A DNA stretch of 64,000 nt from Marsupella aquatica (lineage: Eukaryota; Plantae; Marchantiophyta): NCBI GenBank assembly GCA_973895155.1, contig OZ316894.1, forward strand, positions 13,883,580 to 13,947,579, written 5' to 3'. The notes under the pieces were generated by a model that saw only the letters and a program-made list of their open reading frames with translations, was not told the origin of the DNA and made no database searches. Both the position numbers and the translations under genes were made by a program. This document shows, piece by piece, positions 1-64,000 of the stretch (position 1 is its first letter; every line of letters begins with the position of its first letter).

Positions 1-383
1 TGCCCCCCCTAGGTCTTGTCGTTTCGGAATTTGGAGGCTTCCATATGCTTGAATATTCAGCTCTTAGTGCCAATGGTTTTCTCTTGACTATCAGCATTTG
101 GCCAAAGGATGTCTTTGCAGTCACAGTAGATACGTGTACAGACTTGAATCGGAGTCAATGCATTTTGGTGCCTGAATAAAATATTGTTGATGCAGAAAAA
201 GAGAGGAGGTTTGCCACTTGCTACAAGAATCACCGCAATCGCTTGATGATCAAATGAATGATGCAATACAAGATGGCGGGATTCTTGGGGATCCTAATAT
301 GATCCTGCACTGAGTTTGTGTGACATGAATAGTTCAATGTGACACTGAAATTATGACTATATTCTCATATTGGAATGTCGCAG

Positions 384-1983
384 AACCACAAAATTTTCAA
401 AGAAACGAAAGGAGTACGCAAGAAGGGTGACCAACACTATCTCTAGGCCTGTGCATCGGAGTGAAAGGTTGAGCAAGAAGGTCGTACCTACAATGGCAGA
501 ATGTGGAGATGAGATGGATCTTGCACAGGTGGGTGCAGACACCAGACAAGAAAATGCAGATGATGAGTATTTTCCAGAGGAAATGGATGAGGATGGGGGT
601 TATGAAGATGAATACATTGCAAAGCAGCCCAAAAAGAAACAGGTAAGTAATTTTCCCAGCAAGGTACTGAGTTAAATTCTCTTCTTTAGAGGTTTCATGA
701 CTCCTTTACACATATGTACAATACTTTGTTTGTGACATTGTAGTTGGTGATGTGATACAATGTCCTGTGAGTTTTGTTTTGCTTGCAAAGCCTGTGCATA
801 CACCATACCAGCAAAGGGGGCTGACCTCTGATCAAGGTTGGCGAGGTGGTTGTAGCGATAGATCCCAAGCTGGTGCCCAATACTATGACAGGGGGCAGAG
901 TAGTGGTTATGCCCGTAATAGAGGTAGAGCAAGTCCAAACCCACAATCTCGTGGGTACGGATGTCCACCTCAACCATGGGGATGTGAGTATATCTATATG
1001 TCAGTTCTTTGTTAATTAGTAACACTTGTGAATTTCAGACTGCATAGCAATGTTTGACATTGTTTGAGATTGGATTCATACAACATGAAATTCATTCCAC
1101 CTGGCATTGCATGCAGATTCCGCTCAACCTGATTGGAATAATGCTGGTAATGATGATTTTCAATGAGAATATGACAAGTCCTGCAGAGAAGAAGTATGAT
1201 CACCTGGCAAAGAGTCGCTGCAATTTAGAGGCAACAAAGTTGCAGTCTGTACATGCAACTAATTTGACAGAGGGCAGTGAACCATGTTTGGTTGAGGATG
1301 AGATTGGCAAGGGATCGGATGATATCAATGTTGGGGCAAAGGAGGATATCAACAAGCGTGACAATGATACCATTGAGCCAGATTCATGTGATGTGGAGCA
1401 AGGTTTGTGCTATGTAGATCTTGATACCATTGCAGAGATAAATGATTTGCAGAATGTGTCATTGTCAATGACAGGTGTGCCTCTTGTTGCGATACATCCA
1501 ACCAAAGAGTTAGTTGGTATGGCACTCCCAGGTGAGGAACCTGCTACTATGACAGTCCCAACAGAGGAACCTACTGAGCCTAGCTCCACTACTGTGAAGA
1601 GAGGAAGCTACATGCACACACGAAGCAAGTCTGTTGGGAGTAGAGCCACGTCAAAGGTTTCATACAAACCTCCAAGATCGGAGCTGGCAGAAACATCTAA
1701 GGTGGAGGTAGGGAAGGCACCTAATGCAAAGGGAAAAAGTGGCTTATTAGCTATTGATGAAAGTGGAACACGAGTAGGATTTGGCAGAGTGCAAGTTAGT
1801 TCTACAACGTTCCATGGCAAGAGGATCCCACCAGGTTATTCAGTAGTGTTAATCACATTACTAGTTAAACCTAAAGTTGTCCTTCCCATTCCAAACACAA
1901 ATGATGATCCTCCTCAGAAGACACTTGGAGATGCTGCAGGTTCTTTGGTATTATGGCCAAGAAAGTACATAGAGGATCCATAA
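384..1983 (+). CDS. CACTA accessory (TNP1/TnpA-like) spliced gene, 3' exons
   Basis: Apparent exons ~384-642 (AG|GTAAGT donor), ~791-983 (GTGAGT donor) and ~1039-1983. The C-terminal GFGRV...HGKRIPPGYSVVLI...LPIP...TLGDAAGSLVLWP motif is typical of CACTA-associated proteins. Confidence 0.65.
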
Positions 1984-2306
1984 CAATGTAGTGTGAGTCA
2001 TGCTTTGTAGATTTTAGAATTCAATGCATTTACTTTCAATTATTTCAAACAATTATCAGTTTACAAGTTCTTGTTTTCTTTGAATTACCTTGATGACAAT
2101 GTAAACAGTTCCATTGTAATTGAATTGATGCCTATGTTTCAGCAATATAGTCATTCTGTTCAATTCTTATGAATGAGTACATACTATGTTCGATCTGCTT
2201 ATATCATGTTTTGTTATGGATTAGTTATGGTTATAACTTCCCTAAATTCCATCTCAACCTTATTAGTTATAAGAATGACTATGTAGAGATGCAAATGGTT
2301 GTATAG

Positions 2307-2640
2307 TGTGACCGGACCAGGGTCTCCCTTGGTCTATTTTGTGACACTAAAATGCCACAAGGTAGTCGTTATTAATGGCAAGTAAGTCACGGATGTGACT
2401 TACCCTGTGACTAATTAAAGTCACATTACAGTCACTTATAAACAAGGCTAGACTCCATGATAGAGTCACAAAAGAGTCACAAATGGGTATCAAGCAAGTC
2501 GCAATTCCATGTATCAATAGTGACTACTATTTTTGGGTCTCAACTTTTGCAACTCCAAGGGTCACAGCCTGGGTCACGTCACGTTGAGTCACAATGAAGT
2601 CACATGAGCCAAAATGAGTCACATATTGCGGTCTCAGATG
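2307..2640. repeat. CACTA subterminal repeats (GTGAC/GTCAC cores)
   Basis: Many GTGAC/GTCAC motifs in both orientations next to the TIR. Confidence 0.75.
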
Positions 2641-2659
2641 AGCTCGGATTCTTCTAGTG

Positions 2660-3174
2660 TTCCCATTCTTCTTTCTTACCGTGAACCACCAATTTGAGTA
2701 CGGAGCGTTTGATCTCTCAAGGATTTTGGCATCTAACTTCTCCTTGAGTAACTCCACCAACTTAGGCATCAGTGCTTGTGGCACAGGAATTGGCTTAAGG
2801 TCCCAAGGAACATGTGGAACAGTGAAGATTACCATTGGTGTGATCTCCCTTGGATCAACACATCCAATCTCTCCAATGGAAAAGGAAAAGACCTTTTCAT
2901 GTTTGATGATCATCTCCTTGAAGACTCTTCTCTCTTCCTCTAGTAAACCCTTATCACCAATCTTTAATTTGAGCAACGTCTCCTCAGTGAATTTATGCCC
3001 AATCTTAGTATGATCTCTAAGACTTGGCTCCTCCTTTGCTCGCTTCAATATTTCCTTAGCCTCAGATGGCAAGGGAACTGCTGCAGGTCGCACCTTCTTG
3101 TCCACTGTTTTGTAGTTTGTGTGTACTTCTGCAAAGTGCTCAATGTAACCATACACATCCCTTTCCACCTCCAC
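2660..3174 (-). pseudogene. Gypsy reverse transcriptase N-terminus, truncated by the CACTA end
   Basis: MVIFTVPHVPW...LLKEKLDAKILERSNAPYSNWWFTVRKKNG. The rest of ORF 2527..3174 is read-through into the CACTA TIR. Confidence 0.8.
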
Positions 3175-3458
3175 TTCTCCTTTTTCTTCCTCAATGTCTC
3201 CAATAATCTCTCAACGAGAAGGTGGTAATCCCCTTTCCTCTAGTACTCCTTCTATTCTCTCTTCAACCTTCAACACTCCTAATGTGAACAAATCTTTTTC
3301 TTTCTTTTCCAACATCTTTTGAGCTCTCCTCTTCACACCACCTTTATGAAAATAGCACACTTCACTAGTCCTACTCACACCAATAAAAGAGGAATGAACC
3401 TCCATAGACAAGACTGAAGGCTTGGCGTCCCGCCTGCTCGCTTCTCTTAGAGGGACGC

Positions 3459-3900
3459 CTAGTCGAAACCCTTCATACTCTGGTCAGACCTGTACTCCTC
3501 CACCATTCTTAATTCCCGACGATCTCTTGTACTACCTGGCCGAAGTGTGGGAAATTCAATCTTCTTCAAGTCATCCTTGCTCTTCACTTTTGCCATGTGA
3601 GTACCATCATCAAGTACCATGGTCTCTACTCGTAATTCCGTGATGAAAGGAACACCAAGAATAAGAAGATATGGAAGTTTTTCAAATACAAAGACATTGA
3701 TAGCTTCTACCACATTCCCAAGTTTGATCATGATCTCGGGACATGCTCCCCACAAGGGATTTTCCCTTGTGCCCACTGAATTGACATTCCATTTGATGTC
3801 ACAGTCAATCTTCCAATGCTCTTTTTGGTATGTCTCTTTAGACATTAGATTCAACTCAGATCCTGAGTCTAGGAGTGCTTGAATTTCTCCTTCAGCACCA
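3459..3900 (-). pseudogene. Gypsy aspartic protease
   Basis: LLDSGSELNLMS (3830-3875) and downstream LILGVPF motif. Confidence 0.8.
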
Positions 3901-4214
3901 AGGATTGCACCTCAATCTCCGGGCAAGCTCTTGCCCAATACGGTCGGATTGTTTCCCGCAAATCCACCTCATGTAGGGCTACATTGCCATGAATACCTGA
4001 AGTTGCTTCATGGTGACTCATGGTAGCACAAAATACATTTCCCTCCAATTCTTCTTCTTCTTCTTCTTCATCTTCTAGATCATCTTCATAGTCATAGCTA
4101 AGAATCTTGGCAGTTAGTGCATGAGGTCCCTCCTTGTAAACCCTTTTTCTCCTTGCCCTATCCAAGATCTTGCCTCGTAAGTCTAAACGAAGACTTCCAA
4201 AAAGTTCTCCATTA

Positions 4215-4852
4215 GGCCTCATTCACAATTGGGTGTACCTCGCAGGAACCACTTTCAGGACTCAAAAACATACTTTTTTAGTGAAAAATGATTTTCGTAA
4301 CATGGAAAAAGGTTCATCATGATTTTATCTCAAGACATTTAAGTCTAATTTTTTCACAAGACTATTTTACATGGTGTAACCTACCTCACCATGTAGATAC
4401 ATCAAGTTTTCAACTATTTTAAGGGATCCTGTTATTGATGGCCCTAAATAAGCCAAAATTACTGATTATTTTTGTCCTGTACATAAAGGTTTAGTGTGTG
4501 TCACTATTTAAGTTTTGAAATATAAGATTATGCTATTAGTATGCATGTTTTGGTACAATTTCATTGTCTAAAATGTATTTGTTAGAGTCCTTTTGAGTCC
4601 TAAAATGATGTGACCCGTTGCGTGACAAGTTCTTTTATCAATCTTTGAAGGACATATAAGGAAAGCTTCAAAGTCTCAAATGCTAGATAGTTTAATGAAT
4701 GTTACCAACCTATAGGATGTTTATTAAGTATAGTACATTAAATTTTCTACATCATCTCATTACACCCTAAAAATGATATCCTAAAGCATAATAAACTATG
4801 GTCACTTTTGAGTGTGACGTTCCTTTTGGGTCCTCCAATTGTGAATGAGGCC
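4215..4852. mobile_element. MITE, 638 bp, 18-bp TIR, 4-bp TSD ATTA
   Basis: GGCCTCATTCACAATTGG at 4215-4232 and its perfect complement at 4835-4852. ATTA flanks both ends (4211-4214, 4853-4856). AT-rich interior. Removal restores the host frame ARGFTNGELFG. Confidence 0.9.
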
Positions 4853-5479
4853 ATTAGTGAATCCCCTAGCCTCTTGCTGCCAAAATTTCTTGGCAATCAC
4901 CTCTGGATCAACGGTTTGCTCCACCTCTCTAGTAAGCAAATAGCCTGGGCTCTTCTTAGCACCTTTCTTTGGGGTGTCGGTATCCATTGAGCTTCCATGG
5001 GGAATTTCTTCTTGACTCTTGCTTGTGGACGCTTCAGGCTCCTCAAATCAAACTCCTTTCTCTTTGGCTTGACGTGTGAAGCGAGGTCCTGCTTTGGGTC
5101 TCTATTGCTTTTCTCTCCTTTGGGTTTCTTCCATAGAAGTGCCTTCATACCTCCTCTTATCTTCCACAGCGGCATTCCATGCTGCTCCTACTTCCGCAGT
5201 GATAGAGTTGATCAACACAGGCACATCCCAACTGGATTTTCTCCGGATACTTTCCGCAAGTCTCTTCCTCTCAATAATATCAAGATGTTCTATGGAAGGC
5301 AGATCCTTCTTAACTTGAAGACTGAAGACAGAAGGATCACCATACATCGTTGCAGCACTAGAAACTTTCTCTCTCATTCTTTGTTCCACAATCTGCTTCA
5401 TTCCTCCTCGGTTCACATTCATTGGTATTGGCTCTCCAGAATCAACAAATGCAATCTTCCCTTCCACAAACTTGACATG

Positions 5480-6430
5480 TCAAAGTCGCAATGCTTCTGT
5501 CAGTTCTCCACAATCCCTTCTGTGATGCTCCTTGCTATCACACCACAAACAATTCCAATTTTTATTCAAGGTTGCTAGTGATGTTCCACCAGGGTTTTTG
5601 TTCTCCAAGGCTTGAATGGAAAGAGCAAGCTTTGCTATCATGTCTGTCAATGATGCTATGTTGCCCCCTTCTGTGATGCTGCCTTTGATTTCTTTTTCTC
5701 CTCCATCAGTAGTACTTTCTTCTTTGACTTTTCTCAAGTCTAGAATGGGACCTTTCGCCTCTTGATTGACTTCCCTTCTCCTCCTTTGCTTCGTCACCTT
5801 GTGGATTGCAGCTTCTGCTTGTTCCCAAGTGACTTCATCCGCATATGGAGCAATAACATCTAGAGCATTGTCCAACTCTACCCTCAAAGGTATATCAGCT
5901 GCACGGATCAAAAGACCCCCTCTTCTGAGACTGATTATTGTTAGATCCTTTGAAGATAGCTGATGGTAGCGCCTATTGAATTCGCTCAATAATTCTTTAG
6001 GTCCCAACTTCTTGTTTTTCTCTTGTACCCAACCAAGGAACATGGCTACAGTAACTCTATCTGGATCTTCAAATCGAAACTCCTCTTTCATCCTCATTTC
6101 AAATATTTTCCAATCCTCTTTGGCTCCTTTAGCAATCTTGGTGATGATGTCTTTCAATTCTGATTCCACCAATGATGCAAATTCATGAATGGTAACCTTC
6201 TCACTGATCTTGTGGATGGCTACCTCTGTCCAATACTCTTTCAAGTACCGGGTTGCTCTTCTTCCATCAAACTGCCCAAACTTTGCTAACAAACCTTGTA
6301 AGCACTTGGTCATACGACTTGCTTCCTCCTTCTTCTGGTTCTCAGGTGCCTCTCTTCGTGCTTTGGCCTCCATCAAACTCATAAACATCTCAGTCATCTC
6401 TTCCATAGTTCCTCCTACCATTGGGAACAA
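5480..6430 (-). CDS. Gypsy gag
   Basis: 316-aa ORF with FDGR..TRYLKEY capsid-like start and CLWCDSKEHHRRDC zinc knuckle. It continues frameshifted in 5102..5467. Confidence 0.85.
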   Translation of the reverse strand: MFPMVGGTMEEMTEMFMSLMEAKARREAPENQKKEEASRMTKCLQGLLAKFGQFDGRRATRYLKEYWTEVAIHKISEKVTIHEFASLVESELKDIITKIAKGAKEDWKIFEMRMKEEFRFEDPDRVTVAMFLGWVQEKNKKLGPKELLSEFNRRYHQLSSKDLTIISLRRGGLLIRAADIPLRVELDNALDVIAPYADEVTWEQAEAAIHKVTKQRRRREVNQEAKGPILDLRKVKEESTTDGGEKEIKGSITEGGNIASLTDMIAKLALSIQALENKNPGGTSLATLNKNWNCLWCDSKEHHRRDCGELTEALRL

Positions 6431-6507
6431 CTTTTCCTTTGCTTCTATTTTCTATCAAGCTTTTTCTCTCATCAATATCCTTTTATCTTTGACACTAGCC
6501 TCAAGTT

Positions 6508-6525
6508 TCCCCAGTATGGTCGCCA
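6508..6525 (-). promoter_or_regulatory. Primer-binding site of the Gypsy element
   Basis: TGGCGACCATACTGGGGA starts 3 nt after the LTR end ...AGACA. Confidence 0.7.
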
Positions 6526-6681
6526 ACATGTCTGGGGGGAAAATATGGTTCTTGAGGAAGCACCGGGCCTATGGCTGCTAGTGTCAAGAGAGAACTTAAG
6601 TTAAGATCATGATTACTATTCTAGACTGGGTAGCAAACACCACAAGGAATGGTTCTGTGGATGAAAGCACAACATCATAAC

Positions 6682-6856
6682 TGTTCCACATTAACAATGC
6701 TCTCCTTCATTACATTGTTAATACTTTATACATATGGCGGTTGCCATGAGGTGGTTGCCTAAGTAGTTAGGGTTATAACCTCCTTGGGTTATAGTTCTAA
6801 CCTTAGTTATATAGGTGTGGTAGACTTAACCTATGGTAAACCTATGGTGTGCAACA
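6682..6856 (-). repeat. Copia 3' LTR
   Basis: Direct repeat of 12689-12863. Confidence 0.95.
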
Positions 6857-7789
6857 CTCCCCCTTGTATGCATCTTTGGTAATAAGAAAGATGTAGACAT
6901 CTAAAGTCTACCTATAATAACTATGATAAAGTATTTGCTAACTTCTGTGTTGAGGGTATTACATATGGAGGTGGGGTGTAACCTCATCAAAACCTCCCCT
7001 CCTTTCTTGTTGGGAGGAAAGAGTATTACCACCCCTCCTATACCCTATTTCAGCACTAAATCATATCTTTAATTTTGGTCTAACTTTGCTAAGTGAGACT
7101 AAATAAGTAGTCTTTGTATATGGCTAAGTCTGTTTAGGAGTTAGTCGAGTTGAGTAGTTTCGTTAGGTTTTATGGCCTCGTAAAATTTAGGGTCGTATTT
7201 TCGTGAGAAGTCGAAATGAGGTCGGCCCGTTTGTGAGTAACTGGCTGGAAACAAGATGGAACAGGGCTGCGATGTGGTTGAGTCGGGGGGAACGAAGCTG
7301 CGAGTCGCAATAGTGATGCAGTAGGTCGATGGGCGATGGGCGATGGTGAGCGCGCGATCAGTCGTGGGTGCGCGAGTAGTTGATACGAATGGTGTGTTCG
7401 TAATCGGATGTCACTTGGGTTTGGTGAAGAGTCTGCAGGTGCGTGATTTGTGTGGAGCTCTTGCTGTTGAATAGGTAAGTGCTTGACTTCTGTGAATTCG
7501 GCTTGGGCTTGATTGAATTCAGTTCTTGTATCGGCTCAAATCTTTCCATTTGGTTTGGTGTTTCGTAGGTGCTTGGCTGTGTTAAGTTCGTCACGATCTT
7601 GCCTCAGTTCGGTTCTTGCAGCAGTTGTTTATAAATCTGTGTATTTTGGCCTGCGCATTCATTTTGTGGTTTCCCGGTTTGCTGCTGTGTGGATGTGATC
7701 CTCATAATTCTGAAGTTGAATGATTCTTGTAATGCTGTGAGCGCTTTCTCCCCCTGAATGTTGAATATTTGATTTTCATTTGATGACCT

Positions 7790-8680
7790 GTAAAATTTCA
7801 GACAGACTGCGCATGCCAATTGATTTGGTGAGTATGGAATGTAGAACTGGAGGTAGTGGCTTCGTGAACATGTCTACTGAGTTTTCAGAGCTGGGTATCC
7901 ACTGGACGTCAATTGTTTCCCCCTATTGCTCATGTGTAAAGAAGAATTTGGGAGAAATGTGTTTTGTCCTGTCTCCTTTTATAAATCTAGCTGCTATCTG
8001 TTCGATGTAGGGTTTATTATCTTCATAAATAACAGTAGGTGTGTTGAGCTGTGGCATACCTGTGGTTTCTTGGATGTAATTGATAACATTTCATAACCAG
8101 ATACATTCGCGGCTGGCCTCGTAAAGAGCTATAATTTCTGAGTGGTTTGACGAAGTAGTTGTCAAAGTCTGCTTGTTGCTCTTCCATGAGAGAGCAGTCG
8201 GACCAATCTTAAATACATATCCTGATTGCGACTTGGCATCAGCTGTATCAGATAGGTAGCCAGCATCAGCGAATCCTGATAATGTGAGCTCCAGCGTATT
8301 TGGATAGAAAAGCCCTAAGTCAATGGTGCCACAGAGGTAACGGAAGATTTGTTTAACGCCATTCCAGTGCCTGATTGTTGGTTGAGCACTATGGCGAGCA
8401 AGTAGGTTTACTGCAAACGCTATATCAGGTCTTGTTTGTGAAGCTAAGAATAATAGGGCTCCAATGGCCGACAGGTATGGCTTATCAGATCCAAGTAGTG
8501 GTTCTTCCTCTGTTTTCTTCCTGAAAATATCTTTCTCTCTATCCAAGGATCGTAGGTCCATTGGTGATCTCACTGCCTTTTCTTTATGCATATCGAATTG
8601 TTTCAATGTCCTTCGGGTATATGTAGATTGATGGAGTAGTATTCCATGTGAGAGATGTTCGAACTGTAGTCCGAGGCAGA
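7790..8680 (-). pseudogene. Copia RT C-terminus and RNase H
   Basis: YLSAIGALLFLA..TRPDIAFAV, GFADAGYLSD, SSNHSEIIALYEASREC. After a stop it continues through IYEDN and VDMFTK. Confidence 0.9.
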
Positions 8681-9583
8681 ATTGAGGTCATCTACGTAGA
8701 TGGCCACTATGATGATTTCGGGTCCTTCTTGTTTAATAAACAAGCATGGGGTAAGATCAGATGTCTTGAAGTCCATGGCCAACATTTCTGTTTTAAAATG
8801 TCTGTACCATGTTCGCCCACTCTGCTTCAGACCGTACATGGATCTGAGGACCTGAACAGCAAATCGGATTTTTGCAGTAAGTGCTTTCTGAGTGGGTACT
8901 AACTTAGTAGAAGCGTCCCATCCGATTGCCTTAGCAGTAGTATGTAGTACTGATTTGTTGGTGTGGCCGAAAGGGCCATCACTGGTATGAGTTTTCTTTT
9001 GTATGGGGGTCTCCCCCTGAATATGGTGTTCAACCCTTTTGATTAATTCGGGAGGAGCCTCCATGTAAATAATATTTTCCAGGTGGCCATATAGGTAGGC
9101 AGTAACAATGTCAAGTTGGTGCATTGTCAGGTTGTGGTGAAGGGCGAATGCAATTAAGTACCTATAGGTAATAACGTCCATGACAGGAGAGTATGTGAGG
9201 TCATAGTCTCTCCCAGGGATTTGTGTAAATCCCTTTGCTACGAGTCTAGCTTTGTATCTCACTATTTTGCCCTGGGCGTCTCGCTTCTTGACGAATGTCC
9301 ATTTGTAGCCTGTGAGATGGGTGTCAGGTTGGGCAGGTGTTATGGGGCCGAATACCTGCCGTGAGATGAGTGAGTCTAGCTCGGAGTTGATGGCCTCCTG
9401 CCATTTATCCCAGTCAGGTTGTTTTCTGGCTTCTGTGATAGTTGTGGGATCAGGTAAGTCCCCCATTATCTCCTTGGAAATTTGAAATGCAAATGTGTTG
9501 TCTAGGGTGGTGGTTGATCTATCTCTGATCTTGCCTGTGAAGTTATAGTTAATGGCTATTTCTTCGTTTGCTGTGGTTCGCAC
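8681..9583 (-). pseudogene. Copia reverse transcriptase
   Basis: GYKWTFVKK, RYKARLVAKGFTQIPG, LDIVTAYLYG, SMYGLKQSGR, YVDDL. An internal deletion follows YVDDLN. Confidence 0.9.
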
Positions 9584-9638
9584 GGGTGCCTCTGGTTGAG
9601 GTTGTGTTGCAATGGGGGGGGGGTAAGTTGGTTCTTCT

Positions 9639-12281
9639 CTATCTGGGGTTCTTGTCCCCAGCTCCAGGTGGGCGTCCTCTCTTCTTTCGTGGTTCAGCAG
9701 TAGTTGCTGGTGGTTCAGTTATGTCTATTCTTGAGGGGGCGTTGGTGGCAGGGACGTGTGACCTGGTGACCTGGGCTACATCCGCAAATGCGTCAGGTAA
9801 TTCCCCCATAATTCTGGTGAGGTGCAGTATTCGTTGTACCTCTGTGTCGGCTAGTGCTGTCCTTGGGTCGTTCCAGAATTGGGAGGTTATTTGCCAAGCA
9901 ATTTCTTTGGATGGGCTATCTGTTGTTTTCTGGCCTGTACTGAGTTTTGGGAATGTGTCTTCATAGAAATGGCAGTCGGCAAATCGGGCCTTATATACAT
10001 CTGCTGTAGTGGGCTCCAAATATCTGATGATGGACGTGGAATCAAATCCAATGTATATGCCCTTTTGGCGTTGAGGTCCGAGTTTGGTCCTTTTTGGTCC
10101 CATAATTGGAACCAGGACCTGGCATCCGAAGGTTCGAAGGTGGGTCAGTGATGCTGTGGTGCCAAATGCCAAATGGTGAGGTGAGCTTGTGTTAAATGCT
10201 GATGGTCTATATCGTAGGAGAGTAGCCGCATGGAGGATGGCATGTCCCCATGCGGCTGGTGGTAATTGACTCTGCATTATGAGTGGTCTCGCTATGGACT
10301 GTAATCTTTTGATGAGTGATTCAGCGATTCCATTCTGGAAGTGTACGTATGCAATTGGGTATTCGACCTCTATACCAGCTGCAGTGCAGAAGTCGTCGAA
10401 GGTTCTGGAGGTAAATTCTCCAGCATTATCGACTCTGATTGTTTTTATTGGGTGATCAGGAAACTGGGCTTTGAGTCTTAGGATATGTGCTAACAGTCTG
10501 GGGAATACCAGGTTTCGTGTGGATAGCAGGGAGACCTGTGACCACTTTGATGAGGCATCTATGGTGGCTAAGAAGAAGCGGAATGGTCTGCTAGGTGGGT
10601 CAACAGGTCCGCAGACGTCTGCGTGGATTCTCTCCAAGAATTGAGGTATTCTTCTGTCTGTTGTTGATGGAGCTGGTCTAAGTGAGAGTTTACCTCGTGA
10701 GCAGGCAAGGCAAGGATTTCTCAGTGAGGTTGGGTGAACCGTTCTTGGGATGCCTTGAGTGTCTTTGATAATTTTGTGGAACATCTGTGTTCCAGGGTGG
10801 CCCAGTCTACGATGCCACATCTCAGTAATGGATGGTGATGGTGAATCTACATGAAATGTATGTATCTCAATGGCGTAAAATCCCTGTTGAAGAGCTGTGA
10901 GTGTCTCCTTGACGTCTATGCCATGCTGTGTTTTGGCAACGATTTGGAGAACTTCCTGGGATTTATGGCTGCTAGTGTATATGTGCAGGTCATTGTCACA
11001 GATGTCCTTGAAGCTGAGGAGGTTTCGTGTGGCCTTGGGAGCAAAGATTGCGGATTTAATGTTGATAATTGTGCCCTTTGGTAGTATCAGAGTCACAGGG
11101 CCATGTCCCTCTTCTAAGTTGTGGCTGCCCATTATTGTGGTGACTCGCCTCTGTGATGGGGTAATGTATTCAAAATAGTCTCTGGTCCGTAGTATCGAGT
11201 GGGAGGTTCCACTATCTAGTATGCAGTAGTTGGGGCCTTCAAGCGCTTTCGTCATTTCTGATTGTAGTGCTAGGTGTATTTCAGGGAGGATGTCGGGGGA
11301 TTCTAGGAATGCTCCATGGGCCTCATATTGATCATTGTGTAGACTCTTCTGGTAGAGTTTGACTAGATGGGCTGGAGCCCTGCATATTCTCCTAATGTGG
11401 CCTTTAGTGCCACATCTATTGCAGATTGGTGAAGTGTCGGACTTATCTGAGTTGTATTGTCGATTGGAGTTTTGTTGTCTCTGTTGATTACTGTTGCTCC
11501 TTGTCCAGGTGTTGCGGAATGTGCTGCTTCCCCGACCCCGTCCTCCGCGAAATGAGTTTCTGCCACCTCGTTGGAAGTTGTTTCCTCGTCCTCTATATGA
11601 ATTTCGTCCTCTGAAGTTCCGATTCCCTCGGAAGGTGCTTGCAGATCCCCTCCGCACATCATTAAAGTGAGCTTCTGGATTAGGATTTGGTGGGAGGGTG
11701 CCTGGTGGCCTATGTTTGGTATTTTGTAATAGCAAAATTTGGTGTTTTTCCGCAAGCAACATGTGTGCAATTAACTCTGAGTAGGTTGTAAATCTCATAT
11801 TGCGGTATTGAGTTGATATTACCAAATTTGTTGAATGAAATGTTGACAGGGTCTTCTCGATTTGTTCTTCTTCTCCAACCGGGTGGCCGCAAATCGCGAG
11901 TTGTGATACAATGCGAAATAATTCGCTATTGTATTCAGGAATTGTCTTGTAGTCCTGTACCCGGAGGTTCACCCAGTCGTGCCTCGCTGCTGGTAGGAAG
12001 ACTGTTCTTGTGTGGTCAAATCGAGCATGTAGTTCATCCCAGAGTTTCCGGGGATTATACTCATTCATGTACTATCTCTTTAGTGACTCGGCAAGGTGAT
12101 GTTGTATAAATATGAGAGCTTGTGCCTTCTACTATAGGGTAGGCCCATTATCCGTAAGGATGGTGTCTTGTAGGTTTTTCGATGTGAGATGTGCCTCTGC
12201 ATCGATGGTCCATGACAAGTAATTGGAGCCATCGATTGCTAGAGCTTGGAAATGTAACTTTTCTATCGTGTTATTCGTCAT
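9639..12281 (-). pseudogene. Copia gag-protease-integrase
   Basis: 809-aa ORF with CNRCGTKGHIRRIC knuckle, ILDSGT, WHRRLGHPG...CLAC, HADVCGP, RVDNAGEF. An in-frame ATG at 12281 is separated from it by TAG stops. Confidence 0.9.
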
Positions 12282-12673
12282 GTCGGGATTTGTGATGGAT
12301 TGAGACTAGGGTTGTCTCGCTCAGCTATAATGTTGGAACTAAATAGAATTTCGGGTTGTAAACTTGTGAGTAATCGATCTGCTCTCAGCCGAAATAAATT
12401 TGGACAAAATCTCTGTCGAATTGTGTCGAAATTTTTGTGAGTTGATTCTATGGTTTCGACTCTACCTCGATCTTGAATTGTCTAAACTGATTCGCTTCTG
12501 CTCATCTATATGGCTATGCAATTGAATGTGTATGCGATTGAGTCTGCCTATGCAATTGAATGTGTGTGCAATGGGTTGATGAAGATTCTCAAGGATGTCC
12601 ACGAAAAACTGAATCCTGTCTAAGGCATCCTATTCGAGGGCCATCCGAGGTGGGAGCTAAAAAATCGAGTACA

Positions 12674-12688
12674 ATCGTGCTGATAACG
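12674..12688 (-). promoter_or_regulatory. Copia PBS (internal tRNA-Ile type)
   Basis: CGTTATCAGCACGAT directly follows the 5' LTR instead of a TGG... site. Confidence 0.75.
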
Positions 12689-12863
12689 TGTTCCACATTA
12701 ACAATGCTCTCCTTCATTACATTGTTAATACTCTATACATATGGCGGTTGCCATGAGGTGGTTGCCTAAGTAGTTAGGGTTATAACCTCCTTGGGTTATA
12801 GTTCTAACCTTAGTTATATAGGTGTGGTAGACTTAACCTATGGTAAACCTATGGTGTGCAACA
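12689..12863 (-). repeat. Copia 5' LTR
   Basis: Direct repeat of 6682-6856. Confidence 0.95.
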
Positions 12864-13857
12864 ATAACCATTTTCTCCATACCTACGGACTATTACCTCC
12901 TTGGCAGCTACCTTGGGTCGAGTTACAAAATGGATATCTCCCAACGAGAAAGAAACAGGAGGTTCATCGGAGGGAGGTTTGTTGAGATCCATCTCAATAC
13001 AAGATAAAATTGTGCAAGCCCAATCTTGCCCATAAACTACATAAGGGTATACAATTGGCTCTATTGAATTTAACATCGCAGTTGCAAATGCTTCTCCAAA
13101 GTGAAAAGTCATAATTATGCTGACGCATTATCTCTTTTTGGAGTACATGAATTCTAATAAGGAAAGGATTAGGGAGAGGAAGAATAGGTACTGGTCTGGG
13201 CATTATCGTACTATCAAATATTCCATCTAACTAATATTCATTCTAATGACAAGATATAGAATCATTCAATGAAAAGATCATTTATTTCAAATAAATACTA
13301 TGCATTGAGTTAACTCTAAGTATATACATGCAGATGTTTATCTTAATAAATTTATCTTCTTTTGAATAAAAATACTATCTGAAAGTCCAACGCATATAAA
13401 TTACCACTGACTGAGTTAAGTTCCAAGCCAGCGTGCATGCGTGGGTCTACTTCATAAGGGTTTCACCTAAAAGGAGCATAAGATGTTAAGGTATTGTTGA
13501 GTACTTTGCAACTCTTTAGGACTTAATAATCATCTCCCATCAAATGATAACATTTTTTGAAGGTCCAACTCATACAAAATATCTCTGGCTGAGCCAAAGC
13601 TCTAAGCAAGCGTGTATGAGTGGGTCTACTTCATAAGGGTTATATTCATAGAGGAGGTCACCAAGTCCAATGGATTCTTAAGGCTTCATAACTTAGTTAA
13701 TGAAAGATGGGGAGTGAGGAGAGAGAGCCCCTCTCCTCTTTATTTATAGTGCTCACACCTCAAGCACACGGATCAAGCATGGCACACGGATGGAAGCCAT
13801 ATGTCATACATCCAAGGCAAGTAAGTGTGCTAGTACTGTAGTTACGTGAGTGGAGCA

Positions 13858-14345
13858 ACTGTAGACAGTACACTGTAGTATGCACACTATAGATCGTACA
13901 TTGTAGCATGCATACTGTAGATCATACACTGTAGCATGCATACTGTAGATCATACACTGTAGCATGCACACTATAGGTCTTGCACTGTAGCATGCACACT
14001 GTAGATCGTACACTATAGCATGCACACTGTAGGTCTTGCACTGTAGCATGCACACTATAGATTGTACACTATAGCATGCATACTGTAGTCCGTGTACTGT
14101 AGCATGCACTCAGATCATACACTGTAGCATGCATACTGTAGATCGTACACTGTAGCATGCACACTGTAGGTCGTGCACTGTAGCATGCACACTGTAGATC
14201 GTACACTATAGCATGCATACTGTAGACCGTGTACTGTAGCATGCACTCTCTAGATCATATACTGTAGCATGCACACTGTAGATCGTACACTGTAGCATGT
14301 ACACTATAGGTCGTGCACTATAGTATGCACACTATAGACTGCATA
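13858..14345. repeat. Minisatellite inside the Gypsy LTR (14-bp units, 28-bp higher order)
   Basis: Alternating CACTGTAGCATGCA / CACTGTAGATCGTA units. Confidence 0.9.
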
Positions 14346-14426
14346 TAATGCAAAAATTCAAACTACTATCCTATACTACTAAGCTATACTTAGGAAGAAC
14401 TTACTAAATAAAGAATCCCCACGACA

Positions 14427-15358
14427 ACGCTCAATTTGGTAAACTCTCCTTCTATGAAGATTGCATCTTTGGCAAGTAGAGGAGAGTGAGTTTCAGTTCT
14501 AGTTCATACCATTCTCATGAGATCCTTGAGTATGTACATTTAGATATTTGGGGTCCACCGTTGGAATCGTCATTGGGTGGAGCCAAATATTTTGTGACAT
14601 TTGTAGATGATTACTCTTGAATGTGTTGGTTGTACTACATGAAGGAGAAGTCTAAAGTATTTGAGATCTTCAAGGAGTGGAAAGCCATGGTGGAGCTATA
14701 GATTGGGAAGGAGTTGAAGTGTGTTTGGTCAGATAATGATGGCGAGTATAAGTCCAATGAGTTTGATCAATTTAGTGGGGACCTTGGCCTCAAGCATCAT
14801 TACATTGTACTGGAGATCCGCAGTAGAATGGAGTTGTAGAGCGGTTGAATTGGACCTTGCTGGAGAAAGCACACAGCATGCTATGTAAGTCCAAGTTGCC
14901 TAACAATTTTTGGGTTGAAGCTGTCAACCAAGCTGCATACATCTACAATCTGTCATTGCACAGTAGTAAGTTGATGCAAACTCCATTTGAGTTGTGGTAT
15001 AAGAGACTTGCTAATTATACTAGACTCTGAGTTTTTGGTTGTGTTGCCTATGTTCACATTGAGTAGACACACATTATTAAGTTGGATCCCAAGTCTAAGA
15101 AATCAATTTTTCTAGGCTTTAGTCCTAGGCAGAAGGGCTATAAATTATGGGATCCTGTCGATTGCAAGGCATTTGTGAGCAAAAATATTGTTTTTGACAA
15201 AGAATGGTTGTCAAGACCCCGATATAATCAGGAGGAACAGGTGGAGGACTACGGTGGAGCTTGGTAGTGATGAGGAAGCTGTTGGTCCCTCTGGTAGAGG
15301 TGCAATTTCTCAACCAAGGAGCTCCACAAGGACCAATTTCCCCTCATAGATTTGGTTT
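14427..15358 (+). pseudogene. Decayed Copia integrase fragment
   Basis: LEYVHLDIWGP, KYFVTFVDDYS, SDNDGEY, NGVVERLNWTLLEKA, FWVEAV, LDPKSKKSIFLG, with many stops. Confidence 0.9.
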
Positions 15359-17081
15359 TGTAGATCCTCGTGTTTACGTTGTTGAGCACGACAATGATCC
15401 CAGTGCCCTGGGGAATCACTCGTCGGATTCTTAGAACCACGTGCAAACAAATGAAGGGTATTATTCAAAATACTACCCAATTAATAATTATAATCGCAAA
15501 TTTGTAATGAAGGTGATTAATTAACTCCTGATCATATATTATTTTTATTTCTATGCAAGGATATTACCACATAGTGTATGCCACGCGTCACTAGCAGATT
15601 GGTCCATGTGTCACTTTTGTCACACCATTCTAGATAGTATTAGAGTGTATCGTACTATCTAGATCTGTATGTTTGGTATGTCTGCTATGAGCCAATAAGG
15701 TTTTGTTAGGTTTGTGTGAGAGGGTAGTTCTCTCTTGTGAGGCATTGAAAGGTTATCTTTCAATTAATGTTGAGCCTTGGAGAGAGAGGAGCTTGAGTGT
15801 GGCTATGGTGGCTGTGAGCTCCGCTTGTGTAACATGGATTCTTTGAGTAGGGCAAGGTGCGTTGGCTTGACATACGTGTGTGATCGGATCGGTGCGAGAT
15901 AGATGAGGTATTGTTGATCGGGATCGTTGTGTCAATTGTTGAGAAGATTACATTGAAAGATCAGGAGCTTCAAACTCTTGTGCAGATAGAAGCTTAGTTT
16001 GAGTTTGTCGTTGACGATTTGCAGTAGATTGAATCAATTGGAGCTGTTGTTGTGATCCGTGGTACCTTGGATTGTGGAGTTCTGGTGCGTCCCATGCCTC
16101 CCCAAACCCAAGAAACCCTCTTGCTCAAGCCGATTCCCGTAGGTTTCGTCCTTGGCGAGGCCGTTTCCGCGGCTTAGCGACATGGGACGCTGCTAACTCT
16201 CCTTCAACTACTACTATTAACATTTTATACACATATACTGGACAGATCCTTCATCGGGTCATGAGATACTTAGCCGGCCTATTCTAGTCCCTCCCTTGTA
16301 TCCCTCTCCTGGTCTTCCATTAGGTATGTTTGGATTCCGCCGTCGGAATGATCCCCAATTGGCTTGGTTAAGCCACTAAGACCTCTCTCAGCTCGACACA
16401 TCCAACTCTCACTCCCCTGCTTACTTCTATTCCTCTATTAGTTTATGTGGGCACTCTTCACACAAGTTAATGCGCCACACAAATAGCAAAATGACTCCTT
16501 CTGACTGGGTTATACCATGCACTTGCCATACAAACAGTACATCTCATACACAAGCTCTGTGAACTAAGCCGTGAGGCCAACTCTATTCAGTTCTTAGGTA
16601 TGACGAAACATGAATATACACAAGGGTCACTGTATAACTAACCGAGAGCTTCTCTTACTACTTGATCCCAGCCCTGCTGGTGCAACTAGAAACTTGCTAA
16701 AGAAGAGGCCCTGAACTCCCCGCAGCCCAGGTACTTATCCTGGTTGTGGATCCGCCTGATTCCTTGCAGCGTAAGCCTAATCTACCTACTGTAATCTACC
16801 TAACTGTAATCTACCTAACTGTACAGCGAGGCAGGAGCACAAGTGTCGCCCTCACCCGTGGATCCGAAATCCCACTAATCTAAGTGTTAGGGCCGTCTCC
16901 TGGTCCTGATCCTAAGTCTAAACTTGGAGATCAGCGCCCGCCCTGCCCACTCATGCCTCCTACCTCCACGTCCGCCCTCCCTAAAAGGGACGGCGCCCTT
17001 ACACCGTCACGATACCGGTGGCTGGTCCTCAATGGATGCCCCCAACGCTTCCTCCGCAGCCACTGCCGTTGGTCCGTCCTC

Positions 17082-18455
17082 TCACAGATTACCTGCCCCT
17101 GACCGAGTCAACTCTTCATTGGCCTGACTGGGTCCACCCTCGGCTTCAGCCTCAGCATCGGTCACGGCCTCCGATATGGCTACGGCCTCCCCAGCATGTT
17201 CTAGTGGAGGATCCGGTACCTCGGCAGCATTACTGGTTCTCCTGGCCTTGGCCTTGCCATCTTCACTTCCTAGGACTGGTGGATCCACCGCCATGCCGAT
17301 GCCGGAGGTTGGTGCCGGGTTTATCTTCTCGGTCACAACGGCTTGAGAAGCCGTATAACTCCCAGACCTAGAAGGTTTCCGCTTCTTCTTTTTCCCTATT
17401 TTGACAGCCGGTTCCTTCCCCTTGCCACTTACCTCCGGCACCGGGATGAGTGTTTCGGCTTGTCCTTCGGCCAATACTACCCCTGGTAACTGGGTTCCCC
17501 CAATTGGAGTTGGACCTAATGAAGCCAAGCATTTAAATACTGCGACTTGTTTCTTCAGCCGCTCCGTTTGGTTGTCGGCCCGCCGCTGTAGGTTCTCCAT
17601 CTTCCTCGTGATTTCCTCCAACTCCTCCTGGGTCTCGTCCAGGTCCTTGTGCGCCTCCTCTAGCTCCTTATTGGCTTCCTCCAATTCTGTCTTTAAGGTA
17701 GTCCTCTCGTCCTGGGTTGCTCTTAGCTCCTTGTCGAGCTCTGCTACGACCACAGACTCCATCTTATTCATCTTGGCATAAGTCTGGTCGAGCTGGTCCT
17801 CCTTTTCACGCAGGTCGGCCTTGAAGCTGGCCGTCAGGGACGCAAGCTCCTGCTGCAGCGCAATAATCCCTTGATAGAATTTCCCTAATTCTGCTTCCTT
17901 CTGCTCAAGGGCTCCGCGGATATCTTCGAGCTCTCCTTTCAACGCCCTCTCCCTTCTCTGGTTCTCCGCCATGGCCCAATTGTTGGTTGCTAAGTGGGCC
18001 TCCTCTGCATCCCTTAGCTCCCGCTTCCATTTCTCTCTTTCCTTGACTGCGCCGGCCAACTCTCCTTGGGTCCGAGTCAGTTTATCTTTGATAATCTGAT
18101 TGTCAGACTGAGCGGTATCCAACTGACCCTGCATGATGTTTAGCTCATGCCACTTAATCTGCAGCTCATCTTGGGCTTTCTTGGCCACCTGCAGGGCTTC
18201 CACCTCGGCTTCCTTCTCCCTAAGCCGCCGGATGACCTCGTCCTTCTTGCTTTTCTCCAAAGCCACTGCTTCTTCTAATCGGTGCTTTTCCAACATCTCC
18301 CTCTGGAAAAAGGGTCCTTGCTCCAACTCCTCCCCAAAGATGTTGAGCGCCAGGTCCCCACACATCTCCCCGTACTCCATGGCTCTATCCTTAGCATAGG
18401 TGGAGTAAGTAGAAGTCATCGGCATCAACCAGCGCGGCCTCTGCTCCCAAGCCAC
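17082..18455 (-). CDS. Coiled-coil protein, C-terminal part of the LTR-encoded ORF
   Basis: 457-aa ORF rich in E/K/L heptads, with a KKKKRK basic patch. Conserved but broken in copy 2 (23231..24516). Confidence 0.7.
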   Translation of the reverse strand: MAWEQRPRWLMPMTSTYSTYAKDRAMEYGEMCGDLALNIFGEELEQGPFFQREMLEKHRLEEAVALEKSKKDEVIRRLREKEAEVEALQVAKKAQDELQIKWHELNIMQGQLDTAQSDNQIIKDKLTRTQGELAGAVKEREKWKRELRDAEEAHLATNNWAMAENQRRERALKGELEDIRGALEQKEAELGKFYQGIIALQQELASLTASFKADLREKEDQLDQTYAKMNKMESVVVAELDKELRATQDERTTLKTELEEANKELEEAHKDLDETQEELEEITRKMENLQRRADNQTERLKKQVAVFKCLASLGPTPIGGTQLPGVVLAEGQAETLIPVPEVSGKGKEPAVKIGKKKKRKPSRSGSYTASQAVVTEKINPAPTSGIGMAVDPPVLGSEDGKAKARRTSNAAEVPDPPLEHAGEAVAISEAVTDAEAEAEGGPSQANEELTRSGAGNL

Positions 18456-18469
18456 CCTGCGGATTTCTT

Positions 18470-20011
18470 CTATAGTGGCAAGAGGGTTGCTTCTTTTTTT
18501 GGCAAGCCGCCTGATGTCCTCCGGCCAATCTCTCCTGGTAAATCTTTCTCCCTAGCCAGGGCTGCTTTCTCTTCCTCCCAAAGTTGCTCCTGAAATTCTT
18601 GTGCCGTCTGCTTTATGCCGTCAAAGCTCGGGGGAGCAACCTCTAGTGGGGGAGACTCGGGGCTACTCTGTTGGGTGGGGTCCCCTCGAACTACTCTTGG
18701 AAGTGTGGGGATAAATCGGCCACAGGTCCTTACTCCTGGAACATGATGATCCGACCCATAGCCGGAGTTATCATTGCTGTAGTCCTCCACCGCCTCCTCG
18801 GCTCCCACGTACATTCGCACTCCCGACTTGTGTTCCGGCCTAAATCTCTCCTTGGTTCCGGTAAAGGGGTCTTTCCTTCTGAGTCGGCTTAGGCCGACCT
18901 CTGGGGCAGCGTCCTGTATTGGTGCCGTTGTCGTTGCCGGAACCAGTGCCGGTGCCGTTCTCTTTTCTTTCTCTAGCAATTCCAGCAGATTTTTCATGCC
19001 TGGTTGCTGCATCGGCAAGTCTTCTTTCCTTGGCCGAAACACCTGCTCGATCGTCGGACTGTCGGGCTGGTTGGGCTTCTCTGGTGCCGGCCCCTGCTCC
19101 GGAACCTCCTTCGGTGCCCTTGCCGATAGGGGAAGTACTGGGGCAAAGATTTGACTTCTGGCATACCGGCACAACAGCGGCATGTGATAGCCAAGCCGGG
19201 ACACGCTTCCCATGCCGATCACCTGTTGTTCCTCCTTCAAGATTTTCTTCAGTTGGTTGAGGAGGTACCCGTTGTAATCCCAGCTTGGGTCTGGCCTTTC
19301 TGCCAGGTAGACCTGAGCCTTGCCGATCTCTGCCCTCGGCAAGTTACAATGCATGGTCACCCGCAAGAAATCGATCATCTCTCCAATGTGTGGGTTGGTG
19401 CAGGTGTTTCGGAAGAAGCCATTCTTCGTTGATGGTCCTGGGAACGACCGGAACTCCTTGTTAGGTAAGGTCTTCCTGGTATCAACCTTGGTCTTATTAC
19501 CCATCGGCAAGCCAAACACCTCAGCAATCACCCGGGGAGTGAGATAGAAATCCTTCCCATACACCCTCGTGGAATTGGTCTCGGGTTCCCATGATCCCAC
19601 AAATTCTAATAAGTCTGAGTCCGGCACCTCTGGCTTCAGCCATGGTAATCTTACGAAGGCTTCCAAGTCGGATCCGGCCATGAAGCCCTGGTACTTCTTG
19701 GTCTGCATGGCCGTAAAGCATGCATCCTCCTCTCGTGCAAAGTGTAATTGCACCTCCTTCGGTAGGGTCGCCGCCCAGCCTTTCCAGGTGTCATCATTTG
19801 TTGGAATGGCATTGATGGGATCAACCTCTTTCTCTTCGGCTTCTCCCTTTGTCCTGCTCTGCTGCTCTGCTGGCTTCCTAGGTGCCGCCGACCTCATTCT
19901 TTTTGCCGGGGTGGCATCTTCGTTGTTGTTTCCTTTCCTCTTCATCTCGGCTGCCGTGGATGTTTCTCCTAGCAAAGTTGCCTTCGTCCACCCCTCCGTG
20001 TTACCCTTCAA
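18470..20011 (-). CDS. Unknown retroelement accessory protein, N-terminal part
   Basis: 513-aa ORF conserved in copy 2 (24830..25829) and distantly in 39598..39888. It probably joins 17082..18455 across a frameshift near the T-run at ~18495. Confidence 0.7.
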   Translation of the reverse strand: MKGNTEGWTKATLLGETSTAAEMKRKGNNNEDATPAKRMRSAAPRKPAEQQSRTKGEAEEKEVDPINAIPTNDDTWKGWAATLPKEVQLHFAREEDACFTAMQTKKYQGFMAGSDLEAFVRLPWLKPEVPDSDLLEFVGSWEPETNSTRVYGKDFYLTPRVIAEVFGLPMGNKTKVDTRKTLPNKEFRSFPGPSTKNGFFRNTCTNPHIGEMIDFLRVTMHCNLPRAEIGKAQVYLAERPDPSWDYNGYLLNQLKKILKEEQQVIGMGSVSRLGYHMPLLCRYARSQIFAPVLPLSARAPKEVPEQGPAPEKPNQPDSPTIEQVFRPRKEDLPMQQPGMKNLLELLEKEKRTAPALVPATTTAPIQDAAPEVGLSRLRRKDPFTGTKERFRPEHKSGVRMYVGAEEAVEDYSNDNSGYGSDHHVPGVRTCGRFIPTLPRVVRGDPTQQSSPESPPLEVAPPSFDGIKQTAQEFQEQLWEEEKAALAREKDLPGEIGRRTSGGLPKKEATLLPL

Positions 20012-20334
20012 CTCCTAGTGTAGGTCGTTGCAGCGATTGATGGCTTCCCGATGCCGACGATTCTGTCTTCGCAAAACAGAAGGTCATCGAGCTGATTAGC
20101 AGTAGGAGTCCACAAGAACTCAGCCTTGATGAGTTCTTCTCCTAAGAAGGCAGACTTATGCAGCTCCCATAGTCGAGCGAGTTCCTGCCGTTCTCGAGCT
20201 GCTCTCTCCGGTTCTTCGTCCTCGTAAGTCCTGACGTACTCACCTGCCCGTTCGAACAGGCATCCCCAAAAATGTGCCGCCTGATTGACGTTGCTCATAC
20301 CCTCCTTGAGTCGATCGTTGGTATCTGTTCCCAT
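20008..20334 (-). CDS. Small upstream ORF of the LTR-like unit
   Basis: 108 aa, overlapping the next ORF start. The homologous HFWGCLF...EYV.TY segment is at ~33400-33600 in copy 2. Confidence 0.5.
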   Translation of the reverse strand: MGTDTNDRLKEGMSNVNQAAHFWGCLFERAGEYVRTYEDEEPERAARERQELARLWELHKSAFLGEELIKAEFLWTPTANQLDDLLFCEDRIVGIGKPSIAATTYTRS

Positions 20335-23300
20335 CCCAAGTGCTTGCCTAAGCAGCTAACAGCATTTGGCCTCCCGTAGTCGTCTGCCTAGTTCGTTCTT
20401 GCAAATGAGCCACTATTCCTCGCGAGCGGTCCTTACCCCTCTCCTCTTCTGGTTTTCCCTCCCGTTGGTCACTCCTAGCCACCGACGCTTAGCGCGCCCT
20501 AACCCTAATCGTGTTCTCTCCCCCGACGTCCTTACTTCCGGCCTCGGCCCACGTTCCATAGTCACCCTTAATTGTTTATATTTTCCTTGTCTTGTTACTA
20601 TACTAAGGTGTTTCCAGGGTACACTCCTGCTTTACCATGTAAACCGGCCTAGTGATTCCTGGCTAGGCATCACAGGAGTGCATCGCCGGTATTTTGATTC
20701 GCTATAGTCAGTGTTGAGAAGTTTGTGTCTGATCTGTGCTGCCATTTGATCGAATCATCAAAGGACAGATTGGGAGTTTTGTGAGCCACGGTTGAGAAGA
20801 AACTGTTAGCTTGGCAATTGTGGGTTGCAGGTTTGCTCTCGCCATACGCTCCGCAACCTGTAATGTGTTGACCAACTATTTTCTGAAGGAACTTGACTCT
20901 CAAAGTTGTGAGATTGCATTGGGGTTGTTTGCTGCAAGCCGACGCTCGCACTTGTGCTCTATTCTGTGAACGGAAGAGACCCCAAATGTTGTGTTTTTGA
21001 CATCCGACGTGTCTGGTGCAAAAACCTGCATTTTCGTGAAGGAAGTAGCACCAAAAGTTGTTGTTTTTCCGACCGCCGATCCGGAAGCAGCCGTCAACTA
21101 GGGATGACCGATAGATGTTGCCCAATCGCGTAGCAACAACATGAGGGGTTGCTTGTAGTCGACGCTGCATTTTTGTGAAGAAAGCGACTACTAATAGTCG
21201 CTTATGTTGCCAAAATTGATGTCGTGAGGGTAGTATTCGTGGATCCGACAGGATAGGGAGGCTTTGAGGCAACTCGTGGTTACTCGGGATGTGAGAGCGG
21301 AGCAAGAGCGCTTGCTGGTACGTGAGGAGAACTTGCAAGGGTGTTGCAGTTTTGAGTGCCAGATTTGGTGCATAATGACAAGTGCGAGGTCACCCATCCC
21401 AAAGCTATTCCTCCCCCACACGCTTAACTATGTGGTTCTTAAGTGCTCTTGTGTACACACACTCCTTTCCACTTTGATGTTTAGACACATTCTGGTTTGT
21501 TTAGATTGCCATTTTGGGCCAAATCGTAAGCTCTTTCAAGGTTTTTGATGCTTCTGAATTCATCTAGATGCATGGATCGAACCAATTGTGCATGGATCCT
21601 TAGCTACGACATTGAACATTGAGAGACCTATTATGAAGGCCCTACATTGAACATTATGAACATCGTTTGATTGATGTATGATCTCTGTTGATGTGGAGAG
21701 TTATTGTGGATCTCTTCTTGTTGATTGGATCCTCTCCACATATGCTTCCTGTTTATGTGCCATGTTAGTTTGGCATGGGCGCTTGATTCTATAGGAGTGA
21801 TCCGGGTTTGTGTGGTGCGACCCATGGCTCCCTAAACCCAAGAAACCCCCCTGCACAAGTCGATTCCCGCAGGTTTCGCTCTTGGCGTGGCCGGTTCCGC
21901 GGCTTAGCGGCATGGGACACTGCTAACTCTCTTCTACTAACATTTTACACATATATACTAGACAGATCCTTCATTGGGTCATGAGATACGTAGCCGGCCT
22001 ATTCTATGGCTTCCCTTGTATTCCTCTCCTTATCTTCTTTAGGTATGTTTGGATTCCGCCGCCGGAATGATCCCCAACTGGCTTGGGTTAGCCGCTAAGA
22101 CCTCTCTCAGCTTGACACATCCAACTCTTACTACCTTGCTTACTTCCTTCTCTCTTGGTTGATGTGGACAATCTTCAAACAAGTTAATGCGACACACAAA
22201 TAGCAAAATGACTCCTTCTGACTGAGTTATACCATGCACTTGCCATACAAACAGTACTTCTCATACACAAGATCTGCGAACTAAGCCGTGAGGCCAACTC
22301 TATTCATCTCTTAGGCATGAGGAAACATGAGTATACACAAGGGTCACTGTATAACTAACCAAGAGCTTCTTTTACTACTTGATCCCATCCCTGCTAGTGC
22401 ACTAGAAACTTGCTAAAGAAGAAGGCCCTGAACACCCCGCTGCCCAGGTACTTATCCTGGCAGTGGATCCGCCTAATTCCTTGCAACGTAAGCCTAATCT
22501 ATCATAACTATATTCTACCTATGTACAGCGAGGCAAGAGCACAAGTGTTGCTCTTACCAGCGGATCCGCAATCCCACTAATCTAAGTGTCAGGGCCGTCT
22601 CCTGGTCCTGATCCTAATTCTAAACTTGGAGATTTGAGCCCGCCCTTCCCACTCATGCCTCCTACCTCCACATCCGCCCTTTTTAAAAGGGACGGTGCCC
22701 TTACACCGTCACGACACCGGTGGCTGGTCCTCAATGGACGCCCCCGATCCTTCCTCAGCGGTCAATATGGGCCTCCCGTTCTTTGACAGGTTATCCGCTC
22801 CTGACCTGGTCAACCCTTTTTTAGCATGTCCGGGCCCCACCACTGCCTCGGCCTCATTTCCTTGACTTCTCCTTTCCCAGCTTCCACCAACCCAACTTCG
22901 GCCTGCCCGACTTCTATTTATGGGGGTCCCACCCCTGCGGCTCCTGTTGTCTCCTTCCCGGCATCGGCTACCTTGCCGTAGTGGTCCTCCTCATAGGCTT
23001 GTTCTATGAGGCGGGTTGTCTCGTCCTCCCAAGGTTGCGGTTGATGCCGATCAATGCCTGGCAACCTTAGGTCGGTGCCTGTCATGGCCTCCCCCAACGG
23101 TGTGGCTCCCTGACCCAGAAGGCTCCCGCTTTTTGTCCTTCCCCACCCAAACAGCTGGTGACTTCCCCTTGTTGCTTTCTTCCGGCAAGGGTGAGGGTAC
23201 CATGGCTTGTCGCTCGGTTAGTACCACGCCCTACGACTCTATTGCCGCTACCGGGGGTCCACTTGTTGCGGCCAGCCGATTTAGCTCCTCGGACTGCTTC

Positions 23301-26164
23301 TTCAACCGCTCAGTTTGGTTGTCCGCCCACTTCTGCGGATTCTCTATCTTTTGGTTGGCTTCCTCTAGGTCCACCAGGGCTTTGTCTAAATCCCCACGGG
23401 CTTGCTCCAACTCTGCTAGGTTGTCGTCCAACTCCTTCCGTAAGGCCGCCCTCTCCTCTAATTGGGTTGCCTTTAGGTCTGCGTTGAGCTCATGGACAAC
23501 ATCAAACTCAATTTTATTCATTTTGTCGTAGGTTTGATCGAGCATGTCATCCTTCTTCCGCAATTTGGATTGAAAGTTGGCTGACAGGTCCTCCAGGTCT
23601 CCCTTCAACTTGTCGATGCCCCTACAGGTCTCATCAAGTTTGGCTTGTTTTTTATGAAGGGCCTTGCGGCATTCTTCAATCTCATCAGACCTTCAGTGCC
23701 CGCTCCTTCCTATGGGCCTCGGTCATGGCTCTATTGCAGGCCGTTATGTGAGCTGGCTTCTGCCTTCTTCAATTCCTGCTTCTCCTTCTCCTTGAGGGCT
23801 CCGGCCAGGTCTTCCTGAGTCTGGGCTAGTTGCCCCTGCATGACACTTATTTTATGCTTCCTAACTCGTAGCTCGTCCTGGGCCTACTTGGCCACCCTTA
23901 ACTCTCCGGCCTCGGCTTCCTTCTCCCTTAGCCGTCGAATGACTTCCTCCTTCTTCATCCTCTCCAAGGCTAGTGCGTCTGTCAACCGGCTTTTCTCCAA
24001 CATCTCCTTATGGACGAAAGGCCCTATCTCCAATTCTGCCCCAAAGATATTGAGGGCGAGTAGCCCGCACATCCTCCCATACTCCAGGGCTCTGGAACGT
24101 GCATAGGTGGAGTGGTTAGGAGATGTCGGCATCTCCCAACATGGCCTTACCGTCCAAGCCGCCCTTCTTATCTCCTCAACCGTGGGCAAGGGCACAGCTT
24201 GAACCCTTGCCAGTTGCTGAATGTTCTCCGGCCATCCACCACCTGGAAAGTCCTTCTCCTTGACCAGGGTTGCTTCCTCCAGGTCCATGAATTGCTGCTG
24301 CAACTCTTGATCGGCCTGTTGTCTTCCGTCAAACATTGGTGGAGGTACGTCTGGTGGGGGGGACTCCGAGCTCCCTTGCTGTTGTGGATCCCCCCGCACC
24401 ACCCTTGGTAGTCTGGGATTAAACGGCCGTAGGTCCACACTCCTGGTATTGAGCGATCTGACCCGTAACCCAAGTCCATGTGGTATTCCTCCTTGTAATC
24501 CCCGTCCTTCGGGCATCCTGGTGCCTGTCGGTCCTCTCTAGGACTAGCCGTAAACCCGGCCTCCTGCCGGGGATTATACAGGTGTGCGGCTTGCTCTTCT
24601 GGCTTATGTACCTGACTTCCGCACTCCTTTTCAGGACTGGGAACCCTGGGTCCTAGTTCCTCTGAGTCACTAGAGGCTCCTACATACATCCGCACCCCCG
24701 GCTCGTGTTCCTGCCTCCTTCTTTCTTTGGCTCCGGTAAAGGGTTTTCCCTTGTCATTTTTCTGGTGCCCGTTGTTGCTGCCTCTGGTGCTAGAGCCGCC
24801 TTCTCCTTGGTCAGTATATGCAGGAGGCTCTACATGGCCGGTTGTTGCATTGGCCCAGCTTCCGACACCTGTTGGAAGACCTGAGCTATCGTGGGACTGC
24901 CTGGTGGGTCGGGCTGCTTTGCTGCCGCTCTCAGGTCTGATTCCTCTTCTGGCGCTCTAGCCTGCAGGGGAAGAATCGGGGCAAAGATTTGACTTTGGGC
25001 ATACCGGCATAACAACGGCATGTGATAACCAAGCCGGGATATGCTTCCTTGGCTAATCACAAGTTGTTCCTCCTTTAATATCTTTTTGAGTTGGTTGAGG
25101 AGGTACCCATTGTAATCCCGGCTTGGTTCTGGCCTCTCTGCCAAGTAAACCTATGCTTTGCTGATCTTTGGCCTCGGCCAGCTGCAATGCATCGTTACTC
25201 ACAAGAAATCAATCATTTCTCCAATATGCGGGTTGGTGCAGGTGCTCCTGAGGAAGCCATTTTTTGTTGACGGTCCGGGGAACGATCTAAACTCCTTGTT
25301 CAGCAAGTTCTTCCGGGTTTCTACCTTAGCTTTGTTGCCCTTGGGCAAGCCAAACACTTTGGCAATCACGTTGGAGGTGAGAAAGAAGTCTCCCGTAGAT
25401 CTTTGTGGAGCTGGTCTTGTGGTCCCATGATCCCACAAATTCCAGTAAGTCCAATTCCGACACCTCCTTCTTCAGCCACGACAGTCTTACAAAGCTCTCC
25501 AAGCCTGACCCGGCCATGAAGCCCTGGTACTTCTTGGTCTACATTGCCGTAAAGCATGCATCCTCCTCTCATGCAAAATGTAGCTGTACCGCCAGTGGTA
25601 TCACTGCCGCCCATCCCTTCCAGGTGTCGTCTCGGGTAGGGATGGCATTGACTGGGTTGACTTCTTGTTCCTCGGGTTCCTCCTCCCTCTGCTTCCCCTG
25701 TTTGGCTGGCTTCCTTGATACTCCCAACCTCGTCCTCTTGGCCGGTGTGTTTTCTTCATTGTTGGTCATCTTCCTCTTCATTTCAGCGGCACCTAAAGAT
25801 TCTCCCAATACTGTTGCTTTTGTCCACACCGTTGTGCAACCCTTCAGGTCCCAATGTTCGTCGTTGCAGTTGTTGATGGCTTGTCGGATGCCGACGATCT
25901 GGTTGTCTTCCTTGAAAGGGGGTTTTTATAAAATAAAATAAGCCGCGAAAGCCCCACGACGGGGGGGAAGCAAACAGAGAATGTTCCATCACAGACGGAA
26001 TATTATATACACATCTCGGCAGGGGTGGTTGTCAAAATCTATGGTCCCAGAGAACCTCCTCATCAATCCTATATACAGTGCCCTTCCTAGCGCGCATAAG
26101 GAGCAATCTCCCTGATGCTCAGTCTCCCTTGTGCTATTACCAGCATAGTCTCCTCAACTTTGTT

Positions 26165-29100
26165 CTAAACCTGGTCCCCATGTCTCTGAAAGTGAACAAT
26201 CCTAAAGTCATTTCTATAGTTTAATCTCAGTCGTTCAGCGTTCAGCCAATCCCTTGCTCTTTGCAGTCTGTCATACTTCCTACCCTGAGAGAAACGTGTG
26301 CTGACAGCAAACAGGTTGGAAACAGTTTCTGAAAGCACAAGTTTAAAATCAAAAGCACGCTTATTCAGTTTTTTGAAAACCTGTTCATTCCGTGCTAGCC
26401 ATAGAGCCCACAGTAGCTGATATGTTAGAAATAATCTAGCAGTGTGGGTATGTGCCCGTCCGACGGAAGCCTCTAGTAGATCTAGCAGACCGTGTCCATG
26501 ACGGAACAAAAAGCCCTGTCCCACTTCAAGCCCAAAACTCCAGCATGTGGACACAAAAGGACAGTGAAAGAAAAGGTGGGGGATCGTCTCCAGGTGTTCC
26601 AAGCAAAAGGAGCAAATCCCTGGGTCTGCCCCGATGGTAAGAGCTTGAGAGCCCGTGAAGAGACCTCCCACAATTATTCTCCAGATGAAAGTTTTAGCCC
26701 TTGTAGAGAGTTCAGATTGCCATAGATTTGCCCAGCATTTCTTCCATTGTGTCTCTGTGTACTCTGAGCCCCATATCCTGTTCCATCTCTGATAATCAGC
26801 CCCTTTTGGCCTTGGCATCTAGTAAATGCGATGATTGGGTATTTTAAAATACGTTGAAGACCTCTGATCATCAGCCCAGCGCCACATTCTCGCACCTGGT
26901 TTGTATCCCCAGTCACAGTTGGCTTGGTCCCGTATCTTTTGAAGAAAGAGCCTGCTGCGGTCCCGGTAAGCTAGGTCAAACCCACGTAGTCTGTGCCACC
27001 TTTCTGTTAAAGGTCTCCAGGAGTGGGTTGCCTCATCCCACAGGTCCATAATAGCCTTAATTCCAAGCTTCCCAAGTAGCTCCATAGTAATTTCCAAAAG
27101 GACCTGCGACCAGGACTGGAAACCCACTGTACAGCGGAGAGCATCTCCTATGCTCCAACGCCCGGGAAATCCAGCAGCCCCGGGGACAAAACATAGATGC
27201 GCCCGCAGAGAGACCCAGTCCTTCCATAGGCCACCCGAGTAGGGCATCCCTTCGCCGTTGCGCAAAGAGCACAAAAGTAATTTGTCTTTGACTATGTAAC
27301 CGTTCCTTCTAATCGTTCAAAAATTCTGCCAGCCCACCAGATTTAGATTCGCCAAAAAGAGACAAGCCCATTCCGAGGCCGAGGATTCAAGAGCTTTCGT
27401 GATCCACTGCGTTAATAGCGCCTCTGAATGGCATCTGAAGTCACGAAATCCAAGTCCCCCTTCCACCTTGGGTTGCGCCATCTTGGCCCACGCAACCAGG
27501 GGAGCTTCTTCTTCTGCTCAGTGCCCACGAGGTTGATACCCCACAAGGAATCCCTACACAAAGCAATCATCTTTCTCTCTAGTTCATTGGAGGCTTTCAT
27601 AAACATCACATGTTATATAGGGATTGCAAGCAGCACATATTTGATGAGCAGTGTTCTGCCAGTCAATGAAAGCATCTTGCTCAACCATGAAGCTAGACGA
27701 GAGGCAATTTTATCTAAATAGAAGCTATGGATATGCTCCATCTGCAGCCCAATACCAAAAGGGGCACCAAGGTATTTGAGTACTTCTCCTTCTCTACTTA
27801 TCTTACATCGTGTTTCCACGAGCCAGGCTGGTGCTTCCTTCAGAGCCAATGGGACAATGTTCAATTTGTGCAGATTCAACTTGGCCCCCAAGGCATTCTT
27901 GTAGCAACTGAGAGCCATAGTGGTGTCTGCAAAACTCCCTGGATCCACCGGGATAAACATGCCTACATCGTCCGCAAAGAGCCTATAACATACTGTCATC
28001 CACTCATAAATTTTAATACCTGTGAGTCTATGTCCAGCCAGCTTGGCATCCATGAAATCCATGAGAGGCTGGGTCGAGATCACAAAAAGAAGTGGAGAGA
28101 GTGGACATCCTTGTCAAACTCCCCGCCTGAGCTCAATAGCCCTGCTCAGCCTCCCGTTGACGTAAACCTGGGAAGAAGCATTAGTCAGCAAAGCCTGTAC
28201 CAGCTTGGTGAACCATCCACTGAACCCCAGGAGTCTCATAGTTTCCCACAGATACTCGTGGTCAACTCTATCGAAGGCTTTCTCAAAATCTAATTTGAGA
28301 AAGAGAGTCTCCACCTCCTGTTTGTTCACCCATTCTTGTATCAGCCATACAAGCGAGATGTTTTCGAGTATGCTTCTATCTGGGATGAAGCCAGTTTGTT
28401 GAGTGCTAATGAATCGGGGTAGAAGTTTTTTGATCCTTAAAGCCACAATCTTTGCCAAAATCTTGTAAGCCGTGTTCAGCATAGTTAAGGGTTTCCAGTC
28501 CTTGAGAAAGCGCTTGTCTGCTTTTTTAGGAATGAATTTGATCAAACCATCTTTAATCTCTGCCGCCACTTTCCCTGTTAACCAAAAGTCATGTATCATG
28601 CTCATGAAATCCGCCTTCATAAAATGCCAGCAGCTTTTGTATACCTCTACTATTAATCCATCAATTTCGGGGGACTTATCCAAAGGGAGATGTCCAATCA
28701 CATCCTCTACTTCCTTCAGAGTAGGGAGCGCCTCCATCTGCATGAGTTCACCAACTGTGACTCCGTGCCTTGTATTCTTCATAAGTCTGTCTTTGTCCCT
28801 ACGATTTATGAGCCATTTTGCCGGCGAGGGGGGATCTGGAGCATAGAGCTCCATGCAGAACCGCTCCACTTCTTCCAGTATCTCCTGCCCGTCTGTCACC
28901 GTTGTACCCTCCTCCCTTTCTAGGACCCTCATAGCTTCTCGTTCTCGTTTGGCCTTGACAGTTGCAAAAAAGAACTTAGTAGATTCCTCCCCCTCTCCCA
29001 ACCATTTTACTCTCGCCATTTTCCTGCATTTGTATGCTTCTTCAAATTCGGCTGCATGTAGCTTGTCTTCTAATAGGAAAAGATTGAGAGCGTCTGCCTC

Positions 29101-30105
29101 ATAGTAGTCCTCTACTATAGTGCTTTTTAAAGCCCCGACTTCCCCCCTTAGGAAGTGCATCTCTTCAGCTGCTTGTCGTGGAGTAGCCTGTATCTCCATA
29201 TATTGTTTCCTCAGGCTTTTGCTTGCTCTGGAAACTTGTAGGTGTGGGTCCCGCTCCTCAGCTCCTCCTGTCCGCCATGCTGCCTCTAGCAGCTTAATGT
29301 TCGCTTTTGAACGTAGAATAGACAAATTTTCTTTAAAGAATCTTACTCTACCTCTTTCATCTTCCTTCTGCACCCGTTGTAAACAGAATATGGCAATGAC
29401 AGGGTCGTCGTCCAAAAGGGCAGTACCACCTTTGTGCTTAATTGATACTGTACCCTCCAGCCACCAGCCCTTATTGTTAATGTAGAATTGATCGTGTCAG
29501 AGAATTGTTGCGCTGCCTTCTCCAAGTGTACCATGACCCTATTATGCCTTAGCTGAGCTCTTTAGCATCAATCAAATCCACCCTGACCTGTAGGAATCTC
29601 CAATACTCCGCTTCTTGCCCTTTCAGTAAAGAAGTGCCTCCAGATGAATCCATCCGGGATTCCATCATATTGAAATCGCCACAGAGAATCCAGTTGGCTT
29701 GTGGTAGCTCCAGTTTTAGATCATGCCATAGTAGAGCTCTCAATCTTGGAGAGTTAGGAGCGTAAATGCTTACCACCCCCAACGTGTAGGAGGGCATCTC
29801 AATTGTTACCCATACTGCTTTCCCCAACGCAAGTTTGCCCGATGTTATGATCTGTAGTGAGGGGTGGATCAATAAGGCCGTTTCACCACACGTCCTTCAT
29901 CCGGTTCTGCCAAAAAATACTGGTATGACGGTAGAATTGCCCGAAGTGCAATGTCGAGTCTAAATTGGTCTACTTTGACTTCTTGTAATGCTAGAATTCC
30001 AAGTGAGTCTTTCAAAGAGCTCACCCAATTTCGTACTACATATTTCCTGTTGGGCTCTTCGAGCCCACAAACATTCCACGAGGCAATCGTTAGTGTGCTA
30101 TCCAT
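26165..30105 (-). pseudogene. L1 ORF2 (APE endonuclease, RT, zf-RVT)
   Basis: TIASWNV, LQEVK, SIYAPN, GDFN, KLDFEKAFDRV, RRGV-QGCPLSP, LFADD, KYLGAP, CSFC..ETIPHLFFHC, with several frameshifts. Confidence 0.9.
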
Positions 30106-30187
30106 TCGTGTAAAGTTGAGAGCCTGTGGTCTTTTTGCCAGATTATATCCTAAGACGGCCCCCAGGTGAGGGGTTAGCTATAGTGTG

Positions 30188-32661
30188 TCATTGGGCATCG
30201 CTACTGTAGAGTCTGAGTGAGGCAATTGGTATCACCATGCCACTTCCTCTGAATTCCTGAAGGTTTCCCTGATTGCCCGTTCTGGTACGTGGGTGGGGTG
30301 GTGATTGTACTTCCCCAATTGGTTGTGCCTCGTGATCCTCCATCTCCTTCCCTGCATCAATCATTGGATCATGTGAGAAACTCAATGCTCGTTGCTTCTT
30401 ACCTTCCGTTTTCTCCCAATCCTTCTATTCTAGCGCTGGCGAGCTCAAGTCTTGTTTCCGGGCCCTTGACTGCGTGTGATGTATCCCTCATATTCTGACA
30501 TTTCAGCATCTGTATCACCATGAAAGGAGTAGAGGTTGTCTGCGTCGTTATTGGGAGGCAGTGGTCTCGGAGAATCAGCATCTGTAGTATGCACTTGGGC
30601 TTGTGGGGCAGGAGGTGTCACCCATTCAATCACGCCCTCCAATGCATCTGGCATCACTTGTTGATTCCCTTTGCTTCTCTTAACGGCAATTGTTAGTGGG
30701 TCAGCATTCGCTGACGCATGCCTGAAAGCTCTACTCTTGGCAGAGAGTCTTGATGCATTTTCTACCTCAGCCCCACCAGCCTTGGGGCTCTCCGTTCCCC
30801 CCAGGTTCAGGGCGGGGTCATGGAAGAGGGGATTCTCAACGATGAGGACCCCATCCACAGACGCACTCTGCGCCAATTTGGCGCCATGTGCACTATCCTT
30901 TGGTGGATTGCATGATTGAGGACTACCAAAGGAGGCAAAAAAGTATCCAGTCCTTTCACTAATCCAAGGACTGTCAACGGCCAAGATTAGCACATCTTAG
31001 GTAAAAAATACTTCATGACACACTTCCACAAATGTTGGGCACACTTCCAAGAGTAAGGACTTTCGAAAAGTGTGGACACACTTCCAAAAGACTTGGCATG
31101 CAAGATCTAACCTTTCAATCTCAACTACTCAATCCTAGCCATCAAGGGATATATGGCACATTCAGTGCTCATGGACTCCTATTAAGTGCTCATGGAGTCC
31201 TTTCTTATGGAGAAAAAAGGACTAAAATGGTAGTCCTCAATCATGCAATCCACCCTTTGTCTCCTCCATGGTTGTATTGTCTGTTGCTACATGCCGCTCA
31301 TGTGCCCAACTCTGTTCTTTGAAGGCCCTCCTCATTGGCCTTAGGTGCTTGGGTATCATCATCATGTTGTTCTGTTGTGTTGGCCTTGTTCTCATATCCT
31401 TCCCTGCAGTCTCGTGCCAAATGCCCTTTTTATTGTATTTGAAGCGATGGTTCGGGATATTCCTAAAAATCACCGGCTGCCAAATAATTATGTCCTCACG
31501 CACCCGTATTCGTGCACTGGCAAGAATCTCCCTTTCGGTGTCCCAAAGAATACAAGCCCGATCATGAGGATAAGAGCTGAATTCATCACCCTGGATATAG
31601 TAGAGTAGCTTCCCAAATGATTCGGCAATTTTCCGTCTGCAACCTTCCAGCACCAATGCTCTGTAGGGAATCTTGATCCATATTGGGAGCTTAGTGAACC
31701 GGTCATTCTGCACATCAAATGACAGTTCCCAAGCAAAAGTATACACAAACCTCCGCTCCATAAACCAGGGTGCTACTTCCAATGCGACATCTCTGTGATC
31801 CGGGTTTTCAAAAACTACAAGGTAGAAGTTTTTCCCCACAAATTTAATTTGTAGGACCGGCCAATTCATCTCCTTAACCATTGTTTCCTCGACCCACTCT
31901 CTGAATGCTGGTAGTAGCGGTGTTCTATCCATGAAGTAGCAAATGATGGCGCAATTGTATAATTGTCTGACTGTAGTTGCTGCGTCTTTAATGTTCCACT
32001 CGACCGTGGTGTACAGCTTTTCATGCCAATCCCCGTTAGACTTTAAGGCCAAGTCCTTAAGGATTGTAATGCATTCCTCCGAGGTTTCTTCTGGCTCCTC
32101 TATTGCACGCATTTTTGTGTCTCTGTTTGATCCTCTAGGATTTGTGGAATCGTCATTGCTACTCTGCCCTTTGTATTGTCGATTGCTCCGTAGATCTTGG
32201 TTATTATGGGGCCCAAACCCAAATTGTTCATCCCCAAAGGGTTGTCGTCGCACTGCATTCTGTTGAAATTCGCCATTCTGCTTGTGAGGGTTTCTTTCCG
32301 CTTCCCACTGCTCTTGAGCAAGCTGAAATGAGATCTGTTTTTGTCCTTGGCCGCCATCAGTCCTCCCTCTATTGGTGATATCATATGGGGCTTGCGGCTC
32401 CATCCATCCTGATGTTCGAGCATCTTGGGCTGTATACTGTTGGCGGTAAGCATATGCCATTCCACTGCGTCCTCGTCCTCTTCCGTTTGAGTATCGTTGT
32501 GCGCCCCATCTTCCGCCTTGCATTTCCTTCCCATTCCCATACTCCTGTCTGTTCTCATTGTGAGCATACCCTCTTCCTCCGTTGTTACCCAAGGGTGAAG
32601 CACCATTTTGAGGGCCATAATGGTCCATGATTATATTGAATGTACAATCTCCTTTTTCCAA
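30188..32661 (-). pseudogene. L1 ORF1
   Basis: 474-aa ORF with the plant L1 ORF1 pattern (VGKNFYLVVF...ALEVAPWF...LPIWIKIP...IAESFGK) and a broken low-complexity C-terminus. Confidence 0.8.
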
Positions 32662-34141
32662 ATTTGGGTATGATCAAAATCTGCACAATTACTGATCTAA
32701 GCTCGTCTCTCTTCCGTTTGCATTCCGTTGTTAACACTATCAATATCTATCGTTGAGTTAGAGATCTTCACCTTATTTAATGCTTTGAGAATTTGTGCCT
32801 GGTTTTAAGTAGGCTGTAGTTCATGAAGCCTTGTATCTTGCAGTGGAGGTATTGCTCAGCTTTTCATCCCCGTTGTTGATCCGTTGGTAGTCAACGCGAG
32901 CTCCAACCCCCAGCCGCCAACAATCCAGCTCATATATCTCATCCACACAGCCTGCAATAGTCTCTGAAAGCGCATTCAGCCATATATCCCACACAGCTCC
33001 ACGCCTATCCTCGCAAGCTAAGTCCTTGCTAGTGCTCCTTGTAACTTTGTTTAACTTGCCACAATCCTCATGACTACGCCCCCGCAATCCAAGTTCATAA
33101 ACCCCGAACCCAACAGACTCAATCCCTAAAGACGTTTTGTCACACAAGTCATTCCTCTGTTAACCAAATCTCTCGTGAAGATACTCAATTAAAGGCCTGC
33201 CGCCCAGGATCCACAACCAACAGCAAGCCGGCCAGAAAAGCTAGCCCAGCAGCCGAACAATCCCCCCTTACAATCGATTCCTTAATCAAACCTGTCAGCT
33301 CAGCTCTGCCTCTCTCTTAGCTCTCTCAGCTCTTAATGTCTACTTCAAAGGATCCATTGACGATTTGGTTTTCTTGCATTAGAAGGTTGTCAAGCTTGTC
33401 GCCAGTAGGTTTCCACAGGAATTTAGCCTTGATGAGTTCTCCTCCTAAGAAGGCCGTCTTCTGCAGTTCCCACAGCCAAGCAAGTTCTTATCGCTTGCGG
33501 GCTGCTCTTTCTGATTCTTCTTCTTTGTAAGTCTCAACGTACTCACTTGCCCATTTGAACAGGCATCCCCAAAAATGTGTTGCTTGATTGATGTTGCTCA
33601 TTCCCTTCTCTGGCCGTGCTTGGTAGCTACTTATGTCCCTCCTGTGTTCTCCTCCGTCTCTGACATTCGTTGGCTTCTGCTTGCTTGAGGTGCGAATGTG
33701 AGCCGTCCTTCTTGGTTTGGCTTGCCTTACCCCCCCTGCTCGGTCGATCTGCCCGTTGGTTACCCATAGCCGCCGGTACTTAGTTTGCCCTAACCCTAAT
33801 CGTGTTCCCTACTATGGCGTCCTGACTTCCGGCCTTGGCTCGGGTTCCATAGTCACCCTTAATTGTTTATATTTTCCTTGTTTTTGTTACTATACTAATG
33901 TGTCTTCAACATATCCTCCTGGTTTTACCATTTAAATGGCCTAGTGATTCTTGGCTAGGCATCACAGTTTGCAACCGGACATTCTAGTTGTGCTTGTGTT
34001 GCTGAAAGGGACAAATTGCCCTTAGGGTTAGCATATACATAAGGTTAGGTTGGTCACCACAGATTCTTTTGGTGCTATTGGGTCACCCGATGGACGACGG
34101 ACCGGTTTCACTCGAAGTGGGGCGCAATTTGGCTAGCGACA

Positions 34142-37100
34142 TTGGTAGCAGTAAGCAGCACAACTTCAGACAGTGATTCTGACGAGGACTCTATGACCAG
34201 TTCTTCTCGTCATCAGGTGATTGCACCTTTGTTATGGGATATGGAAGAGATATACGGGGCTACAAAGGGCCCACGATGATACTCTAGTGCAGTTGGCACG
34301 ATTGATCTGGATGACTTCACCCAGGAGTTTGATACATGGTGCAATATGAAGACATTGCGTAACACCACGTTGTTTACCCCTTTCATGGCATGGAAGGGAT
34401 TATTTCAACATTTGGAGGGGCCACCCATGGATGACTACCATGAGTTTTAGAAGGCTCATTTGATTGAGATTGAGGCATGGAGGCAGTATTGGTCGCCTAA
34501 TTACGTGTCCATCACCTATGGCACTAGTGCGGTTGCACAACCCATTGCCACAGCTATTGCTTCTTCTAGCAGCACTAGCCAAAGTGGCACACCATCCACC
34601 AGTAGCACTCCAGTAGCATCCATCGCTACTCCTGCCGGTGTGATTGTGATAGGGACTGGAGTTGCACCAGCATTTAATCCTTGGTGGAATTCTTTGAAGT
34701 ACAAAAGTAGAACTATCAGGGTGTGAAAAATTGATAAGTTGAAGGGTCTCCATGAGTTTCAGCGCAAGGCTGGAGAGAGTCTACAGGAGGCATACACTTG
34801 TATGCGCAAATTGATCACTGTCACCAAGGGAGTGACAGAGGCTCAGGCAGTCCAGTTTTGGTATGCAATTCTAGACAGAGAGTTGTGATGTAGAGTGAGA
34901 GATGTCACTCTGCTTAGGGATGCAGATCCCACATTAGCAGTTATTTTTACCCTTTCTGAGCGCATTGAGCTCAATATGGTGAATGAAAAGGTGGTGACTT
35001 CTAGATTTGCCAAGGAAGCACCAAAGGCTGCATCTACATCCACACCATAACCTATTGCACGGAAGAGCCAGAGGGAGAAGCCTACTGCACGAGAGTCTAT
35101 CAGCCAGAGACCTGTGCCCTCTTATGCTGGGCAGCAGTCAGGATGTTGGACCTGTGGTGGGGATCATGCACAGAGATATTTCTTAGATCATAGAGAATCA
35201 GGGGGAGGATCAGCGCCTGATCAGCGATAGTATGATCATTGTGGAGCTCTTGGACACACCAAGGATAGGTGTTTCTCACTCCATCCTGAGTTACGGAGAG
35301 GAGGATCCCGTACACATGATCAGGGAAGAGGAGGAGGAGGTAGAGGTGGTGGACATGGTCGTGGCATGCCACATGCAGGGAGACAGGGAGGTGACGCTGC
35401 CCCTACTGTAACCATAGATCCAAAGGATGCTAAGATTGCTCAATTGGAGCAATAGCTAGCTGCCATGGCTAGTTCCCAGGTGAGACCTACTTCTGGTGAT
35501 GGGGCATCTACATCCTATGGACCTTCCACACCCCATGGTCCTTTCACATCTTATGGAGCTGATGGAGACCTTGCCATCATGGGATTCATGTGTGGCACTG
35601 CACATATTGATGCATCAGCAGCTTTGACACGTGGGGCAGCCAAAGCGCTTGAGCCCTGAGGAGCAATAGTGGAGCTAGATCCACATAGGGGGGATGCACA
35701 TTGGCAGACAAAGCTTCCTCAATCTTTTACATTGTCAGAGACAGTTCAGACTGCCTCTATGAACCTGATTTGAACAAACCTTGGCGTGGGTAAGTTGGCA
35801 GAATTAGGTAGTGATGCAATAGGGATGACAGGTACCCTGCTGGGGCGGCTACTGCCATAGTATGCACCCCATTATTTTCAGCAACAGACATGCTGAACTT
35901 GGGAGTTGGTCCTGTAGAAGTGTTTAGATTGGCAGCTACACTCTGTGAGGACACTCTAGTGGTTGCTTCCCATGCAGAAGCAACTTGTAGTGTTGAAGTA
36001 GTGAAGACCATGCCACCTATTGCTACTAGTGAGACATGGCATGCAGCAGCAGTGAGGTTGGTGGATTTACCAGCACGCCCTACATTTGAGAGGACTAGGT
36101 TTAAACCTGGTGTTGTGTCATTGGATAATTAGAGTGGTATCTTTTGCTTAGTTGGGCCATCTAGAACAGTATACCAGCCAGAGAGAGTGTTACTGGATAC
36201 TGGTGCTCAACCCTTGATGTTGGGGAAGTCTACCATACGTGGATTGGGATTGCGTCCAGAGGATTTGGAGGATTGTCCCTTTCCCATTTAGACCTCATTG
36301 GGGGGACCTACATCTACATAGCATATCACCAGGAGACCACTTGATTTGAGGATTTAGGAAGGTCATGCGACAAATAGCTCATAGATATAGGCGCGAGCTA
36401 TTTTGACTAAGGCAGAGTCATATGATGTGTTGGTGGGATGTACAGTGCTCTACCCCACTGGATTTATTCTTGATTTTTGGGAGAAATTAGTGTCATATAG
36501 ACCTGATTGGCAGTCAGGAGATGCTCGATTGAGCAGGTTTCCAGTGAGATTTAGTGGACCTATGGGAGGCCCTAAATCCACACTCTTGTCTTTGGCAGCA
36601 TTCTGTGGTGTAATTACTGGACCTAATGATTTGATTGAGGGTAATGCGCATGCAGCAGATGTTCCACCATTGGAGGAGTCACATGAGGAACAGATCATGC
36701 GGGGATTACCTGTTGGCAGTGTGACGCCACCAGTGTGGCGCATTGGACAGGCCTTGCCATAGGCAGCAGCACGATTGATACATGATGCATGGCGTCATGC
36801 TTTTACACCACATTCAAGAGTAGAGCGGTCTCTTAGATGGACTAGTGACTCTTTCACCATTGGATACCACTCCTATTGCTTGGCAGTATCCACCATAGGG
36901 TATTTGCTTGTTGGATCTATTTGGTGGGATTAGCACTAGATTTGCTGTTATTCTTCAAGCATGAATTCCTGTGTGTCGCTATTTGTATGTGGAGACAGAT
37001 GAGACAGCACGGAGGGTCTCATTGCGGCATGTGGCTGTGTTGGTGGATAGATATCCACAGTTGCTGCCAGTGGATGCTATTTGTGGTTATCAACATGCAC

Positions 37101-37590
37101 TACCTGCTGATATTTCATTGTTGGGGGCAGATCATTTGCATTGTGTTGGCCCCATTGATTTGGTGATTGCTGGCTGGTTGGCCATGTCAGGGCCAATCTA
37201 GAGCTAGCGTTGGACATGGACTTCCCCGTGGACTTCATGATCCACGCTCTACATTGTTTTGGGAGATGTTACGGGTGCTACGTCATCTCCAGCTATATCA
37301 AAGACAGTCTCCAACATACATTTTGGAGAATGTGCCATTGTTAGGTGATGATCATAGTCGGATTGTGGCCAGTGTTCACCAGGTGAGGTCTTGGATTGGA
37401 CCTGTTGTGTTATTGGATGTTGCACGTGGGGGTTCTCGTGCACATTGTCCACGCTTGTGGTGGACTAATTTGATCCCATGTGAGGTGTTGAAGCGCGCAT
37501 TTGATAGCATCCCACACTCACCAACCTTAGTGGTGGATGATATTTTGGATCCAGGGCGTCGTGCACAGGGTGTGACCCAACCTGATAGAC
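34142..37590 (+). mobile_element. DNMT-Gypsy copy A internal region (PBS, gag, protease, C5-methyltransferase), truncated
   Basis: PBS TGGTAGCAG at 34143-34151, gag from ~34193 with knuckle remnants (CWTCGGDH; HCGALGHTKDRC), VLLDTGAQ at ~36190, MTase motifs at 36880-37590. Confidence 0.9.
36881..37590 (+). pseudogene. DNMT3-like C5 cytosine methyltransferase domain (copy A)
   Basis: LLDLFGGI (motif I), YVETD (II), GPIDLVIAGWPCQG (IV), YILENV (VI), RAHCPRLWWTNL (VIII). Confidence 0.9.
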
Positions 37591-39864
37591 TGTCACGTCG
37601 TCAGCCTAGGCCTTAACCCAAGCTTTGGCTTAGACAGACACATCCTTTGTGAATATGAGGGTTTGGGCAGGGAGGGATGCACGGAATGCTCATAATTCAC
37701 GTAAACTAGCACTAAGTGCGCTTACTATTATGTACAGACACCTCCTAGGTATAGTTTGTGTTCCGCCGCCGGAACGTACCTTAGTCAACACGGGGTCGAC
37801 CCCGGCTCACGCACTTCTAAGCCTTCGTGTTACTACCTTCGATCCGGATCCGTTAGTATAAGAGCTCAACCCGGGCTCGCAACCCCGTACCCATATCCTG
37901 CACCCCGTGCACGGTTGGCATAACGTGTTCGGCCCGACATTGATACTTGCACACGAGACTCATACATGCATACATACATAACAAAAATCTCGATTTACAT
38001 GAAGGAATTAAGGAGAAAGGATTTCATTCATTTATGATCATACACTTTATGATTTGGTTGACCCGACACCTCGTGAACGACCGGGCCCAAGGCCGAGGAG
38101 TATACACTACAATGGAGCCCGGCTCCGCACTCACCCAGCAAGCTTAGTCATATACCCTCCCCTTGGTACTTTGGTACCTCACCGAGTTCGGGGCTCCCCG
38201 TGCGTACTACGAATGGCCAACTTCTGAGTCTAAAATCCCCCCTCCCTAACCTCTACTAGGGGGGCCGCTAAATACTAAGGGCTGAGGACCGGCCTGGCCT
38301 TGTGCCCGAATCTACGCTAACTTATATCCCTACTAAGCTGGTGCTTGCTTGTCCTATTAGTCTAACCTATTCTACACAGGTTGGATAATGTGTCAGCACC
38401 GCTATCTTCTGGCCGGCACTTGTCCTACTAGCCTAATTTAGCTACTCCTAAGTCTATTCTAAGCCTAACCCTCCGCTAATGTCTGGTGCGCTTGCCAGAG
38501 CCGTCCGAGTGGGAGCGGCCATCCCGCTGCCTACGGAGTCTGTTGTTGTCCGCCTTGAGGAGCTAGACTTGGTCCAGCAGAGATTCATTTTCTCGCTTCG
38601 CCGCGTCTGTCTCCTTAGATGCCTCCTGGCATGCCTCTTCCAATTGTTGGGCGTTGCTCGTCAGCTTGTCCACCACCTGGGTCTATTTCTCGGCTTTGGC
38701 TTGAAGCCGTGCCACTTCGGCCTGCAGGGTGGCAATCTCCGCAGTGTCACGCTGGGCCCGCTCTTCGGCCTCCTCTAGGTCTTTATGCCAGATGACAGTT
38801 TGGTCCTTCAAACTGTCAACCTGGGTCCGGAGCCGTGCAATCTCGACCTCCTTCCCGGCTTTGGCTTGTTCGGCCAAGGCGGTAAGGGCATGCGCATTTG
38901 CTAACAACTCATCTGCGACTGCAACCTTGGGTCGTAGTTGCAGAAGCTCAGCCTCTTGAGCTGCAACTTCATCCTTTAGGTACACGGATTCAACCCGGTA
39001 CCGCTCTATCCGCTGAAGGGCCTCTGACTGAGCCCGACCTGCTTTTACTACGGTAACCAACTCCTGATTGAAGAAGTAGGCTACCTTCCAAGCCATGAAC
39101 TCCCTGGTATCCCGAGCTATCTGTTGGGAGAAATCTCCTAAAAGCCCATTTAGAAATATACCCGGTACGAAGAGTTCCGGGTGGTCTAGGTTATGCCCGT
39201 CTGGAGTTGGGCACGGGCAGACGTTAACTCGCATGGGAGCCGGGGTAGTGACATCCAGCCCTGGGGATGTAGTGTTGGAAGGGGCTGGAGTGTCCTCCTC
39301 CACCATCGGGCCGTCCTCTAGAATAGCCACTGATGGGCCTTCTAGACCTTCGGGCTCGGGCAAGGCCTCCATCGCCCCGACTTCTGCACCAGGCCTGACC
39401 TGGTTGATCGCGTTTAAGGTTGCGATCATTGCCTCTTCCGGTACTTCTTTGGCCACGGCTACCGCTACCTATGGAGGTTGGATGGGTGAGGCCTACGTCG
39501 CCGCCAGACTTTGGGCCTCGGGTTGAGGCCGTCTCTCCAAGGCCGGGAAGATCCACTTAGTCGGGACCAATTTAGTTACATTGACCCGGGGAAGGGTTCA
39601 TCGATCAAACCGGGCGTACCACTCGAGAATGATCTCGATGTGGCTCACAAAATATGCCTTCCCGCCGATGCATAGCGACTTCCTTCGCCGCTCCATCTCT
39701 TCATGGAACTTCTTAGCGAAGTACAAAGCCCACTTCCTAGGTCGATAGTTCTCGACCTGGATAACCTGGGCAGCGGAGATCTCGCCCCGGGGTTCCATCA
39801 TGTGGAGGGCGTACCTTTGGAACTCCAGCCGCTCAGCTATCTCGGGGATGAGGCAGGTCCTCAC
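37591..39864 (-). mobile_element. Truncated ORF-containing LTR-like unit (second family)
   Basis: Starts TGTCAC exactly where copy A homology stops. Minus-strand ORFs 38683..39456 (coiled coil) and 39598..39888 (RTCLIPEIAERLEFQR...PRGEISAAQV, compare NTCTNPHIGEMIDFLR...PRAEIGKAQV in 18470..20011). Confidence 0.7.
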
Positions 39865-41388
39865 AACATACATTTCAAGCCAGCACAAACATGTGCCAGA
39901 CTTGGATCTATTGTACCATCAATGTTGGGAAGGTGACATGGTGCACAGTTGCGCACATGATCCTTCCAAACCATACCATCGCATCCCTCCAACATCAGGA
40001 CACCAAAAGGAAACACTTCACGCACACGTAAGATTGTCCGGCCTGCGGTCACATCAAGTGTCGTGGGTGTTGTCTGCTACAAATAAACATAATCACCAGG
40101 ATGAAATCATCGAATGCTTGCACGGTAACCTCCTCCACGAATAGTGGCATACCTCAAAGTATCACGATGTTGGGCAATGGCAAGGTTGTCAAAAGCCATG
40201 GGCATCACTCTCTGAATATCCGTGCTCTCTCTGAACACACCTTGACCCAAACATCAGGATCATCCAAGTTCACAACTGATGCAGCATCACGACGAATAGC
40301 TGCTGGCAAATCTGGCTCTCTACCATAGAGCAAAAAGTAAGGTGAGAAGGATGCAAGTGATGCTTGCCGACTGAAACGGTAGCCCATAGCTAACCAAGGT
40401 AGCTGAAGATCCCAATCTCCCAGATGACCAACTTGCAAGCCATACTTACGCAATCCTCTCTTCACAGTTTGCACAACTCTCTCAGCTAATCCATCTGCCT
40501 CAGGATGATCACGAGAGATAGTACGATGATCAATCAGAGCTTGTTTACACAAACTCCCAAAATCTCCACGGAACTCAGTTCCCTGATCAGTCAACACCTC
40601 AGCTGGTGCTCCAAAATGACTGAGTACGCGATCCAAAAATGTAGTAGCAACTCCTCCACTGGCTTTATCTAGCAACGCCACTAGCTCAATCCACTTGGAA
40701 AAATGCTTCACCATGACCAAAATATACTGATTATGGCGTTGGGTAAGACGTAATGGACCAGCAAAATCCAAACTCCAACGATATCCCAAACCCATGATCG
40801 GTAACGAGTGCAACTGGGAAGTGGGAGCATTAAATGATGCTCTCACTCTATCACATACCACACACTTAGCTATCAACTGCTGGACATGAGTGTGCGTACC
40901 ACGCCACCAATACTGTGTCTACAGCAAGCTATAAGTGCAGCAAGCTATTTGTGTGCATGTCGCACCAAATGTACTCGTTGTGATGGTTTTGGTACCACCA
41001 ACACCCTACCATCATGCAGTACTCTCAAAAGATGGTTTCTCTCCCATTGAAACCTCTTGGCTCTCTGTAGAACCCTGTCGCGTTCTTTGGCATCAACACT
41101 GCCAACAATAGAACCACTACGCAGATATTCCAACACCCTCACATCATTGTGAATATCTTGTTGTCCAAAAGTTACCTCACCAACATCCACATCTGAAGAC
41201 TCATCATCCACTCCATCCAATGAGGTAGAGTCCACAGATCCACTGTATGCTGGCACCCAACAAAGAAAGGCAGATGCATGCCATCCTGGCACCATCTCCT
41301 TATTTGACTCATCATGCCATCTGGCTCCAGTCTCATCCTGCTGACTGGTACATGGATTGCGGCTTAATCCATCTGCATCCAAGTTCAC
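39865..41388 (-). pseudogene. Gypsy integrase
   Basis: HAH...YWW...CVVCDR zinc finger, RWSLDFAGP, FSKWIE, LTDQGTEF, HPEADGLAERVV, SPYFLLYGR. Confidence 0.92.
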
Positions 41389-41640
41389 TTTTTCAGCCTA
41401 TGCACCACCTGGAAATCATACTCTTGTAACAACAATGCCCATCGTGCAAGCTTCCTTGTAAGCTTGTCAGATTCCATTAACCACTTAAGAGGCTGATGAT
41501 CAGTGATCAAGGTGAAGGGGTTACCAAACAAGTAGCAACAAAAGTGTGCAACAGCCCACACTACTGCCAAACACTCTCCCTCATAAGAGCTATCCTTAGC
41601 CTTTGCTGAATTGTTTGATCTACTGGCATAAGCCACAACA
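41385..41640 (-). pseudogene. Gypsy RNase H, C-terminal half
   Basis: VAYASRS, EGECLAVVWAV, LITDHQPL, LARWALLLQEYDF. In frame with RT once the LINE is removed. Confidence 0.92.
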
Positions 41641-43980
41641 TAGTGAAGGCTTGGTTTGACGAGGATTGTGCTAGAGCAAGGATGCAAGCAAGATCACATT
41701 CAAGGGAAAAGAGACTTTTGGCATTCACTATGTACAAGAACTTCATCAAACACAAGAAGAGGTGCTTCTTGAAGAGTCATCAACAATCACTATGTGAGGA
41801 GTTCATCAAACATCCAAAACGTTTTTGGGAGAGAATGCAATCAGGCAAGACTACTCCCCCCTTGGATCACCAGGACCTGGTAACCTATGTCACATCCTTG
41901 TATTTCTTTCCAGATGCTAGTGGCATGCCTTTGCCCCTTGGGGACACCATTCAGTTTACAGAGAGGGAGGTGAAGGTGCATCTTTCCCACATGCAACATG
42001 GGAAAGCTAAAGATCTGTTGGGCCTGAACTTGGAGCTTCTTTTGTGGGGAGGACCCTCTTTACTAACAAACTTGGTGCATGAGTTGAATCAAGCAATGGC
42101 TTTAGGTTTACCTAAAGCTTGGATGACCAGAAGAGTGGTGCCTATCTTCAAGGCAGGCAACAAGGACGATGTGCACAACTACAGAACCATCATGGTAGGC
42201 AATACTTTTGCTAAAGTTTTGGGAGGACTACTTGAAGCCAGATTAAGCTCTTGGTTGGAGAGTGAGATGAAAAGGGCACCTTCACAAGCAGGTTTTAGGA
42301 GAGAATTCAGCACTATGGATCACATTCTCTGCTTGAGGGTGTTGTGTGAAAAGGCCAAATCTCCACATAAACCATTATTTTGCTTGTTTGTGGACTTCTC
42401 CAAGGCCTTTGACAAAGTTTCCCGATCCAAGCTTTGGGATAGGATGGTGGAGTTGGAAGTGCCTGAAGAGCTCAGGTTGGCTGTTTCTAAATTGTACCAA
42501 GAAGTGCGCATCAAACTTTCAAAGGAAACCTCTGAAGAAATCTGGAGCACTCTTGGGGTGATCCAAGGTTGTCCTCTCTCACCAACTCTCTTTGGCATCT
42601 TCATTGATCAGCTACACAACATTTTGGAGGAGCATGGTGGAGTTGGCACTCAATTGGGTAGGTTTGTCCTCCAACTTCTTATATTTGCAGATGATGTGGT
42701 CCTACTTGCTCATGCTCAAGAAGCTTTGCAAAGACATCTCAATGCCTTGGAGGAGTTTTGTCAAGCAACAGGGATGGTAGTCAACCTCAAGAAGACCAAG
42801 TGTTTGGGCATTGGCACACGACAAAATCCAGAGCTCTACTTCCAAGGGAATCTGGTGGAATTTGTGAGGACCTACAAATACCTTGGGGTGGAGTTCTCTC
42901 AAAACTTGAGTTGGGCCTCATGTGTAAAATCTAGGGCTGCCAATGGGTACAGAGCTTTTTATGCATTCATGAACAAATGCAAAAGAGCTGGTCTACACAC
43001 TTGGAGGTTAAGGAAACATCTCTTTGGAGCTTTGGTGAAACCAGTCATTCTTTATGGAGCACCAATTTGGGGAGCAGGTGTGTCTAAATCTGGGTGGCAA
43101 CAGATTGAGGGGCTGCAAAAGCTATTTCTTGAGATGGAGCTTGGGATCAAGTCACAAACCCCATATGCACTTACACTTGCAGAGGCAGGCTTGTTTCCTT
43201 TGGAGGTGGAGGCACTCTTCCACACACTCAAATACATCATGCGTGTAAGAGAGTTGGAGGAAAACAGATTTCCTTTTCATGCCTTGCGCTCATCTTCAGC
43301 TAAAGGGTGGTATGCAGATGTGTGCAGGTGGGCCCATGCTTGGGATTTTCCTGAACATGAATGGCCAACACACCCAACCAAGCTAAGAGCAAAACTTGAG
43401 CAAAAGGCTTTGCACAAACTTTGGCATGAACCTAGCCCACGGCAGCAATACTACATGAGAGATGTGAACCCCATGAAGAAATATCGAGAACAAGAATACT
43501 TATCTAGCACTATCTCAGTACAACTTAGACAACTTATTGCTCAGTATAGACTAAGCTCACACCACCTTGAAGTAGAACAAGGGAGATGGAAGGATATTGA
43601 CAGGAAAAAGAGGGTTTGTCAACTATGTGATAGCTCTAGTATAGAGAATGAATATCATGTATTCATTGCTTGCAAGTTTTATGAGGGGGTTAGGATGGCA
43701 TCTCAAATCTTGGTGAAAGATTTGTATGCATTGTTTGGTCTGCCCCCTCAGCAACTTGGAAGATATATCTTTGCGGTGGATAGGGAAAGGAGAATAGGTT
43801 TGGAAAATCTTTCAGGGCTCTCTAGGTCCATAGTTTCTTTGAGGACATAGTTGTCCTCTTCTGAGCAATCTCTTTTGGTTGCTCTTTTCTTTGATTGCAT
43901 TGTACTTTACTTTTTGTGGCAGCTCCTTTGACTTTCATGGTCCCGGAGCTTATAATACATTACCATTACCATTACCATTA
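41641..43980 (+). mobile_element. 5'-truncated RTE-X-like LINE with (CATTAC)n tail
   Basis: Splits the Gypsy RNase H between EFV and VAYAS. Imperfect TSD CCACAACA (41633-41640) / CCATAACA (43981-43988). About four CATTAC repeats at the 3' end. Confidence 0.85.
41643..43850 (+). CDS. Non-LTR reverse transcriptase, uninterrupted 735 aa, endonuclease missing
   Basis: NYRTI, QAGFR, FVDFSKAFD, GVIQGCPLSP, LIFADD, YKYLGV, and C-terminal RLSSHHL...CQLC...ENEYHVFIAC. Confidence 0.9.
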   Translation: MKAWFDEDCARARMQARSHSREKRLLAFTMYKNFIKHKKRCFLKSHQQSLCEEFIKHPKRFWERMQSGKTTPPLDHQDLVTYVTSLYFFPDASGMPLPLGDTIQFTEREVKVHLSHMQHGKAKDLLGLNLELLLWGGPSLLTNLVHELNQAMALGLPKAWMTRRVVPIFKAGNKDDVHNYRTIMVGNTFAKVLGGLLEARLSSWLESEMKRAPSQAGFRREFSTMDHILCLRVLCEKAKSPHKPLFCLFVDFSKAFDKVSRSKLWDRMVELEVPEELRLAVSKLYQEVRIKLSKETSEEIWSTLGVIQGCPLSPTLFGIFIDQLHNILEEHGGVGTQLGRFVLQLLIFADDVVLLAHAQEALQRHLNALEEFCQATGMVVNLKKTKCLGIGTRQNPELYFQGNLVEFVRTYKYLGVEFSQNLSWASCVKSRAANGYRAFYAFMNKCKRAGLHTWRLRKHLFGALVKPVILYGAPIWGAGVSKSGWQQIEGLQKLFLEMELGIKSQTPYALTLAEAGLFPLEVEALFHTLKYIMRVRELEENRFPFHALRSSSAKGWYADVCRWAHAWDFPEHEWPTHPTKLRAKLEQKALHKLWHEPSPRQQYYMRDVNPMKKYREQEYLSSTISVQLRQLIAQYRLSSHHLEVEQGRWKDIDRKKRVCQLCDSSSIENEYHVFIACKFYEGVRMASQILVKDLYALFGLPPQQLGRYIFAVDRERRIGLENLSGLSRSIVSLRT

Positions 43981-43988
43981 CCATAACA

Positions 43989-45142
43989 AACTCATTCCCC
44001 TCATGATCCTTTTGAGTCTGCACTGCTCCAAGTCCTACTCCACTCCAATCAATGTGTAGCTGAAATGGTCTGCCTGAAATGGGTCTTCTCAAAATAGGGG
44101 ATGATGCCAACCTTTGCTTCAACTCCTGAAAGGCATGCTCCTGGTCATCACCCCAAATCCATTCTTGATCCAACTTAGTGAGTATGGTCAAAGGTTTAGC
44201 AAGCTGGCTAAATCCTTTAACATACCTCCTGTAGTAGCTCGCCAATCCCAAGAATGCACAAACTCTACTCACATCAGTAGGACAAGGAATCTGTGTAATG
44301 GCCTCCACTTTAGTCTGCTGTACACCCAATCCCCCTAGGTATATAGTGTGGCCCAAATACTCAATCTGGTCTTGGAAGAACTTACACTTGCTAGGATGGA
44401 GCTTCAACCCATGTGCTCTCAATCTCTCCAACACAATCTGCAAGTGCTGCTGATGTTCTTCTACAGTAGAAGAATAGACCAAAATATCATCAATATAACA
44501 TCTGACAAAATCCAAACCTACAAGGATTTGATCCATGACTCTATGGAACTCAGCTGGTGCATTCTTCAACCCAAATGGTAAGAATAACCACTGATACAAA
44601 CGATCTTTGCCATAAGAATCAATCCCCCAGAATGTTGTCTTGGACCTGTCAGCATGCCTAATTGGAAGTTGATGGTACCCTGCCCTTAGATCCAATGAAC
44701 TGAAAACCTTTGCATGCCCCACAGCATCAAAGATCTCCTCAGGTGTGGGCATGGCATATCTATCAGATTTTGTCTGGCGATTAATGGGTCTGTAATCACC
44801 ACACATGCGCCTATCTGTGTAATTGCCATGCACATCCTTCTTGGCTGGCATCACTATGGCAGATGCATACTCCCCATATGAAATCTCCACCAATCCAGCC
44901 TCCAACAAATCTTGAGTTTTGCTTTGAATCAGAGCTCTCTCCATGTCACTGTAACGGTATGGCCTACGAAAGATTGGCGCATCACTAGCCAATTCAATCT
45001 GAATACCAGGACCCTTTAATGTCCCCAAATCCTTCATGCAAAATGCAAAACAATTCCAGTAACTCTTTAGGAATTGATGCATGCGACGTCTCTCCTCCCT
45101 TGTCAACTTAGGGCCAAGTTGTGGTTCCCAACTCTCCACCAA
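43989..45142 (-). pseudogene. Gypsy reverse transcriptase and RNase H start
   Basis: RMCGDYRPIN, LDLRAGYHQ, PFGLKNAP, YIDDIL, FLGLASYYRRYV. Confidence 0.95.
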
Positions 45143-45389
45143 ATCCCTAATATCTTTTTGTAGAGTAGAAGAGATAGCCGATGATTGCTATTTAGCAGTA
45201 GATTGAGCAGTCCCTTCCTGCTCAACAATCTGTCCAACCTTGGCCAATCCTGCCATAGGTCCATGGACCGTCTGCTCGCCCCCAGCTGTGGTCAGTACTG
45301 TCTTAGTGGACCGCAAGCTCACCAAGGGACAATTATTAATTCTAGCAAAGCGCACCCGCAACTGTTCAGCTACTCCCAAGCTAATAATC

Positions 45390-46345
45390 CAAGTCAAACA
45401 ATTCAGATCCATTGCTTGACCAAGAACCTGGCGCCACAAACCCTCTGACATAGAGGCAACTGCAGTGGTGCCAGTCAAAAATCCCATAGCACGCTCCCTC
45501 GCATCAGTAGTAGGCTCCAATAACTGCTGGAGAGCTGTGTCCCACACAAGTCCAGGGCCACTTGCTCTGAATGCATATGAAGCAGAGTGGCTTACAAGAG
45601 TGGGTAATGCACAACGTGGGCGTCCAACTGCATTGACCACTGCCAATGGAGGTCTATCAGGTTGGGTCACACCCTGTGCACGACACCCTGGATCCAAAAT
45701 ATCATCCACCACTAAGGCTGGTGAGCATGGAATGTTGTCAAATGCGCGCTTCAACACCTCACATGGGATCAAATTAGTCCACTACAAGCGTGGACGATGT
45801 GCACGAGAACCCACACGTGCAACATCCAACAACACAGCAGGTCCAATCCAAGACCTCACCTGGTGAACACTAGCAACAATCCGACTACGATCATCACCTA
45901 ACAATGGCACATTCTCCAAAATGTATGCTGGAGACTGTGTTTGATGTAGCTAGAGATGACGCAGCACCCGTAACATCTCCCAAAACAATGCAGAGCATGG
46001 ATCATGAAGTCCATGCCCAACGCCAGCTCTAGATTGGCCCTGACATGGCCAACCAACAATCACCAAATCAATGGGGCCAACACGATGCAGATGATCCACC
46101 CCCAGCAATGAAATATTAGCAGGTAGTGCATGCTGATAACCACGAACAACATCCACTGGCAACAACTATGGATATCTATCCACCAACATAGCCACATGTC
46201 GCAATGAGACCCTCTGTGCTGTCTCATCTGTCTCCATATACAAATAACAACGCACATGAATTCCTGCCTAGAGAACATCAGCCAATCTAGTGCTAAGCCC
46301 ACCAAAAAGATCCAACAAACAAATACCCTCCGGTGGATACTGCCA
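45390..46345 (-). pseudogene. DNMT3-like C5 cytosine methyltransferase domain (copy B, complete motif set)
   Basis: LLDLFGGL, GPIDLVIVGWPCQG, YILENV, RAHRPRL*WTNL, RERAMGFLTGTT...RQVLGQAMD (motifs IX-X). Same reading frame as the RT ORF. Confidence 0.92.
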
Positions 46346-46599
46346 AGCAATAGAAGTGGTATCCAATGGTGAAAGAGTCACAGGTCCATCTGCAAGAGAC
46401 TGCTATGGTCCTGACTGTGGTGTAAAAGCATGACGCCATGCATCATGTACCAATCGTGCGGTTGCTTGTGGCAAGGCCTGTGTAGTGCCCACACTGGTGG
46501 CACAACACTGCCAACAGGTAATCCTCGCATGATATGAGACTCCTCCAATGATCAGCCTATTCATTAAAAGTGTATTTTCTTTTGTTCACAAATCAGTCC

Positions 46600-46682
46600 T
46601 GAAATGTACACTTTTATGTCCCCAAATGTACACTTTACGAAGCCCAAATGTACACTTTTTGATACCTAAATGTACACTTTAT
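46600..46682. repeat. Left subterminal repeats AAATGTACACTTT
   Basis: Four copies, followed by a TA-rich microsatellite at ~46697-46780. Confidence 0.85.
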
Positions 46683-46970
46683 AGGCCAAATCTTATTAGT
46701 ATTATATTAATATATTATATTATATTATAATAGTATTATATTATTATATTATATTATATTATAATAGTATTATATTACTTATTAGTTCACAAAGAACCAT
46801 GGGATAGAGATCATATTTGTAAAAACATTTCCACACAAAGAAGCCCAGGCAAGGACCATTGATTGATAATGTGTGAAAATAATTATATACAATTGTGTCC
46901 AAACTCACAATGAATATCCAGGGCTGGCACCCATTTTTACTATCTAATGGGCTTAACATGAGTCAGATAT

Positions 46971-48104
46971 CTAAACAAAGTGCTCCTTAAAATATTTATT
47001 TGAGCACGTGCCTTTGTCTCCTTTACTATCTACCCTAATGTCACGGCTGCAACTCCCTTTATCTTCAGGGAGATGAAATTTGGTGGTGTTGTTCTTAGCT
47101 GCTATAATCTCCCGCAAAAAGTGTCTGGGATTTTCTCTATACAGACCTGAATATTCGCGTCCTACAAATGATCTAGCAAGTGAGGTGACAAGTGCATCGT
47201 CAAGTTCCACCTCAGGACGTAAGCTACATATACGGTGCTTCACAGCCCAAGGAATCTCATTGCTATTGAGGTCCAGCACACTATGCCTATACTGTGACTT
47301 CCAAATTTTTGCTGCACATCTCTTACTAAGTTGATCATAAGTAATCTCATTTTTTGCCTTGTCTCTCTTAATGTGCAATAGAGACCACTTTGGAGAGTTT
47401 AGGAGAAGATAATAACGAATATCACTTGCATGTGACAGTTTCTCAAGACATGGCCAAAGAATTGTTAGAAGAAAATTGTCTCCACGATTGGCATGCGTGT
47501 AGGGCACTAGAAATAGTCCAGTCATGTTTGGGTTAGCAAATGCCTTCAAGGGGGAGTCATCCACAAGGAGTGTGTTGGTTTCATCATATAGATTTCCAAA
47601 TGCACTCCATACCACCCAAAAATCCTTCAATAGCACATTTGCCTTTCCATTTGTAATGTCACGCCTTTGAATGCCTGTGTCAAAGGCTTCCACCTGTGTG
47701 AATACAAACTTCAGTTTCAACCGCTCCTCAATTGTGAACATCATGTTCAACATTTTCACTGTTCGCGGCATCCCAGCACATGTCCAAATTGCAACGTCAA
47801 ACCGGTCAAAAACCAACTTTAGAAACTCATGGAGCCCTGGCCTCTCTGTATACATGCGACTAGTTCCATTTGATCTATCCCAATGCACTCCACTTGAGGT
47901 GACAATATTTCTAGATGTGCCCTTGCTTTGGAATTCAATAGAATCCCAAAGTATTTTATTAAGGTCCAAAATCAGCAACTTCCACTTGACGGGACCAGGT
48001 CTCGATTCTGCAAGTGCACCAAACACCACTCTCAGAGAAAAGACCAAAAGTGAACTTTGGATTAGGATTGTCTCAGTCCAAAAATACAAGACAATGGCTG
48101 ACAA
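46971..48104 (-). CDS. FCP1/NIF-like HAD phosphatase domain protein (cargo)
   Basis: KLLILDLNKIL (DxDxT-like position), ERPGLHEFL..VFDRFDVAIWT, LLKDF, NTLLVDDSP.KAFANP. The true start is probably spliced. Confidence 0.8.
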   Translation of the reverse strand: MSAIVLYFWTETILIQSSLLVFSLRVVFGALAESRPGPVKWKLLILDLNKILWDSIEFQSKGTSRNIVTSSGVHWDRSNGTSRMYTERPGLHEFLKLVFDRFDVAIWTCAGMPRTVKMLNMMFTIEERLKLKFVFTQVEAFDTGIQRRDITNGKANVLLKDFWVVWSAFGNLYDETNTLLVDDSPLKAFANPNMTGLFLVPYTHANRGDNFLLTILWPCLEKLSHASDIRYYLLLNSPKWSLLHIKRDKAKNEITYDQLSKRCAAKIWKSQYRHSVLDLNSNEIPWAVKHRICSLRPEVELDDALVTSLARSFVGREYSGLYRENPRHFLREIIAAKNNTTKFHLPEDKGSCSRDIRVDSKGDKGTCSNKYFKEHFV

Positions 48105-48147
48105 AAAAGAAAATTAACCTACATACCATTTTTAGAAGCCTCACAAT

Positions 48148-51100
48148 GGGCCTGACCTCCGTGACAGGAAACAGTAAACAGGAAAAATCATAACAGGAAA
48201 AATCAAGGAAGATAACAGGAGTTTTTGCGCTCACGTTGTCATAATGGGATAAGTTTACTAGCGTCGGGCGCTAGCCAAAATACAATGGTACGTTTTCATA
48301 TTAGTTGCAAGGGTTACAATTAGCAAATTACATCACATGTTAGGCAAACAAAATGTGCATGGTTTATTGGAAAATATGTAATTTATATTTTTTCAGTGGA
48401 TACTTAACATTTTGGCAAGGGTTATCATTAACACCCCCTCCCGACGCTAGCCAAAATACCATCATAGTCTTTACATAGTGACAAGATTTACAATTAATAT
48501 ACAACAAATTCATATGTTTGTTGAACGCTTACAAAAATGCAATATACTTCTCCTATAATCCAAGTGCGTATTTCTTGTATTTGGCCAAATCTGATCCTCT
48601 TTAAATTCTAAGGAGGAGACTTAAAGTGTACATCATCATCAAGTTTATTGAAAGAGTGCTTACGTGAGGGGCACAGTCTTGGCCAAAAAAATCTTCATTT
48701 GGAAGATTTTTTAATCTAATTTCTAATTAAATCAAACCTTCAATATAGGAAATCTCATGGATGTTTTTGTAATTTCTTGAACATAAATATCAATGTATGG
48801 ATATAATTTCATATGGGTAACAAAAATTTATGAACCCATGTGACGGATATACACACAAATGGGATCAAATTATAAAATCAAGTGTGATTTGAATCTTTAT
48901 TTCGCAAGAAAATCTGGGACAATATTAATTTGACTAGTGTTTAAATTGTCTTTTTCAAACCACAAACATCATTATATTTTTCAAGTTGTTGATTCTATAT
49001 ATGTGGGTTGTTGTTATTTTCATAAAATTTCTTAGAATTACTTCTAAATTATTTTCATAAGAAGGTGATGTGCTTAAGAAAATGAGAAAAGTTTTGGGCT
49101 ACAATAGGATTAGAGTTTGACGGTCTCTAGTGACCCCAAAATATCTAGTATAGAACAAGGAAAATATGATAGTAATGCCATACTCTACTATACAAAATTG
49201 GCATAATTTGATGTGTTTAAAGGTCATGAAGATTAAACTATTGGATTAAATCTAGGAATAAATCCCATAATAGCTCCAGATGCAAAAGAAATTGAGACAA
49301 ATTGAATATATTTATATGATATAATCCATAATTTAGTACCTAATTGCTATCTCAATAGTCCTAAAATCTTGTGCAGAATGTATAATAGCACTAGGCGCTA
49401 TCATAAATCATATTTATTTGACGTATTGATTGATAAAAGTAATAGGTGCTATCATCAAATGACACATTTATGTGTAAAACATCCATCATTTTTTAAAGAA
49501 AATTTGGCAGAAGAGTTAATTACAAGAAATAATAAACATAAACCCATACAACAAATTTAATAAAAAAGATACAAATGTTACTAGCGTCGGGCGCTGGTAA
49601 TATCCTACTTGGCTTGACCCCTCTAAGAATGATATTATTTTAAGAATTTTTATACAAAAATTGAGCTAAAATTAGTATAAAACATTTAAAAATGTTACTA
49701 GCGCCGAGAGCTAGTAATATTCAACTCACCAAGACACTCCAAAATGACACTATTTTGAGTGTCTTTATGAGTAAAAATTAAGCAAAAAAGGATATAAAAA
49801 TGAATTAACATTACTAGCGCCGGGAGCTAGTAATGTCACACCCACCTAGACCCTCCAAAATGACACTATTTTGAGTGTCTTTATGAGTAAAAATTAAGCA
49901 AAAAAGGATATAAAAATGAATTAACATTACTAGCGCCGGGAGCTAGTAATGTCACACCCACCTAGACCCTCCAAAATGACACTATTTTGAGTGTCTTTAT
50001 GAGTAAAAATTAAGCAAAAAAGGATATAAAAATGAATTAACATTACTAGCGTCGGGAGCTAGTAATGTCACACTCGCTTAGACCCTTTAAAATAACATCA
50101 TATTGAGTATATTTGTGAGAATTTTTTTAGAAAATTGGGCTATAAAAATGAATTGACATTACTAGCGCCGGGAGCTAGTAATGTCACACTCGCTTAGACC
50201 CTTTAAAATAACATCATATTGAGTATATTTATGAGAACAAATTTTGAAAATTGGGCTATAAAAATAAATTAACATTACTAGCGCCGGGAGCTAGTAATGT
50301 CACACTCGCTTAGACCCTTTAAAATAACATCATATTGAGTATATTTATGAGAAAAAATTTTGAAAATTGGGCTATAAAAATAAATTAACATTACTAGCGC
50401 CGGGAGCTAGTAATGTCACACTTGCTTGGACCCTCCATAATAGAACCATTTTGAGAAATTTTTAAGAGAAATTTTTCGCAAAAAATGTAGAAAACAAAGG
50501 AACATTACTAGCGCCAAAAGCTAGTAATGTGACTTTGGCCCAAACCCTCTAGAAAAACATTTTTTTGAGTCTGTGACCTTTAATTATTTACTGATATACC
50601 GCCTATTTCACTAGTAGTATTACCGTTTTATCTCTTGTGTTTGCTATTGTTGTTAAATGCACCAAAGGATATTTTAGAAGGTCATGTAATTTTGCAAGTA
50701 ATAAAGAAATATCTATGTAAATGAGACCTCACCAAAGAGGACTTTTTGTTGGCATTGAGTGCTACTATGGTAATATGAACAAAAATGACTATAGCCTAAA
50801 GGATATATTTTGATAAGCGCCAGGCGCTGATATAAATTTTGGTCAAAAGCAATGGCTCTAATTATCAAATTTATTATAGTAGTTTGTGGTGCTACTATAT
50901 TATATCATCATTTGTAATGTTTTAATGGCTATATTATCACTAATATTATCCAATGTCACGGCTGCTGACCTTGTTACTAGAAAAAAAGAACATAGCATCC
51001 TCTAATGGTCTAAGGCGGTTCAATCAAAATTTACAATATGTCAAACTCTTCATCATTGGTTAGAGCATTCAATGACCAGAGTGTATTGCATTTGATAGCA

Positions 51101-51599
51101 AGAGTATATCTTTTTGCTCACATCACTCTACGTGAGGATGTTAACCTTTGATCAATCCACACATTTACAATCTTCTAGGTAGTACTTTGGAAGATGCATG
51201 GAACCCTTGATATGATGTGCTCTTTTATCGATAGTTTGTCACTACTAGACGTCCAAATCAAAGTACGATTCAATATAATTTAAGTTAGTTTGAGCATGAT
51301 AATTAGGGTGTCTAAAGGGGAATAAACTTTTGTGTTATAATCTTTATATAGTTTTGACGTCGTGCACGATAGTTTTGAGCCTTCATGTGTAGAAAATCTT
51401 TGGCGCTAGTAAAGATTTATGTCTATAATAATTGTATCTGTTACATATATTACAGTTGCTCAGTTCAAATTGTAGTGTAATTTTGGTCCCTAAAGTGGGA
51501 ATTTTCTTTCGGCATTGCGCACAAAACTCCTGTTATCTTTGACCATTTTTACTGTTATGATAATTCCTGTTTACTTTTTCCTATCACGGGGAAAAACCT
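48148..51599. mobile_element. Non-autonomous Mutator-like element (3.45 kb)
   Basis: 9-bp TSD CCTCACAAT (48139-48147, 51600-51608), ~80-bp imperfect TIRs (CCGTGA.AGGAAA.AGTAAACAGGAA...GATAACAGGAGTTTT), AT-rich with no long ORF. Confidence 0.85.
49570..50570. repeat. 116-bp tandem repeat, about 9 units, palindromic core
   Basis: ACATTACTAGC-GCCGGGA-GCTAGTAATGT at 49808, 49924, 50040, 50156, 50272, 50388 and 50502, with variants at ~49575 and ~49692. Confidence 0.92.
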
Positions 51600-51707
51600 C
51601 CTCACAATGTGTAGACGGATATGGAGACTTTAATTGGTGAGCGCATTCTGTGAGACCGAGAAGTATTTTAGATTGATATGAATAAATACAAAGTCAAAGG
51701 CTGAATT

Positions 51708-54700
51708 TCATTCCGAAATAAGAGATCCGTATTCATCAATAATCATGTCAGCACCAAGCTCCTGTTGGATTTCAAAATTGACATCTGAAGTACTTTGTTC
51801 TACCCAATAAGGTGAAGTCCAAACAGGAGTTATCAACCCCAATTCTCCACTCTTATACTCCTCCTTATTGAGAATTGAAGGAGCAGGATCCAATGATATT
51901 TCTTGGCCTCAATTTGGCCCACTTTTCCACACGTAACATCGTGCGTCGCATTCCAATGACCTCCATCCAGTTGATCCAACTCTATTTCCTTTCTTTTTTG
52001 AGAGCGGAAGGACAATAGGACTCCCCGAGTGTGAACGAACGAACACCAATTTTTCATCAGAAGCTGAAAAGAGTGTGTCAGGACAAGTTGAAGCACCTGC
52101 CTGGTTGTCAGCAGCCGTTGATGCATTTCCTCCTGGATTGATTGGAATGTCAGGCAATCCGCCAGTCTCCCCCTCCGTCTCCCCCCGAGTCAATTCTTTA
52201 GTTTCAGCTTCATTTGAATCTCCAAGCCTCATTGCGCCTTCATTGATCAGATTGGTTGAAGAAAGATGATCAAACGTATCAACCCTTGCTCCTTCCAGTT
52301 GCTCCATCTGTCCTCCCGGCGTTGTTGGATTGGGATCATCCTTGTCCAAGTTATCATCAACTTGAACTTCATTGGGCCCCGGAGGGATGTCATCTAAACA
52401 AGATGAACGGTTTGGTGCAAGTCCAATATCATCATCTACATCGTAAGGCTCACCTTGACCAACACGGTCATCCAAATTCTTGACATATGCCTCCTCTGAT
52501 GCCCCTATGCCTTCAGCCACTTTGTCAACAACATCTTCAGACTCAGAACCATCGGATTCAACAACGACAGCTACAGTTGCAACAGTGGTAGCCCATTGTC
52601 GAGAATTTTCAGCAAGTGATTCACAATGAGCTTTAAGTGAGGGAACTCTCTTGCAAAGGTAGGAAGCAAAAGCTTCCACAAAATGCCTCTCGGAGTGAGA
52701 GTCACAATAAACAAAGCATTCCCTATCGCAAAAAAATGATGTCTTCATGACTTGGCCACCGGAGAAAAAATCTAGAACCAAATCTCCCGGTTCTGACAAG
52801 GATTCAATAATCCTTCGGATCATCCGCGTGGGTTTGGCATGAGGATTAACCCACCCTCCGCGACTGCCAACTGTCTCAAATCGAGGGGCCATATTCATAA
52901 TTTTGACGGCCTCTTCCGGGTCCAAAACCGCTTTTAGGTCGTCGTTTTGTGTCCCCCCATCTGATTCCTTAGCCTTCCCCTTTCCCTTGTCGATCTTGCA
53001 TACTTCGTAATCAACATCCTTTGCAGTATACAAGAATTTTGGCTTTGGATAGTTGGGCTTGAAAACTTCATTCCAATTGACGTCTTCATCTTGAGAAATC
53101 CCCGCAAAGATAACTTCTTCAATCCCCCCACCCCAACATGAGTCATGAGGGTGCGGTTGATCATCTCAAGAATAACTCCCATACTCAATGTGAATGGTCA
53201 AAGCTTTCTCTTGTCCCAGTTTACGAAGGGCACCATGGACATTCAATGCAAGTTGTCCAGGATGAACTATTATCGTCAACAATCATGGGATTTTGTGGAA
53301 GCTCCACAATTTATTCAAAGAGAACAAGAATCTCTGCTTCAGTCCATTGTTTTTGCGGAAGCCGGCTAAAATCAACAATGGCAAGAGGGCAGGTCAGAGG
53401 AGCTTCTTGCAATGACTCTGGATCAATGGTCTTCATGAGATCGTCGCTAAAAAATGTAGCCCATGGTAGGGTCCGAGAACGTGATCCTCCGCCAAATTTC
53501 TGGCAGTATATATCATCTAGGCGGAATGCCAATGCCGTCGGCAAGATTGCGCTCTCCCACGTATGATTTGGTTTTAAAAGGTTGGCAAGATAGACCTCGC
53601 CAGCGGCTCTTCGACACCTGCTGAACTCTGAATCAATTGCTAGCATAGGAAGAACCTCCACTACTTTCCCCCAATTAGTATTTGCCGGGAAATTCACCGC
53701 ATCCTTGGTGCAATAGTAGTCTTCAATAAGGGACTTCAGTTTTCGCATGATCTTCACATCTTTGGCCAACTCCTCTATAGATGGCATGTCTGATTTATTA
53801 GAGGCATCTTTCTTTAGCAATACCTTTCTTGACTTCACCCGCGTCAGTATTCTTGTGATGTCTCGTTGTGAGATCAACTCACCATCAAAACAACGACACA
53901 TGGCAACAGTAATTGCTTTTTCAGACTTCTCATTTCCTTCTACCCCAGCTCCATCGGGAAGTTTCCCATCCAACCACAACTGGCATACCAAACTCCATAA
54001 CTCAAAAAGAGCATCGTCCGCAAACAGTAACCAATAAACATTTCGACAATCTTTTCTTCCCATGGTCATTCTTGCAAGAGCCAACCAATCCTACAATTGC
54101 AAAGGAAAGTCTGTTAGTTCTCCATAACTCAATTGTTTGATAGCACTCAGGTGCGGACTGAGACCATCCCACTCCAACACAAAACTAGACAGTATTAGTG
54201 GAAATATTCTATTGAATGTGCATGATTTAGTTTGGACTGGGACCATCCCAGTCCAGAACAAAACTAGACAGTATCAGTGGAAAAATAATCTATTGAATGT
54301 GTATGAATCCATTTGGACTGGGACCATCCTAGTCCAACGCAAAACTAGGCAATATCAGTGGAAATATTCTACTGAATGTGCATGAATCCATTTGGACTGG
54401 GACCATCCCAGTCCAACACAAAACTAGACGATATCAGTGGACAAAGATTCTACTGAATGTGCATGAATCCATTTGGACTGGGACCATCCCAGTCCAACAC
54501 AAAACTAGACGATATCAGTGGACAAAGATTCTACTGAATGTGCATGAATCCATTTGGACTGGGACCATCCCAGTCCAACGCAAAACTAGGCGATATCTGT
54601 GGAAATATTCTACTGAATGTGCATGAATCTACGGTATTGTACCCATCAAGCAGTAACACTTTGTACCTGAAATTTTTGATTGTCTTGAGCGTTTGTTTTG

Positions 54701-55272
54701 TTGTCGCCATGTTTTGGCCGGCTAGGTTTTCCACATTCCACAAATTGTCGCCTAGCATGAACGACTGTATCTTTGAAGCATGACTGAAACACCATCGTGC
54801 TATTGATCGCATTAGATCGCATTGAATGCTCAACTAATATTGACGATGGTGTTCAATGAGATAATATTCTTGACTTTCAAAATTCCAGCTTTTTCGCCAA
54901 TGCTGTCAGCTTGGCATCCTTGTTTGCCCATTCTCAAATCCATCTGGCTGCTCTAGCCGAATGTTGATCGCTAATGGCAAGGAATTGAACCTCGCCCTTT
55001 TTCATGGCTGCTACAAAGTCCCTCCTATCTGATTCTGTGTTGTCATACTGCATTAGGTTTCTATGTTTTGTAGTGTAAGGAATCAAGTCTGCTATGTGTG
55101 GTTCATGCCCCAGATTTCTTATCATGGAATTGGCCACCTCCTTTACATGGTCTGCATTCAACATTCTGTAACAGAGTCTTGCCGACGCAAGGAAAATACT
55201 ATCTACAGGAATAGAAAATATTGAATTGATCCCAAACGTATAATATTGCTCCATTTGTTGCTATGGTGTAGC
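51708..55272 (-). pseudogene. Spliced cargo gene: ParB/Srx-like N-terminus plus N6A/N4C methyltransferase-like domain and acidic tail
   Basis: Exon ~55272-54667 (R.LNADHVKEVANSM...FLAISDQHS). GT-AG intron ~54666-54091 joins KFQ|DWLALARM in frame. HAKP..IRRIIESLSEPGDLVLDFFSGG at ~52755-52845. Confidence 0.7.
54150..54630. repeat. ~79-80-bp tandem repeat (about 6 units) with hairpin TTGGACTGGGA-CCA-TCCCAGTCCAA, intronic
   Basis: Units are directly visible and lie between the GT donor (~54666) and AG acceptor (~54091). Confidence 0.9.
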
Positions 55273-55344
55273 CTAAAGTTTGCGTGGTCTTAAGGCAGAC
55301 CCTAATGTCTACATACAGTTTCATGAAATAATGGAACCTTATAT

Positions 55345-55680
55345 TTGAGTCCAACTTTGGATTAGGATGGTCCGAGTCCAAGTTTGGATTGGGATGGTCC
55401 GAGTCCTAGTTTGGACTTGGATGGTCTAAGTCCTAGTTTGGATTGGGATGGTCCGCGTCCAACTTTGGATTAGGATGGTCCGAGTCCAACTTTGGATTGG
55501 GATCATCCAAGTCCAAGTTTGAACTTGGATGGTCCGAGTCCAAGTTTGGATTGGGATGGTCCGAGTCCAGGTTTGGACTTGGATGGTCCAAGTCCTAGTT
55601 TGGATTGGGATGGTCCGAGTCCTAGTTTGGATTGGGATGGTCCTAGTCCAACCTTGGACTGGGATGGTCCCAGTCCAAAT
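55345..55680. repeat. 27-bp tandem repeat (about 12 units) TTGGATTGGGATGGTCCGAGTCCAAGT
   Basis: Quasi-palindromic units. The last one, TTGGACTGGGATGGTCCCAGTCCAA, is the exact reverse complement of the intronic hairpin. Confidence 0.9.
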
Positions 55681-55796
55681 CCAGAATCGGAGGATCGTAG
55701 TCCAAATCCAAAATTGGAGGATAGTAGTCTGAATCAAAATTTGCATGAGTTTGGTTTTAATCCATTTTTTCAGTGTGCAGGATAATAGGAAAAGGA

Positions 55797-58700
55797 TGTC
55801 TCAAAGGTTTTCTAGGGGCGATGATGTTACCTTGACAATCGATGGTTACGACGTTGGAAATGGGACAGTTCAAAAGACAGATCCGCGAGAGAGTGTTCAA
55901 AATATTGTGCTGGGAGAGAATCGAATTGGGGTTCTCATTGAGAAGGCCTTTGGTGAGACTAGGAAGCTCCCTTTTCCAATGCCTAGGGCAGAAAATCTTC
56001 ATGATGCCATTGACTCATGTGTCATCTGGGATATGTCATGTGCATATCGATCTGCGGATAAGATTACTCAAAAACGCATCAGTATTGGTAGTTGTTTGAC
56101 TCGAAAAGATAACAACATCCATAATTTTGCAAATGTAGAGGAGGATGCTTTGACCACCCTAAGGCCAGGCGATGAGGTTGAAATATTTATCTCTGGCCAT
56201 TGTGTGGCCTTTGGAGTTGTTTTCAAGATCGATCCAATGGAGAGATGTCATAACATATTACTCGGTGAGTCTCGGGTTAGTGTAAAAGTCACAGATGTGA
56301 TTCATGGTAGTAAGACTTTACCTTATGCACATGGTGGAGCTGCAACAATTGAAGAGGCAAAGGGCTCCTGGGTTCTATGGGATGTGGTTGACGTCCACAA
56401 TAAAGTATGGAATGTTGATATTGATGGGAGCAACAAATCTTCCTCTAAGAAGCAGAAGGACAAGGCAAATTTTGTTTCACAGTCTTGTTCGGCGAACACC
56501 ACGGACACTAAGTGTGACTATTTTCATCGGGCAAACTGGATGTCAGAGTTGGTTGAACTCTACATTGGTTTGGATCGAACCAAAATGGTTGCCACTGGAA
56601 CGATCACTGTCCCTCAAGTGACAGCAGCAGTTGATGATGAAATTCTTGGTGATGACCATGTTGGGATTGTTGTGAAAGATGTCGTGGCAGCACAATACTT
56701 TCCCAACATCCACAAGGGAGTAGTGATTTTGATTCGATGGCGGATTGATTCAACAAAACTAGTTGCAAATGGAAAAAATTTGTCAGACATTTTGGTGGAA
56801 GGTTCTGAGAGGATGGAATCAATGGATAGGGATGAACTCAATGCGGATGTAAGTGATAGAGGAGTACTGCGTTCAAGGCCGTACAATTTTAACAAGAGGA
56901 ATCAAGTAGATCCGAATGAAAAGAAGAGGAGGTTGTTGGAAACCAAGGCAATTTCAAAAACAACAGAGGTGTCAATTGATGACGTGAAAAGAGAAAATTG
57001 TTGCAAGTAAAAATGTTGTCTCATTATGCCAAGGGAAAACATCGAAGATATTAGGATGGAATTTCATGGGATGTCAAGCGAGTCAAAAACGTCACACATT
57101 TTCAACCTCTTTCACTATAGAGAGGATGATGTTCGTGATAAGGGACACCATGTTCTTAAGGGTATGGTCGTATGCAGACATGCATTTGCAATTATCCACG
57201 GTTTTAGCCACACCAAATATTATGATTACAAAAGGAGATATGTGGAGGGTTGAAAAATTGGGTTCCATGGCAATACGGGCTTGATGAAAACAAGGGCAAA
57301 TACCTTGCATGCACGAGCTCTGTTGGAGGCTTTTTTGACTCGAAATGCAGAGCCCATGCCTCATATGCCTTATGGAGGGACACATGGGACAGACTCTACT
57401 GAGTACCGTCTTCCGACGTGTTACAAGAAGCTAGAGATTCTGGAAGATGTGAGAACAAAGATGAAGGAAGAAGGGCTTCCTCCTGTCACAGAGAATACTC
57501 TCTACAAGATCTGGAGCAACTCATTTGCAAACTTCAGTTTTCATAAAGATGGTGCATTTGCCAAGTGTACTCTTTGTTGTGAATATAAAACAGTTTGATG
57601 CGAGAAAGAAGGAAAAAAGAACGTGTTGAAATTGAAGAAAAGCGAGCGCAACATCTTCGTGAGCACATGTCACATAGATATGTTTACTACGCTCATCGAG
57701 TGATGGCCAAACAACACCCAGGAAAATATCTTTGCATTATTCATGACAAGATGGATCAAGCAAAGACATGGATTCCAAAAATGGTTAGTACTCCTAAATC
57801 TCTTTCGGGTCATGGAATGCCGCTACCTATTGCTCTCACAGGGATGTTGACCCACGGGAGGGATCCAGGAGTTTATGCACACTTTAGTGTCACTGGCCTT
57901 TGGCCAGGAGATGCTGATTTCACAGTGACATCCTTGGCTAAGTGTCTTCGAGACCTTGAAGAGTACAATGGAGACAAGACAGGTGACATGTTGGATGGCC
58001 TTCATTGGGAACCTCGCAGACCTTTCTTTCAAGCCCTACTTGACTTTGAAGCATTTTTGACGGGTTATTTGGAACCAAAGAATATACCGATGAATAGGTA
58101 TATTGGTTATGAAGATGGAGTTGAGAGTCGGACTGAGACCGTCCCAAACCAACAAGATGAGGATGAAGGAGAAGACATGCAAGGAGAGCAAGGCAGTCCA
58201 TCGTTCAAGCCCTTGCCAAGGCACCTAACATTGCAGATGGATAATTCAGCAAAGGACAACAAAAACCAGACTGTCATGGCATTTTGTAGCGAGCTTGTGA
58301 GTAGAGGAGTATTTGAAACTGTTCAAATGTCTTTTCTAATGGTTGGTCATACGCACGAAGATGTTGATGCACTCTTTTCAAAGGTATCATATCAAGTTCA
58401 GCACAAAGAAGTTGCAACCCTCCTTGCTCTTATGGCAGAGGTATGGGAATGCGAGAGCATTCATCCAGTTCCCAGATTGATACAAGAAGTTGCATCTTAC
58501 AAAGAATATCTTCAAAATTTCAAGGTGAAAGATATTCAAGGTCACTCAAAACCTGTATCATTTCTTTTCTCTATGAGAGATAATGTACCAATATTTCAGT
58601 ACAAGTCCCATGTAAAGCAAGCTTGGGCTCCAGTTGGTGGAAGGTGCATTTGGGCAACAGATCTGACAACAAATTCTCTTCTTTTACCTAGTGGAGAGCC

Positions 58701-59557
58701 CTTAGCTAAATCCATTGGAGAGATACACAAAAAATCTGAAGAGATTATCCCATTTCTTAACAAGTACCTTGATTTTTTGAGAAGGAGTTGCACTGATGAG
58801 ACATCTATAGCATATAAGGAAAGATTTCCTCTTGTGAAATATTGGGAGAGAATTGTGGAGTTGTTGACAAATGGGCTCGCACTAGAAGGGGAGGGAAGTA
58901 CTCAATTTCCCTTGAAAAACAGATTTTGGCCTAAGACTAACCACGGCACTGGTTACAAGGTCAAGCAACCGGAACAAAGTGGTCCTCCAAGTGAAGATGA
59001 GGAGAATGCAGAGATAATGTCTCTTCAAAATGAGGTCTTGGAAGGGATGGAAGATCAAGCAACACCATTTGTTGGATCTCGAGCTGAGAGAGAACAAGGA
59101 CGATGGATTCCTTTACAGGATATTTGTGAAGGAAACTTTGTATTTCTTCGACCCGAGGATGATTGGGAGAATAAAAGTGGTGGAGGTCATTTCTGGTTGG
59201 TGAGAGCTTTGGGTTAATTTGGTGGACCCAAAGCATGAAGTCCCAACTACATCTTCAACAAACCCTTCTCTGCCTCAACAGTATGCTCCAATGTTCCCAA
59301 TTGAATGGTGGAGGCCTAAACACTCTAAACTTGATGTGACTGAGAGTGCGCGGTATCTAAATTGTTTCATGTCCACTAAGACATGGGAACGAGATCCAGG
59401 GTTTGGTGAGAATACTCAACATTGGCAGTATGCAAATTCTGCAATGTATGGTTTTAAATTTGGAATGAAAGAAGAAAACATGGCGGGCAGAGGTTTGAAG
59501 ATCCCTCGAAATGTTCTACAAACTGTCCAAAATTATCTTCAAAGGATGGACAAGTAG
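55797..59557 (+). pseudogene. Sola-like DDE/DDD transposase (~1250 aa reconstructed)
   Basis: ORFs 55745, 57026 and 57281 share a frame, separated by single stops. 57595 and 59219 are frameshifted. Motifs CTLC, IIHDKMDQ, LQMDNSAKDNKN, FLMVGHTHEDVDALFS. Confidence 0.8.
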
Positions 59558-59809
59558 ACTTAGTTGTTAGAAGCTATAATAATTAAATAGATAGTTACTA
59601 GTTTTTATGTAACTAAGATAGTCACTCATTCAAACATAGTAATTTACGTAGTTATTTACTATTCTAATAGTTTTAATTTGATACTATCTCCTCATTTTCT
59701 AAACTTTTGATCATTATATATGAATATGAATGTTTGCTTTTTCTACATAATTAAAAATATTTTTCTATTCATTCATTTCTTTTAAATGATTATAAGAAGA
59801 GTTGGTAGG

Positions 59810-60140
59810 CAAATGTACACTTTTTAGGCCAAATGTACACTTTGTTGCACTAAAAGTTACACTTTTTAGACCAAATGCACTTAAATATACACTTTTTAAG
59901 CCAAATGTATGCATTTTTCACTCAAATGTACACTTTCTAGGCCAAATGTACTCAAATATACACTTTTAAAGTCAAATGTACCTATTTTGATGTTCAAATT
60001 TACACTTTTCATTGCCCAAATGTACACTCTTTGGGCCAATTGTACACTTTTCTATCCCCAAATGTACACTTTTCATTGGCCAAATGTACACTTAATTTTC
60101 CAAGCCCAAAAGTACACTTTTCATTGCCCAAATGTACATA
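59810..60140. repeat. Right subterminal repeats AAATGTACACTTT
   Basis: More than ten variant copies, matching the left-end motif. Confidence 0.85.
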
Positions 60141-60181
60141 AATCAAATAATAATACACTTTTAATGAATAGACTGATAATG

Positions 60182-61295
60182 GTGGAACATCTACTGCATG
60201 CGCATTACCCTCAAGCAAATCATCAGGTCCAACAATTACACCACTGAATGCTGCCAAAGACAATGGTGTGGATTTAGGGCCTCCCACAGGTCCACTAAAT
60301 CTCACTGGCAATTTGCTCAATCGAGCATCTCTTGACTGCCAATCAGGTCTATATGCCACCGATTCCTCCCAAAAATCAAGAATAAATCCCATGGGGTAGA
60401 GCACTGTACATCCCACCAACACATCATATGACTCTGCCTTAGTCAGAATAGCTCGCGCCTGTATCTGTGAGCTATCTATGGTATGACCTTCCTGAATCCT
60501 CAAATCAAGAGGTCTCCTGGTAATGTGCTGTGTAGGTGTAGGTCCCCCCAATGAAGTCTGAATGGGAAAGGGACAATCCTCCAAATCCTCTAGACGCAAT
60601 CTCAATCCACATATGGCAGACTTACCCAACATCAAGGGTTGAGCACCAGTATCCAGTAACACTCTCTCTGGTTGGTATACTACCCCAAAAGGCCCAACTA
60701 ATCGGAAGATATCACTCCAATTATCCAATGACACAACACTAGGTTTAAACATAGTCCTCTCAAACGTAGGGCGTGCTGGTAAATCCACCAACCTCGCTGC
60801 TGTTGCATGCCATGTCTTACTAGTAGCAGTAGGTGGCATGGTCTTCATTGCTTCAACACTGCAAGCTGTTTCTGCATGGGAAGCAACCACTGGAGTGTCC
60901 TCATAGAGTGTAGCTGCCAATCTAAACACTTCTGTAGGACCAGCTCCCAAGTTCAGCATGTCTGTCACTGAAAATAATGGGGTGCTTACTATGGCAGTAG
61001 CCGCCCCCAGCAGGGTACCTGTCATCCCTACTACATCACTACCTGATTCTGCCAACTTACCCACGCCAGGGTTTGTCCGAACCGGGTTCATAGAGGCAGT
61101 CTGAACTGTCTTTGACAATGTAAAAGACTGAGGAAGCTTTGTCTGTTGACGTGCATCCCCCCTCTATGGATCTAGCTCCACTACTGCTCCTCGGGGCTCA
61201 AGAGCTTTGGCTGCCCCACGTGTCAAAGCTGCTGATGCATCAATATGTGCAGTGCCATACATGAATCCCATGGTGGCAAGGTCTCCATCAGCTCC
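60182..61295 (-). pseudogene. Gypsy gag C-terminus and aspartic protease (copy B)
   Basis: RVLLDTGAQP...YDVLVG in ORF 60009..61118. Confidence 0.88.
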
Positions 61296-64000
61296 TGTCA
61301 CTTGCCTCTCCAACGGTTAATACGTGCAAACCGCACTTTTCTTCGCTTAAACCGTTGGTATCGTATTACGGGGTCGTGGAGGGACGCTATTTGGATTCTT
61401 TTCACACCAGGATGAGTATTTTGGTTTCCGCTCCCGGAAATGTAGGTTTTGATCAAGTCTACCGACTACCCTCACCCCACAGCTTTTGATCAAGTCCTGC
61501 CGACTACCCCACTACACCTTCACTCGGAGTCACCCAAAGAGTGCTGTCACCACCCCTACTCACAAGGCCGACTCAAACCAAGCAAGTTTCTTCAAATCAT
61601 AGAACGGGAGAACACAATTCGGAAAGCGAAAAAGGGAGAAGGAACACACAACAAAAGCCCATCAAGTCAAATGTACAGATCCATATCTCTTGGGAAAAAC
61701 GATACACATTGCATGAGTAACCCGGCCTCCTGCCGTCTACTCAACTCCTGCCTCTCCGGACAATGAGTATGGCTCCCCCTCACTACTCTGAACACGCTTT
61801 CAAACTCCTCAGGCTCCACTCTATCCCTCCTTGCTAACTTCACACTGAGTCCCCCTAACTACTTCGGGGCTATCCCCCTAAATACTGAAAAATCACACCA
61901 AAGCACCCCTCACAGGGTCACAACGGTGGCGGCTACCCTAGCGGCGCCGCTAAAACCTTGCACTAAGAGAAATCCTTAAACTGAAGAGGAGCATGCGGCA
62001 CACACATGCTGCTAAAACCCTAAACCCAAAACAAGGGGGCCGACGGTGCCTTCGACGGCGCCCCAACAGTACACGTGAACCCTGAAAGTGAGAGGCACCC
62101 CAAAATGGCCGAAACTAGGTGCCCTTCCAAGTGCACACCTGAGCTCACCCCTGGATAGCTCTTCTTTTCCTGCTTCCGAATCACTAAGTCGCTCCCTCAA
62201 CGGACTTCAGACGCCTGAGTTATGGCCGTTTCCGTACCGCAAAAACATAAGTTCTCCAGGCCATAACTTGCTCATCCTGGCTCCGTTTGAGGAGCGCCGC
62301 CTCTTGTTGGAATCAGCTCCGCGAGCTCATCCCAACAAGCCCATGAGTGACCCCCCACTAAAATGTTGGAAATCTGGAGGCCGTACACCCACGTCCGTAC
62401 GCCTATCTAATCCTCCTCTTCTTCTTCGCTCTCGGTGCCCGGACTTGTGCCCCGTGAGTGGTCCTCCTCCTCATCACTCACGGGAGTGAGTGCCACCGTA
62501 CTTTTCTTCTTCTTCGACGGAGTACTCTTAGTGCTGCTGCTCCCGCGCTTCCTCAAAGCAGCCAAGGCCTGCCACGCCTTGATGTACCCCTCACCAATTG
62601 TGTCCTTCCAGAGGGTAGCCTCTTCTCCGGACCGCAACTCCAACGGTAGAACTTGCCCCGTGGCCATGGGAGTCCCGGGGGTGACAGACCTGGGTGGCAT
62701 CCCCGTACTGACCTGAGCCTCCCGTAACGATTTCCGTACCTCCCGGAGCTTCTTCTCCAAGCTCTTACTCTTCTCCTGACTCTTCTTGGCTCCATCCAAC
62801 AAGGGTCCATACTTCCCACTAACCTCCTTCACCACCATCTCGATAGCTTGGGAGATCACATCCGGGGAAAGTGTGGAGCCAGGTGTGCCGGGACTCTTCC
62901 GTTTCCCTAGACTCAGGGCCTCACTTCTCTTCGCTCGTGTCTCAAAGGCTGCCACCTGACTCCGTAGTGCTCCCACCTGGTTCCTCCACTCCATCACTTC
63001 TCCAGAATTTTGCTTCTCTTTGGCCAATGCTTGCCTCAACGCTCCTACTTCTTCTGCTTCCTTGGCCTTGGTGGACAAAGCTCCCTTCAAGTTGGTGATC
63101 TCTACGTGAGCTGCATTGATGTGCCTGACCTTCTCATGAATGGTCTGCTCCTTGGTCTTGATCACCTCCTTCAGTGACAGGATGCTCTGCTCTAACGTCT
63201 CTACTTTGACTGTGGCGTGCTTGAGAGACTCCCTCAATGCGTGGACTAGCTTGAGTCCCTCGTGGACTCCCTCTCTGAAATCCCGTAGCTCTGCCAAGTA
63301 AACATCCGGAATGTTGTATTCCAGAGGCTGTTTCGGATCTCCCACGAGTGATTCAAGCCACTCCAATGTGCAATCATCCTCCTGGTTCTCTTCTTCTCTA
63401 TTATCCTCCCCACCAGCAGACAATGATTCCTCCGTGAGCTTCCCTAAAACGGTAGTGGCAATACTCCGGATCTCCGTGGTGAGAGATGATCCCGTGTCTT
63501 CATGCCCCGGAGAACCAATCAACCCTTCTGCCCTGGCCAATACAAATGACCCCATCAAATGTACAGCCCCACCTGGTTTCACACTCCCGGGCTCAGCGGC
63601 CAATAGCTTCTTCAATCCGTAGCACCACCATCCGTACACATGGGCTGGGTAGTTCTTGATGTCCATAGCTACCACGAAATGCTCCTCATTCAGCACTCCG
63701 GATTGCACGTTGCCAAGAACCCGTTGATGCACCTTGGCCAGGAAGCCCTTATACTCAACATCCTTGACAGCAGAAAGAGGGATGGCGGTGGTGGAGGTAG
63801 GATTGGTCACCCAAGTGGCCACCATTTTCAACGTGAGTTCTCCCCTGATATTCCGAGGTGTGAATGAGAATTTCTGATTCTCAAGAAACAATAGCTTAGC
63901 CAACTCCACATGGGGCACTACACGTTTGAGACATTCAAAGTAGATTCCCTCCGTTCGGAACTCCATCCCGGCCTCAATGTCCCAGCTCTTCCCTGAAGGG
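61296..64000 (-). mobile_element. ORF-containing LTR-like unit (third family), runs off the window
   Basis: Starts TGTCAC exactly where copy B homology stops. About 1.1 kb of non-coding DNA is followed by a minus-strand ORF, the same layout as 16081 and 37591. Confidence 0.65.
62407..63966 (-). CDS. Unknown coiled-coil retroelement accessory protein
   Basis: 519-aa uninterrupted ORF with a globular N-terminal part, heptad-rich centre, KKKK patch and acidic tail. Confidence 0.7.
   Translation of the reverse strand: MEFRTEGIYFECLKRVVPHVELAKLLFLENQKFSFTPRNIRGELTLKMVATWVTNPTSTTAIPLSAVKDVEYKGFLAKVHQRVLGNVQSGVLNEEHFVVAMDIKNYPAHVYGWWCYGLKKLLAAEPGSVKPGGAVHLMGSFVLARAEGLIGSPGHEDTGSSLTTEIRSIATTVLGKLTEESLSAGGEDNREEENQEDDCTLEWLESLVGDPKQPLEYNIPDVYLAELRDFREGVHEGLKLVHALRESLKHATVKVETLEQSILSLKEVIKTKEQTIHEKVRHINAAHVEITNLKGALSTKAKEAEEVGALRQALAKEKQNSGEVMEWRNQVGALRSQVAAFETRAKRSEALSLGKRKSPGTPGSTLSPDVISQAIEMVVKEVSGKYGPLLDGAKKSQEKSKSLEKKLREVRKSLREAQVSTGMPPRSVTPGTPMATGQVLPLELRSGEEATLWKDTIGEGYIKAWQALAALRKRGSSSTKSTPSKKKKSTVALTPVSDEEEDHSRGTSPGTESEEEEED

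Follow-up and report, generated by a model that had tools for sequence, protein, structure and literature searches.

Sola-superfamily DNA transposons code for a DDD transposase, carry TIRs of 11-1124 bp and generate 4-bp TSDs, and the available part of the review describing them mentions no cargo (PMC10741241). A giant Sola1 element of Ectocarpus, Sola1-1_Ec32, carries a divergently transcribed ParB-MTase gene whose product was proposed to bind the element itself (PMC12477816), and Plavaka (EnSpm) elements of Bostrychia carry the accessory genes PAG1-3 (bioRxiv 10.1101/2025.02.11.637652). From algal examples, and without experiments, it was recently proposed that ParB-methylase accessory genes form a novel class of chromatin modifiers encoded by transposons. 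A preliminary description of the locus studied here considered its cargo-bearing family as possibly undescribed. This view is not supported for the general design, since publications already describe a Sola1 element with a divergent ParB-MTase gene in Ectocarpus (PMC12477816) and related accessory genes in red-algal Plavaka (10.1101/2025.02.11.637652). No earlier description of the liverwort element was found in the literature searched, Repbase not being among the sources. Within these searches, the occurrence in a land-plant lineage, the family-wide loss of a catalytic motif and the presence of a third, phosphatase-like gene are new.

The window (the whole stretch of DNA that was analyzed, 64 kb) contains what we interpret, with a probability of about 0.6, as a decayed copy of a multi-copy, ~10.2-kb Sola1-like cut-and-paste family with family-borne cargo, including a likely self-binding, non-methylase regulator. 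Its features are listed in Table 1.

Table 1. Coordinates of the features of the element in the window.
Feature	Position	Strand	Remarks
Left TSD AATG (4 bp)	46547..46550	+	Single AATG in copy A empty site
Left 26-bp TIR	46551..46576	+	Contig depth begins here in 4/4 public runs
Left subterminal array	46602..46691	+	22-bp period, near-palindromic 12-mer x4
NIF/HAD phosphatase-like ORF	46971..48113	-	Intronless open frame, 380 codons between stops
Nested non-autonomous MULE-like insertion	48139..51609	.	Body 48149-51599, outside family unit
ParB/MTase-like gene, 3' exon	51708..54090	-	Stops and one frameshift in this copy
Predicted GT-AG intron	54091..54666	-	~80-bp x 5.9 tandem array of palindromic motif
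ParB/MTase-like gene, 5' exon (ParB-like domain)	54667..55260	-	Stops and frameshift in this copy
27-bp x 12.3 array, same palindromic motif	55347..55740	.	Between divergent ParB/MTase-like and transposase genes
Sola1-like DDD transposase pseudogene	55796..59557	+	DUF7869 core, two stops, two frameshifts
Right subterminal array	59810..60138	+	12-mer x11
Right 26-bp TIR	60152..60177	-	Pairs with left TIR
Right TSD AATG	60178..60181	+	

The TIRs, 4-bp TSD and subterminal repeats reported in the preliminary description were all recovered: left and right TIRs are identical at 25 of 26 bases, AATG is found on both sides, and all 15 occurrences of the 12-bp subterminal motif in the 64-kb window (≤1 mismatch; four on the left, 11 on the right) are located within ~370 bp of the two ends of the element. 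These 12-mers are likely transposase-binding sites. Copy A (35555-37590), an inverted paralogue of the host retroelement (88-92% identity), provides an empty site, with one AATG at the position where the element sits in the host retroelement; the whole unit was therefore inserted as one, as initially claimed. An alternative delimitation (2-bp AT TSD and CAG termini) was rejected because AATG alone fits this empty site. The element did land inside another MTase-bearing element, since part of the host retroelement matches a C5 DNA methylase (PF00145, E 7e-7).

The length of 13.6 kb first attributed to the element needs correction: the bounded unit is real but 3.46 kb of it correspond to a later MULE-like insertion, so that the family unit is ~10.2 kb. 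This insertion has its own 10-bp TSD (48139-48148 and 51600-51609), TIR arms of 67 nt (85% identity) and an internal array (116 bp x 6.7), and contig joints bypass it in all four public runs compared (48138/48140/48141 to 51600/51617/51603). Segment 48149-51599 was thus rejected as cargo, since it is a separate TIR element with a 10-bp TSD. Public runs also reveal internal deletion derivatives that keep the ends alone (joint 46589 to 59882).

The gene layout given in the preliminary description stands, with a plus-strand transposase related to DUF7869 (E 2e-44) and minus-strand MTase-like and phosphatase-like genes matching N6_N4_Mtase (E 1e-6) and NIF. The transposase has acidic motifs near 57745, 58240 and 58354-58368; its three Asp-bearing motifs (HDxMD, DNxxKDNKN-like and GHTHEDxD) are also found in aligned full-length relatives, and we infer which Asp is catalytic. 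Intact relatives are single ORFs of ~1300 aa (for example P0227, 1307 aa). Around the second Asp, the transposase resembles the RNase H profile of Sola1 (HMM from the supplement of PMC5751038): positions 82-105 of 124, aligned without gaps in a register set by eye, score ~31 bits over these 24 positions without a null, whereas positions 5-56 of the profile (first-Asp region) have no visible fit. For the other two groups, the comparison covered positions 7-32 of the Sola2 profile and 17-42 of the Sola3 profile. The transposase profile had no sequence match in the PDB. Since the 4-bp TSD, the 26-bp TIRs and the DDD-type transposase are all Sola features, the Sola-like identity first put forward is supported, with Sola1 as the probable group. 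A metagenome scan with the transposase confirmed two of 101 candidate stretches, which are one decayed relic found twice (L001/L002); this relic, the sole related locus examined with its flanks, has no cargo genes. None of five candidates from viral contigs was confirmed.

The ParB/MTase-like protein is encoded within the TIRs on the strand opposite to the transposase. It has an intact single-ORF relative of 1009 aa (P0165), to whose N-terminal part two pieces of the 5' exon show 33% and 46% identity; when aligned to this relative, the exons flanking the intron join in phase. The 3' exon encodes a helical region, a beta-class amino-MTase fold, an acidic linker and a conserved C-terminal domain. 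Although prediction from the single sequence was of poor quality (pLDDT 33), the whole beta-class fold of the MTase-like region was predicted with high confidence, as a permuted Rossmann fold with a C-terminal SAM-binding motif I. The best structural matches are PvuII, RsrI and CcrM, N4CMT structures being also among the matches, and the profile of the family matches RsrI (E 5e-7). When longer proteins were searched by word index with a 188-aa piece of the MTase, none of 262 candidates was confirmed; a full HMMER search gave 42 matches.

The MTase-like label of the preliminary description is right for the fold but not for the canonical catalytic motif, which is missing throughout the family. 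At the predicted motif IV site, [DNS]PP[YFW] is found in none and D[FL]xR in all of the 19 alignment rows covering it, several of which are near-duplicates, in an inferred register where the global profile alignment is gapped. Motif I, which lacks one residue compared to the DPFxGSG pattern of prokaryotes, is retained as DFFSG in 22 of the 35 rows covering that region. This copy has DFSR and DFFSGG at these two sites. With DPPY replaced by D[FL]xR in all 19 relatives, the protein is likely a pseudo-enzyme. Orthology to DN4MT1 was rejected on the missing SPPY, a judgement by motif and not by sequence alignment. The N-terminus, modelled with a pLDDT <50, has no match in Pfam, PHROGs or the PDB. 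Its Atlas features are close to eukaryotic clusters including DUF3723-bearing proteins (0.95) and to a ParB_N cluster (0.91), and it has an SGQHS-type motif that we take to resemble the DGxHR of ParB/DndB; only by these model features and this motif can it be called ParB-like. For the helical region, Atlas gave nothing above 0.78. The palindrome arrays, which sit on either side of the ParB-coding exon, are candidate binding sites of the ParB-like domain.

The phosphatase was initially described as FCP1-like. The ORF does encode an NIF (HAD) domain (PF03031, E 7e-15, profile positions 1-160 of 160) but is better named NIF/UBLCP1-like, its top PDB match being UBLCP1 (3shq, E 2e-10). The catalytic motif of FCP1/SCP/NIF phosphatases is DxDx(T/V); motif I of this copy is DLNKI, with DLN where DxD is expected. 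Because the first in-frame ATG is located beyond motif I, the gene probably requires a 5' exon. None of three candidates found with this ORF in viral contigs was confirmed, and no DNA transposon with a phosphatase/NIF gene as regular cargo was found in the literature searched.

Copy evidence indicates that this cargo is a property of the family. Public runs contain each part of the unit (the two ends, the transposase and both cargo genes) at high copy. In run X3, the depth of consensus-type contigs (not equal to copy number) is 323-431 at the left end, 372 and 225 at the NIF-to-MTase joint, 431 for the MTase, 383 for the ParB part, 455 for the 5' part of the transposase and 363 at the right end; by comparison, depths of 9-18 were observed for contigs covering the nested insert or a TIR-flank junction. 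Depth is therefore level across ends, cargo and transposase and drops ~30-fold over the nested insert. In the same run, 14 contigs exit the left TIR (46551-46556) toward flanks that agree only at 0.5-0.62. The NIF gene is high-copy in all four runs compared, and its depth is nearer to that of the transposase core than to that of the MTase region; in each of these runs, contigs connect it directly with the end of the MTase gene. Sampled words of the window are contained at 0.47 in the best of six runs and none reaches half; no contig of the public runs spans the whole element or shows a second full-length copy with a different TSD. Since this high copy number concerns ends, cargo and transposase alike, and the TIR is joined to many unrelated flanks, the data support that both cargo genes belong to the transposon family and are not a one-off capture. 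The 4-bp TSD, the own transposase and the whole-gene, high-depth cargo do not fit a Pack-MULE-type element, which would be non-autonomous, have a 9-11-bp TSD and carry pieces of single-copy host genes. The claim of a cargo-bearing family is further upheld by Riccia, where four of six MTase-like genes are located 2-6 genes away from such transposases, the two others having no listed transposase within 40 tags. Two of the Riccia MTase-like genes are 94% identical whereas their adjoining transposases are only 33% identical, so that one or both of these pairings must be non-cognate.

Other explanations were considered. That the accessory protein is an active, non-canonical N4-cytosine/N6-adenine methylase that marks its own element, with D[FL]xR as catalytic motif, seems unlikely: none of the 19 rows has the Pro-Pro-aromatic part of motif IV, which positions the flipped base, motif I is short by one residue, and transposons offer a precedent for inactive MTase domains (DIRS1). 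In its favor, the motif IV Asp and the Arg three positions later are invariant in these rows, the SAM-binding half is well preserved in a complete, confidently predicted fold, eukaryotic clades with unusual strand-4 motifs exist (Iyer et al. 2016) and liverworts use 4mC (Marchantia DN4MT1, TSPPY). A somewhat more credible alternative, against which we nevertheless lean, is that the ParB/MTase-like gene has a genuine accessory role whereas the NIF gene is a Pack-type passenger, i.e., a captured retro-processed host gene of no use to the element. An intronless gene at the distal end with a degenerate motif I would suit such an origin, and the portions available of the reports on Sola1-1_Ec32 and Bostrychia Plavaka mention no phosphatase (PMC12477816; 10.1101/2025.02.11.637652). 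However, besides its depth and its direct joint to the MTase gene, it keeps an open frame in a copy whose transposase and MTase-like gene are both broken.

The accessory protein could also aid transposition, as a ParB-like clamp pairing the ends or holding the excised element, rather than control chromatin. ParB proteins load on inverted repeats (bioRxiv 10.1101/2025.02.11.637652), and the accessory gene and the transposase share a promoter region. This explanation is nonetheless quite improbable: the palindrome arrays are internal, around the first accessory exon, the ends bear another repeat, short ends-only derivatives exist, and for many transposases of Riccia no MTase-like neighbor is listed (six MTase-like matches vs 135 transposase tags; 7996 candidates scored). 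The window being a nest of elements, one of which is the 3.46-kb insertion, the cargo might even result from an accident of nesting of unrelated high-copy elements within one ordinary Sola copy. We give this hardly any credit, as inverted-repeat and self-comparison revealed no long TIR pair flanking either cargo gene, the depth of X3 falls over the true nested insert and not over the cargo, and the layout agrees with that of Sola1-1_Ec32 (PMC12477816).

If the locus is, as we favor, a decayed copy of a cargo-bearing Sola1-like family, its ~1300-aa DDD transposase would bind the subterminal repeats, excise the element and reinsert it at a cut staggered by 4 bp. The accessory protein (~1000 aa, divergently encoded) would bind, via its ParB-like domain, the palindromic arrays of the shared promoter region and of its own intron. 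Its catalytically degenerate MTase fold, with the SAM-binding half kept, would stay on the array DNA and either protect it from host methylation or recruit chromatin factors, by analogy with anti-silencing by VANC in VANDAL. The NIF-type protein would be a second accessory factor, which is the weakest step; its target would probably be a nuclear phosphoprotein, or it may act as a phospho-binding pseudo-phosphatase. This copy later received the MULE-like insertion, and its two large ORFs were disrupted. A bolder and doubtful extension is that Sola1-like liverwort transposons encode an anti-silencing kit of disarmed enzymes and also spread N4/N6 methylase folds. A ParB-guided pseudo-methylase on the palindromic promoter array would block or redirect host DNA methylation, an NIF-type (pseudo)phosphatase would work on Pol II or proteasome-type phosphoproteins, and the elements would carry prokaryote-type N4/N6 methylase folds through a plant lineage that uses 4mC.

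Since the fold and the SAM-binding half are kept while the catalytic motif is lost, the alignments suggest that binding rather than methylation may be what selection maintains in the accessory protein. This loss complicates the algal chromatin-modifier proposal. Overall, this work extends to land plants the transposase and ParB-MTase design of seaweed transposons, with a predicted control of self-silencing. The genetics and methylomes available for Marchantia and Riccia make this land-plant version amenable to testing.

Compared by description and not by sequence, the closest system is Sola1-1_Ec32, which shares the transposase, the divergent ParB-MTase gene and the self-binding proposal (PMC12477816). 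It comes from a brown alga whereas the present element is probably from a liverwort, and it is 21.5 kb long, its imperfect TIR measures 282 bp and its termini are AACCG (PMC12477816), compared to ~10.2 kb, 26 bp and ATCAG here. According to prediction, the MTase of Sola1-1_Ec32 generates 4mC or 6mA, but DPPY/SPPY is lacking in the family described here, and the NIF gene has no counterpart in the part available of that report (PMC12477816). Plavaka elements are likewise giant DNA transposons with a PF01555 methylase and a ParB-like protein among their accessory genes, inverted-repeat tandem arrays beside the ParB gene and proposed self-binding (PAG3), but they belong to another transposase superfamily, have separate genes for an MTase-SET fusion (PAG2) and a ParB-2OG-oxygenase fusion (PAG3), and no NIF gene is described in the portion available (10.1101/2025.02.11.637652). 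The Sola superfamily, with Sola1-1_PPa of Physcomitrella, shares the DDD transposase, the 4-bp TSD, the TIRs and the occurrence in bryophytes (PMC10741241), and visible likeness to the Sola1 profile concerns the second-Asp but not the first-Asp region (PMC5751038). VANC of Arabidopsis VANDAL elements is also a transposon-encoded protein that binds the non-coding repeats of its own element, but it is an unrelated protein of the MULE superfamily, for which anti-silencing was demonstrated whereas here we infer it (PMC10398659). Finally, Marchantia DN4MT1 and rotifer N4CMT also have a prokaryote-derived beta-class amino-MTase fold in a eukaryote; unlike the accessory gene, they are host genes with an intact SPPY, demonstrated activity and no ParB-like domain.

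The segment at 46551-60177 is a real element, a variant of a recently described transposon design, and we put the probability of the structural account given here at about 0.9. As proposed in the preliminary description, it is bounded by 26-bp termini (25/26 bases agree), with a 4-bp TSD, AATG, beside both. The interrupted sequence is a Ty3/Gypsy-type retroelement whose inverted paralogue (88-92% identical) reads through the site with a single AATG, and this fixes the element ends and the TSD. Fifteen copies of a near-palindromic 12-mer lie in the window, all of them (15/15) no more than ~370 bp from the element ends. Pfam assigns the plus-strand gene, the transposase, to DUF7869, and finds N6_N4_Mtase and NIF domains in the genes on the minus strand. 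This anatomy implies cut-and-paste mobility.

Positions of the element, its parts and other features of the window
Feature	Position	Strand	Remarks
Sola1-like element	46551-60177
ParB/MTase-like gene	55260 to 51708	-	broken in the window copy
Predicted GT-AG intron of this gene	54666-54091	-
Nested element	48149-51599		inverted arms of 67 nt, 85%; 10-bp direct repeat at borders
Tandem array in nested element			116-bp unit x 6.7, contains 29-bp palindrome
Host Ty3/Gypsy-type retroelement	40205-46550 and 60178-~63900	-
Retroelement paralogue	35555-37590	+
Reverse-transcriptase ORF, probably LINE-type	41619-43850	+	743 codons; antisense to host retroelement, in the stretch that separates RT/RNase H from integrase
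GC-richer unit	16083-26818 and 33381-33967		several diverged tandem copies (65-85%); coiled-coil ORFs with no clear Pfam family
copia-type pol	8094-12071
181-bp direct repeats	6677-6856 and 12683-12863		99% identical; flank copia-type pol; probably LTRs of a young copia element

The transposase of the window copy is broken by two stops and two frameshifts. Its five ORF pieces tile intact relatives (P0227, 1307 aa, and P0234), which are single ORFs of ~1300 aa, end to end at 43-62% identity. The best named relatives come from Calypogeia fissa, with 68% identity across 67% of the query, and from Riccia sorocarpa, to which 86 of the 120 matches listed belong; the source plant thus probably belongs to the liverworts or another bryophyte group. 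The second-Asp region scores ~31 bits over 24 positions of the Sola1 HMM published with PMC5751038, but the first-Asp region has no visible match to this HMM; judged by sequence, the transposase can thus be called Sola1-like only, a label that stops short of membership of the Sola1 group.

The 13.6-kb length initially attributed to the element includes a separate insertion and is not that of the family. The 10-bp TSD and long TIRs of this nested element fit a non-autonomous, non-coding MULE-like element, TSDs of MULEs being 7-12 bp according to PMC10741241. Contigs join ~48140 straight to ~51600 in all four public runs compared. A family member thus measures ~10.2 kb, and its NIF gene follows immediately downstream of the MTase-like gene. 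In public runs, the nested element has a low depth and appears as pieces ~10% divergent.

Among the runs screened for 50600-60177, six contain parts of it, the best sharing 0.47 of its words and none reaching half; contigs were compared along the element in four runs and along its left end in four (three in common). Contig depth is nil in the left flank and begins at 46551 in 4/4 runs. In run X3, 14 contigs exit the TIR at 46551-46556, and the agreement among the flanks that they enter is a mere 0.5-0.62, which means many insertion sites. Depths of its consensus-type contigs are comparable throughout, at 323-431 at the left end, 372 and 225 at the NIF-to-MTase joint, 431 in the MTase, 383 in the ParB part, 455 in the transposase 5′ region and 363 at the right end, those of nested-insert and junction contigs being 9-18. 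This suggests some tens of copies carrying all three genes, contig depth not being equivalent to copy number; no contig among the runs compared spans the whole element. The TIR is far deeper than the interior in run contigs. Contigs of two other runs (X1 and X2) join 46589 to 59882 across 33 other letters and so point to a non-autonomous derivative as short as ~370 bp.

In R. sorocarpa, a DUF7869 gene is present 2-6 locus tags away from four of the six MTase-like genes found. The rate expected by chance is 3.6-5.5% for a distance of up to 6 tags, which was set once the data had been inspected, and 6-9% for up to 10 tags (P = 2e-5 to 8e-4, assuming 27,000 genes and ignoring transposon clustering). 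However, two MTase-like genes of this species are 94% identical while their neighbouring transposases are only 33% identical, and two of the six have no listed transposase neighbour within 40 tags. The only related metagenome locus recovered (twice) is a relic without cargo.

HMMER retrieved 42 relatives of the MTase-like protein, among them intact ones of 830-1009 aa. The AlphaFold model of P0165 (1009 aa; 49-row alignment) is confident over ~residues 260-760 and 937-986 and matches the beta-class amino-methylases PvuII, RsrI and CcrM, rotifer N4CMT ranking lower; the MTase-like profile also matches RsrI (E 5e-7). At the predicted motif IV strand, whose register is inferred, D[FL]xR is found in 19/19 rows covering the site and [DNS]PP[YFW] in none (0/19), several rows being near-duplicates. 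DFFSG is kept at motif I in 22 of the 35 rows covering this motif. The protein is most likely a pseudo-methylase; a non-canonical methylase activity is less probable. Its N-terminal domain is poorly folded in the P0165 model and has no Pfam, PHROGs or PDB match; atlas placement (eukaryotic clusters 0.95, ParB_N cluster 0.91) makes a ParB-like domain a reasonable lead. The small conserved beta-rich C-terminal domain (P0165 residues 937-986, window 51711-52000) has a confident fold, matches no known family and might serve as a further module for binding DNA or chromatin.

The NIF gene is a 380-codon open, intronless frame that covers the entire NIF profile of Pfam, with DLNKI as motif I. The name "FCP1-like phosphatase" suits it less well than NIF/UBLCP1-like, the closest PDB match being UBLCP1 and not FCP1.

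A single palindromic motif builds both the 27-bp array that separates the divergent genes and an 80-bp array in the intron. Since apparent splice acceptors precede both divergent genes (55260-55796), the 27-bp array may be part of 5′ introns and a shared promoter or sit between them. Read on the minus strand, this array is also an open frame of a 9-residue repeat. The ParB-like domain would recognise these internal palindromes, making the protein a self-binding regulator, the disarmed methylase fold would protect or mark the palindrome DNA for transcription, and the NIF-type factor would assist. We give roughly even odds to a pseudo-enzyme acting as self-binding regulator; any role of the NIF gene is more doubtful.

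In the host Ty3/Gypsy-type retroelement, a segment for a C5 cytosine methylase (PCQ motif; PF00145, E 7e-7) separates protease from reverse transcriptase, confirming that the transposon landed inside another MTase-bearing element. Two copies of this host lie within the window. Nowhere along the stretch compared with the runs is depth greater than in its flanks, which implies a very high copy number. DNMT-bearing Gypsy elements are known from Klebsormidium (PMC5890265), the accessible part of that paper containing no mention that we found of a land-plant one.

Our literature search (Repbase, Bao 2009 and bioRxiv supplements excepted) found neither a land-plant case of this transposon design nor reports of catalytic-motif loss or of a NIF cargo. 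The family had been presented as possibly undescribed, but a transposase together with a divergent ParB-MTase gene has been published for Sola1-1_Ec32 of Ectocarpus (PMC12477816). The placement of the palindrome arrays is also like that of the inverted-repeat arrays beside ParB-type PAG3 genes of red algae, as described in bioRxiv 2025.02.11.637652.

Follow-up and report, generated by a model that had tools for sequence, protein, structure and literature searches.

A transposon-borne plant gene family predicted to join a ParB-like domain to a DNA methyltransferase domain lacking its catalytic motif

The window analysed here is a stretch of 64,000 nucleotides of Marsupella aquatica DNA (GCA_973895155.1 OZ316894.1:13883580-13947579), within which a methyltransferase-like (MTase-like) gene lies inside a DNA transposon. 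From left to right, this transposon carries 22-nt subterminal repeats, an FCP1/NIF-like frame (minus strand), a nested insertion, the MTase-like gene (minus strand), a 27-bp tandem array and a transposase (plus strand; Table 1). Its TIRs are 26 nt long, are identical at 25 of 26 bases, lie at 46551 and 60177, and are both flanked by the target duplication AATG (46547-46550 and 60178-60181). The gene is thus enclosed by TIRs, target duplication and a DUF7869 transposase, in agreement with the first-pass annotation, made from the sequence alone, which had called it transposon-borne. Some contigs run from other sequence into the right flank at 60178, and contigs also contain an internally deleted derivative of the transposon (joint 46589>59882). 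The whole element sits within a Ty3/gypsy-like retroelement, with RT to the left and a protease-like frame to the right. No single contig covers the entire transposon, so the case for one unit rests on its ends, on a palindrome found in more than one of its parts, and on even cover across the gene and the start of the ORF.

Table 1 Coordinates of the transposon, its genes and its repeats in the window
Feature	Coordinates	Strand	Details
Host TIR DNA transposon	46551-60177	.	13,627 bp, or 10,176 bp without the nested insertion
Left TIR and 22-nt subterminal repeats	46551-46689	+	
FCP1/NIF-like HAD phosphatase-like frame	46971-48113	-	Pfam NIF E=7.2e-15; tblastn to P0069, P0119, P0132
Nested non-coding insertion, foreign to host element	48149-51599	.	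67-nt inverted arms, 116-bp array
MTase-like gene, exon 2	51708-54090	-	Helical region, MTase-like domain, acidic linker, small conserved C-terminal domain
MTase-like gene, intron	54091-54666	-	GT-AG, phase 0 at both ends; CAG/GT donor, branch-like ACTAAC, AG acceptor
81-bp tandem array in intron	54155-54629		25-bp palindrome in each unit
MTase-like gene, exon 1	54667-55251	-	ParB-like domain and start of helical region; 3 in-frame stops; provisional start codon
27-bp tandem array between divergent MTase-like and transposase genes	55347-55678	.	Palindromic core as in intron array
Broken transposase region	55733-59557	+	DUF7869 catalytic region with HDKMDQ, QMDNSAKDNKN, GHTHEDVD
Right subterminal repeats (22-, 30- and 71-nt periods) and right TIR	59807-60177	+	

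The nested insertion, which we take to be Mutator-like, was rejected as a part of the host element because it has its own 10-bp target duplication (48139-48148 and 51600-51609) and is absent from the contigs of other copies, which skip it at an empty-site joint (48138>51600); depth over the insertion is about tenfold lower. The transposase region matches Pfam DUF7869 at E=2.3e-44, a family that goes without mention in the literature searched, and its N-terminal part, which has CxxC and HxxxH motifs, shows a weak TNP1/EnSpm-like match (Transposase_23, E=0.07); PDB sequence searches with the transposase returned no match. With Sola elements the transposon shares a 4-bp target duplication and TIRs, and its D...D/NxxxxxKN...H-x(3,4)-D layout is similar by eye to the alignment available for Sola2 (PMC3627910, supplement S10). 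The duplication and this motif layout suggest a Sola-like transposase, whereas the single target site, AATG, does not fit AWWT. Sola1 is listed for Physcomitrella, and the available portions of the literature examined do not report accessory genes of the MTase-like kind for Sola. At motif I, where HAD phosphatases carry DxD, the NIF frame reads DLN in the window and DVE in Riccia.

The MTase-like gene (55251-51708) has one phase-0 GT-AG intron, six stops and one frameshift. It represents a disrupted version of an accessory gene that belongs to a plant DNA transposon present in many copies. By tblastn, exon 1 aligns with residues 68-246 of the relative P0157 at 36% identity and with residues 1-159 of P0024 at 50%; relatives extend 67-247 residues further upstream, which leaves the true start uncertain. 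The predicted intron had been described as clean, which its sequence bears out; coding sequence of the annotated relatives P0002 and P0024 is joined at the same point (tblastn), and related subfamilies cease matching at its edges (54097 and 54664-54665, loose ends). Exon 2 is interrupted by stops at 53311, 53166 and 51909 and by a frameshift near 53277-53282, and it ends in the stop 51710-51708, the end coordinate first proposed. All the motifs initially cited were recovered on the minus strand where they had been placed (NPHAKP, LAIVDFS, IEEVIFAG and R.LN..HV...LAISDQHS), among them NPHAKP...PGDLVLDFFSGG (motif X-I, 52847-52755), the motif IV sequence DFSR (53373-53362) and SDQHS (54972-54958). 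A 418-aa frame, the only one of 11 scanned frames to match the family, reached Pfam N6_N4_Mtase at E=1.1e-6, above the cut-off, over motif X-I only, and the family profile matched M.RsrI at E=3.1e-7, so the resemblance exceeds what chance would give.

Other copies of the element are abundant. Divergent contig records on the transposon number in the thousands (8367 in run X1), and all 30 bins of the transposon are covered by many short divergent contigs in four of four runs; the catalytic transposase region gathers far more related contigs than the MTase-like gene. Comparing copies over 53140-54960, with figures from 40 of 90 differing places, we found that the four checkable lesions of the window copy are lacking in other copies, so that repair from other copies, as the first-pass annotation had advised, succeeds for these. 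In all four runs the stop at 53311 is Tyr (75-100% of depth), the stop at 54855 is Arg (100% of depth) and two extra bases stand at 53276-53278; the stop at 54879 is likewise Arg in other copies (39-100%). The listed differences include 32 coding rows. Those at 85% or more of run X1 depth, and hence private to the window, are synonymous in 6 of 16 cases, and the remainder, between subfamilies, in 10 of 16. In this small, filtered sample, the latter figure departs from an assumed 30% (p=0.007) and does not differ significantly from the former (Fisher p=0.29), and the synonymous excess may give a weak hint of selection on the reading frame. All six sequencing runs used behaved as DNA, with no joint across the intron among those listed, which carries no weight as to expression.

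A profile search retrieved 212 proteins at E<=0.001, 150 of them listed. Word searches retained 1 of 1350 candidates, then 4 of 7993, a figure that counts the query itself, and then 8 of 7997. We set aside P0126 (Ig-like repeats) and P0143 (a canonical bacterial MTase) as unrelated or outgroup. Among 24 proteins looked up, nine are gene models of Riccia sorocarpa, from nine separate loci, two are from Calypogeia fissa and one is from Ceratopteris richardii. Many Riccia models are partial, and relatives at 20-47% identity include intact ORFs. P0157 (1009 aa) and P0162 (1219 aa) each follow the two exons of the window from end to end in a single ORF, which shows that one polypeptide can hold both domains. 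In the Calypogeia models the join falls at the window's intron point, where several short ORFs also end or begin. In Riccia P0069, P0119 and P0132 the NIF domain follows the MTase-like protein in frame, in the order seen in the window, and P0069 has both Pfam families. Linkage of the gene to a transposase was seen only for the window copy.

Scans of prokaryotic and viral collections gave little. Metagenome loci yielded one locus from 178 candidates, whose 1802 bp leave no room for neighbouring genes, viral contigs 2 of 145 candidates, both ordinary DPPY enzymes, and prokaryotic genomes none of 38; tblastn found no match for P0157 in 50,697 phage records or for P0165 in plasmids. PHROGs and NCBIfam gave only weak DNA-MTase matches and none to ParB, and a Pfam scan of the most complete members, P0157 and P0162, gave no match.

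The fold of the MTase-like domain was predicted for P0157 from a 144-row alignment comprising P0157, 140 of the 153 proteins P0001-P0153 and three window frames. Residues 221-750 were modelled mostly at pLDDT 75-98 and display a circularly permuted Rossmann fold, with motif IV ahead of motifs X and I. The best Foldseek matches were M.PvuII, M.RsrI and CcrM; by VIA, residues 463-736 aligned with CcrM at Z 17.0 (rmsd 3.4, 214 aligned), with M.MboIIA at Z 16.1 and with the rotifer N4CMT at Z 15.0. In a wide structure search of 48,161 chains, the top 20 were all permuted amino-MTases, and row 21 dropped to Z 5.5. The beta-class amino-MTase fold first proposed for this gene is thereby upheld at the level of predicted structure. 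Among viral structures the best match was a phage protein of 494 aa that bears the name ParB/Sulfiredoxin; the alignment extends over 713 columns at high rmsd.

At the N-terminus, a ParB-like domain had been read from a GxHR-like motif. The fold part of that claim is supported by prediction, the residue part is not. ParB/Srx proteins carry a phosphate-binding Arg in a GxxR/GxHR motif; here the motif is S-x-[QA]-H-S (S-G-Q-H-S in the family). All 12 of 12 rows keep its His and its final Ser, the latter standing at the Arg position. The Asp of SDQHS is private to the window copy, and contigs of four runs read Gly. Because the ParB part of the P0157 model is poor (pLDDT mostly below about 50), the fold rests on the Atlas model of Riccia P0153 (whole-protein pLDDT 0.47), for residues 95-270 of which five of the nine rows were ParB_N clusters (TM 0.50-0.57), two of the nine reaching the naming bar. 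The same model matched DndB at TM 0.58 and unnamed clusters, one of them mostly molluscan, at TM 0.66-0.73, and by features it lies near cnidarian and fungal DUF3723 clusters (0.95-0.96). Pfam scans and PDB sequence searches gave no ParB match. The helical region (225-456) is confident in the P0157 model, and a whole-model search gave a best Z of 5.1 with no ParB HTH listed. These models predict that the intact product begins with a ParB-like domain, continues through a helical region and then forms a beta-class DNA MTase domain without the catalytic motif.

The motifs themselves were counted over 112 rows, left from 121 aligned domains after removal of P0143 and near-duplicates; many are fragments or paralogues and so not independent. 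The first-pass annotation had seen no DPPY or SPPY, had cautioned that the product may be an inactive DNA-binding derivative, a caveat that becomes the central point here, and had suggested inspecting motif IV in intact copies; in the relatives motif IV reads D-[FL]-x-[RH] (DFSR in the window, Asp at 53373). Among the 56 rows in which motif IV is complete, Asp occurs in 51, Phe or Leu in 52, Thr, Ser, Ala or Gly in 50, and Arg in 33 or His in 7, and Pro-Pro in none. A search for [DNSH]PP[YFW] throughout 165 family proteins found no instance. We therefore rejected decay of the window copy as the cause of the missing DPPY, which is absent from every relative. In global hhalign the motif IV Asp falls on that of DPPY, with low column confidence, and local hhalign spans motif X-I only. 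Motif X is [NH]PxxK, with its Lys (Lys668) present in 62 of 64 rows. The HAKP region is indeed motif X-I, as first read; the His of HAKP is not the motif X His, since NPxxKP aligns with HPTQKP and the His equivalent is Asn. Motif I is DFFSGG, one residue short (FxGxG in 0 of 62 rows, FxGG in 50 of 62), and it is degraded further in one fern-containing subfamily. On a provisional register, the window and 21 of 60 rows have Asp at the spacing of motif II, and 36 of 47 rows have D or N where motif III is expected. Few columns of the domain are better conserved than the Lys of motif X, motif I and the Asp of motif IV, so that the protein may still bind SAM. Judged by this motif test, the family is outside the active N6A/N4C writers. 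As a separate observation, motifs are altered yet conserved in all three enzyme-like domains, ParB-like, MTase-like and NIF.

The two tandem arrays of the transposon share a palindromic core that is absent elsewhere in the window: its 28 strand-wise matches all fall within the transposon, against 0.05 expected by chance. The core recalls parS sites. A repeated palindrome also fits a dimeric binder and, by analogy, recalls the targets of VANC, which lie in tandem repeats according to the available text of PMC5735166. In amino-methyltransferases the defining motif places the target base (PMC4738411, Box 1, in the part available), and N4CMT loses all activity when SPPY is replaced by APPA (PMC8885841, likewise); a non-catalytic protein is therefore favoured here. 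As the catalytic motif is missing throughout the family, DNA binding rather than methylation is predicted, and we tentatively propose, at a little less than an even chance, that the gene product is a conserved pseudoenzyme that binds the transposon's own palindromic arrays instead of writing methyl marks. Such a protein would descend from a prokaryotic or phage ParB-methyltransferase fusion and would have lost methyl transfer; as a dimer it would bind the 25-bp palindrome repeated in the intron and the divergent promoter, and binding could counter host 5mC silencing so that both genes stay accessible to transcription, in the manner of VANC on VANDAL. There is precedent in DIRS1 elements, whose MTase domains are judged inactive in the available part of PMC4738411. 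Against this proposal, the arrays could instead be bound by the transposase, the helical region gave no HTH match in the whole-model search, and the conservation of Lys668, DFFSGG and the motif IV Asp is also what an active enzyme would show.

Within the domain, conservation peaks at the columns of the SAM site, Asp at the spacing of motif II and D or N near motif III are retained by the window and close relatives, and RsmH and METTL15 make m4C without PPY, all of which would suit an active amino-methyltransferase with D-[FL]-x-[RH] as a new motif IV. An enzyme of this kind might place 4mC or 6mA on the transposon, or act on RNA or another amine, and block or evade host 5mC silencing. Some eukaryotic clades with kinship to myxobacterial enzymes have unusual motifs at strand 4 (PMC4738411), an Atlas match at 0.88 to a Myxococcota PF01555 cluster is a lead only, and adenine MTases in retrotransposons accompany raised 6mA (bioRxiv 10.64898/2026.05.21.726589, available in part). 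We nevertheless consider an active enzyme unlikely: both prolines and the stacking aromatic are missing in 56 of 56 rows, the shortened motif I lacks the Ser and Thr that in N4CMT bind the cofactor carboxylate (PMC10406627, in the text available), the motif II Asp is kept in only 21 of 60 rows, and motif I is degraded further in the fern-containing subfamily. More doubtful still is an elaborated version, in which an old transposon family of seed-free land plants took up a phage-type ParB-methyltransferase, rebuilt its active site as D-[FL]-x-[RH] and writes 4mC or 6mA on parS-like palindromes, with the FCP1-like domain tying it to RNA polymerase II.

The protein might alternatively serve transposition without catalysis, binding the 22-nt subterminal repeats or the transposase and helping end pairing or target choice, much as TnpA of CACTA or the Myb protein of Harbinger. 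The gene is divergent to the transposase, subterminal repeats lie at both ends, and ParB-type proteins bridge DNA; yet the transposase region has its own, if weakly matched, TNP1-like N-terminal part, and since it draws far more related contigs, related elements may move without the MTase-like gene. We regard such a cofactor as improbable. A captured host gene or relic that brings the transposon no benefit would agree with the dead window copy and the many partial Riccia models, and is in our view a poor prospect: the intact ORFs of 901-1219 aa at 30-47% identity, the conserved intron position, the conserved adjacency or fusion to NIF in Riccia and the separate Riccia loci point to prolonged selection and to dispersal in the form of a mobile cassette.

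Several known systems resemble the family in part. With the PF01555 enzymes CcrM, M.RsrI, M.MboIIA and M.PvuII it shares the permuted Rossmann fold and the motif order III-IV...X-I-II (Z 15-17), but it is only 7-15% identical to beta-class MTases, lacks PP[YFW], has FSGG for FxGxG, is fused to ParB-like and helical domains, and is eukaryotic with an intron. Phage and prophage ParB-Tls loci likewise place a ParB-like domain N-terminal to an amino-MTase domain (PMC4738411, in the available part); the present family differs in having both catalytic motifs altered and in its location in a plant TIR transposon. The rotifer N4CMT and Marchantia DN4MT1a/b share with it a prokaryotic-type beta-class fold in a eukaryote, and liverworts host both kinds, but N4CMT and DN4MT1a/b are genes of the host, have SPPY and possess demonstrated 4mC activity; N4CMT bears a chromodomain, whereas DN4MT1 is without additional domains. 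Since SPPY is present in N4CMT and DN4MT1 alike, the parallel first drawn with active eukaryotic 4mC writers is unsupported, and we also rejected orthology to DN4MT1. The DAM-like domains of DIRS and LTR retrotransposons are also prokaryotic-type amino-MTase domains on eukaryotic mobile elements; they belong to another MTase class, sit in retroelements and lack ParB, a term with 0 occurrences in the accessible text of bioRxiv 10.64898/2026.05.21.726589. VANC of VANDAL is, like this gene, a transposon accessory gene accompanied by tandem repeats in the element's non-coding parts (PMC5735166, text available in part), an analogy only, with no domain shared in Pfam scans. Fungal DUF3723 proteins, a term that occurs in Starship transposon papers, are the nearest named feature neighbours of the ParB-like domain, although no sequence-level match to PF12520 (DUF3723) was found and no MTase domain is shown in them.

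This transposon gene family is real and apparently undescribed. Our literature search found no description of a ParB-MTase transposon family; subscription journals and Repbase lay outside its scope, so a prior mention is possible, and it drew further on the available parts of PMC12344493, PMC5751038, PMC3845634, PMC9033089, PMC10828496 and bioRxiv 2021.02.12.428880. Only a few amino-methyltransferases of prokaryotic type occur in eukaryotes, and they attract close attention. In the literature examined, those borne by transposons are either Dam-like domains in retroelements or enzymes that virus-borne Mariners carry. The window family differs in being beta-class, fused to a ParB-like domain and carried by a plant DNA transposon, from liverworts to a fern. 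If its members were active, they would define a catalytic motif not seen before and could explain how 4mC or 6mA arises in plant genomes, and a writer on palindromes would be the first transposon-encoded counter-methylation writer in plants. If the protein is a pseudoenzyme that binds internal palindromes, it would represent a second, unrelated route to transposon anti-silencing, with its target sequence at hand.

The host transposon is itself enclosed by a Ty3/gypsy-like retroelement, parts of which lie on either side of it (Table). By eye, the frames at 8091-12071, 26165-32673 and 41619-43850 resembled a Copia-type polyprotein and two LINE-type reverse transcriptase (RT) genes, the last of these an insertion separating RT from integrase in the gypsy-like element.

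Table: Features within and around the host element (window positions)
Feature	Position	Strand	Remarks
Tandem array	13858-14343		28-bp unit, 14-bp sub-period, ~17 copies; beyond host element
RT/RNase H of Ty3/gypsy-like retroelement	43907-46550	minus	left of host element
FCP1/NIF-like frame	46971-48113		HAD motif I, DLN
Nested non-coding element	48149-51599		10-bp target duplication, 67-nt inverted arms, 116-bp array
Aspartyl protease-like part of Ty3/gypsy-like retroelement	60178-61163	minus	right of host element

Within the host element, the nested insertion contains no long ORF, and its array comprises 6.7 units, each with one near-palindrome. A possible splice donor near 48125 and a possible acceptor near 48005 suggest an exon upstream of the FCP1/NIF-like frame. 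Some Riccia gene models carry the FCP1/NIF-like domain and the methyltransferase-like protein in one fusion. The N-terminal part of the transposase (55733-57010) apparently contains three similar beta-rich repeats; a domain resembling this part was also seen in the frame at 1048-1983, which is perhaps a piece of a different DNA transposon.

Contigs of two sequencing runs, X1 and X2, join position 46589 to 59882, revealing that the host element has a short non-autonomous derivative.

Solely as a reference, we used an ordinary beta-class methyltransferase with DPPY, encoded on a 284-kb viral contig (L002:4455-5186). Among the Atlas clusters, the methyltransferase-like domain showed a likeness of 0.95-0.96 to three unnamed clusters of 330-368 aa, and the ParB-like domain resembled unnamed clusters of 66-119 members, some of them cnidarian or molluscan. 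Given these resemblances, the range of the family may extend to animals.
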